From positions 1-43,859 of the IMG/VR virus record IMGVR_UViG_3300037483_000714: 43,859 nucleotides of DNA, one strand, 5' to 3'. This document shows positions 1 to 43,859 of the stretch, in pieces. The translations under genes and the position numbers were made by a program. The notes beneath the pieces were generated by a model, which saw only the letters and a program-made list of their open reading frames with translations, ran no database searches and was not told where the DNA came from. Each line of letters opens with the position of its first letter. Position 1 is the first letter of the stretch. Source of the stretch: a virus (taxonomy: Duplodnaviria > Caudoviricetes).

Positions 1-149
1 AAGCCGGCCGTCGAGCAGGTCGCGGCAGAAGTCAGCCGCGAGTGCCTGGCCGAGCGGCGGCGGGAGATGGAGGAGCGGCAGCGCCTGGAGGCGGCGCAGG
101 CGGCGGAGGAGGAGCGCCGGCGCCAGACGGCGGGCGACGAGGCGGACCG
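1..149. repeat. Terminal overlap with 43711-43859 (circular assembly)
   Basis: 149 bp identical to the contig end except A127 vs G43837; a reading frame runs straight through the junction. Confidence 0.95.
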
Positions 150-522
150 GGCGGCGTTGCGGCGGGCGTTCGAGGCGCTGAGCGCCGAGGAGCGGGGCGA
201 GGTGGTCCGGCAGACCAAGGGGCGGCTGAGCACGGTCGTCAGGGGCCACGTCGAGCAGCAGAAGCCGGACATGGTGGAGAGCCTGTGGACGAGGGGCGCA
301 TTGCGGGAGGTGATGCGGGAAAGGAGCGCCGCACCCCGCCAGACGGAGGGCGGGCAAGCGTGCGGCTCCGGAGGTGACAAGGCAACGGGGGGCGGCCCGG
401 CCGCCTCCGGGGGTGGCAAGGCAACGGGGGGCGGCCCGGCCGCCTCCGAAGGTGGCAAGGCAACGGGGGGCGGCCCGGCCGCCTCCGCAGGTGGCAAGGC
501 AACGGGAAGGGGGACGGATTGA
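1..522 (+). CDS. 3' part of HTH replication initiator (continues from 42883)
   Basis: Frame of ORF 67..522 is open from base 1 and continuous with the ORF starting at GTG 42883 when circularised. Confidence 0.8.
   Translation, partial: KPAVEQVAAEVSRECLAERRREMEERQRLEAAQAAEEERRRQTAGDEADRAALRRAFEALSAEERGEVVRQTKGRLSTVVRGHVEQQKPDMVESLWTRGALREVMRERSAAPRQTEGGQACGSGGDKATGGGPAASGGGKATGGGPAASEGGKATGGGPAASAGGKATGRGTD
367..506 (+). repeat. 39-bp tandem repeat (~3.5 copies; GGKATGGGPAASx)
   Basis: GGCGGCCCGGCCGCC hairpin core at 391, 430 and 469. Confidence 0.9.
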
Positions 523-1931
523 GCGCGTGGGAGATCATGGAGGGCGACTGCCGGGAGGTGATGGCCTCGATGGAGGCGGAGAGCTTCCATGCGTGCGTCG
601 GCGATCCGCCCTACGGCCTGGAGTTCATGGGGAAGGAGTGGGACAAGCTATGGGACGGCCGCCCAAGTGGGGGGTTCAATGGCGGGCATCATGTGGGCCG
701 CGTAGGTCCCCAGTACAAAGGCGGCGCTGCCGCCCAGGAGTGGCACGGGCTGTGGCTGGCGGAGGCGTATCGGGTGCTGAAGCCGGGGGCGTTCCTGTTG
801 GCGTTTGGGGGGACGCGGACGTGGCACCGGCTGGCGTGCGCGATAGAGGACGCGGGGTTTGAGTTGCGGGACACGGTCATGTGGCTGCACGGACAGGGGT
901 TCCCGAAGAGCCTGGACGTGAGCAAGGCGCTGGACAAGAAGGCGGGCGCCCAGCGCCCGACCGTCGGGACCGAAATGGTAGACATCGGAATCCAAAGCGG
1001 TTCCATGCACGCGGGGCGAGAGAGCCGTTTCGTTGAACGGGCCGTCACCGCCCCCGCGACGGACGCCGCGCGACAGTGGCAAGGATGGGGCACAGCTCTC
1101 AAGCCGGCGTACGAGCCGATCCTGGTGGCGCGGAAGCCGCTGTGCGGGACCGTGGCGGAGAACGTGCTGGCGCACGGCTGCGGGGGGATCAACGTGGATG
1201 GGTGCCGGGTGGCTGGGGCGGCATGGGTGCGCGATACCGGCCACAAGAAAAGCATGGCCGGCGGCAAGTTCCACGCTGCTGCTGAAGCGCCCCATGTGGA
1301 GATCATCCAGGTGGCTAATCCGGCAGGCCGCTGGCCGGCGAACGTCTGCCTTGACGAGGAGGCGGCGGGGTTGCTGGACGAACAGAGCGGCCAGCTTACC
1401 AGCGGCGCACGAACGGGCGGGGCGTCGCGGTTCTTCTACTGCGCGAAGGCGAGCAGGCGCGAGCGGGAGGCGGGGCTGGCGAATGGGGAATGCGGAATGC
1501 GGAATGCGGATTTGCCTGACGCACACAACCTGAGTAGCAACGCCTGCGCTCGATGTGGCAAGAGAGTCAAAGCGAACGGCAGCGGCGACAGGTGTCAATG
1601 CGGCCCGGACCGAATCACCGTGAAACTGCCGCGAGCCCTCAACCACCATCCGACGGTGAAGCCGTTGGCGCTGATGCGGTGGCTGGTGCGGCTGGTGACG
1701 CCGCCTGGCGGGACGGTCCTCGACCCGTTCTGCGGCTCAGGCACCACGGGGTGCGCGTGCGCGCTCGAAGGCTTCAGCTTCGTGGGCATCGAGCAGGACG
1801 CCGGCTACTGCGAGATCGCGCGGAAGAGGATCGGCCACGCGGAAACGTCCACTGCCGAGCCCCTGTGGGATCGGAAAGCAGTTGACGTGCCACCATCGGA
1901 GGCGGCTGGGCCGCCGGGGAGGGAGACATGA
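519..1931 (+). CDS. DNA methyltransferase, N6-adenine/N4-cytosine (beta class)
   Basis: N-terminal DPPY motif, HPTVKP, C-terminal VLDPFCGSGTTG SAM-binding motif. Confidence 0.93.
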   Translation: MSAWEIMEGDCREVMASMEAESFHACVGDPPYGLEFMGKEWDKLWDGRPSGGFNGGHHVGRVGPQYKGGAAAQEWHGLWLAEAYRVLKPGAFLLAFGGTRTWHRLACAIEDAGFELRDTVMWLHGQGFPKSLDVSKALDKKAGAQRPTVGTEMVDIGIQSGSMHAGRESRFVERAVTAPATDAARQWQGWGTALKPAYEPILVARKPLCGTVAENVLAHGCGGINVDGCRVAGAAWVRDTGHKKSMAGGKFHAAAEAPHVEIIQVANPAGRWPANVCLDEEAAGLLDEQSGQLTSGARTGGASRFFYCAKASRREREAGLANGECGMRNADLPDAHNLSSNACARCGKRVKANGSGDRCQCGPDRITVKLPRALNHHPTVKPLALMRWLVRLVTPPGGTVLDPFCGSGTTGCACALEGFSFVGIEQDAGYCEIARKRIGHAETSTAEPLWDRKAVDVPPSEAAGPPGRET

Positions 1932-2200
1932 GAGGGAGCAGTCGGCCGCTGTTCGGGGGGGTTGGCGCCGGGGAGCGGGCACGAGAACGGAAGTCCACGT
2001 CCATTGTGCACCGGCGGCGGCGGGCGGGGGAGGTGAGCACGGCCCGGACGGCGATCCGCAACCACTGCATCGAGTGCATGGGCTACCAGGCGCGGGACGT
2101 GGCGACGTGCAGCGCGCCGGAGTGCCATCTGTGGCCGTATCGGATGGGGCCGAGGGTGAGGCCGGACGGGGGAGTGGCACCTGACGCCTCTGGCGGCTAA
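1928..2200 (+). CDS. Small Cys-containing phage protein
   Basis: IRxHCxEC...C...CxLWPYRMG pattern; ATGA overlap with the methylase stop. Confidence 0.65.
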   Translation: MRGSSRPLFGGVGAGERARERKSTSIVHRRRRAGEVSTARTAIRNHCIECMGYQARDVATCSAPECHLWPYRMGPRVRPDGGVAPDASGG

Positions 2201-2302
2201 AGGTGCGTACAGGCATACAGGTAGACGCGCGCTATCAAGCGTGAGGGCGGTCCAAAGGGGTCTAAGGCGTTGCGGACCGCGCGCGGGCATACGGGCGGGG
2301 GC

Positions 2303-2330
2303 TTGACACTGTGACTGAAACTGTTACACT
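2303..2330 (+). promoter_or_regulatory. sigma70-type promoter upstream of gam-like gene
   Basis: TTGACA-N16-TACACT with TGn extended -10; GGGGAGG RBS before ATG 2356. Confidence 0.65.
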
Positions 2331-2355
2331 TCAATGCGCATGAGGGGAGGCCGCT

Positions 2356-2901
2356 ATGGCTGACCAGGACCAGGGCGTGCTGGTGAACGTGACGCTGGCC
2401 GTGGTGGAGCGTGAGCTGCGCAAGATCGGCGAGGCCGAGCTGGAGCTGGAGCGGCTGCAGGGCAAGCTGGACGCCGATCTGGCGGGGGTGACCGTCCGGC
2501 ACGAGCCGGCCATCCGGGCGGCGCGCCAGAAGGTCAACGACCTGAAGGTGCGGCTGGAGGCCGGGGTGAGTGGGGCGCGCGAGCAGCTCTTCGAGGCGGG
2601 CTCTCAGACGCTGAAGGTGGGGCTCGGCCAGGTGAGCTACCGCAGGGCGCCCGACCGCGTGGAGGTGGCCGACGGGCTGGAGGTGCGCGACGTCATCCGG
2701 AAGATGCAGCGGGCGCGCAAGCGGCAGTTCTACAAGGTGAGCTACGGGCTGGACAAGGCGGCGCTCAACAAGGCGGCCTCCGCCGGCGTGCTGGACGATG
2801 CGGCGCTGGAGGAGCTCGGGCTGCAGGTCATCCGGGGCGGGGAATCGTGGACGGTGAAGACGGACCACGAGGCCGTGCGCGAGGCGGTGGGGAAGGGCTG
2901 A
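2356..2901 (+). CDS. gam: Mu Gam-like host-nuclease inhibitor (DNA end-binding)
   Basis: N-terminal coiled coil then LF...TLKVGLGQVSYRR...LDKAAL...LGLQV pattern typical of the Mu Gam family. Confidence 0.8.
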   Translation: MADQDQGVLVNVTLAVVERELRKIGEAELELERLQGKLDADLAGVTVRHEPAIRAARQKVNDLKVRLEAGVSGAREQLFEAGSQTLKVGLGQVSYRRAPDRVEVADGLEVRDVIRKMQRARKRQFYKVSYGLDKAALNKAASAGVLDDAALEELGLQVIRGGESWTVKTDHEAVREAVGKG

Positions 2902-3051
2902 TGGGAGGCAACCGGGTGCGACTCACGCCGCCCGACGGGGGAGGAGCGGTTCCCCCCTCAGCCGGACCCCCTGCGGGTCAATCGACCTCAGCCTTCGAGA
3001 AAAAAACGGGCCGGCAAATCGGGGTGGTGATACCCTAAGCGAGGCAAACCG

Positions 3052-3651
3052 ATGAGCAAGAAGCCGGCGACGACGGCGGTCCAGCTATCAATCCAGATGC
3101 GGCCGACGGGGGCCATCAAGCCCTATGAGAAGAACCCGCGCCACAACGAGCAGGCGGTCGAGGCCGTGGCCGCCTCGATCAGGGAGTTCGGGTTCAGGCA
3201 GCCCATCGTGGTGGACGCCGATGGCGTCATCATCTGCGGGCACACGCGGTGGAAGGCGGCGCAGAGGTTGGGCCTCGAGCGCGTGCCCGTGCACGTGGCC
3301 ACCGACCTGACGCCGGAGCAGGTGCGGGCCTACCGCCTGGCAGACAACGCCACGGGGGAGCTGGCGGAGTGGGACTACGGGCTGCTGGGCGTCGAGCTGG
3401 CGGACCTGGAGGGGCTGGGCGTGGACCTGGGCGTGATCGGCCTGGGCGACGACGTGCTGGCGGACCTCTCGCGGCAGGCGAATGCTGCCCAGGCCGATGC
3501 AAATGCCGTCGAGGTGCCCGCCCCGGACCCCCGCATCGCGATCAACATCCGAGTCCCTGCGGCCATCTGGCTAAGCAAAAGGGAGGAGATGCGGCGGCTC
3601 TTCGATCAGATCGCACGAACATACCAGGCTAAGGTGCAGATCGATGAGTGA
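3052..3651 (+). CDS. ParB/Sulfiredoxin N-terminal domain protein
   Basis: IKPYEKNPRHN...SIREFGFRQPIVVD...IICGHTRWKAA...AYRLADN. Confidence 0.9.
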   Translation: MSKKPATTAVQLSIQMRPTGAIKPYEKNPRHNEQAVEAVAASIREFGFRQPIVVDADGVIICGHTRWKAAQRLGLERVPVHVATDLTPEQVRAYRLADNATGELAEWDYGLLGVELADLEGLGVDLGVIGLGDDVLADLSRQANAAQADANAVEVPAPDPRIAINIRVPAAIWLSKREEMRRLFDQIARTYQAKVQIDE

Positions 3652-4990
3652 ACCGACGATAGGTTACTTGACGTTCGGGCGCGACGACCTCGGATATGGG
3701 CTCCGCCTCTGTCTGAGGTGCCTGTCTCCGCCCATGCCAACCTATCGCGTCACACCGAAGACCGCGGCGCTTGTTGATGTGCTGTGTTTCTCAGCATTCT
3801 GGTGGGAGCACATCTATCTGCTCGCGGACTTTCTACGCCGTGCGGGAATGCTGAAGGGGCAAAAACGCCCTCGGGTAATCGTCGGTGGGTTTGAGACGGC
3901 CAATCCGGTGCCGTTCGCCTGCTACGCGGACGCAGTCGTCGTGGGGGACGGTGAAGACATCTTCCAGCGCGTCGTGCAAGGACACGGCCATGAGAGCGTG
4001 TATACGGGGACGGAACCGACCGTGATGTGGCATGATGCAGAGATGCGGCCCTTCGGAATGGACACTGGCGGAGTGGCTCGAATCGAGATTGCTCGCGGTT
4101 GCCGCCATAGGTGTACGTTCTGCGCGGTCGCGTGGCGGAAGCACTACCGTGAACTCCCGCTCGCCGAGATTGACCTTGCCTTACGCCCGCTGGCGCGGCG
4201 GCGCGTCAGCCTCTTCGCCCCCAGCCCGCTGGAACATAGTGCGTTCGCTGAGATCGATAGCCTGTGTCAGCGACGACTCATCTTACGGCAGGACAGCGAT
4301 TGCCGGCTGGACATGATAGAGCGCCTGCCAACTGATCGACATAAGAGGAGCGTGCCCCGGGCCGGCCTTGAAGGGCTGAGTTATCGGCTGAGAAAGCTGG
4401 TAGGCAAAAACTGGTCCGATGACATGGTAGTGGAAAATATCAAGGTGCTTATTCAGCAGGGTTGTGGCGGGCTCTTTCTCTACGTGATCCTGGATCTGCC
4501 GGGGGAACAGTCTGACGACTTCGATTTCTTTCGGACCCTGGCAGAGAAAATCGGCGCGCTGCCCGGGGCTAAGGGCTTCGTGCTGAAGCCCAGTCCGTCG
4601 GTCTTCCTGCCGAGTCCTCACACTCCGTTGGAAATGGCCCCCATCCACTGGGAACGTCCCTATGAAGCGATGTGGCGCAACCTCTTTGGCCGGGGGGGCG
4701 AGCGTCGATGGGCGGTGACAATGGCTGAACGCACGCGCATCTTCGGACCGGCAAAGCGCGTGCTTATGATGCTCGCCACGCGCGCCGGGAGCGAGTTCAG
4801 CGCGATTGAAGCGGAACTAACGGGGCAGAAAGCGATTCGCGTCGCTAATGGGAGCGTCCATGTGTGCGATGAAGGGCGACTACTCGATGTGCTCGAACGG
4901 CATGGCGGCGTCGAGCGTTACTGCGGAGTTCCGCAGAGCGCGCCGTGGCAGGTGGTTCAGTTTCGGCACAAGCCTCAGGCATGCCCTTGA
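3644..4990 (+). CDS. Radical SAM protein with B12-binding-like N-terminal domain (TIGR03960-like)
   Basis: IEIARGCRHRCTFC (CxxxCxxC), VIVGG..ANP.P....ADAVVVGDGE, LPGE, FLPSPHTP; lower GC than genome. Confidence 0.85.
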   Translation: MSEPTIGYLTFGRDDLGYGLRLCLRCLSPPMPTYRVTPKTAALVDVLCFSAFWWEHIYLLADFLRRAGMLKGQKRPRVIVGGFETANPVPFACYADAVVVGDGEDIFQRVVQGHGHESVYTGTEPTVMWHDAEMRPFGMDTGGVARIEIARGCRHRCTFCAVAWRKHYRELPLAEIDLALRPLARRRVSLFAPSPLEHSAFAEIDSLCQRRLILRQDSDCRLDMIERLPTDRHKRSVPRAGLEGLSYRLRKLVGKNWSDDMVVENIKVLIQQGCGGLFLYVILDLPGEQSDDFDFFRTLAEKIGALPGAKGFVLKPSPSVFLPSPHTPLEMAPIHWERPYEAMWRNLFGRGGERRWAVTMAERTRIFGPAKRVLMMLATRAGSEFSAIEAELTGQKAIRVANGSVHVCDEGRLLDVLERHGGVERYCGVPQSAPWQVVQFRHKPQACP

Positions 4991-5376
4991 AGGGCCTGCA
5001 ACCACTTAGCTGGACTCATTGTGCCAACAATGCCCGCGTGATGAGAAGGGCGCCCAATAGCGGTTGCCAGAACGGAGAGGCACAATCTCAGTATTTCCGA
5101 CTCATCTCCCACGGCATCCATGAGGGCGGTTCGGAGGCTCTTTGCCTCCTCATGCGCCTCGACGAACATGCGGGGTTCTACGCCGATGGTCCGCTGCCAG
5201 ACATCCGTACCATTGTCCCAGTCCATTTCTCATCTTCTCCAGGGATAGAGTCAATGCACCAGGTAGCCTACCAGAAGCGTAACCCGTTGTCAATAGCAAT
5301 GTTACGACGGGTTCTGTCGGCCCCATGTGCCGGCTTTTGCGGTTTTCTTCTGGATGGATGGGAACGGATCGAGTGA
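4981..5376 (+). CDS. Hypothetical protein in radical SAM cassette
   Basis: Low-GC ORF overlapping the rSAM stop and the terS start. Confidence 0.45.
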   Translation: MPLKGLQPLSWTHCANNARVMRRAPNSGCQNGEAQSQYFRLISHGIHEGGSEALCLLMRLDEHAGFYADGPLPDIRTIVPVHFSSSPGIESMHQVAYQKRNPLSIAMLRRVLSAPCAGFCGFLLDGWERIE

Positions 5377-5981
5377 ACCAGACGCCGACCATGCGGGAGC
5401 TGGTGGAGCGGTACAAGAGCGACCCGGGGTCGCTTACGCCGGCGCAGTTGGAGGCGGTGGAGAGGCGGATACGGCGGGTGCGCGCGACGGGGCCGCAGGC
5501 AGCGCAGCGGGACCAGACCAAGGAGCAAGTCGCCCAGGCCATCAGCGTTCATCCGCGCACGGTGCAGCGCTACGCGGGCGAGGGTATGCCGCACACGGCG
5601 GGCGGCCACGGCCGCCCGCACCTGTTCAACCTGGGCGAATGCCTGCAATGGCTGATGGAGCAGGGCCGGCCGCCGTTCAACAAGCTGGAGCCAGACGGGG
5701 ACGGGAAGGCCGGCGCGGATCTGAAGCTCAAGCGGGAGAAGGGCAGGCTCGCGGAGCTGGACAGGCTGGAGCGCGAGGGGGCGCTGCACGACACGACGGA
5801 ATGCCGCGAGCGGCACATCAAGCAGCTCTGGGCGTTCAAGCGGACGCTGCTGGCGCTACCCCGGTCGCTGGCGCCGGACCTGGAGGGCCGTGGCCGGGGG
5901 GAGATCGAGGCGCTGGTGAAGGAACGGATCATGGACATCCTGTCCCGTTTCGCGGGGACCTACGTTGGCAAAGGCGCATAG
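5373..5981 (+). CDS. terS: Terminase small subunit (Nu1-like HTH)
   Basis: TKEQVAQAISVHPRTVQRY..EGMP...FNLGECLQW wHTH plus coiled coil, immediately before terL; start could instead be ATG 5391. Confidence 0.82.
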   Translation: MNQTPTMRELVERYKSDPGSLTPAQLEAVERRIRRVRATGPQAAQRDQTKEQVAQAISVHPRTVQRYAGEGMPHTAGGHGRPHLFNLGECLQWLMEQGRPPFNKLEPDGDGKAGADLKLKREKGRLAELDRLEREGALHDTTECRERHIKQLWAFKRTLLALPRSLAPDLEGRGRGEIEALVKERIMDILSRFAGTYVGKGA

Positions 5982-8004
5982 CGACATCTTCCGGCCGGAG
6001 GAGCGGGAGGCGCTGCGGCCTCCGTTGGGGCTGAAGCCCTCGGAGTGGGCGGAGCGCTATCGGGTGCTGCCGCCGGGGGCGTCGAACATCCCGGGCCCGT
6101 GGCGGAACTCGAACGCGCCGTACCTGCGCGGGATCATGGACCTGGGGGCGACGCCGGGCATACTGCAGTTGAACATCCTGAAGGCGGGGCAGATCGGGGT
6201 CAGCGAGGCCTTGCGGAACCTGCTGCTGTTCTGGGCTATCACCGACCCGGACCCCGTGGGCCTGGCCCTGCCCGACCGGGTGAAGGGGCGGCACATCGTC
6301 ACGGACCAGATAGTGCCGGCGTTTCGCGACACGCCGGAGGCCTCCCGGCTGTTCAGCGCGCGCAAGTGGGACCTCTCGGCGGAACGCATCCGGCTCTTGA
6401 ACGGCTTCCTGCTCTCGCTCATGTGGGCGGGGAGCGCATCGTCCACCAGCGCGGAGGCGTTGAGGCGGGTGATCAATGACGAGGTAGACAAGTTTGCTGC
6501 GTGGGCGGGTCGGGAGACGAACCCTGTGGGGCGGACGATGACGCGGATCGCATCGTACGAGGACCGGGGCATACAGATCAACGCCTCGACGCCGACGGAC
6601 CGGCTGGGCAACATCTGGAAGCTGTGGGAGGCGAGCGCGGTCCAGCTGCAGTACATGGTGCCGTGTCCGGGGTGCAATGCGTGCCAGTATCTGAGCTTCC
6701 GGCAGTTGAAGTGGCCGCACCCGGCGGGTGAGGGGGGGCGCCCGGCGCGCCTGAGCCGGCAGGGCAAGCGGGACCTGGCGGACCGGATCGTGGCGAACTC
6801 GGACGTCTGGTATCTGTGCGTGCGATGTGGTCGGCGGATCGAGCCGATGGAGCGCAACCGGATGGTGCGGGAGGGGCGGTGGCGCAGCCTGGACGGGATG
6901 ATAGAGGACGCCGAGGCGGTGGCCGAATGGCCCAGGGGCACGCGGGTGGGGATGCAGGTGAACGCCATGAGCTGCCTGTGGATATCGTGGGCGAGCATCG
7001 CATCGGACTTCATCCGGGCCGAGGGTGACCTGGACCTGACGTTCAGCTTCCGGACGGAGAAGGTGGGGGAGCCGTGGGAGGAGCAGATCGACAAGCCGCG
7101 GGCGAGCGTGTACGCGGACAAATCGGAGCGTGCGGAGCTGGAGCAGGGGACGGTGCCGGCATGGGCGGTGAAGCTGCTGGCGACGGTCGACACGCAGCAG
7201 GACCACTTCTACTTCGTGCTGCGGGCATGGGGGCCGGAGATGAAGTCGCAGCGGGTGTTCCACTGCCGGGCGGAGAGCTTCGCCGAGCTGGACGACCTGT
7301 GCTTCAGGCGGGCCTGGCCCGTGGAGGGGGAGCGTCCGGGCGCGGCGGTCAGGCGGGCCATGCAGCCGGAGATGGTGTTGATCGACTCGGGCGGCACGAC
7401 GGAAGAGGGCAAGGCGGCGAGCCGCACGATGGAGGTCTATCGCTGGGTGATGCGGCGTCGTGCGCGTGCTCGGGCTATCAAGGGGGCGGGGGCGGTGAAG
7501 CGCCGCCGGGAGGGCCTCTACATCTGGCCGGGGAAAGGATTCATGGACGTGGAGTCGCCGGGCCGGTCGAAGGCGGCGGGCCGGTCGAAGCGGGTGCAGG
7601 TGCTGACGCTATGGTTCCTGGACACGCACCACTTTGGCGACCTGCTGGCGGACCTGATCGCGCAGGGCACGGCGGAGGATGACGAGCGGGAGGAGGGCTG
7701 GCTGCTGAACCGGGCGAACGACGAGGAGTACAACGGCCAGCTCTCGAACGTGCAGAAGCGGCTGGTGCGGACGGGGCGGGGGCCATCGATGGAGGTGTGG
7801 GAGCCGAGCGAGACGGGGGCGCCGAACCACTACTGGGACTGCGAGGTCTACCAGGTGGCTGCGGCCTACATGGCGCACGTGGACCTGCTGCCGTCGGCGG
7901 AGGAGATGGAGGAGTATCGGAAGGCGATGTCGAAGGCGGCGCCCCCGGCGTCGCCTGGCCTGGCGGTGCAGCACGGCAAGCGCAAGATCAGGGCGCACTA
8001 CTGA
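5965..8004 (+). CDS. terL: Terminase large subunit, lambda GpA family
   Basis: PGPWR..NAPY, KAGQIGVSE Walker A variant, INDEVD Walker B, STPT, VPCPGC zinc motif, TVDTQ nuclease, NHYWDCEVY. Confidence 0.95.
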   Translation: MAKAHSDIFRPEEREALRPPLGLKPSEWAERYRVLPPGASNIPGPWRNSNAPYLRGIMDLGATPGILQLNILKAGQIGVSEALRNLLLFWAITDPDPVGLALPDRVKGRHIVTDQIVPAFRDTPEASRLFSARKWDLSAERIRLLNGFLLSLMWAGSASSTSAEALRRVINDEVDKFAAWAGRETNPVGRTMTRIASYEDRGIQINASTPTDRLGNIWKLWEASAVQLQYMVPCPGCNACQYLSFRQLKWPHPAGEGGRPARLSRQGKRDLADRIVANSDVWYLCVRCGRRIEPMERNRMVREGRWRSLDGMIEDAEAVAEWPRGTRVGMQVNAMSCLWISWASIASDFIRAEGDLDLTFSFRTEKVGEPWEEQIDKPRASVYADKSERAELEQGTVPAWAVKLLATVDTQQDHFYFVLRAWGPEMKSQRVFHCRAESFAELDDLCFRRAWPVEGERPGAAVRRAMQPEMVLIDSGGTTEEGKAASRTMEVYRWVMRRRARARAIKGAGAVKRRREGLYIWPGKGFMDVESPGRSKAAGRSKRVQVLTLWFLDTHHFGDLLADLIAQGTAEDDEREEGWLLNRANDEEYNGQLSNVQKRLVRTGRGPSMEVWEPSETGAPNHYWDCEVYQVAAAYMAHVDLLPSAEEMEEYRKAMSKAAPPASPGLAVQHGKRKIRAHY

Positions 8005-8065
8005 CCCGGCCCGGCCGGGTGCGGGGGTGCTAAGGCTTAACAGCAGAGAATGGGAGGTAGGTATC

Positions 8066-8659
8066 ATGGCAGAAAGTAAGCGGGGAACCAGGACGGGGTC
8101 CATCGATGGGATGCAAAGGGCGGAGAAAAGGGCGCGGCGTGAGCGGGAGGGACGGGGCCCAACGCTGGAAGAGGCGCTGGCGAGCGTCCCCGCGAGCTTA
8201 AGACCGCAGGTTCAAGAACGGCTGCGCAAGCTCAGAATGCTAACACGGGACGCCATGCAGGCGGAACTCCGGAAGGCCTATGAGGAATGGCAGGCGTACC
8301 TTCGTTGTCCCACGCATATTGCAGAAGCTGAGCGGCTCGCCCCTATCCGGGAGGAGGAGGCCTACCATCTTCAGGGGGTGCAAGTCGTCCAAGAGTTTCT
8401 GAAAGAGAATCATCTCGCCGAACTGTTGATCACGACCATTGGCGAGGGAGGTGAGGCCTCAAGGCCAGTGGAAGCAAGCGACTACGTTCTCATGCCGCGG
8501 AAGGTCTATGAGGGCCTTCTCAGAACGGGCTCAACTATTTCTGAAGAGGAGCGGACCGATGGCGAAGGGCAAGAGGATCGGCGGGCCGGTGGGGATGGTG
8601 GCGCCGGCGCCGCTGCGGCCGGAGGGCGTAATGCCGGAACGGAAGGCGGCGACGGGTGA
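8066..8659 (+). CDS. Hypothetical protein (lower-GC insert)
   Basis: GGAGGT RBS; atypical codon usage; 3' end overlaps the next gene. Confidence 0.5.
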   Translation: MAESKRGTRTGSIDGMQRAEKRARREREGRGPTLEEALASVPASLRPQVQERLRKLRMLTRDAMQAELRKAYEEWQAYLRCPTHIAEAERLAPIREEEAYHLQGVQVVQEFLKENHLAELLITTIGEGGEASRPVEASDYVLMPRKVYEGLLRTGSTISEEERTDGEGQEDRRAGGDGGAGAAAAGGRNAGTEGGDG

Positions 8660-8840
8660 GCCGGAGAGGCAGCGGTACGCCTTCTCCTCGGCCGCTCGGT
8701 GCCCTGGCTGCCGGGGGACGGAGACGGCGGTGGTGGACACGAAGGGCTTCACGCGGTGGTGGCGGTGCAAGACGCCGGGGTGCCACTACAGCCTGACGGG
8801 CGGTCGGCGGACGTGGAAGGAGATCGGGGAGGCCATCTAA
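8559..8840 (+). CDS. Zinc-ribbon protein, Ogr/Delta-like late activator candidate
   Basis: CPGC...RWWRCKTPGC; GAGGAG RBS; precedes the head-operon regulatory region. Confidence 0.6.
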   Translation: MAKGKRIGGPVGMVAPAPLRPEGVMPERKAATGEPERQRYAFSSAARCPGCRGTETAVVDTKGFTRWWRCKTPGCHYSLTGGRRTWKEIGEAI

Positions 8841-8899
8841 TTGCGCTTTTCGCAATTGCGTTTTCCGTAATCTGGTGCCTGATTCCGGTTTTCGGAATC
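8839..8899. promoter_or_regulatory. Three related dyads ATTnCG-N5-CGnAAT
   Basis: Copies at 8840-8856, 8855-8871 and 8882-8898. Confidence 0.6.
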
Positions 8900-9046
8900 T
8901 GGCGTGTTGACGCCCTCAGACTCCCCCAGGCGCAGAGGGACATCCCGATATGGGGAGGACAAGCGTTGCATTGTACAACGGTCATCGTGTAGAAGGGTGT
9001 GTTACGCGCTGAGCGGGCTGCGTCCCGGCTCGGCTTGCTGCCCTCG

Positions 9047-9089
9047 GAAGGCCGTCAGGGGCCTGACCCCCTGGCGGCCTTCTTGCTTT
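9047..9089 (+). terminator. Leader hairpin with weak U-tract before the head operon
   Basis: GAAGGCCGTCAGGGG / CCCCTGGCGGCCTTC stem followed by TTGCTTT, then GGAGG RBS. Confidence 0.55.
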
Positions 9090-9102
9090 GGAGGCGGCGA
9101 AC

Positions 9103-9360
9103 ATGGCATGGGTGTACAGCGACTACGTTACCTACTCGTACGGGGCCACGCGGCTCTCCGAGTTCCGGCTGCACATCCAGGAGGTCTCCGACGCGCTGAC
9201 GGCGGAGATGACGAGCGGCGGCCGGTCGCATTCGACTTCAGCGATCCAGACCTACCTGCAGACGCTGAAGGACGCCGAACCTGACGAGGCGATGCGCTGC
9301 GATGCAGCGGCCGGCACCCGTCCGGCATTCTCCCGCGCGCGTCCGAGGCCGACGCCATGA
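9103..9360 (+). CDS. Head-completion protein (gpW-like by position)
   Basis: Small ORF directly before a lambda-type portal; RBS GGAGG. Confidence 0.6.
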   Translation: MAWVYSDYVTYSYGATRLSEFRLHIQEVSDALTAEMTSGGRSHSTSAIQTYLQTLKDAEPDEAMRCDAAAGTRPAFSRARPRPTP

Positions 9361-11030
9361 GCAAGGCGCATACCCCCGCCAGCCCCCTGACGCGCGAGAG
9401 CCACCGCAAGCCGCCGAGCCAGACGGCGAAGGTGGTCCACGGCGACAGCGATACGCTTGTGCGCCGGGGGCGATTCACGTGCCTCGGCTACCGGTCGGCC
9501 GGCCAGCTCGGCCGGGATGGGACGTACGCCATGCCGGGGTCGGAAGACTGGCACATGGCGAACGACCGGGTGCATCTCGTCAACCAGTCGCTGCAGTTCT
9601 ACCGCGACAACGGGTTGTATCGCGGGCTGGTGGACCGGGCGGTGATCAACGCGGTCGGGAGCGGGTTCGGTCACCAGGCGCGGAGCGCCTCGAAGGCGTG
9701 GAACGGGGAGTGTGAACGGCTCTGGCGGGACGAGTTCGAGGATGAGCCGGAGGTGCGCAACCTTTTTTCGTGGGCCGAGTGCCTGGCGATGGCGCTGGCC
9801 GAGCTGCTGAAGACGGGGGACCACGCCGCCCTCCTGTTGAGCAAGCCGGCGGAGGTGGACGGGAAGGTGCAGTTGATCGACTCCGACCGCATTGCCGGCG
9901 GGCCGAAGGGGCTGCTCAGGGGCAATGGCGTGGAGACGGATTCGATGGGGCGGCCGGTGCGGTTCTGGATCAGTCCCTACAGCGAGCTGGGGCAGGTGGA
10001 CACTGCGCGGGCCAGGGCGTATCCGGCCGAGGACGTGGCGTGGATGGCGCTGCTGGACCGTCCGAGCCAGACGCGGGGTATGCCGGCGGCGCAGTCGGCG
10101 TTCCCGATGTTGCACCGGATAAGCGACGTGTGCGATTCGGAGGCGCTGGCCTGGCAGATACTGGCGCGCGTGGCGATCTCGATCTCGCGGGAGGACGGCG
10201 GGGCGCTGGCGGATATGGGGATCGCGGACCCGAGCAAGGCGGGCGAGGACCGCTCGGCGACGGGCGAGGTGGCGTTGACAGTACACGAGTTCGACTCGGC
10301 GCTCGTGTTCCACGCGACGAACGCGGGAGACCACATTGCGGGGGTGGAGCGGAACATCCCGGGCCAGAACTTCCCGGATGCAATCCGGATGTTCCTTCGG
10401 CTGATGGGCCTGCCGCTGGGCCTCCCCCTGGAGCTGGTGCTGATGGACTTCTCGCAGACGAACTACTCCTCGATCCGTGGCAGCCTGGAGCAGGCGTTCG
10501 CGACGTTCCGGCGTTTGCAGCGGCTGGTGGAACGGTACAGCCGGACGATCCGCAATCGGTGGGTGGACCGGATGGTGGTGGCGGGGAAGCTGGGGGCGCG
10601 GGAGGACGCGCACCGCCACGAGTGGGTCAAGCCCGACTTCCCGTGGCTGGACGAGCTGAAGGAGGCGCAGGCGTGGGGCGCCAAGGTCGACCGAGGCTTC
10701 GCGACGCACAGCCAGGCGTGCAAGAGCCTGAACCAGGACAGGGACGAGCTGATGGACACGCGCGAGGCCGAGGTTGTGGACGCCATCGAGCGGGCGTCCC
10801 GGATCGAGGCCACGCACCCCGGGCGGAAGGTGCCGTGGGAGATGTTCGCGGGCCTGCGGGCGGCCGAGGCGAAGACGCCGCCCAGCGCTCAGCCGGGCCA
10901 TGCGCCGGACGTTGGGGACCGTCAGGACGACGCGCGGGAGCCCGGCGAGCGGCAGGAGCCGGATGCGGAGGTTGACGGCGAGAGGCCGCAGGAGGCGCCG
11001 GACGAAGCGCAGACCGAGGAGGGCGAGTGA
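9357..11030 (+). CDS. Portal protein, lambda family
   Basis: GVETDSMGRPVRFW, RPSQTRGMP, DFSQTNYSSIR, WLDELKEAQA motifs. Confidence 0.93.
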   Translation: MSKAHTPASPLTRESHRKPPSQTAKVVHGDSDTLVRRGRFTCLGYRSAGQLGRDGTYAMPGSEDWHMANDRVHLVNQSLQFYRDNGLYRGLVDRAVINAVGSGFGHQARSASKAWNGECERLWRDEFEDEPEVRNLFSWAECLAMALAELLKTGDHAALLLSKPAEVDGKVQLIDSDRIAGGPKGLLRGNGVETDSMGRPVRFWISPYSELGQVDTARARAYPAEDVAWMALLDRPSQTRGMPAAQSAFPMLHRISDVCDSEALAWQILARVAISISREDGGALADMGIADPSKAGEDRSATGEVALTVHEFDSALVFHATNAGDHIAGVERNIPGQNFPDAIRMFLRLMGLPLGLPLELVLMDFSQTNYSSIRGSLEQAFATFRRLQRLVERYSRTIRNRWVDRMVVAGKLGAREDAHRHEWVKPDFPWLDELKEAQAWGAKVDRGFATHSQACKSLNQDRDELMDTREAEVVDAIERASRIEATHPGRKVPWEMFAGLRAAEAKTPPSAQPGHAPDVGDRQDDAREPGERQEPDAEVDGERPQEAPDEAQTEEGE

Positions 11031-12301
11031 TGGAACGCGGAGGACGCACGAGGAGCAGCCTGGCGGTTGGAATAGAGGATGCGCCGGCGGCCGGCCCGAA
11101 GGCTGTGGACCGGGAGGGGCGGATCATCCGGGGCTATTCGGTGATCACCCGGGGGGAGGCGCTCGGCTGGGGGATGTGGGTCGACGGCGAGTTTCTGGAC
11201 CAGGTGGTGGCGGCGGGCAATGCGAAGGCGAGCGGGCTGAAGACGCGGTTCACGCACCCGGGGCTCTGCTCTGACGGGCTGGGGAAGTTCCTCGGGCGGA
11301 CGCGGAACTTGCGGCGGGACGGCGACCAGGTCCACGGCGACCTGCACCTGGCGGATGTCGGGTCCACCGGGCCGGAGGGCGACCTGGCGGGTTACGTGAT
11401 GGACCTGGCGGAGGAGGACCCGGCGGCGTTCGCGGCGAGCATCGTGTTCTGGCACGACATCGGGGCGGAGGACCGGTTCCTGGCGGAGCATGAGGATGAG
11501 GAGGGGCGGTTCGTCAGCCCGGACGCGGCGAACGTGAACAACTACTACCACTGCCGCCTTTCGCGGCTCGACGCATCGGACATCGTGGACGAGCCGGCGG
11601 CGAACGCGGGGGGCTTTTTCACGCGGATGGAGCAGGGGCTGTTGGCGGAGCAGGCGGACCGGTGGGCGGACTGGGCGCTGGGGATGAGCGCACGGCCGCC
11701 GGAGGACGTGGCGCTGGGGGCGGGGATCGAATCCGAGCGGGCGCGGGAGTGGTTCAACGGCTACCTGGCCCGCCGTGGTCTGCAGGTGGTCAGAGTGGAA
11801 TCGGGGGGGACGGTCCCCCTCGTCGGTTCAGGCCCTCCGAACAAGGAGAAGACGATGCCTGACGAAAAGAAGGACGCCGCGCAGGAAGCGGCAGCCCTCC
11901 AGAAGGCGAAGGAGGAGGGTCAGAAGGCCGAGCGCGAGCGGTTCGCGCGGCTGGAGGCGAAGTTCGGGGACCGCCCGGGCTTTGTGAGCGAGCAGTACCG
12001 GCTCGGCCACGACGTGCCCGAGGCGGAGGTCGCCCTGAAGGACGTGCTCCTGGCGGAGAAGGACGAGGAGATCGAGCGGCTGAAGAAGGCGCCCGAGAAG
12101 CCGGCGGCGGGCAGCGGCCCGGCGACGCACACGGAGCAGCCCGACGACGGCCAGGGGCCGGGCTTTTTCGGCCTGGTATCGCAGTATCAGGAGGCGCACG
12201 CCGGCATGAGCCGGGGCGCCGCCATGATCGAGGTTTCCCGCCTGCACCCGAAGCTGGCTGACGGCGTGTGCACGCCGGCCGGCCGGTCGGTTGCGGGCTG
12301 A
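11027..12301 (+). CDS. Prohead protease/scaffold protein
   Basis: Position between portal and capsid; RFTHP...GKFLGR...SDIVDEPAAN protease-like region plus charged coiled-coil C-terminus. Confidence 0.72.
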   Translation: MMERGGRTRSSLAVGIEDAPAAGPKAVDREGRIIRGYSVITRGEALGWGMWVDGEFLDQVVAAGNAKASGLKTRFTHPGLCSDGLGKFLGRTRNLRRDGDQVHGDLHLADVGSTGPEGDLAGYVMDLAEEDPAAFAASIVFWHDIGAEDRFLAEHEDEEGRFVSPDAANVNNYYHCRLSRLDASDIVDEPAANAGGFFTRMEQGLLAEQADRWADWALGMSARPPEDVALGAGIESERAREWFNGYLARRGLQVVRVESGGTVPLVGSGPPNKEKTMPDEKKDAAQEAAALQKAKEEGQKAERERFARLEAKFGDRPGFVSEQYRLGHDVPEAEVALKDVLLAEKDEEIERLKKAPEKPAAGSGPATHTEQPDDGQGPGFFGLVSQYQEAHAGMSRGAAMIEVSRLHPKLADGVCTPAGRSVAG

Positions 12302-12342
12302 TCCACTGCGGGGCGTGTGCCCCCTGAACGGAGAACGGGCGG

Positions 12343-12744
12343 ATGAGCATCAAGATAGTCAACGCCGATGTGGTCACGAAGAAAGTGGCTTCGGGGCAGA
12401 CTGTCACGCAGTATGCCCTGGTCAAGCTGGACACGAGCGGCACGGTGCTGGAGACGGCGGGCACGGCCGACAATGACGTTCTGGTCCTCGGCGTGGCGCT
12501 GCAGGGCGGCACGGAGGGGCAGGCGATCCCGATCGCGGTCCTGAAGGAGGGGAGCGAACTGCCGGTGATCGCTGATCTGACCGACCTGGCCATCGGTGAC
12601 AAGCTGTATACCGCGGCCAACGGCGAGGTGACCGACAGCAACCTCTCCGGGTCGATGGTGGGCGTGGCGCTGGAGGCGAGCGACACGGCCGGCGACATCA
12701 TCATGATGAGCTGCGCAAAGGGCGCGGCTTACAACCTGACCTGA
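12343..12744 (+). CDS. Capsid decoration/cement protein (DUF2190-like)
   Basis: LGVAL...IGDKLY.AANG....VGVALEA....GDII pattern; position before MCP. Confidence 0.75.
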   Translation: MSIKIVNADVVTKKVASGQTVTQYALVKLDTSGTVLETAGTADNDVLVLGVALQGGTEGQAIPIAVLKEGSELPVIADLTDLAIGDKLYTAANGEVTDSNLSGSMVGVALEASDTAGDIIMMSCAKGAAYNLT

Positions 12745-12813
12745 TCCTGGAGATCGGGCTAAACCCCTGTCTCGCGCGGGTCACGGCGCGCGGGCCGAAG
12801 AAGGAGACGTCAG

Positions 12814-13785
12814 ATGAGTGTGACCTACTCCGGAACGGTCCCGGCCCCGTGGATCGCACAGGCCGTGTACCAGTTCAATCCTCTGAACCAGCGGTTCCGG
12901 GCCGCCGACGTCGCCCGGCCCATCGTGGTGATGGAGAAGTCCGGCACGATGGCCAGCGTCAACCGTGCCGGCACGATGGGGAAGGGCCTCGACCTGCAGC
13001 GGGCGCCGGGCGCGAGCTATGCGCGGGGCGGTGTCACGGCCTCGGGCGCGGCCTACGAGTGCCTGATTTACGGCTACGAGCACAAGATCCCCCGCGAACA
13101 AGAGGCCCTGTTCCGGTCGATCATGCAGAGCCAGGTCGTGGCGGGTCAGACGGTGCTCGGCGAGCTGTACACGGGGCGCGAGGCGCGCATCGCCTCGCTG
13201 CTCTGCAACACGAGCCTGTGGACCGGCTCGGCGCTGTTCGCGGACAACCACGCGGCGCCCTGGGACACGGCCGCATCGGACGTGATCGGGCAGGTCGGGG
13301 CGGCGGCGGAGAAGGTCCGGGCCAACACGGGCCTGGCCGCGAACGCCCTGATCACGAGCCGCAAGCAGATCGTCAACCTGATCACGAAGAACACGGCGAT
13401 CCTGGCGAAGTTCAGCGGGGTGGCCGTCGCCACGCCGGACATGGTGCTGAACTGGCTGGCGGCCATCCTCGGTCTGGAGATGGTGATCCCGTTCGAGGCG
13501 GTCTACGACGCCGGGAACCCGGGCGACTCGACCCCGACGATCACCGACGTCTGGAACGAGGACTACGCGATGGTCGCGCGTGTCGCACGGACCGACGACC
13601 CGAGCGAGCCCTGCGTGGCCCGCCTCCTGACCTGGGAGGCGATGGGCGCCGGCACGGCTGCGGAGTTCAACGTCTACACCGAGCCGCAGACAAACTCGAC
13701 CGTCGTGCAGGGCAACCTGTATGAGGACGAGCTGGTGGTGGACAAGTACTGCGGGTTCCTGATGGAGATCGATCCGACCTCCTAA
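12814..13785 (+). CDS. Major capsid protein (lambda gpE-like)
   Basis: 323 aa; RAPG, REARIASLL, AAPW......DVI, ANALI motifs; strong AAGGAG RBS; position. Confidence 0.82.
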   Translation: MSVTYSGTVPAPWIAQAVYQFNPLNQRFRAADVARPIVVMEKSGTMASVNRAGTMGKGLDLQRAPGASYARGGVTASGAAYECLIYGYEHKIPREQEALFRSIMQSQVVAGQTVLGELYTGREARIASLLCNTSLWTGSALFADNHAAPWDTAASDVIGQVGAAAEKVRANTGLAANALITSRKQIVNLITKNTAILAKFSGVAVATPDMVLNWLAAILGLEMVIPFEAVYDAGNPGDSTPTITDVWNEDYAMVARVARTDDPSEPCVARLLTWEAMGAGTAAEFNVYTEPQTNSTVVQGNLYEDELVVDKYCGFLMEIDPTS

Positions 13786-13875
13786 CCGTGACGGCGGTCG
13801 GCGATGATCGGGGAAAACCGGCCCGGCAACACCGGGCCGGAACCCCCCGATAAGCGCGCGGCAGGGAGGGGATCG

Positions 13876-14664
13876 ATGGTCATGGTCCGCAACATCCGGA
13901 CCGGCGGCGAGCCGGTAGTCCTTCACGCCACGGGCACCAACGGGCGTAGCGGCGCCTGGGCCCTGCTGAAGGACGAGGTGCTGCGCATCATGTCCGCCGA
14001 GCCCCCCCAGGCAGTGCCGCTCGACTGCACCTACGCCCTCCTCACGTGGTCGAGCGTGGCCTGGCCCACGTGCCTGGAGCGCTGCTGCGAGGCGATCGGG
14101 GTGGAGCCGGTGGTGATGCGGGTCCCGGACCCGGACGTGTGGCAGAACATCCTCAAGATCGAGTTGACGCTGGAGTTTCTGTCCGGCTGCACGGCGGACT
14201 ACGTGATCGGGCTGGACGCTTTCGACGTTCTTCTGCTGGCGCACCCGTCCGAGGTGGTGCGGCGGTACAGGGAGGCGTTCGAGCCGGCGGGGACGCGGCT
14301 GCTGTTCAACGCGGCCTGCCGGGCATGGCCTGGACCGGGGAAGGGGCCGACGGACGCGTGCCTGAGTTTCGAGCTTCAGACGTTCCCGGCGCGCGACCGG
14401 CACCTGAACGCGGGAGCATGGGTAGGCCGGACGAGCTATGTGGCGACATTCTGGCGCTCGGTTGCGGACCTGGTGGCGTCGGAGAAGTGGCCGCGCGAGT
14501 ATAGGCACTCGGAGCAGATACCGGTGCGGGCGGCGGCCTTCCCGGGCCACTACCCGGCCCTGAGCCTGGACACGGGCTGCTCGATCTTCCAGCACATGGA
14601 GGGCGGCAAGAAGGACCTAATGGCGCTCGATGGGCGGATCACCTCGGGGATTGTGAGGCACTGA
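13876..14664 (+). CDS. PLOD/LH3-like glycosyltransferase
   Basis: GLDAFDVLL, RLLFNAACRAWP, RHLNAGAWVG, SEQ, LSLDTGCSIFQ motifs parallel the LH3 GT domain; GGGAGG RBS. Confidence 0.75.
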   Translation: MVMVRNIRTGGEPVVLHATGTNGRSGAWALLKDEVLRIMSAEPPQAVPLDCTYALLTWSSVAWPTCLERCCEAIGVEPVVMRVPDPDVWQNILKIELTLEFLSGCTADYVIGLDAFDVLLLAHPSEVVRRYREAFEPAGTRLLFNAACRAWPGPGKGPTDACLSFELQTFPARDRHLNAGAWVGRTSYVATFWRSVADLVASEKWPREYRHSEQIPVRAAAFPGHYPALSLDTGCSIFQHMEGGKKDLMALDGRITSGIVRH

Positions 14665-15299
14665 TGGCGCAGCACGGGCAGATACCGGCGATGACGGGCG
14701 AGGCGCTGCGGGCGCGGCTGACGGAGGTCGGCGCGGGCTGGCGGGGGCTCGGCTGCGCGGTGGAGTGCGGGAGCTGGCTGGGGGCGAGCGCGTGCGCGCT
14801 GGCCGAGGGGCTGGTGCGGGCCGGATACGATCGGACGCTGCACCTGTTCGACCAGTGGCGGGCGAGCGAGAGTGAGGTGGCCAAGGCATCGGCAGGCGGG
14901 GTTGAGATACAGGTTGGGGACGACCTGAGCGATATCTGCCGGCGGAACGTCGAGGCCGTCTATCCGGTAGTGGTCTGCCACCGGGGCCGGATTGAGCGTG
15001 CGCGCTGGCACGCGGAGCCGATTGAGATATTCATCCTGGACGCGGCCAAGCGCGACCCAGCCTTCTCGGCCGTGATGCGGAAGTTCACGCGCCGGTGCGT
15101 GGTCGGGGCCACCATCGGGCTGCTGGACTATGCGTACTGGAAGGAGGCGGCCGACTCGGACCGGGAGGCCTACCGCTGTCAACCGGTATGGGCCTGCGTC
15201 CACTGCGGGGAGCTGGGGGAGGTGGAGGACCTGGGCGGCGTGCCGAGCTCTTCCGCGCGCTTCTTCCGGGTGCTCAAGGCCATCGAGGTGAGGATGTGA
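14664..15299 (+). CDS. Class I SAM-dependent methyltransferase (Methyltransf_24/TylF-like)
   Basis: VECGSWLGAS, LHLFD, IEIFILDAAK motifs. Confidence 0.75.
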   Translation: MAQHGQIPAMTGEALRARLTEVGAGWRGLGCAVECGSWLGASACALAEGLVRAGYDRTLHLFDQWRASESEVAKASAGGVEIQVGDDLSDICRRNVEAVYPVVVCHRGRIERARWHAEPIEIFILDAAKRDPAFSAVMRKFTRRCVVGATIGLLDYAYWKEAADSDREAYRCQPVWACVHCGELGEVEDLGGVPSSSARFFRVLKAIEVRM

Positions 15300-16057
15300 C
15301 GCGGATCGTCGGCATCAGCCTGGTGCGGAACGAGGAGCGCTACATCGAGCGGGTGCTGCGCAACGCCCTCGGGCTCTGCGACCGCATCCTGGTGCTGGAC
15401 AACCTGAGCACGGACGATACCGGCTCCATCGTGGACAGGCTGGGGAAGGAGACGGGGCGGGTGGGCCGGCAGATGGTCCACCACCTGGGCGGCAGCCACG
15501 CGCACGTGCAGGAGTTCATCGGGACGGACACCTGGGTCTTCGGGGTGGACGGCGATGAGGTGTATGACCCGGCCGGATTGAGGCGCCTGCGCGACCGTCT
15601 GCTCGGCGGCGAGTTTCGGGACAACTGGATGGTGCGTGGGCACTTCCTGCACGTCACGGCGCTGGACTCGCGGCTGGCGACGGGGTGGATGGCGCCGCCG
15701 AGCCACGACCCGAACAAGCTCTACAACTTTGGGATGGTGCAGAGCTGGCCGCCGGACCGCCGGACGCTGTTCCACGGAGAGGGCCTGGTGCTCCGGGGCG
15801 GACGGGGCTATTCGGAGGCCCACCGGCGGCTGGTCGATGAGGCGCCGTGGGAGCGGAGCGACATGAGGTGCCTGCACCTGCGGTTCATCGCGCGGAGCCG
15901 GGTGGATGCGGGGATCGACCGGCTGGCCGAGCCCCGCGTGAATCCTTACTCCGTGGCGAAGGTGAAGGAGGGCTATGTGGGCTGGACGAAGTATCGAAGG
16001 GGCGATGAGGTGACGGTCGATGCGCGGCCGTTCTTCGGCGCGGAGGCTGGAGCATGA
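15296..16057 (+). CDS. GT2-family glycosyltransferase
   Basis: SLVRNEERYI...CDRILVLDNLSTDDT...WVFGVDGDE (DxD); GTG start overlapping the previous stop. Confidence 0.88.
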   Translation: MTRIVGISLVRNEERYIERVLRNALGLCDRILVLDNLSTDDTGSIVDRLGKETGRVGRQMVHHLGGSHAHVQEFIGTDTWVFGVDGDEVYDPAGLRRLRDRLLGGEFRDNWMVRGHFLHVTALDSRLATGWMAPPSHDPNKLYNFGMVQSWPPDRRTLFHGEGLVLRGGRGYSEAHRRLVDEAPWERSDMRCLHLRFIARSRVDAGIDRLAEPRVNPYSVAKVKEGYVGWTKYRRGDEVTVDARPFFGAEAGA

Positions 16058-16605
16058 GCATCTACATCGACTGCGGCGCGCACGTGGGCAAGACGGTGGA
16101 GGCCTGGGCGCTGGCGCACCCGGAGGACACGATCTACGCTTTCGAGCCCAACCCTGCGTGCCTTACGAACCCGCGCTGGAACGCGCTGCTCAAGCACTTC
16201 CGGGTGAAGTTGATCCGGGCGGCGGTCTGGACGGCCGAGGGGACGATGCGCTTCTACCGGAACAGCGAGAGGCTGGATGGGCAGAGCAGCACGCTGATGG
16301 CCGGGAAGCGGACGGGGGACGTGTCATATGAGACGGCCATCGAGGTGCCGACGGTCGACTTTAGCCGGTGGCTGCGGAGGACGGTGCCGGCGGGCGAGCA
16401 GGCCACAGTGAAGATGGACATTGAGGGGGCCGAGTACGCGGTCCTGATGCAGATGATCCGGGAGAAGACGATCCGCCTGGTCAGGACGCTGCGGATAGAG
16501 TGGCACTACGGGAAGTTCGTCAGCCTGCAGATGAAGCGCCAGCACGGGCTGGTGATCATGGCACTGAGAAAGATCGGCACGGCGCTGGAGGTCGCGACAC
16601 ACTGA
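16054..16605 (+). CDS. FkbM-family methyltransferase
   Basis: YIDCGAHVG, YAFEPNP, VKMDIEGAEY. Confidence 0.9.
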   Translation: MSIYIDCGAHVGKTVEAWALAHPEDTIYAFEPNPACLTNPRWNALLKHFRVKLIRAAVWTAEGTMRFYRNSERLDGQSSTLMAGKRTGDVSYETAIEVPTVDFSRWLRRTVPAGEQATVKMDIEGAEYAVLMQMIREKTIRLVRTLRIEWHYGKFVSLQMKRQHGLVIMALRKIGTALEVATH

Positions 16606-16961
16606 TGGTGAGCATGACGACGGAAGCCGCCGAGGCGATGCTGGACCAGTGGGGGGAGTCCGTGACCTACACCCCGCGCAGTGGGGCCGCGCGCAGCATC
16701 AAGGCCATCGTGGACCGCAATGTCCCACGGCCGGTGGGGGGCCCGGGCGAGGGCGTCAACCGTCCGGACCTCACCATCGAGGTGGCCAACCGCGCGACGT
16801 CAATCGCCGACGACGGCTACGGGGGCATAAGCTCCGCCGGGGTGGACACGGGCGGCGACAAGGTGACGCTGCCGAAGAGGATCGGGCAGGCGGCGCAGGA
16901 CATGCGCATCGCCCAGGTCCTCGGGCAGGACGAGGCCATGCTGACGCTGGAGGTGCGCTGA
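16605..16961 (+). CDS. Head-tail joining protein (gpFII-like)
   Basis: GESVTYTP..G..RSIKAIVDR pattern; position. Confidence 0.7.
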   Translation: MVSMTTEAAEAMLDQWGESVTYTPRSGAARSIKAIVDRNVPRPVGGPGEGVNRPDLTIEVANRATSIADDGYGGISSAGVDTGGDKVTLPKRIGQAAQDMRIAQVLGQDEAMLTLEVR

Positions 16962-17593
16962 TGGCCCGTGAGATTGAGATCCGCTACGACGAGGCGCAGA
17001 TCGCCCGCGTGCGCCGGATGCTGGCGGCCTTCCCGCGTCAGGTGCCGCGCGTGCTGATGCTGGCGATCAACGCGACGATCAGCACGCTGCGAAGCCACGC
17101 CGGCAAGCGGATCGCCAGGGCCGGCGGGCTGAAGGCCAAGCACCTGCGCCGGGGCACCTACGTCAAGAAGGCGACGCTCCGGGACCTGGTCGCGACGCTT
17201 AACTTCAGCGGGTACTCGCCCCCCGTGACGGAGCTGGGCGCGCGGCAGACGAGGAAGGGCGTGACGTTCTCGATGGGCGGCAGGCGCGTGCTGCTGCCGG
17301 CCGCCTTCATCGCCACGACGCCGCACTTCGGCCGCCAGGTGTTCGTGCGGGCGCCATACGGGGAAACGGCATCGTTCTGGCGCCACGCCGCGAGCTGGCT
17401 GAAGAAGGACGCCGGCAAGATGAAGACGCCGCGCCTGCCGCTCTGGCCGCTGCTCGGGCCGAGCCCTCGCAGCGTCTGGGAAGCGCATGGAGGCATCCGG
17501 ACGGAGCTGCGGCAGGAGGGCGACCGGCTCCTCGCGCACTACACGGAGCAGAAGCTGAACTACGTCCTGGAGAAATACGGGGGCACGGCATGA
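16961..17593 (+). CDS. Minor tail protein (gpZ-like)
   Basis: Basic protein with AIN.T, AFIA.......VFVR, RLPL..L.GPS motifs. Confidence 0.72.
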   Translation: MAREIEIRYDEAQIARVRRMLAAFPRQVPRVLMLAINATISTLRSHAGKRIARAGGLKAKHLRRGTYVKKATLRDLVATLNFSGYSPPVTELGARQTRKGVTFSMGGRRVLLPAAFIATTPHFGRQVFVRAPYGETASFWRHAASWLKKDAGKMKTPRLPLWPLLGPSPRSVWEAHGGIRTELRQEGDRLLAHYTEQKLNYVLEKYGGTA

Positions 17594-18075
17594 CCGAGCC
17601 GATCATCGAACGCATCCTGCAGAACGTGAAGACCGTGGTCGACGGGATCACGGTCGTCGCGGGCTACAACCAGGACCTGGACGCCGTCCGCCCGACCAAG
17701 ATGGACTTCGACGACGGCGCGCCGGCCGTCAACGGCAAGGTGGTGATACTCTGCGACGACCCGGAGCCGAACGTGGAGAAGTCGAATGCCGGGAACCCCG
17801 CACGGCAGGCCTGGACGCTCTCCCTGGTCCTCGTCGCCTACGTCATCCCGAGCGACACGAGCACGACGCCCATCGACACACTGATCAACCGGGTGCGCGC
17901 CGACATCGAGAAGGCGTTGCAGGCCGACCCCTATCGGGGCGAGCTGGCCGTGGACACATCGCCGGCCGGATCGCAGAAGTTCGTGGAGGAGGGGGGCGCC
18001 GCGTGCGGCGTCGCCGTCTTCGTGGACGTCGTCTACCGCACGCCGATCAACGACCCCTACACTGCCGCAGGATGA
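17590..18075 (+). CDS. Tail terminator (gpU-like)
   Basis: I.E.I...GY...ADIEKAL..DP..G.LA.DT...V.YRT...DPY; position. Confidence 0.68.
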   Translation: MTEPIIERILQNVKTVVDGITVVAGYNQDLDAVRPTKMDFDDGAPAVNGKVVILCDDPEPNVEKSNAGNPARQAWTLSLVLVAYVIPSDTSTTPIDTLINRVRADIEKALQADPYRGELAVDTSPAGSQKFVEEGGAACGVAVFVDVVYRTPINDPYTAAG

Positions 18076-18088
18076 GAGGAGAGGCACA

Positions 18089-19069
18089 ATGCCTACAGCA
18101 CTGACACGGTTGCGCAAGAGGCGTGTCCTGGCGGCCGCCGTCGAGGCGGTGGTCGGCACCCCCGAGACGCTCGACGCGGGAGACGCCGTCATGAACGTGT
18201 TCGACGCCGACATGCAGCCCGGCGGGGAGTTTCACGAGCGCCCGGGCCAGGCCGGCTTCGGCCCGCTGCCCGGCGTCGTCGGCGCGCGAGTCGGCACGCT
18301 GACCTTCGCGGTGGAGCTGCACGGCTCGGGCACGGCGGAGAGCGACGGCGGCGAGAGCGTGCCGACCTGGGCGAAGATGCTCCTGCCGGCCTGCGGGGTG
18401 ATCCAGACGGGGGCGACCAGCCCGATCTTCCACGTCAGCTCGACGAGCCCCTCGGATGGGGCGACGGCCCTCGCCGTCCGCACGCTGACGATGGGCCTCT
18501 ACACTGACGGCGTCCTGAAGCGGATCCACGGCGCCATGGGCACCTGCGTCATCCGCTGCGTGAACGGCCAGCCGGTGCGCCTCGAATTCACCTTCACCGG
18601 CGCCTGGGATGCTCCCACGGACGTGGCCCTGCTGGCCCCGACCTACCCGACGGTGATCCCGCCCCGGTGGGGCGGCGGCGCGTTCACCCTGGACAGCTAC
18701 GCGCTGGTCGCCGGCGAGTTGAGCGTGGACCTTGGCAACGAGGTGGTGATGCGTCCGGACGCGGCGCAGGCTGCCGGCCTGGCGACCGCCATCATCACCG
18801 GCCGGCGGATACTCGGGACGGTGAACCCGGAGAGCCGCCTGGTGGCCGAGCGAGACAACTACGGCATCTGGCTGGCGGGCACGGAGGGCGCCCTGTCCGT
18901 CGTGGTCGGCGCCACGGCGGGGAACAAGTGCACGCTCGGCGCGCCGAAGGCGCAGGTCAGCAACATCCAGGAGATCGACCGCGACGGCGTCCAGGCGGAG
19001 GAGTTGACGCTGCAGTTCAACCGGTCCGCCGCGGCCGGAGACGACGAGTTCACCATGACGTTCGGGTGA
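18089..19069 (+). CDS. Major tail tube protein
   Basis: LL.ACG, FTFTG, SVDLGNEV..R, ITGR, GNK..L.AP, DRDG motifs; position. Confidence 0.8.
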   Translation: MPTALTRLRKRRVLAAAVEAVVGTPETLDAGDAVMNVFDADMQPGGEFHERPGQAGFGPLPGVVGARVGTLTFAVELHGSGTAESDGGESVPTWAKMLLPACGVIQTGATSPIFHVSSTSPSDGATALAVRTLTMGLYTDGVLKRIHGAMGTCVIRCVNGQPVRLEFTFTGAWDAPTDVALLAPTYPTVIPPRWGGGAFTLDSYALVAGELSVDLGNEVVMRPDAAQAAGLATAIITGRRILGTVNPESRLVAERDNYGIWLAGTEGALSVVVGATAGNKCTLGAPKAQVSNIQEIDRDGVQAEELTLQFNRSAAAGDDEFTMTFG

Positions 19070-19074
19070 CCCTG

Positions 19075-19362
19075 ATGGCCGCAAAGGAGGACCAGAACTT
19101 GACGAAGGTCACCGAGGACATCGAGCCCTGGGTGCGGCGGATCGTGCAGTACACGGTCACTGAGCATGCCGAGAAATGCGCGGTCCGAGGTCGCGTCGAG
19201 CGGCTGGAGCTGAAGGTCTACGTCATGGTCGCCATGATGCTGGGCTCCGGTGGGGTGGGTGGGGTGATCGGCGCCGGGCTGGCCCAGGCGGGCGTGCTCG
19301 CCCCGGCCAAAGAGCTGGCCGGCCTCCTGCTGGATGCACTGAAGACAGTCATGGGAGCCTGA
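19075..19362 (+). CDS. Small membrane protein, holin candidate
   Basis: One hydrophobic segment (VYVMVAMMLGSGGVGGVIGAGLA). Confidence 0.45.
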   Translation: MAAKEDQNLTKVTEDIEPWVRRIVQYTVTEHAEKCAVRGRVERLELKVYVMVAMMLGSGGVGGVIGAGLAQAGVLAPAKELAGLLLDALKTVMGA

Positions 19363-19363
19363 C

Positions 19364-20185
19364 ATGAGAACGCGGGATCTGTGGGCGGTAATGGGCATGG
19401 CGGCCTGCATCGCGATGCTCTTCCTGCTGATGCTGGGAGCAGCCGGTTGCAGCGTCCTGGACCGTGCGGGCGGGCTGATAGGCATCGAGCGGACGGCGCC
19501 GGCGGTGGCGCCGGCCCCGCAGGCGACGCCCGAGCACCTCGAGCTGCGCAGCGCGGCGGCCGACTTCAGCGCACGCGTGCTGGCGCGGGTCTACGCGGTC
19601 GGCGCACAGGCCCGGGCCGCCCTGGTTGACCAGGCCCTGCGCGCGGCGGAGGCCGTCAGCGCGGACGTGGGCAAGCCGGCCGAGTCCTGGGTGCTGCCGC
19701 CGCTCGAAGCGGAAGGACCTCTACCAGCCGATGGCCCCGTGGCGGCGGTCGCCGTACGGCGGGCCGAGTCCGTTGAGTCCGCCCTGCTCGACTACTCGGC
19801 GGCCCTCGGCCAGGCGCGGCGCGAGAGGGCCGAGTGGGAAGAGGACGTCGGTCGGGCGGCCGCCACGCCGTCGCGCAGTTCCTGGCGCCTGAGCAGCCCG
19901 GCGCTCGGCACCTACCTGCTCTTCGGCATCGGCGGCGTGGGCGCCGCGCTCCTGGCGCTGGGCCGCTGGGCGTGGAAGTGGCGGAAGGTTGCGCTGCAGA
20001 TCATCCCCGGCGTGCAGGGCTTCGTCAACGCGGTGCCGACGGCGCAGAGCGCGCCCCTGCTCACGTCGCTCAGCATCTCAACGGACGCCGGCACCAAGAA
20101 GATTGTCACGGCAGTGCAGGAGGGCAGCGCGGCGATGGCGGCGACGCCGACGCCGGACAAGGTACTCCCGGGAGGTGCGTCATGA
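19364..20185 (+). CDS. Lipoprotein with C-terminal TM segment (unimolecular spanin candidate)
   Basis: Signal peptide ending LGAAG-C, helical middle, TM LGTYLLFGIGGVGAALLAL followed by basic residues. Confidence 0.5.
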   Translation: MRTRDLWAVMGMAACIAMLFLLMLGAAGCSVLDRAGGLIGIERTAPAVAPAPQATPEHLELRSAAADFSARVLARVYAVGAQARAALVDQALRAAEAVSADVGKPAESWVLPPLEAEGPLPADGPVAAVAVRRAESVESALLDYSAALGQARRERAEWEEDVGRAAATPSRSSWRLSSPALGTYLLFGIGGVGAALLALGRWAWKWRKVALQIIPGVQGFVNAVPTAQSAPLLTSLSISTDAGTKKIVTAVQEGSAAMAATPTPDKVLPGGAS

Positions 20186-20514
20186 ACGAGGAGTTCGAGC
20201 AATCGGCCCGCAGGCTGTGGCCGGACGATCCGGGGGCGTCGCCACAGCGGCTCAATGCGCCGCACGCGGTCAGCGTCTACATCACTGTGGGCGACGACGG
20301 CAAGGCGGTGCTCTCCGGCCGGGAGCCTATCGTGAGCCGCGTAATGGGCACGAAACGACGCGGGCTCTATCCCCGTCCGGGTGAATGGCTCTGGGTGCCC
20401 GGGCAGTGTCTGGAGGGGATCGACCACATCATGGGGTTCGTGCCGCCGCCGTGCGACCCGGTGGCGTGCACTCTGAGTGTAACGCCCCTGCCGGGCGAGA
20501 CCGCTGCCGGATGA
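20182..20514 (+). CDS. Hypothetical protein
   Basis: GGAGGT RBS; ATGA overlap. Confidence 0.55.
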   Translation: MNEEFEQSARRLWPDDPGASPQRLNAPHAVSVYITVGDDGKAVLSGREPIVSRVMGTKRRGLYPRPGEWLWVPGQCLEGIDHIMGFVPPPCDPVACTLSVTPLPGETAAG

Positions 20515-20556
20515 CGTGGGCGTGTAGGAACTGACTACTCTGGCTGGGAGGCACAG

Positions 20557-21114
20557 ATGAGTCCGATAGCACTGGATCCCGCGGCGCGGTTCGAGCTGGT
20601 GCTGCTGAGCGACCGGGACAAGCCGGACCCGCCGTCCTTCGTCTTCCGCCACCTGGCCGCGCGCGACTTTCGCGCGGTCGCGGCGGTCAGCGACCGGATG
20701 CAGGACCTGCCTGATGATGCCATAGGCCGGCTATGCGACGAGGTCGAGGACGCCCTGATGGTTGCCCTCGTCGATTGGCGGGGGATGGTGGACCCGGCGA
20801 CCGGGCGCGAGATCCCATTCAGCCGCGAGGAGCTGGACCGGGTCCTGACCCTGACCGAGATGCTCGAGCTGCTGACGCGGCTGCCCGAGGCCATGTCGCT
20901 GGGGCCACCGGAAAAAAAAGGCTCCAGGTCGCAGTCGCCCTCCAACACGGAAAGTTCTGCACCGACTGCGACCCCGGACGCTGCGGAGGGAAGCTCAGAG
21001 AGTGGGCCGGCTATGCCCCTGAACTCATCTGTCCGGAGTGCGAGGGGCGCGGTCAGCCCGCCCCCGAACGGCCCGGATGTCCCCACTGCCGGCCGGACGG
21101 TTACTGGGAGCTGA
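20557..21114 (+). CDS. Tail assembly chaperone (gpG-like)
   Basis: Lies upstream of the tape measure gene; contains slippery GGAAAAAAAAG. Confidence 0.78.
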   Translation: MSPIALDPAARFELVLLSDRDKPDPPSFVFRHLAARDFRAVAAVSDRMQDLPDDAIGRLCDEVEDALMVALVDWRGMVDPATGREIPFSREELDRVLTLTEMLELLTRLPEAMSLGPPEKKGSRSQSPSNTESSAPTATPDAAEGSSESGPAMPLNSSVRSARGAVSPPPNGPDVPTAGRTVTGS

Positions 21115-21320
21115 CGCAGTGCCCGCTCGAGTACATCGAGAGGGAGGATTGGACAGTGATTGAGTTTGCCGGCTACGCGGAACGGGGCGCCTGGCCCGTG
21201 GCGGGGGGGACGCTCGACCAGGCGCAGCAGTTCCTCGAAGCCGTCCGGTTCGTCTGGCGCGAGCAGCGCCACTGGCGGGCGGAGGCCGGCATTCCCTGGT
21301 GGCTGATGATGGGAGCATAG
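20910..21320 (+). CDS. -1 frameshift extension of tail chaperone (gpGT-like), Cys-rich
   Basis: -1 frame is open from the slippery site to 21320, 3 nt before the TMP start; WPVAGGTLDQ motif. Confidence 0.75.
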   Translation, partial: GKKRLQVAVALQHGKFCTDCDPGRCGGKLREWAGYAPELICPECEGRGQPAPERPGCPHCRPDGYWELTQCPLEYIEREDWTVIEFAGYAERGAWPVAGGTLDQAQQFLEAVRFVWREQRHWRAEAGIPWWLMMGA

Positions 21321-21323
21321 CGG

Positions 21324-22838
21324 ATGGCCAAGAGCGTTGACATCATCGTCCAGGCCCATGACCGGATGCAGGGGTTCGACCGCGCGGAGAAGCGGTTGAA
21401 CCGCTTCGGTATGGGTGTGAAGCGGCTGGCCATGGGCGTGGCGGGCGCCTTCGGCCTCTACCTGGGGGGGCGGGCCATTGCCTCCCAGATGCGGGCCAGC
21501 CTCGAGGCCTTCGGCGAACAGGAGCAGGCCATCGCCAAGCTCAACCAGGCGCTCCAGGACCTGGGCGCGGGCGGTCAACTCGCCGGGATGCAGGCGTACG
21601 CCGCCGAGCTGCAGAAACTCACCACCGTCGGCGATGAGGCCGCGCTCGGCATGATGCAGCTCGGGGCGAGCATCGGCCGGCTCTCGGGCGAGCAGCTCAA
21701 GAAGGCCACGCAGGCCGCCATAGGGTTCTCGAAGGCCTACGGCATGGAACTGAACGCCGCTATGCTGCTGGTCGCCAAGGCCGCCCAGGGCAACTCGGAG
21801 GCACTGAGCCGCTACGGCATCCAGCTCGACAAGGGACTGAGCGACCAGGAGAAGTTCAACGAGGTCCTGCGGCGGGGTGCGGAGGCGTTCCGGGTGGCGG
21901 AAGCGGAGGCCGGCACGTACAGCGGCCGGATGGCCCAGCTCAAGAACGCCCTGGGCGACGTGCGGGAGGAGATCGGCGCCCGCCTGGCGCCGCTCGTGAA
22001 GTCCTTCGCAGAGAGCATCCTGAAGCACAAGACCGTGATCGTCGCCTTTGCCGAGGGGCTCATGGAGGGCTTCCGCAACATCGCGCGGGTGGCCGTCGAG
22101 TCCTTCACGATGATCGAGGTAGTGGTCGGGAACTGGAAGGCTATCCTCAAGGGCGCGATTTCCTTCCTGGCCGCCGCCTTCCTGGGCTGGTTCGAGGACA
22201 TCAAGCACTGGTTCACCGTCGCCCTCCCGCGCTACATCGAGTGGTTCGCCGACAACTGGGTCGACGTCCTGCACTCCGCCATCACGGCGATCGGCGCGGG
22301 ATTCAAAAACTTTGCCTCCAACGTGGTCAACATCTTCAAGAACCTCCCCGACCTGATCAGCGGCAACATGAAGCTGGCCGACCTGTGGACCCCGCTGCTC
22401 GACGGATGGCAGGCGACCTTCGAGGCGCTGCCCGAGATCGCCGACCGCCAGCTCACGGAGATGGAGCGCAAGCTGTTGATGAACGCCGTGGAGGCCGGCA
22501 CGAACATCGCTGACGAGTACGGCAGGAAGGTCCAGGAGCGGCTCGCCGCCCTCGGCTTGAGCGGCCAGTTCCGTCCCGGCGCGCCTGGCGGGCTTGGCGG
22601 CGGCGCACCGCCCGGCGAGGCCGGGGCGGCCGGCAAGGCCGCCGCCTACCGGCCGCTGAAGGCGCTGGAGTCCCTGCTGGCCCTGCGCGCACCCGGCCAG
22701 GACCCGATGGCGCGGCAGGTTGAACTCAGCAAGCGGATGGTGGCCGCACTCGAGAAGATCGAGCAGCACACCGCCACGACCGAAGAGAACACGAAGCCCC
22801 AGACAGGCGGGGGATGGGAACCCGCGCCCGTCTACTGA
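21324..22838 (+). CDS. Tape measure protein
   Basis: Helical, Ala-rich; ELQKLTT.GDE, LSRYGI, QLKNALGDVREEIG. Confidence 0.88.
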   Translation: MAKSVDIIVQAHDRMQGFDRAEKRLNRFGMGVKRLAMGVAGAFGLYLGGRAIASQMRASLEAFGEQEQAIAKLNQALQDLGAGGQLAGMQAYAAELQKLTTVGDEAALGMMQLGASIGRLSGEQLKKATQAAIGFSKAYGMELNAAMLLVAKAAQGNSEALSRYGIQLDKGLSDQEKFNEVLRRGAEAFRVAEAEAGTYSGRMAQLKNALGDVREEIGARLAPLVKSFAESILKHKTVIVAFAEGLMEGFRNIARVAVESFTMIEVVVGNWKAILKGAISFLAAAFLGWFEDIKHWFTVALPRYIEWFADNWVDVLHSAITAIGAGFKNFASNVVNIFKNLPDLISGNMKLADLWTPLLDGWQATFEALPEIADRQLTEMERKLLMNAVEAGTNIADEYGRKVQERLAALGLSGQFRPGAPGGLGGGAPPGEAGAAGKAAAYRPLKALESLLALRAPGQDPMARQVELSKRMVAALEKIEQHTATTEENTKPQTGGGWEPAPVY

Positions 22839-22849
22839 GGGAGGCCCCG

Positions 22850-23743
22850 ATGAGCGTCGTGAACGTCAAGCGCGACCCGAAGGGGACGGTCGGTCCGGTC
22901 TACACGCCGGAGGGCGCGACCGCGCAGAAGCGGTGGACCGTGCTGCTGGACGGCGCGGACGGCATCGACGATGCGCCGATCGCGGCGGCCGGCGCCACGA
23001 CTGTCGCCAGGCTCTACGAGTCGTGGTCCGCCACCGAGCCCTGGCTGCGGTGCACCCAGATACACCCCGAGCCGGTCAGTCCCTTCACGCTCTGGACCGT
23101 CACGTGCCAGTACGCGACGGGCCCGCAGAGCGAGGACCCGCTGAACGAACCGCCCGACGTGTCGGACGACTCGATCTCGCTCAGGGAGCTGCTCGAGTAC
23201 GACCGCAACGGGACGCTGATCGCGAACACGGCCGGGGACCCCATCGAGGTGGAGGAGGACATTCTGCTGACGGTGCTGCGGATCGGCCGGAACGTCTCCA
23301 GCCACAGCTACACCGCGACGGCGCGCTACCGCAACAGCGTCAACCAGATGCCGACCCTCGATGCCCCGCCCGAATGCCTGTGGATGAAGGACCTGCGCGC
23401 GAGCAAGATCATCACGCCGGGCCTGCGCTACTGGCGGGAGGAGTTCGAAATCGTGTTCAACCACCTGCGGCAGCCGACGGGGGAGACGGCCCTGAACGCG
23501 CCGTCCAGCGGCTACATCGGCTGGTCGCGCCGGGTGGCCAACCTGGGCCGGCGCGTCTGGCAAGAGGTCGACGGCGGATGGGAACTGGTCAACCTTCAGG
23601 CCAGGGGCGAGCCGCTCAGCGAGCCCGTCCCGCTGACCTCTGACGGCACGGCGGCGCTCGACAAGGGCGCGGCCACCATCTGGCTCTACTTCAACACCAA
23701 GCCCGTGGCGGACTGGTCGGGACTGAGGCTGAGCCTGCGATGA
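22850..23743 (+). CDS. Tail tip/distal tail protein
   Basis: Immediately after TMP; NTAGDP, YRNSVN, EPVPL..DG motifs. Confidence 0.6.
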   Translation: MSVVNVKRDPKGTVGPVYTPEGATAQKRWTVLLDGADGIDDAPIAAAGATTVARLYESWSATEPWLRCTQIHPEPVSPFTLWTVTCQYATGPQSEDPLNEPPDVSDDSISLRELLEYDRNGTLIANTAGDPIEVEEDILLTVLRIGRNVSSHSYTATARYRNSVNQMPTLDAPPECLWMKDLRASKIITPGLRYWREEFEIVFNHLRQPTGETALNAPSSGYIGWSRRVANLGRRVWQEVDGGWELVNLQARGEPLSEPVPLTSDGTAALDKGAATIWLYFNTKPVADWSGLRLSLR

Positions 23744-24216
23744 TCACGCGACTGACACCGCGCATGGTGCGGGACGTGCTGGACCTGCTGCAGGCGTTCC
23801 GGCGCGGGGAGTTGTCCGCCCGGCCGACCGGACTGCGCAGGGGGGAGATGCCCCTGGTGCAGAGCGCCTTCGGCCGACTCTACATGGTCGTGAGCGTGGA
23901 GGGGGGCGGATGCAGCGTGGCGATGCCGGACGAGGACGGGGACCCGGCGAGCGGCACGGAGCTGGCGGGCGTGCTGTACGATCCGGACGCCGTTCCGGCC
24001 GAGGGCGACCTGGGCCAGGTCCTGCGTCTCAGCAACGGCAGCCTGTACTTTCATCCGGGGGGTGGCGGCGTGGTCCGTCGTCTCAGCTTGAACGGAGGCC
24101 TGGCTGCCGACAGCATCGACATTCCGGCCACGGCCAAGATCGGCTTCATCGGGTTGACCGTGGACGCGAATGGCGAACCCGTCATCGACTTCACGACCGA
24201 GTGCTACGAGGTCTGA
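23740..24216 (+). CDS. Putative tail protein
   Basis: Coupled ORF in the tail operon. Confidence 0.55.
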   Translation: MITRLTPRMVRDVLDLLQAFRRGELSARPTGLRRGEMPLVQSAFGRLYMVVSVEGGGCSVAMPDEDGDPASGTELAGVLYDPDAVPAEGDLGQVLRLSNGSLYFHPGGGGVVRRLSLNGGLAADSIDIPATAKIGFIGLTVDANGEPVIDFTTECYEV

Positions 24217-24217
24217 G

Positions 24218-24880
24218 ATGGGTTGCGTTGAGACAGCAGTGGCGAATCTGATCGCGGAGGTGAACGTAGTCGTGGATTGCTACACCACGCGCGGGTGCGC
24301 CCTGTCGCCTGTGGCTACGGAGCATGGGTGTGTGGCCGACGTGATCCAGGCCATCGAAGAAACCATCGAGGCGATCACGGAGTGCGAGGAGTACAACGGC
24401 GGTTATGTCTTCCATGCTGAGGACTTTAGCGGTTGCCTGGACGCCGTGGTGGATGCTGTGGGCGAGATGAATCTCGGCTGCAGGACGCCGTGCAACGGGT
24501 GCGCCCCGCCGATACCGGATACGCTGTATGTGACGTTTGCTAACCTGGAAGGGGACTTCGCGCCGTGGAATGGCAAGCACACCCTTACGTGGTACACGGG
24601 GTGCGAGTGGTATGACGACCCAACATATGCACTTATCCCCGGACCTTACATTCGGCTCTATTGGGCTGGCGGGAACAATCGTTGGAGGATCTGGCTTGTC
24701 AAGAGGAACGAAGGAGACAACCCACTTGATTGCCTGATTCTCTGGCAAAGCGACAGTACGGGTAACACCTGCGCGCCTTCGGATGACTACTCAGTAACAA
24801 CCTGTTGGCCCGTGGGATGTACGGATACAGACTCATGTGCTAATATAGCAAACGCGACATGCGTGGTGAGCCTGACATGA
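24218..24880 (+). CDS. Cys-rich putative tail-tip protein with low-GC C-terminal half
   Basis: Many Cys residues; GC drops markedly from ~24520 to 24880. Confidence 0.6.
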   Translation: MGCVETAVANLIAEVNVVVDCYTTRGCALSPVATEHGCVADVIQAIEETIEAITECEEYNGGYVFHAEDFSGCLDAVVDAVGEMNLGCRTPCNGCAPPIPDTLYVTFANLEGDFAPWNGKHTLTWYTGCEWYDDPTYALIPGPYIRLYWAGGNNRWRIWLVKRNEGDNPLDCLILWQSDSTGNTCAPSDDYSVTTCWPVGCTDTDSCANIANATCVVSLT

Positions 24881-25218
24881 CCTGCGCGAGTTGCCAAGGC
24901 ATGCGATTCGCGCTCCAGTGCCGCAACAGCGCGGCGTGGCGGAAGGCGCAAGGGGCACCGGAGGTGTGCCCTCACGGCCTGCGCATCGGCCATTCGCCGG
25001 ATGGGGTCAAGCGGGGGGACTATGCCGCGCCGCAAGCGGCGCTTACAGCCGAGGCAGTCGCCTCGGCGCGGGGACAGAGGCCGGACCGGCCGGCCTGCGC
25101 GCACCTGACGGTGCTGCCCGGTGGCGGCTGCTGCGACTGGGAGTTCATCTGCGGCCGGGATGGCGGCCGGCGCGAGATCCAGCCGACCGAATGTGCGACG
25201 TGCGATGACCGAAAGTGA
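24877..25218 (+). CDS. Cys-rich hypothetical protein
   Basis: CxxC...CPHG...CC...CxxC; ATGA overlap. Confidence 0.55.
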   Translation: MTCASCQGMRFALQCRNSAAWRKAQGAPEVCPHGLRIGHSPDGVKRGDYAAPQAALTAEAVASARGQRPDRPACAHLTVLPGGGCCDWEFICGRDGGRREIQPTECATCDDRK

Positions 25219-25345
25219 CAACTGACAACTGACAACCCCGCCAGAGGCGGGCAAGTCTCAACTAACAAACAGAGGCCCGGCTTCGTTCGCCGTGCGGCGA
25301 ACTACGCCGTGGCGAAACACTGACGTGTTTCGGAGGGACTGACCG

Positions 25346-25954
25346 ATGGTGACCAAGATGTTCGACGATTCTGTGATGGACGCCGCGCTGGACGTGATCG
25401 AGACCGCTGACGGCCTCTCGCTCTGCGAGGACATGCCGGCCAGCTATGCCGAGGCCACCACGGCCAAGGGCAGCGGCGGCAAGAAGCTGGGCGACGACAG
25501 CCCCGGCGCGTTCACCCAGGCGAACGGCGACGTCTCGGGGCGCAAGACCACGATGGCCGCGGTGGCCGGCGTCGCCGTGGACGTGACCGGCGCATGGGAC
25601 TACATCGCGCTGACGAAGGCAGCCGGCAGCGTGCTGGTGGCCGCCCTGCCGCTGTCGAACGCGCCGATCACGGCCATCGACCAGGGCACCAAGACGATCA
25701 CGGTGACGGGCGACGTGTCCGCCGTCTGCATTGAGGGGAAGGTTGTGACGGTGCGCGACTCGACGGGCAACGACGGCGTCTACATCGTGGTCAGTTCGAG
25801 CTACGGCGCTCCGAGCACGGCGGTCGTGGTGGAGGAGGCCCTGGCCAGCGCGACGGCTGACGGCATCCTGATCTACGGCGCGCAATCCGTGACGAGCGGG
25901 AACACGGCGACGGTGAACGAGACGAAGGTGGACGAGATCCGCGACCCGGCGTGA
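25346..25954 (+). CDS. Virion structural protein
   Basis: GGAGG RBS; D.ALD.I...LC...P.SYAEA...GDVSGRK beta-rich pattern. Confidence 0.65.
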   Translation: MVTKMFDDSVMDAALDVIETADGLSLCEDMPASYAEATTAKGSGGKKLGDDSPGAFTQANGDVSGRKTTMAAVAGVAVDVTGAWDYIALTKAAGSVLVAALPLSNAPITAIDQGTKTITVTGDVSAVCIEGKVVTVRDSTGNDGVYIVVSSSYGAPSTAVVVEEALASATADGILIYGAQSVTSGNTATVNETKVDEIRDPA

Positions 25955-25973
25955 CCAGCAAAGGCACTGAGCG

Positions 25974-28900
25974 ATGGCTGACGTAGCAGCCCATCTGGCC
26001 TACCCGGCGGAGAAGGTCAGCGCCGCCGAGCGCTACCGCTACGCCTACGGGGTCTTCGAGGCACTGCGCCTGAAGCACAACACGCGGGCGGGGGACTTGG
26101 GGCCGGAGGCGGTGGCCTTCCGTGCGGAGTGTATGCGGCATCTGCGGCGCGCCCAGGCTGACATCCTCGCCCTGCGGCCGGCCGTCGCTACGCCAGACTG
26201 GAAGGGCACCAAGGATGACTACGCCGACCCGGCCCTGGAACTGGCGAAGGCGGAAGGAAAATCCGCGCAGCGGGACGCGGACCTGAAGTCTGCCATCGGC
26301 GTGGACCTGGACGCCTTCCGCGCTATCGCGGAGTTGCCGCCCGATCCGCTGGAGGTCTTCACGTCCTACACGGAGGTCGACGAGACAGGCTGCGTGACGG
26401 CGGCCACCAACACCGTCACGGCGACGGGCATCAACCGCAACGAGGACTCGGCCCTCTACGACGACAAGGGTGCCGGGGCGCTGACAAACTTTCTGCATCG
26501 TCTGCACTTCAAGCCGACGTGGATAGCCCAGAACAGCGCCTGCTGCTCCTGGGCCGTCTCGAACGTCGTCAACACATCGAACTACTGGAAGCTCAACTCC
26601 AGCCAGGCCCTCGACTTCCAGGTCTACTCGCTGGCGGGCAGCACCTACCGCGCCGACCTGCGCAACGAGGAAACGGACACATACGACCGCTGGTCCGGGC
26701 CGACCAATAACACGGACTACTATCCCGCAGCGTGGAAGGACGGCAGCACGGCCGGACTGGACGCCTACTCGGACTCCGACCGGACCGTGCTCGTCGATGC
26801 CCTGACGGTCACCGTCGTACGCGAGCGGACCTACCGGTATGTCTTCCCGCTCAGATCGGTCGACTACAACCTCAATGCCACGATGACGCTCGTGAGTTCC
26901 AATCTGGACCTCCAGCACACGGGGCACTACTACCTCGACGTAGACGGCGACGGGGCGACGGGGCAGTGGACCAAGAACGGTGCAGCCACGTCCTGGGAGT
27001 GCCTGGAGCCTGACATCTACCCGCCGGACGTGCCAAACTTCGCAGCGGGCACATCGCTGACGTCCAACAGCAACGGCCAGGTCGTCGAGATGACGCTGGA
27101 GACGTTCACGCTCCCGGCCGGCACGGAGGCCACCGAGATCATGTTCCCCGTCAACTGCTACGCCTCGGGGGCGGGCGGGGACAACATCCAGATTCAACTT
27201 TACGACGGCGCCTCCTGGCAGGCGGCCCAGGACCTGGACCCTGACACGAGTTACGGCTGGGTCTACGCGACGTTCAGCGGCCTGCACATGGACCAGACGG
27301 CGGTCAACGCCGGGCAGGTGCGGTTCATCAGCGTCATTCCGATAGGCGGCGGGGTCGGCATCGAGGCCGGGCCGGCGCGGGTGACGGTTGCGGCGGTCGA
27401 GGGCGAGAGCTATGAGGCCGACGTGGACGGCGGCGTGCAGCTGCAGGTCCCCGGAGCGGTCGCGGGGACGCAGGCGCACGCGGCCGACGTGGATGGCGGC
27501 GTGCAGGTGCAGGCGCCGGGCGCGGCCAGCGGGACGCAAGCGCACGCGGCCGACGTCGACGGCGGCGTGCAGGCGCAGGCGCCGGGCGATCCGTCCGGGC
27601 AGGAGGACTCCGGGGAGGTCAGCGCCGACGTGGACGGCGGCGTGCAGCTGCAGGTGCCCGGCCAGGCCGGCGGGACGCAGGCGCACGCGGCCGACGTGGA
27701 CGGGGGCGTGCAGCTGCAGGCGCCGGGCGCGGCCGGCGGGACGCAGGCGCACGCGGCCGACGTGGACGGGGGCGTGCAGGTGCAGGCGCCGGGCGATCCG
27801 TCCGGGCAGGAGGACTCCGAGGCGGTGAGCGCCGACGTGGACGGCGGCGTGCAGGCGCAGGTGCCGGGTGACGCGGAGGGCCACGTCGAGGTTGCCCTGC
27901 TGCTCTCCGTGCCGGTCTCGACTCTGCGGCGCCTGAGCTGGGCGATGGGGGGCACCGTCTACGTTGTCATCGACGGCGCGCTCGCGGCGGAGAGCGCGGA
28001 GGGCTACGTCGACCTGGCGGCCGATGTTGTAGCGCGTGGCATCCTGGTGGCCTACGCCGAGCTGTTCACGCCCCTGCCGACGCCGCGCGACGAAGTGCTG
28101 CTGACCGTCAGCGGAGACCCCGTCCTCCACCACATCGAGCGGCGGCCGAGCGGCGGGAGCTGGGGCGAGATCGCCGCGATCCTCGGGGACAGCTACCGGG
28201 ACGGGCCGCTCGACGACGGGGACTACGACTACCGGGCGGTGGCCGAGGACGAGGAGGGCGACGAGGCGACGGGCAACACGCAGAGCGTCACCATCTCCTC
28301 GATGCCCGACCCGCCGAGCGGGCTGGACTACGAATGGGACGGGGAGACGCAGACGCTTGTGGTGTCCTGGACGGCCAGTCCGAGCGCCGACGTGGCCAGC
28401 TACCGCGTCCGCTCCAGCGCCGGCGACGAACTGCTCGAACTGACGGCCGCGCCGGTGCAGGAGTCCGCCGGCCTCACGTGGACGAAGGTCTTCACGGACG
28501 AGACCGGGCAGTGGATCGTGAACGTCCGGGCCGTGGACGCCGACGGCAACGAAGAGGCGAACATCAGCCGGACGATCAGCCTGACCTTCACCGCCGGCCT
28601 GCTCGTGGCCGCGCCCGTCGAGCCGGACTCCGTCTGCGCCGTGGCCGCGTCGGGCGGGAAGATCGAGGTCGGCTGGCTCTACCGGCCCTGGAAGGAGGCC
28701 CCGCCGGGCACCGGCGCGGCCTACGAGGCGCGCGTCTACGGCGACTCCGGCACGGGCACGGTGGACTGGGACACACCGCTGGACACCGTCCTGATGGACG
28801 GTCCTACGTCGGAGGCGGCCTATGCCTGGACCAGCGGCGCGCTGACGGACGGGGTGACCTACCGATTCGGCGTGCGCATCGCCACGGCGGCCTGGCCGGA

Positions 28901-28991
28901 CGGGGTCGAGACCCAGAACCTCGGGGTGGTCTACGCCACGGCGGACAGCGACGTGCCGGCGACGCCCGAGCTCACCGCGCAGGTCGTCTGA
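25974..28991 (+). CDS. Large tail/adhesin-like protein with internal repeats and C-terminal FN3-like domains
   Basis: 1005 aa; PDPPSGL...VSWTASPSADVASYRV, VRAVDADGNEE, LTDGVTYRFGVR. Confidence 0.75.
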   Translation: MADVAAHLAYPAEKVSAAERYRYAYGVFEALRLKHNTRAGDLGPEAVAFRAECMRHLRRAQADILALRPAVATPDWKGTKDDYADPALELAKAEGKSAQRDADLKSAIGVDLDAFRAIAELPPDPLEVFTSYTEVDETGCVTAATNTVTATGINRNEDSALYDDKGAGALTNFLHRLHFKPTWIAQNSACCSWAVSNVVNTSNYWKLNSSQALDFQVYSLAGSTYRADLRNEETDTYDRWSGPTNNTDYYPAAWKDGSTAGLDAYSDSDRTVLVDALTVTVVRERTYRYVFPLRSVDYNLNATMTLVSSNLDLQHTGHYYLDVDGDGATGQWTKNGAATSWECLEPDIYPPDVPNFAAGTSLTSNSNGQVVEMTLETFTLPAGTEATEIMFPVNCYASGAGGDNIQIQLYDGASWQAAQDLDPDTSYGWVYATFSGLHMDQTAVNAGQVRFISVIPIGGGVGIEAGPARVTVAAVEGESYEADVDGGVQLQVPGAVAGTQAHAADVDGGVQVQAPGAASGTQAHAADVDGGVQAQAPGDPSGQEDSGEVSADVDGGVQLQVPGQAGGTQAHAADVDGGVQLQAPGAAGGTQAHAADVDGGVQVQAPGDPSGQEDSEAVSADVDGGVQAQVPGDAEGHVEVALLLSVPVSTLRRLSWAMGGTVYVVIDGALAAESAEGYVDLAADVVARGILVAYAELFTPLPTPRDEVLLTVSGDPVLHHIERRPSGGSWGEIAAILGDSYRDGPLDDGDYDYRAVAEDEEGDEATGNTQSVTISSMPDPPSGLDYEWDGETQTLVVSWTASPSADVASYRVRSSAGDELLELTAAPVQESAGLTWTKVFTDETGQWIVNVRAVDADGNEEANISRTISLTFTAGLLVAAPVEPDSVCAVAASGGKIEVGWLYRPWKEAPPGTGAAYEARVYGDSGTGTVDWDTPLDTVLMDGPTSEAAYAWTSGALTDGVTYRFGVRIATAAWPDGVETQNLGVVYATADSDVPATPELTAQVV
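27417..27870 (+). repeat. Seven coding repeats ADVDGGVQxQxPG (22,22,25,22,22,25 aa plus a partial copy)
   Basis: Directly visible in DNA and protein. Confidence 0.92.
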
Positions 28992-29098
28992 GGCGGCCCA
29001 GCCGCCTGCGTGCGGGGTAAGTCAACGGCGGGCGGCCCGGCCGCCTGCGTGCAGGGTAAGTCGACGGCGGGCGGCCGAGCCGCCCGTGTGCATGGAAA
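28992..29098. repeat. 39-bp tandem repeat (3 copies) between convergent operons
   Basis: GGCGGC-N3-GCCGCC cores at 28992, 29031 and 29070. Confidence 0.85.
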
Positions 29099-29186
29099 GA
29101 GAGCGGCCGGGTCCTGCCTCCCACGGCCCGGTCGCGCGGCCGGCGCTGGCAAGCCTCACCAGCGCCCGGCCGCACGCTCCGTCGGA

Positions 29187-29387
29187 CTACGGCCGGGGCG
29201 CCGGTGCGGGGGCGGCGATCCAGGCTTCGAGCGCCCGGCGGCTTAGGCCGGTCGGCCGCATGCGGCCCTGCTTCCAGGCGTTCCAGGTCCCGAGGCTGAC
29301 GCCGACCTGCCGGGCGGCGGCCTCCTGGGACAACGGCGCCCGCCGCTTGCGGGCCTCCTCGGCTCGGACTACCAGATCATCAATCAT
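29187..29387 (-). CDS. XRE-family HTH regulator (Aca-like position)
   Basis: LSQEAAARQVGVSLGTWNAWKQGRMRP; GGAGGG RBS. Confidence 0.85.
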   Translation of the reverse strand: MIDDLVVRAEEARKRRAPLSQEAAARQVGVSLGTWNAWKQGRMRPTGLSRRALEAWIAAPAPAPRP

Positions 29388-29419
29388 CGTCCTACCCTCC
29401 GTTGGGACCCGTAGGCCGG

Positions 29420-29695
29420 TTAGTCCTGCGCATAATACCCGCGCTGCTCGTCGCCGTCGTGCGGTACGGTCAGCAGCCACACGTCCTCCGGCGGATACCA
29501 GGCGACCTGCCCGCAGACGTGCTCGCCACAGCAGCAGGTGGCCATCCCGCAGACCGCGCGGTTGAGGCTCCGCGCGACGCGCGCCGAGACGCGGACCTCA
29601 TCCCCCGCCTGGGCGTCGGCCGGGACGCGCGCCGCCAGGTTGGCTAGGCCGTGAAACCCGTTATGCGTCCACCGCACCAGTTGCGTCTTAGCCAT
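29420..29695 (-). CDS. Small hypothetical protein (91 aa)
   Basis: GGAGGG RBS; CGMATCCCGE motif. Confidence 0.7.
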   Translation of the reverse strand: MAKTQLVRWTHNGFHGLANLAARVPADAQAGDEVRVSARVARSLNRAVCGMATCCCGEHVCGQVAWYPPEDVWLLTVPHDGDEQRGYYAQD

Positions 29696-29707
29696 CGTGC
29701 GTCCCTC

Positions 29708-30301
29708 CTATCTGCGGCCGGCGCGCAGGGCGCCGGCCAATGTGTTGCGGAGCAGGCGGGCGGTCGTCGTCCGGCGGCTGCCGCTACGGTGTGCAAGCAA
29801 CACGTCCGGCTGGGTCCATCCACGATCATTGCTGCTCGGTAGATCGGCCATCGTGTCCGGGCTGGCGAGAAGAATGGTCACATCCGGCCGCGTCCGGTCC
29901 ATGTAGGCCGCGCGCTGCCAGCGCGTGCGGACGTGGTCGGCGATGCGGACGACCGATCCGCTGTCCAGGATCACATAGACCGCCCCGTCGGACTCGCCGA
30001 CAACCTGTCCGTGCAGGCGAGCCAGACGGACCACGGCCGCCAGCAGGCCGCTACCGGATGGCCTGGCGTGGCGGGACTCGTGTCCAGCCTCGCGCTGCTC
30101 GCGCGCAGCGGCGGGGCGGCGCGGCCGGAGCGTCCGGGGCGAGCGGACACCGAGGAGGCGGGCGGCGTCCTCGACACTCGCCGCGGGCGGCAGTATGACG
30201 ACCTGACCGCTCCGGTGCCACTCCTCGCCGTCCGGCGTCATCTGCCAGGGCAGCCACTCGTGGTGCAGCAGCAGATCCCGCGCCGGCTGGTCGCTGTCCA
30301 T
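29708..30301 (-). CDS. Hypothetical protein (197 aa)
   Basis: GGAGGG RBS; YVILDSGSVVRIADH motif. Confidence 0.65.
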   Translation of the reverse strand: MDSDQPARDLLLHHEWLPWQMTPDGEEWHRSGQVVILPPAASVEDAARLLGVRSPRTLRPRRPAAAREQREAGHESRHARPSGSGLLAAVVRLARLHGQVVGESDGAVYVILDSGSVVRIADHVRTRWQRAAYMDRTRPDVTILLASPDTMADLPSSNDRGWTQPDVLLAHRSGSRRTTTARLLRNTLAGALRAGRR

Positions 30302-30355
30302 CGTCCTGCCCTCCAGCCCGCCAGAGGCGGGCAAGTTGCGGCCCTTGCGGGCCGG

Positions 30356-30760
30356 TTAGTCCTGCTTGGTATACGGGGTGTTGTCCGGCCGCCCGGCCGC
30401 CCGATCATCCATCGCGGTCACGTCGCCAGCTCCGATCTGCGTCAGGAGGCTGTGACAGGCCGCGCAGTAGTAGGCGGTGACGCGGACTTGTCCGGCGCCC
30501 CAGGCAGCCCACTCCTGCTGATGGTAGGCCGTGGCACGGGCGATGGTGGCATGGCAGCGATCACACTGCACCTGCGGGTCCGGCTCGCGCGGCGGCAGGG
30601 TCACGTTCCGGTAGCTCAGGGGCGTCCCGCGACCGGCGGCCTGGGTGTCCGCGACGACCTGCCGCCACGCCGGCTCGGTCATGTGCCGGATGTGCGGATG
30701 CCGCACCGTCTCCACCAGTCCGTCTGGCCGGCGCACGGTTACGTCGCAATAGCTCTCCAT
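30356..30760 (-). CDS. Hypothetical protein with two CxxC motifs (134 aa)
   Basis: GGAGGG RBS; first gene after a consensus promoter. Confidence 0.7.
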   Translation of the reverse strand: MESYCDVTVRRPDGLVETVRHPHIRHMTEPAWRQVVADTQAAGRGTPLSYRNVTLPPREPDPQVQCDRCHATIARATAYHQQEWAAWGAGQVRVTAYYCAACHSLLTQIGAGDVTAMDDRAAGRPDNTPYTKQD

Positions 30761-30808
30761 CGTCCCACCCTCCGTACTGGTCCGTTGGTCCCTCGTAATC
30801 ATGTCCTT

Positions 30809-30836
30809 ATTATACCCCGTGTATATGGGCTGTCAA
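30809..30836 (-). promoter_or_regulatory. Consensus sigma70 promoter with overlapping dyad TATAC-N5-GTATA
   Basis: Minus strand TTGACA-N16-TATAAT in ~70% GC DNA; dyad at 30811-30825. Confidence 0.85.
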
Positions 30837-30918
30837 GCGGGGAAAGCGGAATTCCGGGCGGATTTCTGAGAAATTCCGGGGCGGCGCCGGGAGGGGTGAA
30901 ATAGGCTACCGTTTTTCG

Positions 30919-30948
30919 TTGACGCCGTGGACGGCTATCTGATACACT
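30919..30948 (+). promoter_or_regulatory. Putative promoter for the recombinase
   Basis: TTGACG-N18-TACACT with TGn extended -10. Confidence 0.5.
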
Positions 30949-31100
30949 ACCGCTAATCACTCTTTCCGGTAGCGGGTACGCTCCCCAGAAAGAGGCCAGA
31001 ATAGGCCCTAACGCCATGATACACCGGCAGTTACGACGCACCAGGCCGGGGCCGAAGGCCGGGCGCGGGGATTTTCGGTAGCCTTTAGGAGGGCTTTTCG

Positions 31101-31682
31101 ATGGCGCGGAAACGCAAGCTTCCGGCATGGCTCCAGCCGTCCGAAGTCGCGGCCCTGAAAGCGGTTCCGAACACCCGGTGTCCGACCGGACTGCGGAACA
31201 GGGCGGTCCTCGAAGTGCTCCACCTCATGGGGCTCCGCAACAGCGAGGTCTGCAACATCCGCCGGACGGACATCGGCTGGCGGAGCCGCAAGCTCATGGT
31301 GCGTGGCGGGAAAGGGGGGAAGGACCGCCCGTTACGCATCCCGCAGGTGGTCATGCCGTGGATGGAGGCCTGGGACGGCAGGCGTCACCGTGGGGCGGAG
31401 TTTTTCTTCTGCACCCTGGCCGGCGGCCAGTTGGACGGCCGTTACCTGCGGCAGCTCGTCCGGCGCCTGGCCGAGAAGGCCGGCGTCGAGCGGCCCGAGC
31501 GGGTTCACCCGCACGCCTTCCGGCACACCTTCGCTACGGAGACGCTGCGGCGGGGGGTCGACGTGCGGAAACTGCAGGTGATGTTGGGCCACGAGAACCT
31601 GGCGACGACGGAGCAGTATCTGCACGCGACCGAGGACGACGTTCTGGACGCGATGGACACGTTCGCCGACTTGGAGGAGTAG
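31101..31682 (+). CDS. Tyrosine recombinase, catalytic domain only (193 aa)
   Basis: GLRNSE, GKGGKDR, HPHAFRH, LGH and TTEQY motifs; AGGAGG RBS. Confidence 0.93.
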   Translation: MARKRKLPAWLQPSEVAALKAVPNTRCPTGLRNRAVLEVLHLMGLRNSEVCNIRRTDIGWRSRKLMVRGGKGGKDRPLRIPQVVMPWMEAWDGRRHRGAEFFFCTLAGGQLDGRYLRQLVRRLAEKAGVERPERVHPHAFRHTFATETLRRGVDVRKLQVMLGHENLATTEQYLHATEDDVLDAMDTFADLEE

Positions 31683-31692
31683 CCGGCGCCGC

Positions 31693-32196
31693 CTACTTGA
31701 CGATCCGCGGGCTGGCCCCGTCAAACTCGCCGAGGATCGAGTCGTCGCGGTAGGAGAGGACCCGCACGAAGGGCAGACCGCGTGCAGCCTCCATCGTGGT
31801 GCCCAGGCCGCACAGCACGTCGGCCTTCCCGTCGCGATCCATGGCGGCCCAGACGGCGGGTTCCATCCAGACTTTGCCGGCGTCCACGTCCCACCGGGCG
31901 ATTGCGCCTTGCGCCTGGGCCTGGGAAAGCAGGGCCACTGCCTGATCCCGCAACTCTGCCCTTGCCGCGGCCTGCTCCGGCGTCGGGGGAGGGGATGGCG
32001 CAAGGAGGGCGCCGCAGCCCCGCCAGATGAGCACGGTCGGAACGCCGACGAGGGCTAGGACCAACACGGCCACGATGGCCGAAGTGACCTGGTGCTCCCT
32101 CTTGCTCATGGCCGGATTCGAGGTGCCGCAGTGCGGGCACTTGGCCGCGCCGCTGCCGACCTGGCCGCCGCATTCCCGGCAGTTCTTCAGGGTCAT
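31693..32196 (-). CDS. Zinc-ribbon membrane-anchored protein
   Basis: CRECG...CPHCG followed by a TM helix and a soluble domain. Confidence 0.75.
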   Translation of the reverse strand: MTLKNCRECGGQVGSGAAKCPHCGTSNPAMSKREHQVTSAIVAVLVLALVGVPTVLIWRGCGALLAPSPPPTPEQAAARAELRDQAVALLSQAQAQGAIARWDVDAGKVWMEPAVWAAMDRDGKADVLCGLGTTMEAARGLPFVRVLSYRDDSILGEFDGASPRIVK

Positions 32197-32214
32197 GGAT
32201 GGGTCTCCCTCCTG

Positions 32215-32376
32215 TCAGTCGCGTTTGAGCCCTGTCACGGAAACACCGAGGGCCGTCAAGAGCACGGCCACGCCGAGGATGATGAGCGAGGGGCGGCGCT
32301 GGTAGGTCAACTCGGTGGCCAGGAACGAGCCGGCGCACGCCGCCGCCAGGATCCCGAGGAGGTTGCCTATTCGCAT
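32215..32376 (-). CDS. Small two-TM protein (53 aa; not in ORF track)
   Basis: MRIGNLLGILAAACAGSFLA...LIILGVAVLLTALGVSV. Confidence 0.55.
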   Translation of the reverse strand: MRIGNLLGILAAACAGSFLATELTYQRRPSLIILGVAVLLTALGVSVTGLKRD

Positions 32377-32385
32377 GCCGTCATC

Positions 32386-32748
32386 CTACTGCGGGTCGCG
32401 GCGGTCGTCAAGAGGTCTTTTCGCCCGCAACACCGACAGGCCGCCGACCAGTCGGGGATGGCCATCTCGGTTGACGCGGACCTCGCCCCTGTGGATGATG
32501 CCTGCGCGCGGGTCGACCTGGAACAGGTGGACGCGCCAACCTTTGCCCGCCAGCCATGCCATCTCGGCGTCGGCCGGACGCACGAAACGCCAGTCCTCGT
32601 GCCAGACGGCGGCGCCGTTGCGGTGGCCGTTCGGTCCGGGAGATCGCCGTTCGGAGGGATCGCACCAGACGAGGAGCCAGGCGTAGTCGAGAGGGAACAA
32701 CACGGTCTGTCGGGATGGGGCAACGCCCGGCGGCGGCGGTCGTGTCAT
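32386..32748 (-). CDS. Hypothetical protein
   Basis: First leftward ORF from the divergent control region; start uncertain. Confidence 0.4.
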   Translation of the reverse strand: MTRPPPPGVAPSRQTVLFPLDYAWLLVWCDPSERRSPGPNGHRNGAAVWHEDWRFVRPADAEMAWLAGKGWRVHLFQVDPRAGIIHRGEVRVNRDGHPRLVGGLSVLRAKRPLDDRRDPQ

Positions 32749-32825
32749 ATTGAGCCGCCGGGGGCAGAGCAATGGGCGTTCCGGCGCCTCAACCTGGGCC
32801 GCGGGAGAAAATTCGTGAAGAGCTA

Positions 32826-32880
32826 TTGACACGGGGGTGCTACCTGTGGTAAAAGGTGCTTCTGTGGGTGCAACATAATA
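32826..32880 (+). promoter_or_regulatory. Rightward early promoter region
   Basis: TTGACA at 32826, TAAAAG 18 nt later, repeated GGTGC(T/A) boxes. Confidence 0.5.
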
Positions 32881-32905
32881 TAGGACCTCGGCGTGCCGAG
32901 ACGAT

Positions 32906-32952
32906 GGGGCACTCACCCCGCGACGTTGCGGGCTGGGTGCCCCTTTTCTTTT
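32906..32952 (+). terminator. Intrinsic terminator-like hairpin in the early leader
   Basis: GGGGCACTCA...TGGGTGCCCC stem followed by TTTTCTTTT. Confidence 0.7.
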
Positions 32953-32969
32953 GGCGGAGGGTCGGCGCA

Positions 32970-33230
32970 ATGGACCGGACGAAGAGCCTGTGGACTATCG
33001 GGGATCTGATGGAGGAGACGCGGGCAATGGGCCTGCCCCTGCGCTACGGCGCCGTCTACCGGATGGTGCTCGATCTCGGCGTGACGGAGAGGATGGGGAC
33101 CGCCCTGGTCCTCGACCGGGCGGAGCACAAGCGCTGGCTGGCCATGATGGAGGAGCGGAAGGGCGATGCGCAGCGGCGGGAGGAGAAGGCCCGCGCCGAG
33201 GCCGAGGCGAGCAAGGAGGCTGGCCGATGA
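32970..33230 (+). CDS. Small putative DNA-binding protein
   Basis: First early gene; GGAGG RBS; wHTH-like spacing. Confidence 0.55.
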   Translation: MDRTKSLWTIGDLMEETRAMGLPLRYGAVYRMVLDLGVTERMGTALVLDRAEHKRWLAMMEERKGDAQRREEKARAEAEASKEAGR

Positions 33231-33451
33231 ACATGCTGCCTCCGGCTGTCGAGCCTGCGGAGCGCACGCCGGCGCCCGGGCGGGTGGTGGCGGAGATCCA
33301 GACCTCGCCTTGCCGCCAGTCGCTGGTGCTCTGCGGATGCGGGGAGCTGGTGAACCTGATCGCCTCGGCGCTGCCGGGCGCGTTCGGCCAGGGGGTCTGC
33401 CCGACGTGCGGGCGGCTGGTCGTGCTCTGCCCGGATAGGAGCGGCCGATGA
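33227..33451 (+). CDS. Small zinc-ribbon protein
   Basis: CGCG...CPTCG; ATGA coupling. Confidence 0.55.
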   Translation: MNMLPPAVEPAERTPAPGRVVAEIQTSPCRQSLVLCGCGELVNLIASALPGAFGQGVCPTCGRLVVLCPDRSGR

Positions 33452-33654
33452 ACGAGGGGCGGGCGGAGGTGGCGCGGCATCTGGGGGAGTTCTTCGGGCT
33501 GGTCGGGGCGGTGCCCGTGGCGGCTGGGCGCTACGCGCTGGTCGCGGTGGGGGCGCCGCTGCTCTGCTTCGTCTTCAGCCTCCTGGCGCGGGCGGGACAC
33601 GAGCAGGCGGGATGGCGGCTGCTGGAGAAGTTCTTCCACGGGGAGGGGACATGA
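33448..33654 (+). CDS. Small membrane protein
   Basis: Hydrophobic; coupled ORF. Confidence 0.45.
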   Translation: MNEGRAEVARHLGEFFGLVGAVPVAAGRYALVAVGAPLLCFVFSLLARAGHEQAGWRLLEKFFHGEGT

Positions 33655-34019
33655 CCAACGGGACAGACATGCCGGAGCGGCTGGAGGCTGTGGGCGCCGC
33701 GTTTCTGCAAGAACTCCGGGCGATGCACCGGCAGACCGAGGCTCGATTCATGCGGGAGTTGGACTGCATCCGCACGGAGCTTTGCCCGCCTCAGCCGGAG
33801 GACGATGCGTTGACGGCTGAAGAGGCTGGGCGCGTCGCCGGGATCAGCTACACGGGGATGCTCGCGCTCCTGTCTGCCGGCGTCGTGCCCGCGCGCACGG
33901 TCGGGCGCAAGGGGCGGGGGTGGCGTGTCAGTCGGGCCACGGCGGAGGCGGTAAAGGGGCAGCTGGATGCCCTGGCCAGGGAGCTGCGCGATGTCCCCAC
34001 GGGGAAGGAGAGGCCATGA
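33651..34019 (+). CDS. Excisionase-like HTH (HTH_17/MerR-type) protein
   Basis: LTAEEAGRVAGISY...GVVPARTVG....WRVSR. Confidence 0.7.
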   Translation: MTNGTDMPERLEAVGAAFLQELRAMHRQTEARFMRELDCIRTELCPPQPEDDALTAEEAGRVAGISYTGMLALLSAGVVPARTVGRKGRGWRVSRATAEAVKGQLDALARELRDVPTGKERP

Positions 34020-34252
34020 CGGCGAGCGATGCGGCGCGGGCGCGCAGGGAGTCGGCGGTGACGGACGTGCTGGAGCGGGTGCGCCAGGAGGTGGGGCGGC
34101 TGCCGGAGCGGCCGGCCACGGCGGAGGAGTTCTGGTGCCTGGTCTGGGACCAGACGCCGGAGACGCTGGACTTCGAGCAGCAGCCCATAGACGAGGCCCA
34201 ACGGTGCGCGCTGCGCATCGGGGCGCTCTGCGTGGCATGGCTGCTGAAATGA
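34016..34252 (+). CDS. Hypothetical protein
   Basis: AGGAGAGG RBS; coupled ORF. Confidence 0.55.
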   Translation: MTASDAARARRESAVTDVLERVRQEVGRLPERPATAEEFWCLVWDQTPETLDFEQQPIDEAQRCALRIGALCVAWLLK

Positions 34253-34264
34253 AAGGAGCACGGA

Positions 34265-34705
34265 ATGGGGAGTAATGGCAAGGTGCAGGTAGTCTGCGGA
34301 GTGGAGGACTGTCCGAAGCTGTTCGCCACCAGGGGGCGGCTCGTGAACCACCTGATGAAGGCGCACGGGCAGGGTGAGGCCGAGGCACAGGACGCGGCTG
34401 AGGCGACGTTCGAGTACGCCGTGGGAACGGCCCGCTACCGGGTTGAGGAGGCGCCGGCGGAGGCAGGCCCGGGCGACGTCGCCGACGGCCAGCTGCCGTC
34501 CGAGGTGCTCGTGATGTTCCGCCGCTTCCTGGAGGAGGAGAGCCTGACGCTGCGGCAGACGGCCAGCCTCCTGCTGGAGATGGGCAAGCTGCTGGAGAAG
34601 CACAACAAGGACTCCCGCGAGCTGCGCCGCGCCTACATCGAGGTGCGGGCCAAGCTCCAGCAGATCGAGAAGGAGCGGGCCGACACCGCGGGCACGGCGG
34701 CTTAG
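34265..34705 (+). CDS. C2H2 zinc-finger plus coiled-coil protein
   Basis: C-x4-C-x3-F-x5-L-x2-H-x4-H at the N-terminus; AAGGAG RBS. Confidence 0.72.
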   Translation: MGSNGKVQVVCGVEDCPKLFATRGRLVNHLMKAHGQGEAEAQDAAEATFEYAVGTARYRVEEAPAEAGPGDVADGQLPSEVLVMFRRFLEEESLTLRQTASLLLEMGKLLEKHNKDSRELRRAYIEVRAKLQQIEKERADTAGTAA

Positions 34706-34750
34706 GCAAGGCGCTCACCACACAGATCACAGAGGGCACAGAGGAAGGCT

Positions 34751-35266
34751 ATGAGCGGACTGGATGGGGTTGACCAAGTCACTTTGAGCACTCCGGCGCG
34801 GCCGGGACACCCGGCGCGATCCGTCACGATGACGGGCAAGCAGTTCAAGGCTATCAGCAAGCTGTCGGGAAAGGAGCTCGTGGCAATGGCGAAGAAGGCG
34901 GAGGTCGGCGTGGTGGACCCGGCGGCAGAGCGAGAGGCGGCGGCCTCCGATAGCCGGATCGAGGACGTATCGATCTCGACACGGGAGCGGATCGCGGACG
35001 GCGCCACGCTCCTGCACCGGCTGATGACGGTGAAGGAGGGGTTCGCGGCCTACGTCAAGCGCTGCGGGGAGCTGCAGAAGGAATACACAACCCTGACGCG
35101 CAAGGCGTGCGGCTACGCGCTGAGCGGCCGACAGCAGATGCTCTTTCCGGACGCGGGGTCGGCGACCCTGCGCATGGAGGGAGACGTGGTGGAGCTGCTG
35201 GAGCAGGCGCTCGCCGATGCGCTGCACCAGTTCGACCCGGAGGTGGATGCGAAGGAGGGCGCATGA
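34751..35266 (+). CDS. Hypothetical protein
   Basis: ORF with phage-like codon usage. Confidence 0.6.
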   Translation: MSGLDGVDQVTLSTPARPGHPARSVTMTGKQFKAISKLSGKELVAMAKKAEVGVVDPAAEREAAASDSRIEDVSISTRERIADGATLLHRLMTVKEGFAAYVKRCGELQKEYTTLTRKACGYALSGRQQMLFPDAGSATLRMEGDVVELLEQALADALHQFDPEVDAKEGA

Positions 35267-35347
35267 GGGCGGCCCGGCCGCCAGTGTGCGGGGCAAGACG
35301 TTGATCTACCACGAAGGCAGCCGGCCCAGCCGGCAGGGAGGCTATAG

Positions 35348-37189
35348 ATGACTACAGAGGTCGAGGTGAAGCCGGAGGTGCTGGACGCCAGGATGCTGGC
35401 CGTGAAGGACGTGGTCGAGTCGCCTGTCAACCCGCGCCACGTGCGGAATGAGGCGGCGATGCTCGAGCTGACGGCCAGCGTGCGGGAGGTCGGCGTGTGC
35501 GAGCCGGTGATCGTGCGGCCGCACCCGAAGAAGAAGGGCAAGTGGGAGCTGCTGGCCGGCAGCCGCCGGCTGGAGGCCTCGCGCCGGGCGAAGCGCGCAG
35601 AGATCCCGGCCGTGGTGCGCGATCTGGACGATGAGCAGGCGTTCCGCATCACGGTCATCGAGAACCTGCAACGGGAAGACCTGACGCCGTTCGAGCAGAG
35701 CGAGGCGATCCGGGCGATGCAGGGCAAGGGCTGGGAGATCGAGACCATCGCGGCGCAGCTGGGCAAGAGCCCGTCGTGGGTCGCCCGGCGCGCGGCGCTG
35801 GGGAACCTGACGCCGGCATGGCAGGCGGCGCTGCTGTGCGAGCCGCCTCCCAAGTCGAGCGTGGACGCGATGCGGGCGAAGCTGCTGGCGCACGTGCTCG
35901 AGTACCCCGGCGACTTCGCTCCCGACGAGCGGGACGGCCTGGCGGAGGCGGATGCCGACGAGATCGAAGAGATCTACGAAGCGCTGTTCGGGGACCTGGA
36001 CGCGCCCGGATCGGCCACGCCGGGGAACCGGCTCCACTCCGAGCACCTGGCCGAGTGGCCGGTCGGCCACCTCGAGCTGATCGCCCGGAACGAGCCCGAA
36101 GTCCAGGCGAAGGTCCTCGAACCGCACGCCCGCCGATGGATGAGCGACGACATCCCCACGCGCGCCGCGCTGGAGAAGGAGATCTCGGGGCACCTTCGCA
36201 AGCTGGCCACGGCGCAATGGAGCCCGAAGGACGCCGAGCTGATCGCGGAGGCCGGGGCCTGCGCGGAGTGCACCAAGCGGTCGGCCGCCAGGCCCCTGCT
36301 CTTTGCCGAGCTGCAGGGGGACGCCGCCGGCGACCGCTGCCTGGACCCCTCCTGCTGGGAGCGCAAGCAGCAGGCATGGGTGGAGCGGAAGGCGGCCGAG
36401 ATCCGCGAGGCGCACGGCAAGGACGTCAAGATCGTGCTGGTCAAGGACCAGTACAACTCCCGCGTGCCGAAGCTGGCGGGCAAGTCGCAGGTCGTCGAGA
36501 ACTACCAGGTGAAGAAGTGCAAGCGGAACGTCGAAGGCGCGCGCCCGTGCCTGCGCGTCGACGGCGCCGGCGCCGGCGAGGTGTTCTACGCGCTGACCAA
36601 CCGGCAGATGGCGTCGCGGCTGCCGTCGAGCCCGGGCCCCACCCCGCTCTCTGCGCGGCGAGAGCAGCTCGAGGCGAAGCGCGCGAAGCGCTTCATCGAG
36701 ATCGTGGTCACGGCCCTCCACGACGACGAGAAGCCGCGCAGCTGCGCCGAGCTGGTGCGCCTGGCGGCGACGTTCGGGACGATGCAGCCCGGCGGCAGGA
36801 TGACGCCCGAGACCTGGGAGGCCTTTGAGAAGGAGGCGGACCGGGGCGAGGAGTGCGTCGAGGCCCGGGCGATGCTGTGGGCCCGCATCAAGCCAGAGCT
36901 GCGTAGCCGGGTGAAGTTCTACGACGTGAGAGGCGCGAGCAGCCGGCTGCCGGAGGCGCGCGACCTGGCCGCCTACCTGGGCGTCGACGGCAAGGGGCTG
37001 TGGAAGCGGGTGTGCGACGAGATCCCGGAGCCGAAGGGCTGGGCCAAGCTCAATGCCGATGGCACGCCGCGCGGCCCGGCCGCGTCCGCAGGGGGCAAGC
37101 CCTCCACACGGATGGCGGGCAAGTCAACGGCGCCGGCGAAGAGCCTTGGACGCAAGGGCAAGGCGCCAACCAGAAACGAGGAACCATGA
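35348..37189 (+). CDS. ParB/RepB/Spo0J-family protein (large, PRTRC ParB-like)
   Basis: NPR...EPVIVRP...LLAGSRRLEA...ENLQREDL, HTH, GACAECTKRS, CLDPSCW. Confidence 0.88.
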   Translation: MTTEVEVKPEVLDARMLAVKDVVESPVNPRHVRNEAAMLELTASVREVGVCEPVIVRPHPKKKGKWELLAGSRRLEASRRAKRAEIPAVVRDLDDEQAFRITVIENLQREDLTPFEQSEAIRAMQGKGWEIETIAAQLGKSPSWVARRAALGNLTPAWQAALLCEPPPKSSVDAMRAKLLAHVLEYPGDFAPDERDGLAEADADEIEEIYEALFGDLDAPGSATPGNRLHSEHLAEWPVGHLELIARNEPEVQAKVLEPHARRWMSDDIPTRAALEKEISGHLRKLATAQWSPKDAELIAEAGACAECTKRSAARPLLFAELQGDAAGDRCLDPSCWERKQQAWVERKAAEIREAHGKDVKIVLVKDQYNSRVPKLAGKSQVVENYQVKKCKRNVEGARPCLRVDGAGAGEVFYALTNRQMASRLPSSPGPTPLSARREQLEAKRAKRFIEIVVTALHDDEKPRSCAELVRLAATFGTMQPGGRMTPETWEAFEKEADRGEECVEARAMLWARIKPELRSRVKFYDVRGASSRLPEARDLAAYLGVDGKGLWKRVCDEIPEPKGWAKLNADGTPRGPAASAGGKPSTRMAGKSTAPAKSLGRKGKAPTRNEEP

Positions 37190-37587
37190 ACCAGGAACCA
37201 GCCGTTGACGTGCCCATGGACGCGGGTCCCCGAGGGACCATGCATTGGTCGGAGCCGGAGGCGCGGGACTTCCTGGCCTGGATCTGGCGGGCGGGCGGCT
37301 CGGGGACGGGCCGGGAGTACGTCACGGCCACCGATCGCATGCACCCGAACAACGGGGCGGAGTCGGCGCGGCGCTGGCTCGGCTCCCTTGGCGTTGCCGA
37401 GCCGGAGACCTGCGTGACATGGACGGAGGAGGGGAAGACGCCGGCCGGCCGCGTCATCGGCGTCTACCGCCTGCGCGCGGATGTGATGGAGCTGATGCGC
37501 TACGGGCTGCTGACCGATCCGGCCTGGGCGATCCGGGCCCAGCGAGACGCTGCGCGGCGCCGCGGCGCGACGGCAAGTCTTTTCTGA
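37186..37587 (+). CDS. Hypothetical protein
   Basis: ATGA coupling to parB. Confidence 0.55.
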   Translation: MNQEPAVDVPMDAGPRGTMHWSEPEARDFLAWIWRAGGSGTGREYVTATDRMHPNNGAESARRWLGSLGVAEPETCVTWTEEGKTPAGRVIGVYRLRADVMELMRYGLLTDPAWAIRAQRDAARRRGATASLF

Positions 37588-37659
37588 GGCAACACCTCGG
37601 GGGGCAGCGTGCCCCCCGAACCCCGCGTGCGGGGTAGGAAAACGAAAGGCAGGGTACTG

Positions 37660-38274
37660 ATGGCCAAGTGCACGAAGTGCGAAGGCGAAGGGCAGGTGGC
37701 GAATACGGATCAGCATGAGCCCTGGTCACTATGGGAGCAGCTGCCGGCGGGGAGCGATGCGGCGGTGCGCTCGGGCCTGGTGCGGCCGATCCCCTGTCTG
37801 GCCTGCGGCGGATCGGGCGAGTCCGCAGTGGCCTTACCCCCAGTCGCAAGGCGCCGGGCGCCTACGGCGTTCGACCTGGCGGTGGGCTTTCTGCGAGACG
37901 AGCGGCGCAAGCAGGTGGAGGAGAAGAAGGGGTTCACGGCGGAGCACGACGACGAGCACACGCCGCGCGATTGGCTCTGCCTGATCGACTGTGAGATGGT
38001 CTGCCTGGAGGCGGACATGGAGCATGGCCGCGAGCCAATCACGGGGTACGTGAAACTGGCGGCGGTGGCCGTGGCCGCCATCGAGGCAGAGCTGAGGCGG
38101 GCGGCGGGGGAGGCAAAGGGGTCCCGGGTTCCTGGTTCCGGGTTCCCTTCGACTCCGCTCAGGGCAGGCCTGGTTGACGGCGAAGGCAGGGCGACGGGAG
38201 AGGCGGTGCCGCACGGGACGCTGCGCGGGTCGCCGTGCTGTCCGGGGCCGGGGAGAGGGACATGCCGGAGCTGA
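37660..38274 (+). CDS. Hypothetical protein with CxxCxGxG zinc motifs and ERxxQ..GFTAEHDD domain
   Basis: CTKCEGEG and CLACGGSG; C-terminus built from repeats. Confidence 0.6.
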   Translation: MAKCTKCEGEGQVANTDQHEPWSLWEQLPAGSDAAVRSGLVRPIPCLACGGSGESAVALPPVARRRAPTAFDLAVGFLRDERRKQVEEKKGFTAEHDDEHTPRDWLCLIDCEMVCLEADMEHGREPITGYVKLAAVAVAAIEAELRRAAGEAKGSRVPGSGFPSTPLRAGLVDGEGRATGEAVPHGTLRGSPCCPGPGRGTCRS

Positions 38275-38422
38275 GCGGGCAGACGGGCATCGGGGTGATG
38301 GACCTGGTCGACTGGATCGATCGGCGGGCCTGGTGGCGCGTGGCGAGGCCGGTCCTGGCGGCGTTCTGGCGCGCGGCCGTGGCCCCGCTGGTCGATTGGC
38401 TCTTGTTCGGGGAGTTACTGCG

Positions 38423-39385
38423 ATGACTGGTCGGATGGCAAGCGCGGTGGACATGATCGGGGCGGATCGGCTGGCGCGGGGGGTGTACTGGGGGCGGGCG
38501 TGGAACCTGGTCGGCGGGTGCACGCACGCATCGGCGGGGTGCGCGCACTGCTGGGCCGAGCGGGAGGCCTGGCGGTTCCGAGAGAAGCCCTTCTACAAGG
38601 ACCTGACCCGCCCGACGGGTGGCACGGCACAGGGAGAGTGGACGGGGGAGGTGCGCCTGCGGGAGGAGCTGCTCGACCTGCCGTTGCACGTGCGCAAATC
38701 GACCGTCTGGGCGATCTGGACGGACCTGTTCCATGTGGCCGTCCCGCACGGCTTCATTGACAGGGCGCTGGACGTCATGTCGGCATGTCCTCAGCACCGC
38801 TTCCTCGTGCTCACGAAGCGGGCGGAGAGGATCGAGTCGGGACTCTACGAGGTCACCAGGGACACGCCGTGCCGCGAGCTGGGCGGGGGAGACTACCTGC
38901 CGAACGTGGCCCTGGGCGCGACGGCCGAGAACCAGGAGCAGGCGGACGCGCGCATTCCGGCGCTGCTGGACATGCCGGCGGCGATGCGGTTCGTGAGCTG
39001 CGAGCCGCTGTTGGGGCCGCTGCGCCTTGACCACATCGTCGGACGTCGGGCGCTGATTGGCTGGGTGATCGTCGGTTGCGAGTCCGGCCCGGGCCGGCGG
39101 CCGACGCGGCTGGAGTGGGTGCGGGACGTGGTGCGGCAGTGCCGGCAGGCGCGGGTGCCGTGCTTCGTCAAGCAGATCGAGCTCAGTGACGGATATGTGC
39201 AGATGATGGTCGAGACCTACGGCGGCCGGGTGAGCCACGCCCCGAGCGAGTGGCCGGCGGACGTGCGGGTGCGGCAGTTGCCGGAAGGCTGGCTCACCAC
39301 AGATTTGCCCGCCGGCCGTGAGGCGGGGAGCACAGAGGGCACAGAGGGAAGGCGCTCGGAGCGCCAGGAGGGTGGTGAGGCATGA
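38423..39385 (+). CDS. DUF5131 / phage Gp37Gp68 family protein
   Basis: WNLVGGCTHASAGCAHCWAE, TDLFH, LTKR, FVSCEPLLGP, WVIVGCESG, FVKQ. Confidence 0.9.
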   Translation: MTGRMASAVDMIGADRLARGVYWGRAWNLVGGCTHASAGCAHCWAEREAWRFREKPFYKDLTRPTGGTAQGEWTGEVRLREELLDLPLHVRKSTVWAIWTDLFHVAVPHGFIDRALDVMSACPQHRFLVLTKRAERIESGLYEVTRDTPCRELGGGDYLPNVALGATAENQEQADARIPALLDMPAAMRFVSCEPLLGPLRLDHIVGRRALIGWVIVGCESGPGRRPTRLEWVRDVVRQCRQARVPCFVKQIELSDGYVQMMVETYGGRVSHAPSEWPADVRVRQLPEGWLTTDLPAGREAGSTEGTEGRRSERQEGGEA

Positions 39386-39624
39386 CGGGGAGGAGGCGAG
39401 CGCCGGCCGGGGAGTCCCTGAGGATCTACGTGTTCCGGTGGCGGAACAACGCGAAGCGGAACGACCTGTATGGGAGGCAATGTAAGGTGGTGACCCGCCT
39501 GAAGCGGAACAGCGCCGTGGTCGAGTTTGTGGACAACGGCCAGCTCGAAGTGGTGAGCCGGAACGCGCTGGTGAGGGCGGACGAGTGGAAGCCGGGCGTG
39601 CCACATGGTAGGAGAACGACATGA
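39382..39624 (+). CDS. Hypothetical protein
   Basis: Y.FRW.NN.KR..LYGR.C...NSA.VEF..VSRNAL pattern; coupled ORF. Confidence 0.6.
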   Translation: MTGRRRAPAGESLRIYVFRWRNNAKRNDLYGRQCKVVTRLKRNSAVVEFVDNGQLEVVSRNALVRADEWKPGVPHGRRTT

Positions 39625-40058
39625 AGGTCCTGACGGTGTGCCAGCCGTATGCGGGGGCCATTGCGGACGGACGCAAGCCCGTCGAGAACCGGACCTGGCC
39701 GACGTCTTACCGCGGGCCGCTGCTGATCCATGCGGGGAAGAGCCGGGCCTGGCTGTCCACCTGGGAGGAGGAGTTGGACGGGCCACTGCCGGCGACGATG
39801 TTTTTCGGCGCCATCGTGGCGAAGGTGCAGCTTGTGGAGTGTTGCCGCATCGAGGATTTGGCGTCGCGGCATCCCGAGCTGGCGGACCATCCGCACGCGA
39901 GCGGCCCGTGGTGCTGGGTGCTGGCCGATGTGGAGGCGCTGCGGCGTCCGGTGCCCTGTCCTGGCGCGCGCGGGTTGTGGGAGATCGCCTGGCCGACGAC
40001 ACAGACGCTGGCCGAGATCGTGCGGCCGAAGCAGGAGCAGAAGGGACTTTTCAGATGA
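39621..40058 (+). CDS. ASCH-domain protein
   Basis: LTVCQPYA..I..G.KPVENRTW...YRGPLLIHAG...GARGLW. Confidence 0.9.
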   Translation: MKVLTVCQPYAGAIADGRKPVENRTWPTSYRGPLLIHAGKSRAWLSTWEEELDGPLPATMFFGAIVAKVQLVECCRIEDLASRHPELADHPHASGPWCWVLADVEALRRPVPCPGARGLWEIAWPTTQTLAEIVRPKQEQKGLFR

Positions 40059-40408
40059 CCGTCGAGGCCCTGGCCGAGCTGCTCAGTAACTACCGCTTCC
40101 GGGCGGAGGGGGAGCACATGCTTCAGGACGGTATCGCCGAGGCCCTGAGCTTAGAGGGCGTGAGCAGTGTCCGCGAGCACCGGATGGAAAGTGACCAGCC
40201 GGACTTCTGGCTGCCGGAGGACCGCATCGCCATCGAGGTGAAGGTGGGCGGCGGCATGGCCTCGGTGATGCGCCAGGTAGACCGCTACTGCCAGAACAGC
40301 GATGTCACCGGCGTCCTGCTGGTGACCACCAGGATGAGCCATAGGGGCATGCCGCGCTCGCTGCACGGCAAGCCAATACGGATCCTATGGGTCGGGGGGA
40401 TTGCCTGA
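40055..40408 (+). CDS. PD-(D/E)XK-like nuclease
   Basis: E..LQ...E...PDF......IEVK...Q..RY. Confidence 0.7.
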   Translation: MTVEALAELLSNYRFRAEGEHMLQDGIAEALSLEGVSSVREHRMESDQPDFWLPEDRIAIEVKVGGGMASVMRQVDRYCQNSDVTGVLLVTTRMSHRGMPRSLHGKPIRILWVGGIA

Positions 40409-42102
40409 TGCGCACGTTCGGGACAGCGCACCTCATGCCACCACCCCCCATCGAGGGGCCGAAGCGCTGGCTCATCGACGCCGAGCCGCACGTCCGGATG
40501 ATGCTGCGGCGGGTGTTCGCGGGGGTGCCGAAGTCCGGCCAGATTTACCTGGACGCGACGGCCTCGAACTGCCGCGACCTGGAATGGTTTCTCCTGCGGT
40601 ATCCGCTCGAGGTTAGCGAGCCGGCCTTCCTGCACGCGCAGGCGGCCCTTCACCGCGACACCATGCGGCGCATCGAGGATGTGATGGGGGGCAAAGGCAA
40701 CGGGAAGGTATTCGACCTGGCGCTGCCCCTGCGCGACTACCAGAAACAAGCGACGGAGGTCTACCTCGCGCGCGGCAGCCTGCTGCTGGCCGACGACCTG
40801 GGCCTGGGCAAGACTGCCGTCGCGATCGGGAGCTTCTGCGAGCCGTCCGCGCTGCCGGCCGTCGTAGTCACGCTGACGCACCTGACGTTCCAGTGGGAGC
40901 ACGAGATAAGGAAATTTGCGCCGGGATTGAGGTCGCACATCATCAAGAACGGGGAGCCATACGAGCTGCCGACTGTGGATGGCAGGGGCCCCGACATCCT
41001 GATATTGAACTACCACAAGCTGGCCGGCTGGAGCGATTACCTGGAGGGGTGGGCGGCCTCCGTCATCTTCGATGAGTGCCAGGAGATCAGGCGCCAGGGC
41101 CAGCCCATGACGGCCAAGTATGAGGCGGCAGAGGCTGTGGCGGCGCGCTGCGCCTACCGCCTCGGCCTGAGCGCGACGCCGATCTACAACTACGGGGACG
41201 AGATGTGGAACATCCTCAACGTCCTCGCGCCGGGAAGCCTGGGCAGCTACTGGGAGTTCGCGCGGGAATGGTGCACGCACGTTTCCACGACGGGGGCCCG
41301 CGTCCGGGAGCCGGCCGCCCTCGGCAGCTTCCTGCGCGAGGAGTTCCTGATGCTGCGGCGGACGCGGGCAGAAGTGGGGCGCGAGCTGCCGCCGGTCCTC
41401 CGCATCCCGCACACCATTGAGAGCGACGCGAGGGAGCTGCTGAAGGTGAAGGAGAGCGCGGCCGAGCTGGCGCGCATCATCGTGAAGCGCGCGGCCGCGA
41501 CCCAGGAGGAGCGCTACGTCGCCGGCGGGCAGTTCGACATGCTCATGCGCCAGGCGACGGGGATCGCGAAGGCGCCCTATGTGGCGGACTTCGTGCAGGT
41601 CCTGCTGCAAAGCGAGCAGCGGATCGTCCTGGCCGGCTGGCATCGGGAGGTCTACGGCATGTGGGAGGAGCGGCTGGGGGCGTCCGGCATCCGCTACGTC
41701 TACTACACGGGGACGGAGAGCCCTCTGCAGAAGCAGAAGGCGTTCGACGCCTTCACGAAGGGCGACGCACAGGTGTTGTTCCTGAGCCTGCGGAGCGGCG
41801 CGGGCCTGGAGGGCCTCCAGGAGGCATGCAATGTGATTGTGTTCGGGGAGCTGGACTGGAGCCCAGGCGTGCACGAGCAGTGCATCGGGAGGCTGCACAG
41901 GGATGGGCTGACGGGTCCGGTCACGGCCTACTACCTGATCGCGGAGGACGGGGCGGACCCCGTGATGGCGGACGTCCTGGGCGTCAAGAGGGAGCAGGCG
42001 GCCGGGATCCGCGACCCAGACGCGCCGCTCATTGAGAGGCTGGACCGGGGAGGCGGCCACGTGGCGGAGATGGCGCGCCGGTTCTTGGCACAGGGAGGCT
42101 GA
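40408..42102 (+). CDS. SNF2-family helicase/ATPase
   Basis: LLADDLGLGKT, DECQ, LSATP, MLRRT, GLEGLQ, QCIGRLHR. Confidence 0.92.
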   Translation: MRTFGTAHLMPPPPIEGPKRWLIDAEPHVRMMLRRVFAGVPKSGQIYLDATASNCRDLEWFLLRYPLEVSEPAFLHAQAALHRDTMRRIEDVMGGKGNGKVFDLALPLRDYQKQATEVYLARGSLLLADDLGLGKTAVAIGSFCEPSALPAVVVTLTHLTFQWEHEIRKFAPGLRSHIIKNGEPYELPTVDGRGPDILILNYHKLAGWSDYLEGWAASVIFDECQEIRRQGQPMTAKYEAAEAVAARCAYRLGLSATPIYNYGDEMWNILNVLAPGSLGSYWEFAREWCTHVSTTGARVREPAALGSFLREEFLMLRRTRAEVGRELPPVLRIPHTIESDARELLKVKESAAELARIIVKRAAATQEERYVAGGQFDMLMRQATGIAKAPYVADFVQVLLQSEQRIVLAGWHREVYGMWEERLGASGIRYVYYTGTESPLQKQKAFDAFTKGDAQVLFLSLRSGAGLEGLQEACNVIVFGELDWSPGVHEQCIGRLHRDGLTGPVTAYYLIAEDGADPVMADVLGVKREQAAGIRDPDAPLIERLDRGGGHVAEMARRFLAQGG

Positions 42103-42104
42103 GC

Positions 42105-42524
42105 ATGAAGATCACGACGGTGACGGTGAGGCTGGGGAAGACGGTGCCCAATCCGCTGCGCGAGTTCTCCAACCTGCGCGCGGACGTGGAACTGACGGCT
42201 ACGCCGGGCAAGGGCAGCCGCTCCGATGAGACCTACGCCGCACTGAGGGCCAAGGTCGAAGCGCTCCTCGACCGGACGCTTGCGGCGATGCGGGCGGAGG
42301 AGGAAGCGCTCTACCTGGAGCACGTCAAGGGCTGGCACCCGCTCTGCACCTGCGGCCACTCGATCTTCAGCGCGCACGGGCGGTGGGAGGACCGGGGCGT
42401 GGCCAGCGGCGGCCACGGGCCCTGCCTGGACCCGGCGCACGGCACCACGTGCGGCTGGGCGGACGAGGAGGCAACGCTCTGCACGTTCTGCGCGGCGCGC
42501 CAGGGCGAACAGCCGCCCTTCTGA
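42105..42524 (+). CDS. Hypothetical protein with Cys/His C-terminus
   Basis: GGAGG RBS. Confidence 0.6.
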   Translation: MKITTVTVRLGKTVPNPLREFSNLRADVELTATPGKGSRSDETYAALRAKVEALLDRTLAAMRAEEEALYLEHVKGWHPLCTCGHSIFSAHGRWEDRGVASGGHGPCLDPAHGTTCGWADEEATLCTFCAARQGEQPPF

Positions 42525-42540
42525 GCCGACAAGGAGCACG

Positions 42541-42753
42541 ATGATGGGTGAGGGGCCTGCCCACGACGTCCGGTGGAGGCAGATGGAGGCCGAGGTGAAG
42601 GCCATCCGGCGGGCGTATTCCGTTGGCCTGTCGGTCGTGCGCCTGGCGCGGGCCTACCGGGTCAGCGGGACCGTGATGCGGGAGTTCCTTGTGGAGGTCG
42701 CCGGCGTGCGGATCCGCACGGACAGGGAAGGCTACGAGGCAGAGAAGAGATGA
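42541..42753 (+). CDS. Small HTH-like protein
   Basis: AAGGAG RBS; Y..GLSV..LA..Y.VS...GVRIR. Confidence 0.55.
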   Translation: MMGEGPAHDVRWRQMEAEVKAIRRAYSVGLSVVRLARAYRVSGTVMREFLVEVAGVRIRTDREGYEAEKR

Positions 42754-42882
42754 TCGGCGCGGGCGAACAAAGCGGGCGATGGCAAGCGGATGACGAGAAG
42801 AAGATTCTTCCGGAATCCGGCGAAAGAGGCCTTGATGTTCGGTCGGGAATGAGCCCTCATTCAGCAAGAACGGAGGTCATGA

Positions 42883-43859
42883 GTGGCTGACAGGCGGCCG
42901 CCCCCCACGATAGAGCTGCTGAAGCGCATCCTGGCGCTGCCGACGTCGGCGGCGTCGGCGACGCAGCGGATGGTGCTGACGGCCTACGCCTACCACGCCA
43001 ACGAGGGCTGGGCCGCATGGCCGAGCCAGGCGACGGTGGCGCGGGAGACCGGACTGCAGAGGACGACCGTCACGGAGATCGTCCGCCAGCTCGCGCAGCA
43101 GGGGCTGCTGCGGAGGGTCGGCACGCGGCCGAACAACGTGGCGATCTGGCGGCTGAAGCTGTCCGAAGCAGCGACCTCCACAGCCGAGGGCGGCTGTGCT
43201 ACACAGGCAAAGGGCGGCCTGCCGGTTGTCGGCGTAGCCGACACCCCCTGTCGGCGTAGCCGACAACCGGTTGTCGGCGTAGCCGACACTAACCTTCCAT
43301 CTGAACCTCTCAATGAACCTCTCTCTCCCGTCGAGCATGGCGAGCCGGGACCCGACCTGGCCAGCCGCCCGCTCCGGAAAGAGGCGGGAGAGAGAGCTTC
43401 TTGCGAAGAAGCACGTTCGTGGCAAGGCGAGTCCACGGGCCTCCACCAGGAACCAGGAACCTGGAACCCGCCACACGGAGGGCGGGCAAGCCAGGAACGG
43501 CCCGTTCAGCTCGCGTTGTCGGGCCTGCCGGAACGGGAGCTGAGGCGGATGTTGGAGGGTCTGGACGAGGACCGGCGGGAGGACCTGCTTGGCGTGCTCA
43601 AGGCGGCGTTCGCGGCCTACGGCGACCAGGGCGGGGCGGTGGTGGCCGGGCTGATCCGGCGCATGGCCGGCCGCGACCTCGGGCGGATCTGGAACCTGCG
43701 CTCCTACTGCAAGCCGGCCGTCGAGCAGGTCGCGGCAGAAGTCAGCCGCGAGTGCCTGGCCGAGCGGCGGCGGGAGATGGAGGAGCGGCAGCGCCTGGAG
43801 GCGGCGCAGGCGGCGGAGGAGGAGCGCCGGCGCCAGGCGGCGGGCGACGAGGCGGACCG
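42883..43859 (+). CDS. HTH replication initiator (lambda O/HTH_36-like), continues to 522
   Basis: GGAGG plus GTG start; LTAYAYHANEGWAAWPSQATVARETGLQRTTV..IVRQL.QQGLL; 449 aa when joined. Confidence 0.8.
   Translation, partial: MADRRPPPTIELLKRILALPTSAASATQRMVLTAYAYHANEGWAAWPSQATVARETGLQRTTVTEIVRQLAQQGLLRRVGTRPNNVAIWRLKLSEAATSTAEGGCATQAKGGLPVVGVADTPCRRSRQPVVGVADTNLPSEPLNEPLSPVEHGEPGPDLASRPLRKEAGERASCEEARSWQGESTGLHQEPGTWNPPHGGRASQERPVQLALSGLPERELRRMLEGLDEDRREDLLGVLKAAFAAYGDQGGAVVAGLIRRMAGRDLGRIWNLRSYCKPAVEQVAAEVSRECLAERRREMEERQRLEAAQAAEEERRRQAAGDEAD
43227..43288. repeat. Three palindromic iterons TGTCGGCGTAGCCGACA (putative origin)
   Basis: Exact 17-bp copies at 43227, 43249 and 43272 inside the initiator gene. 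Confidence 0.85.
43711..43859. repeat. Terminal overlap with 1-149
   Basis: 148/149 identity. Confidence 0.95.

Follow-up and report, generated by a model that had tools for sequence, protein, structure and literature searches.

A four-gene cassette lies between the tail-fibre and integrase genes

The window analyzed here is the whole 43,859-nt stretch of DNA recorded as IMGVR_UViG_3300037483_000714. Its source is an uncultured, high-GC sediment phage whose large terminase is <33% identical to those of cultured phages and has no match above 36% identity in IMG/VR. Within the window we find a cassette of four genes, all on the minus strand (29187-30760), in the order ORF1 (134 aa, 30356-30760), ORF2 (197 aa, 29708-30301), ORF3 (91 aa, 29420-29695), and an XRE-type helix-turn-helix (HTH) gene (66 aa, 29187-29387). 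The intergenic gaps range from 6 to 54 nt, and the HTH gene is last and is followed by a hairpin. The cassette follows directly on the tail-fibre gene (25974-28991, plus strand), to which it is antisense, and is thus placed on the opposite strand between the tail-fibre and integrase genes. A preliminary description had noted the promoter, a promoter dyad, and the four genes, and had set the operon antisense to the tail operon and just behind it; all of these features were confirmed in position.

Third-position composition indicates that ORF1-ORF3 are coding (GC3 0.83-0.87, with 0.83 in ORF1 and 0.87 in ORF3), and the GC bias at the third position of the HTH frame continues through 29187-29387. 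The GC content of the cassette (0.70-0.75) does not differ from that of the phage backbone (~0.69). Codon adaptation is lower in the cassette genes (0.55-0.64) than in 28 other phage genes (0.68 +/- 0.06), as expected of acquired cargo. IMG/VR scans with each of the four cassette proteins returned zero relatives. No homologous locus of the cassette was found in IMG/VR or metagenome scans, so that no association of HTH homologues with particular neighbours could be seen.

A perfect promoter, standardized start boxes, and hairpins

The cassette is preceded by a perfect sigma-70-type promoter (30809-30836, minus strand), in which TTGACA (30836-30831) and TATAAT (30814-30809) are separated by a 16-nt spacer. 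The earlier claim of a perfect promoter holds: the 12/12 match is the only one in the window, and none of 100 dinucleotide shuffles yields another. A metagenome variant has 0 changes in 30805-30837, a segment in which only ~1.3 changes are expected. The 5′ leader is unstructured (fold z -0.8). There is an in-frame ATG at 30802, 7 nt past the -10, and a leaderless 148-aa form of ORF1 is possible.

All four cassette genes are preceded by a 16-nt start box, GGAGGG-NN-GGACG-ATG, with GGAGGG about six bases 5′ of the ATG. The box has only 4 matches in the window, all in the cassette, and 0 of 100 shuffles reach this number; of the 29 other called genes, whose starts are uncurated, 9 have a GGAGG no more than 20 nt from the start. 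A 15-nt end box, CAGGACTAACCGGCC, spans the stop codons of both ORF1 and ORF3. The ORF1-ORF2 spacer contains two GC-rich hairpins (30316-30353, minus strand; -31.7 kcal/mol, fold z -2.3), possibly an attenuator or mRNA stabilizer. A 19-nt hairpin sequence from this spacer occurs again at 25237-25255. Directly after the HTH stop lies a long GC-rich hairpin (29133-29176, minus strand) without a U-tract, which is likely a terminator; the fold of 28985-29200 has a z of -3.3, and 0 of 200 shuffles fold as well.

We compared the promoter with the early switch region (32750-32860), which has its own GGTGCT..TGTGG repeats. The two regions share no word of at least 9 nt except one GC-rich 10-mer. Since no operator-like sequence is common to both, the cassette promoter is probably outside early-promoter control, leaving the HTH protein of the cassette as the obvious regulator. 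The cassette lacks the arrangement of a CI/Cro-type switch, in which an HTH gene lies at divergent early promoters with common operators. We also considered an invertible promoter beside the small tyrosine recombinase. This candidate was rejected, as the best flanking pair matches at 11/13 positions (30786-30798 and 31031-31043) and is equalled by 37% of shuffles. No strand-switch joint was seen in the metagenome contigs compared with the window.

A unit with its own promoter and hairpin terminator, running opposite to the late operon between the tail-fibre and integrase genes, could be a lysogeny-expressed moron. Such a unit would be transcribed from the prophage independently of the lytic repressor and would provide superinfection exclusion or a small nuclease-type defence, with the HTH protein keeping expression at a tolerable level. 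We regard this as a possible reading. Morons, as named by Juhala and Hendrix, are said to be independent promoter-gene-terminator units between conserved phage modules, and the cassette is like them in being an autonomous opposite-strand unit after the tail genes, beside the integrase, with codon adaptation below the backbone. It is unlike them in having four genes, a built-in regulator, standardized start boxes, and a GC content equal to that of the backbone. The absence of an operator-like sequence common to the early switch region and the reduced codon adaptation of the cassette both fit a moron, as does its position beside the integrase, where, reportedly from work on mycobacteriophages, prophage regions hold defence genes. 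However, the 12/12 promoter and the optimized start boxes exceed what maintenance-level expression would need.

Candidate operators at the promoter

The dyad TATAC-N5-GTATA (30811-30825), with arms 10 bp apart from centre to centre, lies across the spacer and the -10 and is a candidate operator. The window has no second copy of its pattern. When up to 2 mismatches are allowed, 43 of 100 window shuffles have at least one match. Inverted repeats with arms of at least 5 nt occur in 35% of random 40-nt stretches of this genome and in 25% of core-promoter shuffles. The dyad noted in the preliminary description is therefore present where it was placed, but it is no more than chance would give.

A set of AT-rich palindromes lies 5′ of the -35 (30847-30878), consisting of CGGAATTCCG (30847-30856) and CGGAATTTCT-C-AGAAATCCG (30859-30878). 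They may serve as a second operator or as an UP-like element, and all three copies of CGGAATT in the window fall within them. Two of the three variant differences in 30838-30874 are inside the palindromes, which argues that these are not strongly constrained.

The terminal gene encodes an XRE-type HTH protein resembling Aca10

The 66-aa protein (pI 11.6) is the only XRE-type HTH in Pfam scans of the called genes of the window and is a predicted autorepressor. It matches Pfam HTH_31 (E 1.5e-4, 22.4 bits, below the 27-bit cut-off) and phrog_2104 (E 6.4e-6), with weak NCBIfam matches to NadS and YiaG-type regulators. Its AlphaFold2 model (pLDDT 70) has four helices, with only ~10 residues outside them and a tail of ~8 residues. 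The Foldseek matches of this model are XRE-type HTH domains. The earlier assignment as an XRE HTH stands when these lines are taken jointly, and would not stand on the sub-threshold HTH_31 match by itself. A word-based search of 5.8 billion proteins recovered one 98% identical copy and nothing else.

The best PDB sequence match is Aca10 (7XI5; E 0.013, 19 bits, 65 vs 66 residues), which in fold alignments has 32-35% identity over 54-56 positions, the highest among the matches listed. In Aca10 the residues Q22, Q37, and R44 are described as contacting DNA, and G49 as part of the dimer (PMC9410881). The phmmer alignment pairs Q22, Q37, and G49 of Aca10 with Q21, N36, and G47 of the cassette protein, and R44 falls in a 2-residue Aca10 insertion beside the aligned R45/R42. 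A TW..W..G..P stretch appears in the alignments to both Aca10 and Atu1735. The comparison with solved structures gives Aca10 as the best sequence match, but does not demonstrate membership of any Aca family. By fold, HigA2, P22 C2, Aca1, Aca2, Aca10, lambda cI, and C proteins tie at Z 5.3-6.8. Aca1 of JBD30 (7FA3/7C0G; Z 6.2) and Aca2 of Pectobacterium phage ZF40 (7EZY/7VJO; Z 6.0) have the same XRE-type fold as the cassette protein and, like it, are encoded by the 3′-terminal gene of a small-gene operon with a strong promoter (PMC6765145). Their identity to it is only 17-18%, however, with scores tying with those of many unrelated XRE regulators, and the cassette protein is without the extra C-terminal dimerization part of Aca2 (chains listed at 117-124 residues).

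The fold comparison also brings in an addiction-type module, either a toxin-antitoxin pair or a controller-regulated nuclease, with the HTH protein as antitoxin or controller and ORF3 or ORF2 as the toxic partner. The top Foldseek match is the C-terminal domain of the HigA2 antitoxin, with C.Kpn2I, C.AhdI, C.Esp1396I, and HipB also listed, and the NadS and YiaG-type matches point the same way. HigA2/MqsA-type antitoxins and restriction-modification C proteins share with the cassette protein a small XRE HTH, the TW..W..G..P stretch, and equal fold scores; they autoregulate through a promoter dyad, as is predicted for the cassette protein. The higBA and mqsRA systems have a toxin-first gene order and an autoregulated promoter dyad, an order that the cassette resembles. 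Against such a module, searches with ORF3 and ORF2 gave no toxin or nuclease family, no methyltransferase is recognized in the cassette, and a simple pair would not comprise four genes. With only those ~10 residues outside its helices, the HTH protein has no toxin-neutralizing extension, so that neither the toxin gene nor the toxin-binding antitoxin region of a type II (HigBA2/MqsRA-like) system is found. We consider an addiction-type module highly improbable.

The cargo proteins are near-orphans

ORF1 has two CxxCH motifs in a protein whose C-terminal half is zinc-ribbon-like. Its matches to cytochrome c are weak and stem from the CxxCH motifs only, and searches against the PDB gave chance-level matches to cytochrome c and WhiA only. 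The Atlas model (pLDDT 0.67) has zinc-ribbon neighbours, all below the bar set by the tool. Among 5.8 billion proteins, the word-based search found one 98% identical copy of ORF1 and nothing else; a single metagenome locus matching ORF1 was spurious and out of frame. ORF3 contains five Cys (C-x4-CCC-x4-C) and has no match in protein family collections, the PDB, or viral contigs. Paralogy of ORF1 and ORF3 was rejected (BLASTP E 8.5).

ORF2 is basic (pI 11.2). Its N-terminal 75 residues include an excisionase-like, HTH-looking stretch, ASVEDAARLLGVRSPRTLR, and residues 75-195 belong to a rare domain family, with relatives for the C-terminal ~120 residues only. The word-based search of 5.8 billion proteins returned only ORF2 itself. 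HMMER against 1.84 billion representatives found three true relatives, all metagenomic, 129-138 aa long (E 2.4e-9 to 1.7e-5), and encoded on short contigs according to a cluster look-up; a fourth match, to a LapA repeat protein, was spurious. The invariant residues of this family are Y, R-x3-H-x-R, A-x-Y, and D. ORF2 has no match in Pfam (none at E up to 1), PHROG, NCBIfam, PADLOC, or the PDB, and a profile of ORF2 with its three relatives finds nothing in IMG/VR or the PDB. The single-sequence AlphaFold2 model has a pLDDT of 40 and is unusable; only residues 41-60, which form a helix within the HTH-looking stretch, come near pLDDT 70. The Atlas model (pLDDT 0.52) has the restriction-endonuclease-like neighbours pPIWI_RE_REase and Mrr_cat, at TM 0.39-0.45, under the bar.

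These features of ORF2 bear on the moron reading, for which a basic protein with restriction-endonuclease-like neighbours, even in a low-confidence model, would be suitable cargo. The nuclease hint, however, comes from that pLDDT 0.52 model at TM below 0.5. PADLOC-DB 2.0 returned no family, at E up to 1, for any of the four cassette proteins or the three ORF2 relatives, which also argues against a defence function of this kind.

The divergent integrase side

Divergent from the cassette and 265 nt away is a 193-aa tyrosine recombinase (31101-31682, plus strand) that consists of the catalytic domain only (PF00589, E 7e-36, profile positions 2-170 of 172). It has a candidate promoter (30919-30948, plus strand), TTGACG-18-TACACT with a TG, matching at 9/12 and predicted to drive the integrase. 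A CTACCG-N14-CGGTAG dyad lies over the -10 and start of this promoter. The 339-nt intergenic region contains three copies of GTGTAT and four of CGGTAG (8 and 34 in the whole window), including copies in the cassette dyad and over the -10 of the candidate integrase promoter.

This proximity suggests an integration-system module in which the HTH protein and ORF2 either regulate the divergent integrase promoter or serve as a recombination directionality factor, with ORF1 and ORF3 as accessories. The repeated hexamers between cassette and recombinase would fit such a module, as would the helix at ORF2 residues 41-60, the only part of that model near pLDDT 70, and the status of the 66-aa protein as the only XRE-type HTH detected. 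The hexamer statistics overstate the case, since any intergenic stretch in a 69% GC genome will show an excess of AT-rich k-mers. The lack of any Pfam family for ORF2 at E up to 1 leaves HTH_17 unmatched in that protein, and the weak HTH_17 match in the window belongs to another protein, encoded at 33612-34019 in the early operon. A perfect promoter would also be unusual for an excision regulator. We judge an integration-system module quite improbable.

Sequence variation in the cargo

A 2470-nt variant contig has only four differences, clustered in ORF1 codons 31-40. Three of these alter the residue, giving the allele A31V, A37V, Q40E. On the coding strand the changes are C>G, C>T, G>A, and C>T, with no adenine bias, and a DGR-type origin of the patch was rejected.

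Across the HTH gene, a contig from run X2 is ~99% identical to the window, with 5 differences in 447 nt, but its match to the window ends precisely at the HTH start box. The contig runs on for 401 nt, of which only ~30 are found elsewhere in the window, at the ORF2 start box; this 30-letter side was flagged as unreliable. With one contig and such a side, we take this as a weak hint that cargo may differ between near-identical phages. The cassette could be imagined as a plug-in counter-defence slot, in which boxes frame the genes, short-homology recombination between boxes adds or drops cargo (to which the X2 joint, with the HTH start box on one side and that of ORF2 on the other, would point), the three cargo proteins are new inhibitors of host immunity, and ORF2 is the first phage protein of a very rare family of 120-residue domains. 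Taken as a whole, this reading is unlikely.

An acr-aca-like architecture

Published acr-aca loci combine a strong promoter, in whose core an inverted repeat lies, with small genes that lack an assigned role and a last gene that encodes an HTH protein (PMC9410906, PMC9410881). The acr-aca-like architecture of the cassette is real: a strong promoter drives small genes, with the HTH gene last in the operon. No relative of a known Acr was found among the cargo in the PDB, Pfam, PHROG, or NCBIfam. The nearest described system is acrIC7-acrIC6-aca10 of Pseudomonas citronellolis, which likewise has a strong sigma-70 promoter, several small genes, a final ~65-aa four-helix HTH, and an inverted repeat within its core promoter (PMC9410881). 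The cassette dyad, with 5-bp arms 10 bp apart in the core promoter, has the geometry given for IR1 of every Aca family covered in PMC9410906. The Aca10 operator itself is described as two 10-bp half-sites 1 bp apart (PMC9410881), whereas the cassette has 5-bp arms 5 bp apart and of unrelated sequence. Moreover, the similarity of the HTH protein to Aca10 is below family-level significance, and the cassette cargo has no similarity to any Acr.

Our preferred reading is that the cassette is a self-contained accessory operon whose HTH protein represses its own promoter and whose near-orphan cargo acts against host defences or otherwise takes over the host soon after entry; we would put this somewhat short of an even chance. 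Judging from promoter strength only, host RNA polymerase would fire the cassette promoter without phage factors, and the operon would be made at once on entry. The HTH protein would accumulate as the last product, and its dimer would bind TATAC-N5-GTATA between the -35 and -10, or the CGGAAT palindromes upstream. Bound HTH protein would then shut down transcription of the cassette, as Aca proteins do. An anti-defence role of the cargo is the weakest of these proposed steps. The preliminary description had put forward the three ORFs as anti-CRISPR or other anti-defence proteins, and this did not find support, as the cargo matches no Acr, anti-defence, or defence family. The predicted function therefore follows from the architecture and not from the proteins.

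In favour of an anti-defence operon we count the promoter, the start boxes, the end hairpin, the likeness of the HTH protein to Aca10, the dyad geometry, the codon adaptation, the X2 joint, and the ORF1 variants. Against it we count the chance level of the dyad, the weak Aca10 similarity, and the fold ties with antitoxins, repressors, and controllers. Typical Acrs are small and acidic; the large size and strongly basic character of ORF2, and its stretch that looks DNA-binding, also count against. The integrase-side position with its own promoter and terminator fits lysogeny-expressed morons equally, and we find a lysogeny-expressed moron or defence cassette nearly as likely as an anti-defence operon.

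If the cassette is an anti-defence operon, an uncultured lineage of high-GC sediment phages becomes the source of three unrelated protein families, and the search rule of a strong promoter plus terminal HTH is extended beyond the cultured hosts that gave rise to it. With their start and end boxes, exchangeable cargo genes would have a simple sequence handle. A lysogeny-expressed moron, by contrast, would be an ordinary feature of temperate phages. On either reading, the practical value today is a short, well-bounded list of candidates.

Other features of the phage and its surroundings

No synteny was found around the integrase of the best long relative (record G001), and a 30%-identical integrase locus was found at a contig end. 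We found no tRNA or Rfam match near the cassette. A DUF5131 protein compared with genome contigs matched 13 loci, at 32-42% identity, that are spread over many phyla and point to no host, and none of the four sequencing runs found is an RNA dataset. Three tandem 39-nt units (28992-29108; family D1), with 100, 92, and 74% identity and each with a GGCGGCC-N3-GCCGCC hairpin, sit between the converging tail-fibre gene and cassette.

Anatomy of the minus-strand cassette

The cassette is a minus-strand operon (29187-30836) in which a promoter is followed by ORF1 (30356-30760, 134 aa), ORF2 (29708-30301, 197 aa), ORF3 (29420-29695, 91 aa), and a final HTH gene (29187-29387, 66 aa); it lies directly after the tail-fibre gene and antisense to it. 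All features listed in a preliminary description, which had read the locus as an acr-aca-like anti-defence operon, were located where it had placed them. The promoter, TTGACA-16-TATAAT (30836-30809, minus strand), matches the consensus at 12/12 positions; no other site in the window does so, nor did a perfect match arise in any of 100 shuffles. Third-position GC of ORF1-ORF3 is 0.83-0.87, as in other phage genes, and the HTH gene, which carries no separate GC3 score, shows the same bias in a frame plot.

We found that a 16-nt start box, GGAGGG-NN-GGACG-ATG, heads all four genes (29385-29400, 29693-29708, 30299-30314, and 30758-30773; one copy has one mismatch). At ≤1 mismatch the window holds no further match, and 0/100 shuffles reached four; by comparison, a GGAGG occurs ≤20 nt from the uncurated start of only 9 of 29 called genes outside the cassette. 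The HTH and ORF2 boxes are identical at 15/16 positions. Gene ends are also repeated: an identical 15-nt string, CAGGACTAACCGGCC, crosses the stop codons of both ORF1 (30350-30364) and ORF3 (29414-29428), which are not paralogues despite sharing it, and this repetition fits the idea of standardised gene boundaries. RNA folding gave an unstructured leader, and a long GC-rich hairpin (29133-29176; z -3.3) stands just past the stop codon of the HTH gene. The cassette is thus equipped with a promoter of its own, strong translation signals, and a probable terminator.

At 30802, where transcription would be expected to begin, an ATG in frame with ORF1 follows the -10 hexamer by 7 nt, so besides the SD-led protein of 134 aa a leaderless 148-aa form of ORF1 may be made. 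The 19-nt hairpin sequence CTTGCCCGCCTCTGGCGGG has two identical copies on one strand, in the ORF1-ORF2 spacer (30317-30335) and after a small Cys-rich plus-strand gene in the tail region (25237-25255).

Cargo proteins

Among 5.8 billion proteins, ORF1, ORF2, and the HTH protein have only copies of 98-100% identity, and no relatives of the four cassette proteins were found in IMG/VR. ORF1 contains two CxxCH motifs that attract sub-threshold cytochrome-c matches; no signal peptide was seen by eye, and its model in the Atlas is zinc-ribbon-like. ORF3 is Cys-rich and has no family or PDB match in Pfam, PHROG, NCBIfam, and PDB searches. ORF2 is basic (pI 11.2); Acrs are typically small and acidic. 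HMMER over 1.84 billion representatives returned five proteins for ORF2: itself, a LapA repeat protein discarded as spurious, and three genuine relatives (129-138 aa), all aligned to residues 75-195 (34-37% identity, E 2.4e-9 to 1.7e-5). This family, whose members are all on short contigs, has the invariant residues Y109, R119, H123, R125, A131, Y133, and D140 and has no match in Pfam, PHROG, NCBIfam, PADLOC, or the PDB. A single-sequence model of ORF2 was unusable (pLDDT 40); the neighbours of the Atlas model (pLDDT 0.52) are restriction-endonuclease-like but fall below the tool's bar, a likeness that can serve only as a lead.

The HTH protein and candidate operators

The HTH protein matches Pfam HTH_31 below threshold (E 1.5e-4), and AlphaFold2 models it as four helices (pLDDT 70). 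Its top sequence match among solved structures is a weak one to Aca10 (7XI5; E 0.013, 19 bits), which is described as a 65-residue protein that represses the acrIC7-acrIC6-aca10 operon as a dimer (PMC9410881); the alignment pairs Aca10 Q22 and G49 with Q21 and G47. By fold, HigA2 (Z 6.3), Aca1 (6.2), lambda cI (6.1), and Aca2 (6.0) tie with Aca10 (5.6, 32% identity), P22 C2 (5.5), and R-M controller proteins (5.3-5.6), and Foldseek with the model gave no match at E ≤0.001. From sequence and model, the protein is thus an XRE-type HTH, and the characterised protein nearest to it happens to be an Aca; membership of the Aca10 family is no more than a possibility. The cassette protein is the only XRE-type HTH found by Pfam scans of the called genes of this incomplete record. 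As a reading of the cassette, we consider an addiction-type module very unlikely.

The dyad TATAC-N5-GTATA, overlapping the spacer and -10, is present as described (30811-30825) but is at chance level: 43/100 shuffles of the window matched its pattern at up to 2 mismatches, and inverted repeats of this length or more are present in 35% of 40-nt windows drawn at random and in 25% of core-promoter shuffles. In geometry the dyad would be suitable for an HTH dimer. Two AT-rich palindromes (30847-30878), CGGAATTCCG and CGGAATTTCT-C-AGAAATCCG, lie a short way upstream of the -35; they hold all three CGGAATT copies in the window and are candidates for an alternative operator or UP-like element.

Comparison with acr-aca operons

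The layout of the cassette is the same as that of acr-aca operons, in which Aca repressors are encoded last, and this part of the earlier reading stands; no cargo gene was related to a known Acr in sequence searches. We therefore file the cassette, with its possible Aca and candidate operator, as one that would work like an acr-aca operon and not as a member. Its particular features are a start box present four times, an end box present twice, the great rarity of the ORF2 domain family, and the isolated, uncultured, high-GC lineage of the phage.

The anatomy of the cassette is established, and from it we infer timing, repression, and cargo function as follows. With no need for phage factors, host RNA polymerase would initiate at the consensus promoter, and translation of the four genes would be efficient. 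The HTH, as the last product, is predicted to occupy the core promoter in dimeric form and turn it off, in the way described for Aca1, Aca2, and Aca10 (PMC9410906, PMC9410881). Early action of the cargo on the host is likely, and defence is its most plausible target. Taken as a whole, this mechanism is our tentative preference.

Natural variants

Near-identical variants were found in sediment metagenomes. In run X1, a 3524-nt contig aligns to 28900-31369 (2470-nt overlap) with four differences, all within 27 nt of ORF1 (30643-30669, codons 31-40) and three of them non-synonymous (A31V, A37V, Q40E). In run X2, a 1129-nt contig spanning 30805-31700 has 34 differences in a mosaic pattern: none in 30805-30837 (~1.3 expected, hence uninformative), three in 30838-30874, two of which are inside the AT-rich palindromes, none in 30875-31369, and the remainder in the integrase gene. 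A second X2 contig (2064 nt) matches 28942-29388, the HTH gene, with five differences and departs exactly at the HTH start box, with a joint reported to 30299, the ORF2 start box. From this one contig with a short (30-letter) side, the joint hints that recombination between start boxes could have deleted ORF2 and ORF3, or that the variant could carry different cargo.

Phage context

The IMG/VR virus record is linear, 43,859 bp long, and ~65% complete by CheckV, with 61-74% GC in 1-kb windows, and its sequence was found in contigs of four sediment-metagenome runs. The large terminase is <33% identical to that of any cultured phage, leaving no close cultured phage, and shares ≤36% identity with any IMG/VR sequence. 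A siphovirus-like map emerges from PHROG and Pfam scans, with the following all on the plus strand: methyltransferase, Gam, and ParB-like genes (519-3651), small and large terminase (5325-8004), portal (9357), major head protein (12814), tape measure (21324), a 1005-aa tail-fibre-like protein (25974-28991), and early and replication genes (~32970 to the end). We take the phage to be temperate because it encodes a 193-aa tyrosine recombinase (31101-31682, plus strand); the Pfam match spans positions 2-170 of the 172-position catalytic-domain profile, and no N-terminal core- or arm-binding domain was found. That the cassette is a regulator module for this neighbouring recombinase seems improbable.

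Morons are an established concept, and prophage defence is known from mycobacteriophages. A lysogeny-expressed moron or defence cassette is the foremost rival, and one we find only somewhat less likely than the preferred mechanism. The divergent early region (~32750-32860) has its own TTGACA promoter, rightward, with two GGTGCT..TGTGG repeats; leftward runs an operon headed by an unannotated gene for a 120-aa protein (32386-32748, minus strand; GC3 0.79, no family match) and also encoding two membrane proteins. It has no 9-mer or longer in common with the cassette promoter region except one GC-rich 10-mer. This genomic context counts against the cassette HTH having a role in a lysogeny switch.

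In the 339-nt intergenic region, CGGTAG/CTACCG occurs four times and GTGTAT three times (34 and 8 in the whole window), spanning 30903-31084, and a CTACCG-N14-CGGTAG dyad covers the -10 and start of a candidate integrase promoter. By eye, a Cys-rich plus-strand gene of lower GC3 (24213-24880), which had escaped the GC3 filter, seems to occupy most of an apparent gap after 24216. Directly 3′ of the tail-fibre stop codon are three tandem 39-nt units (28992-29108; 100, 92, and 74% identity), each holding a GGCGGCC-N3-GCCGCC hairpin.
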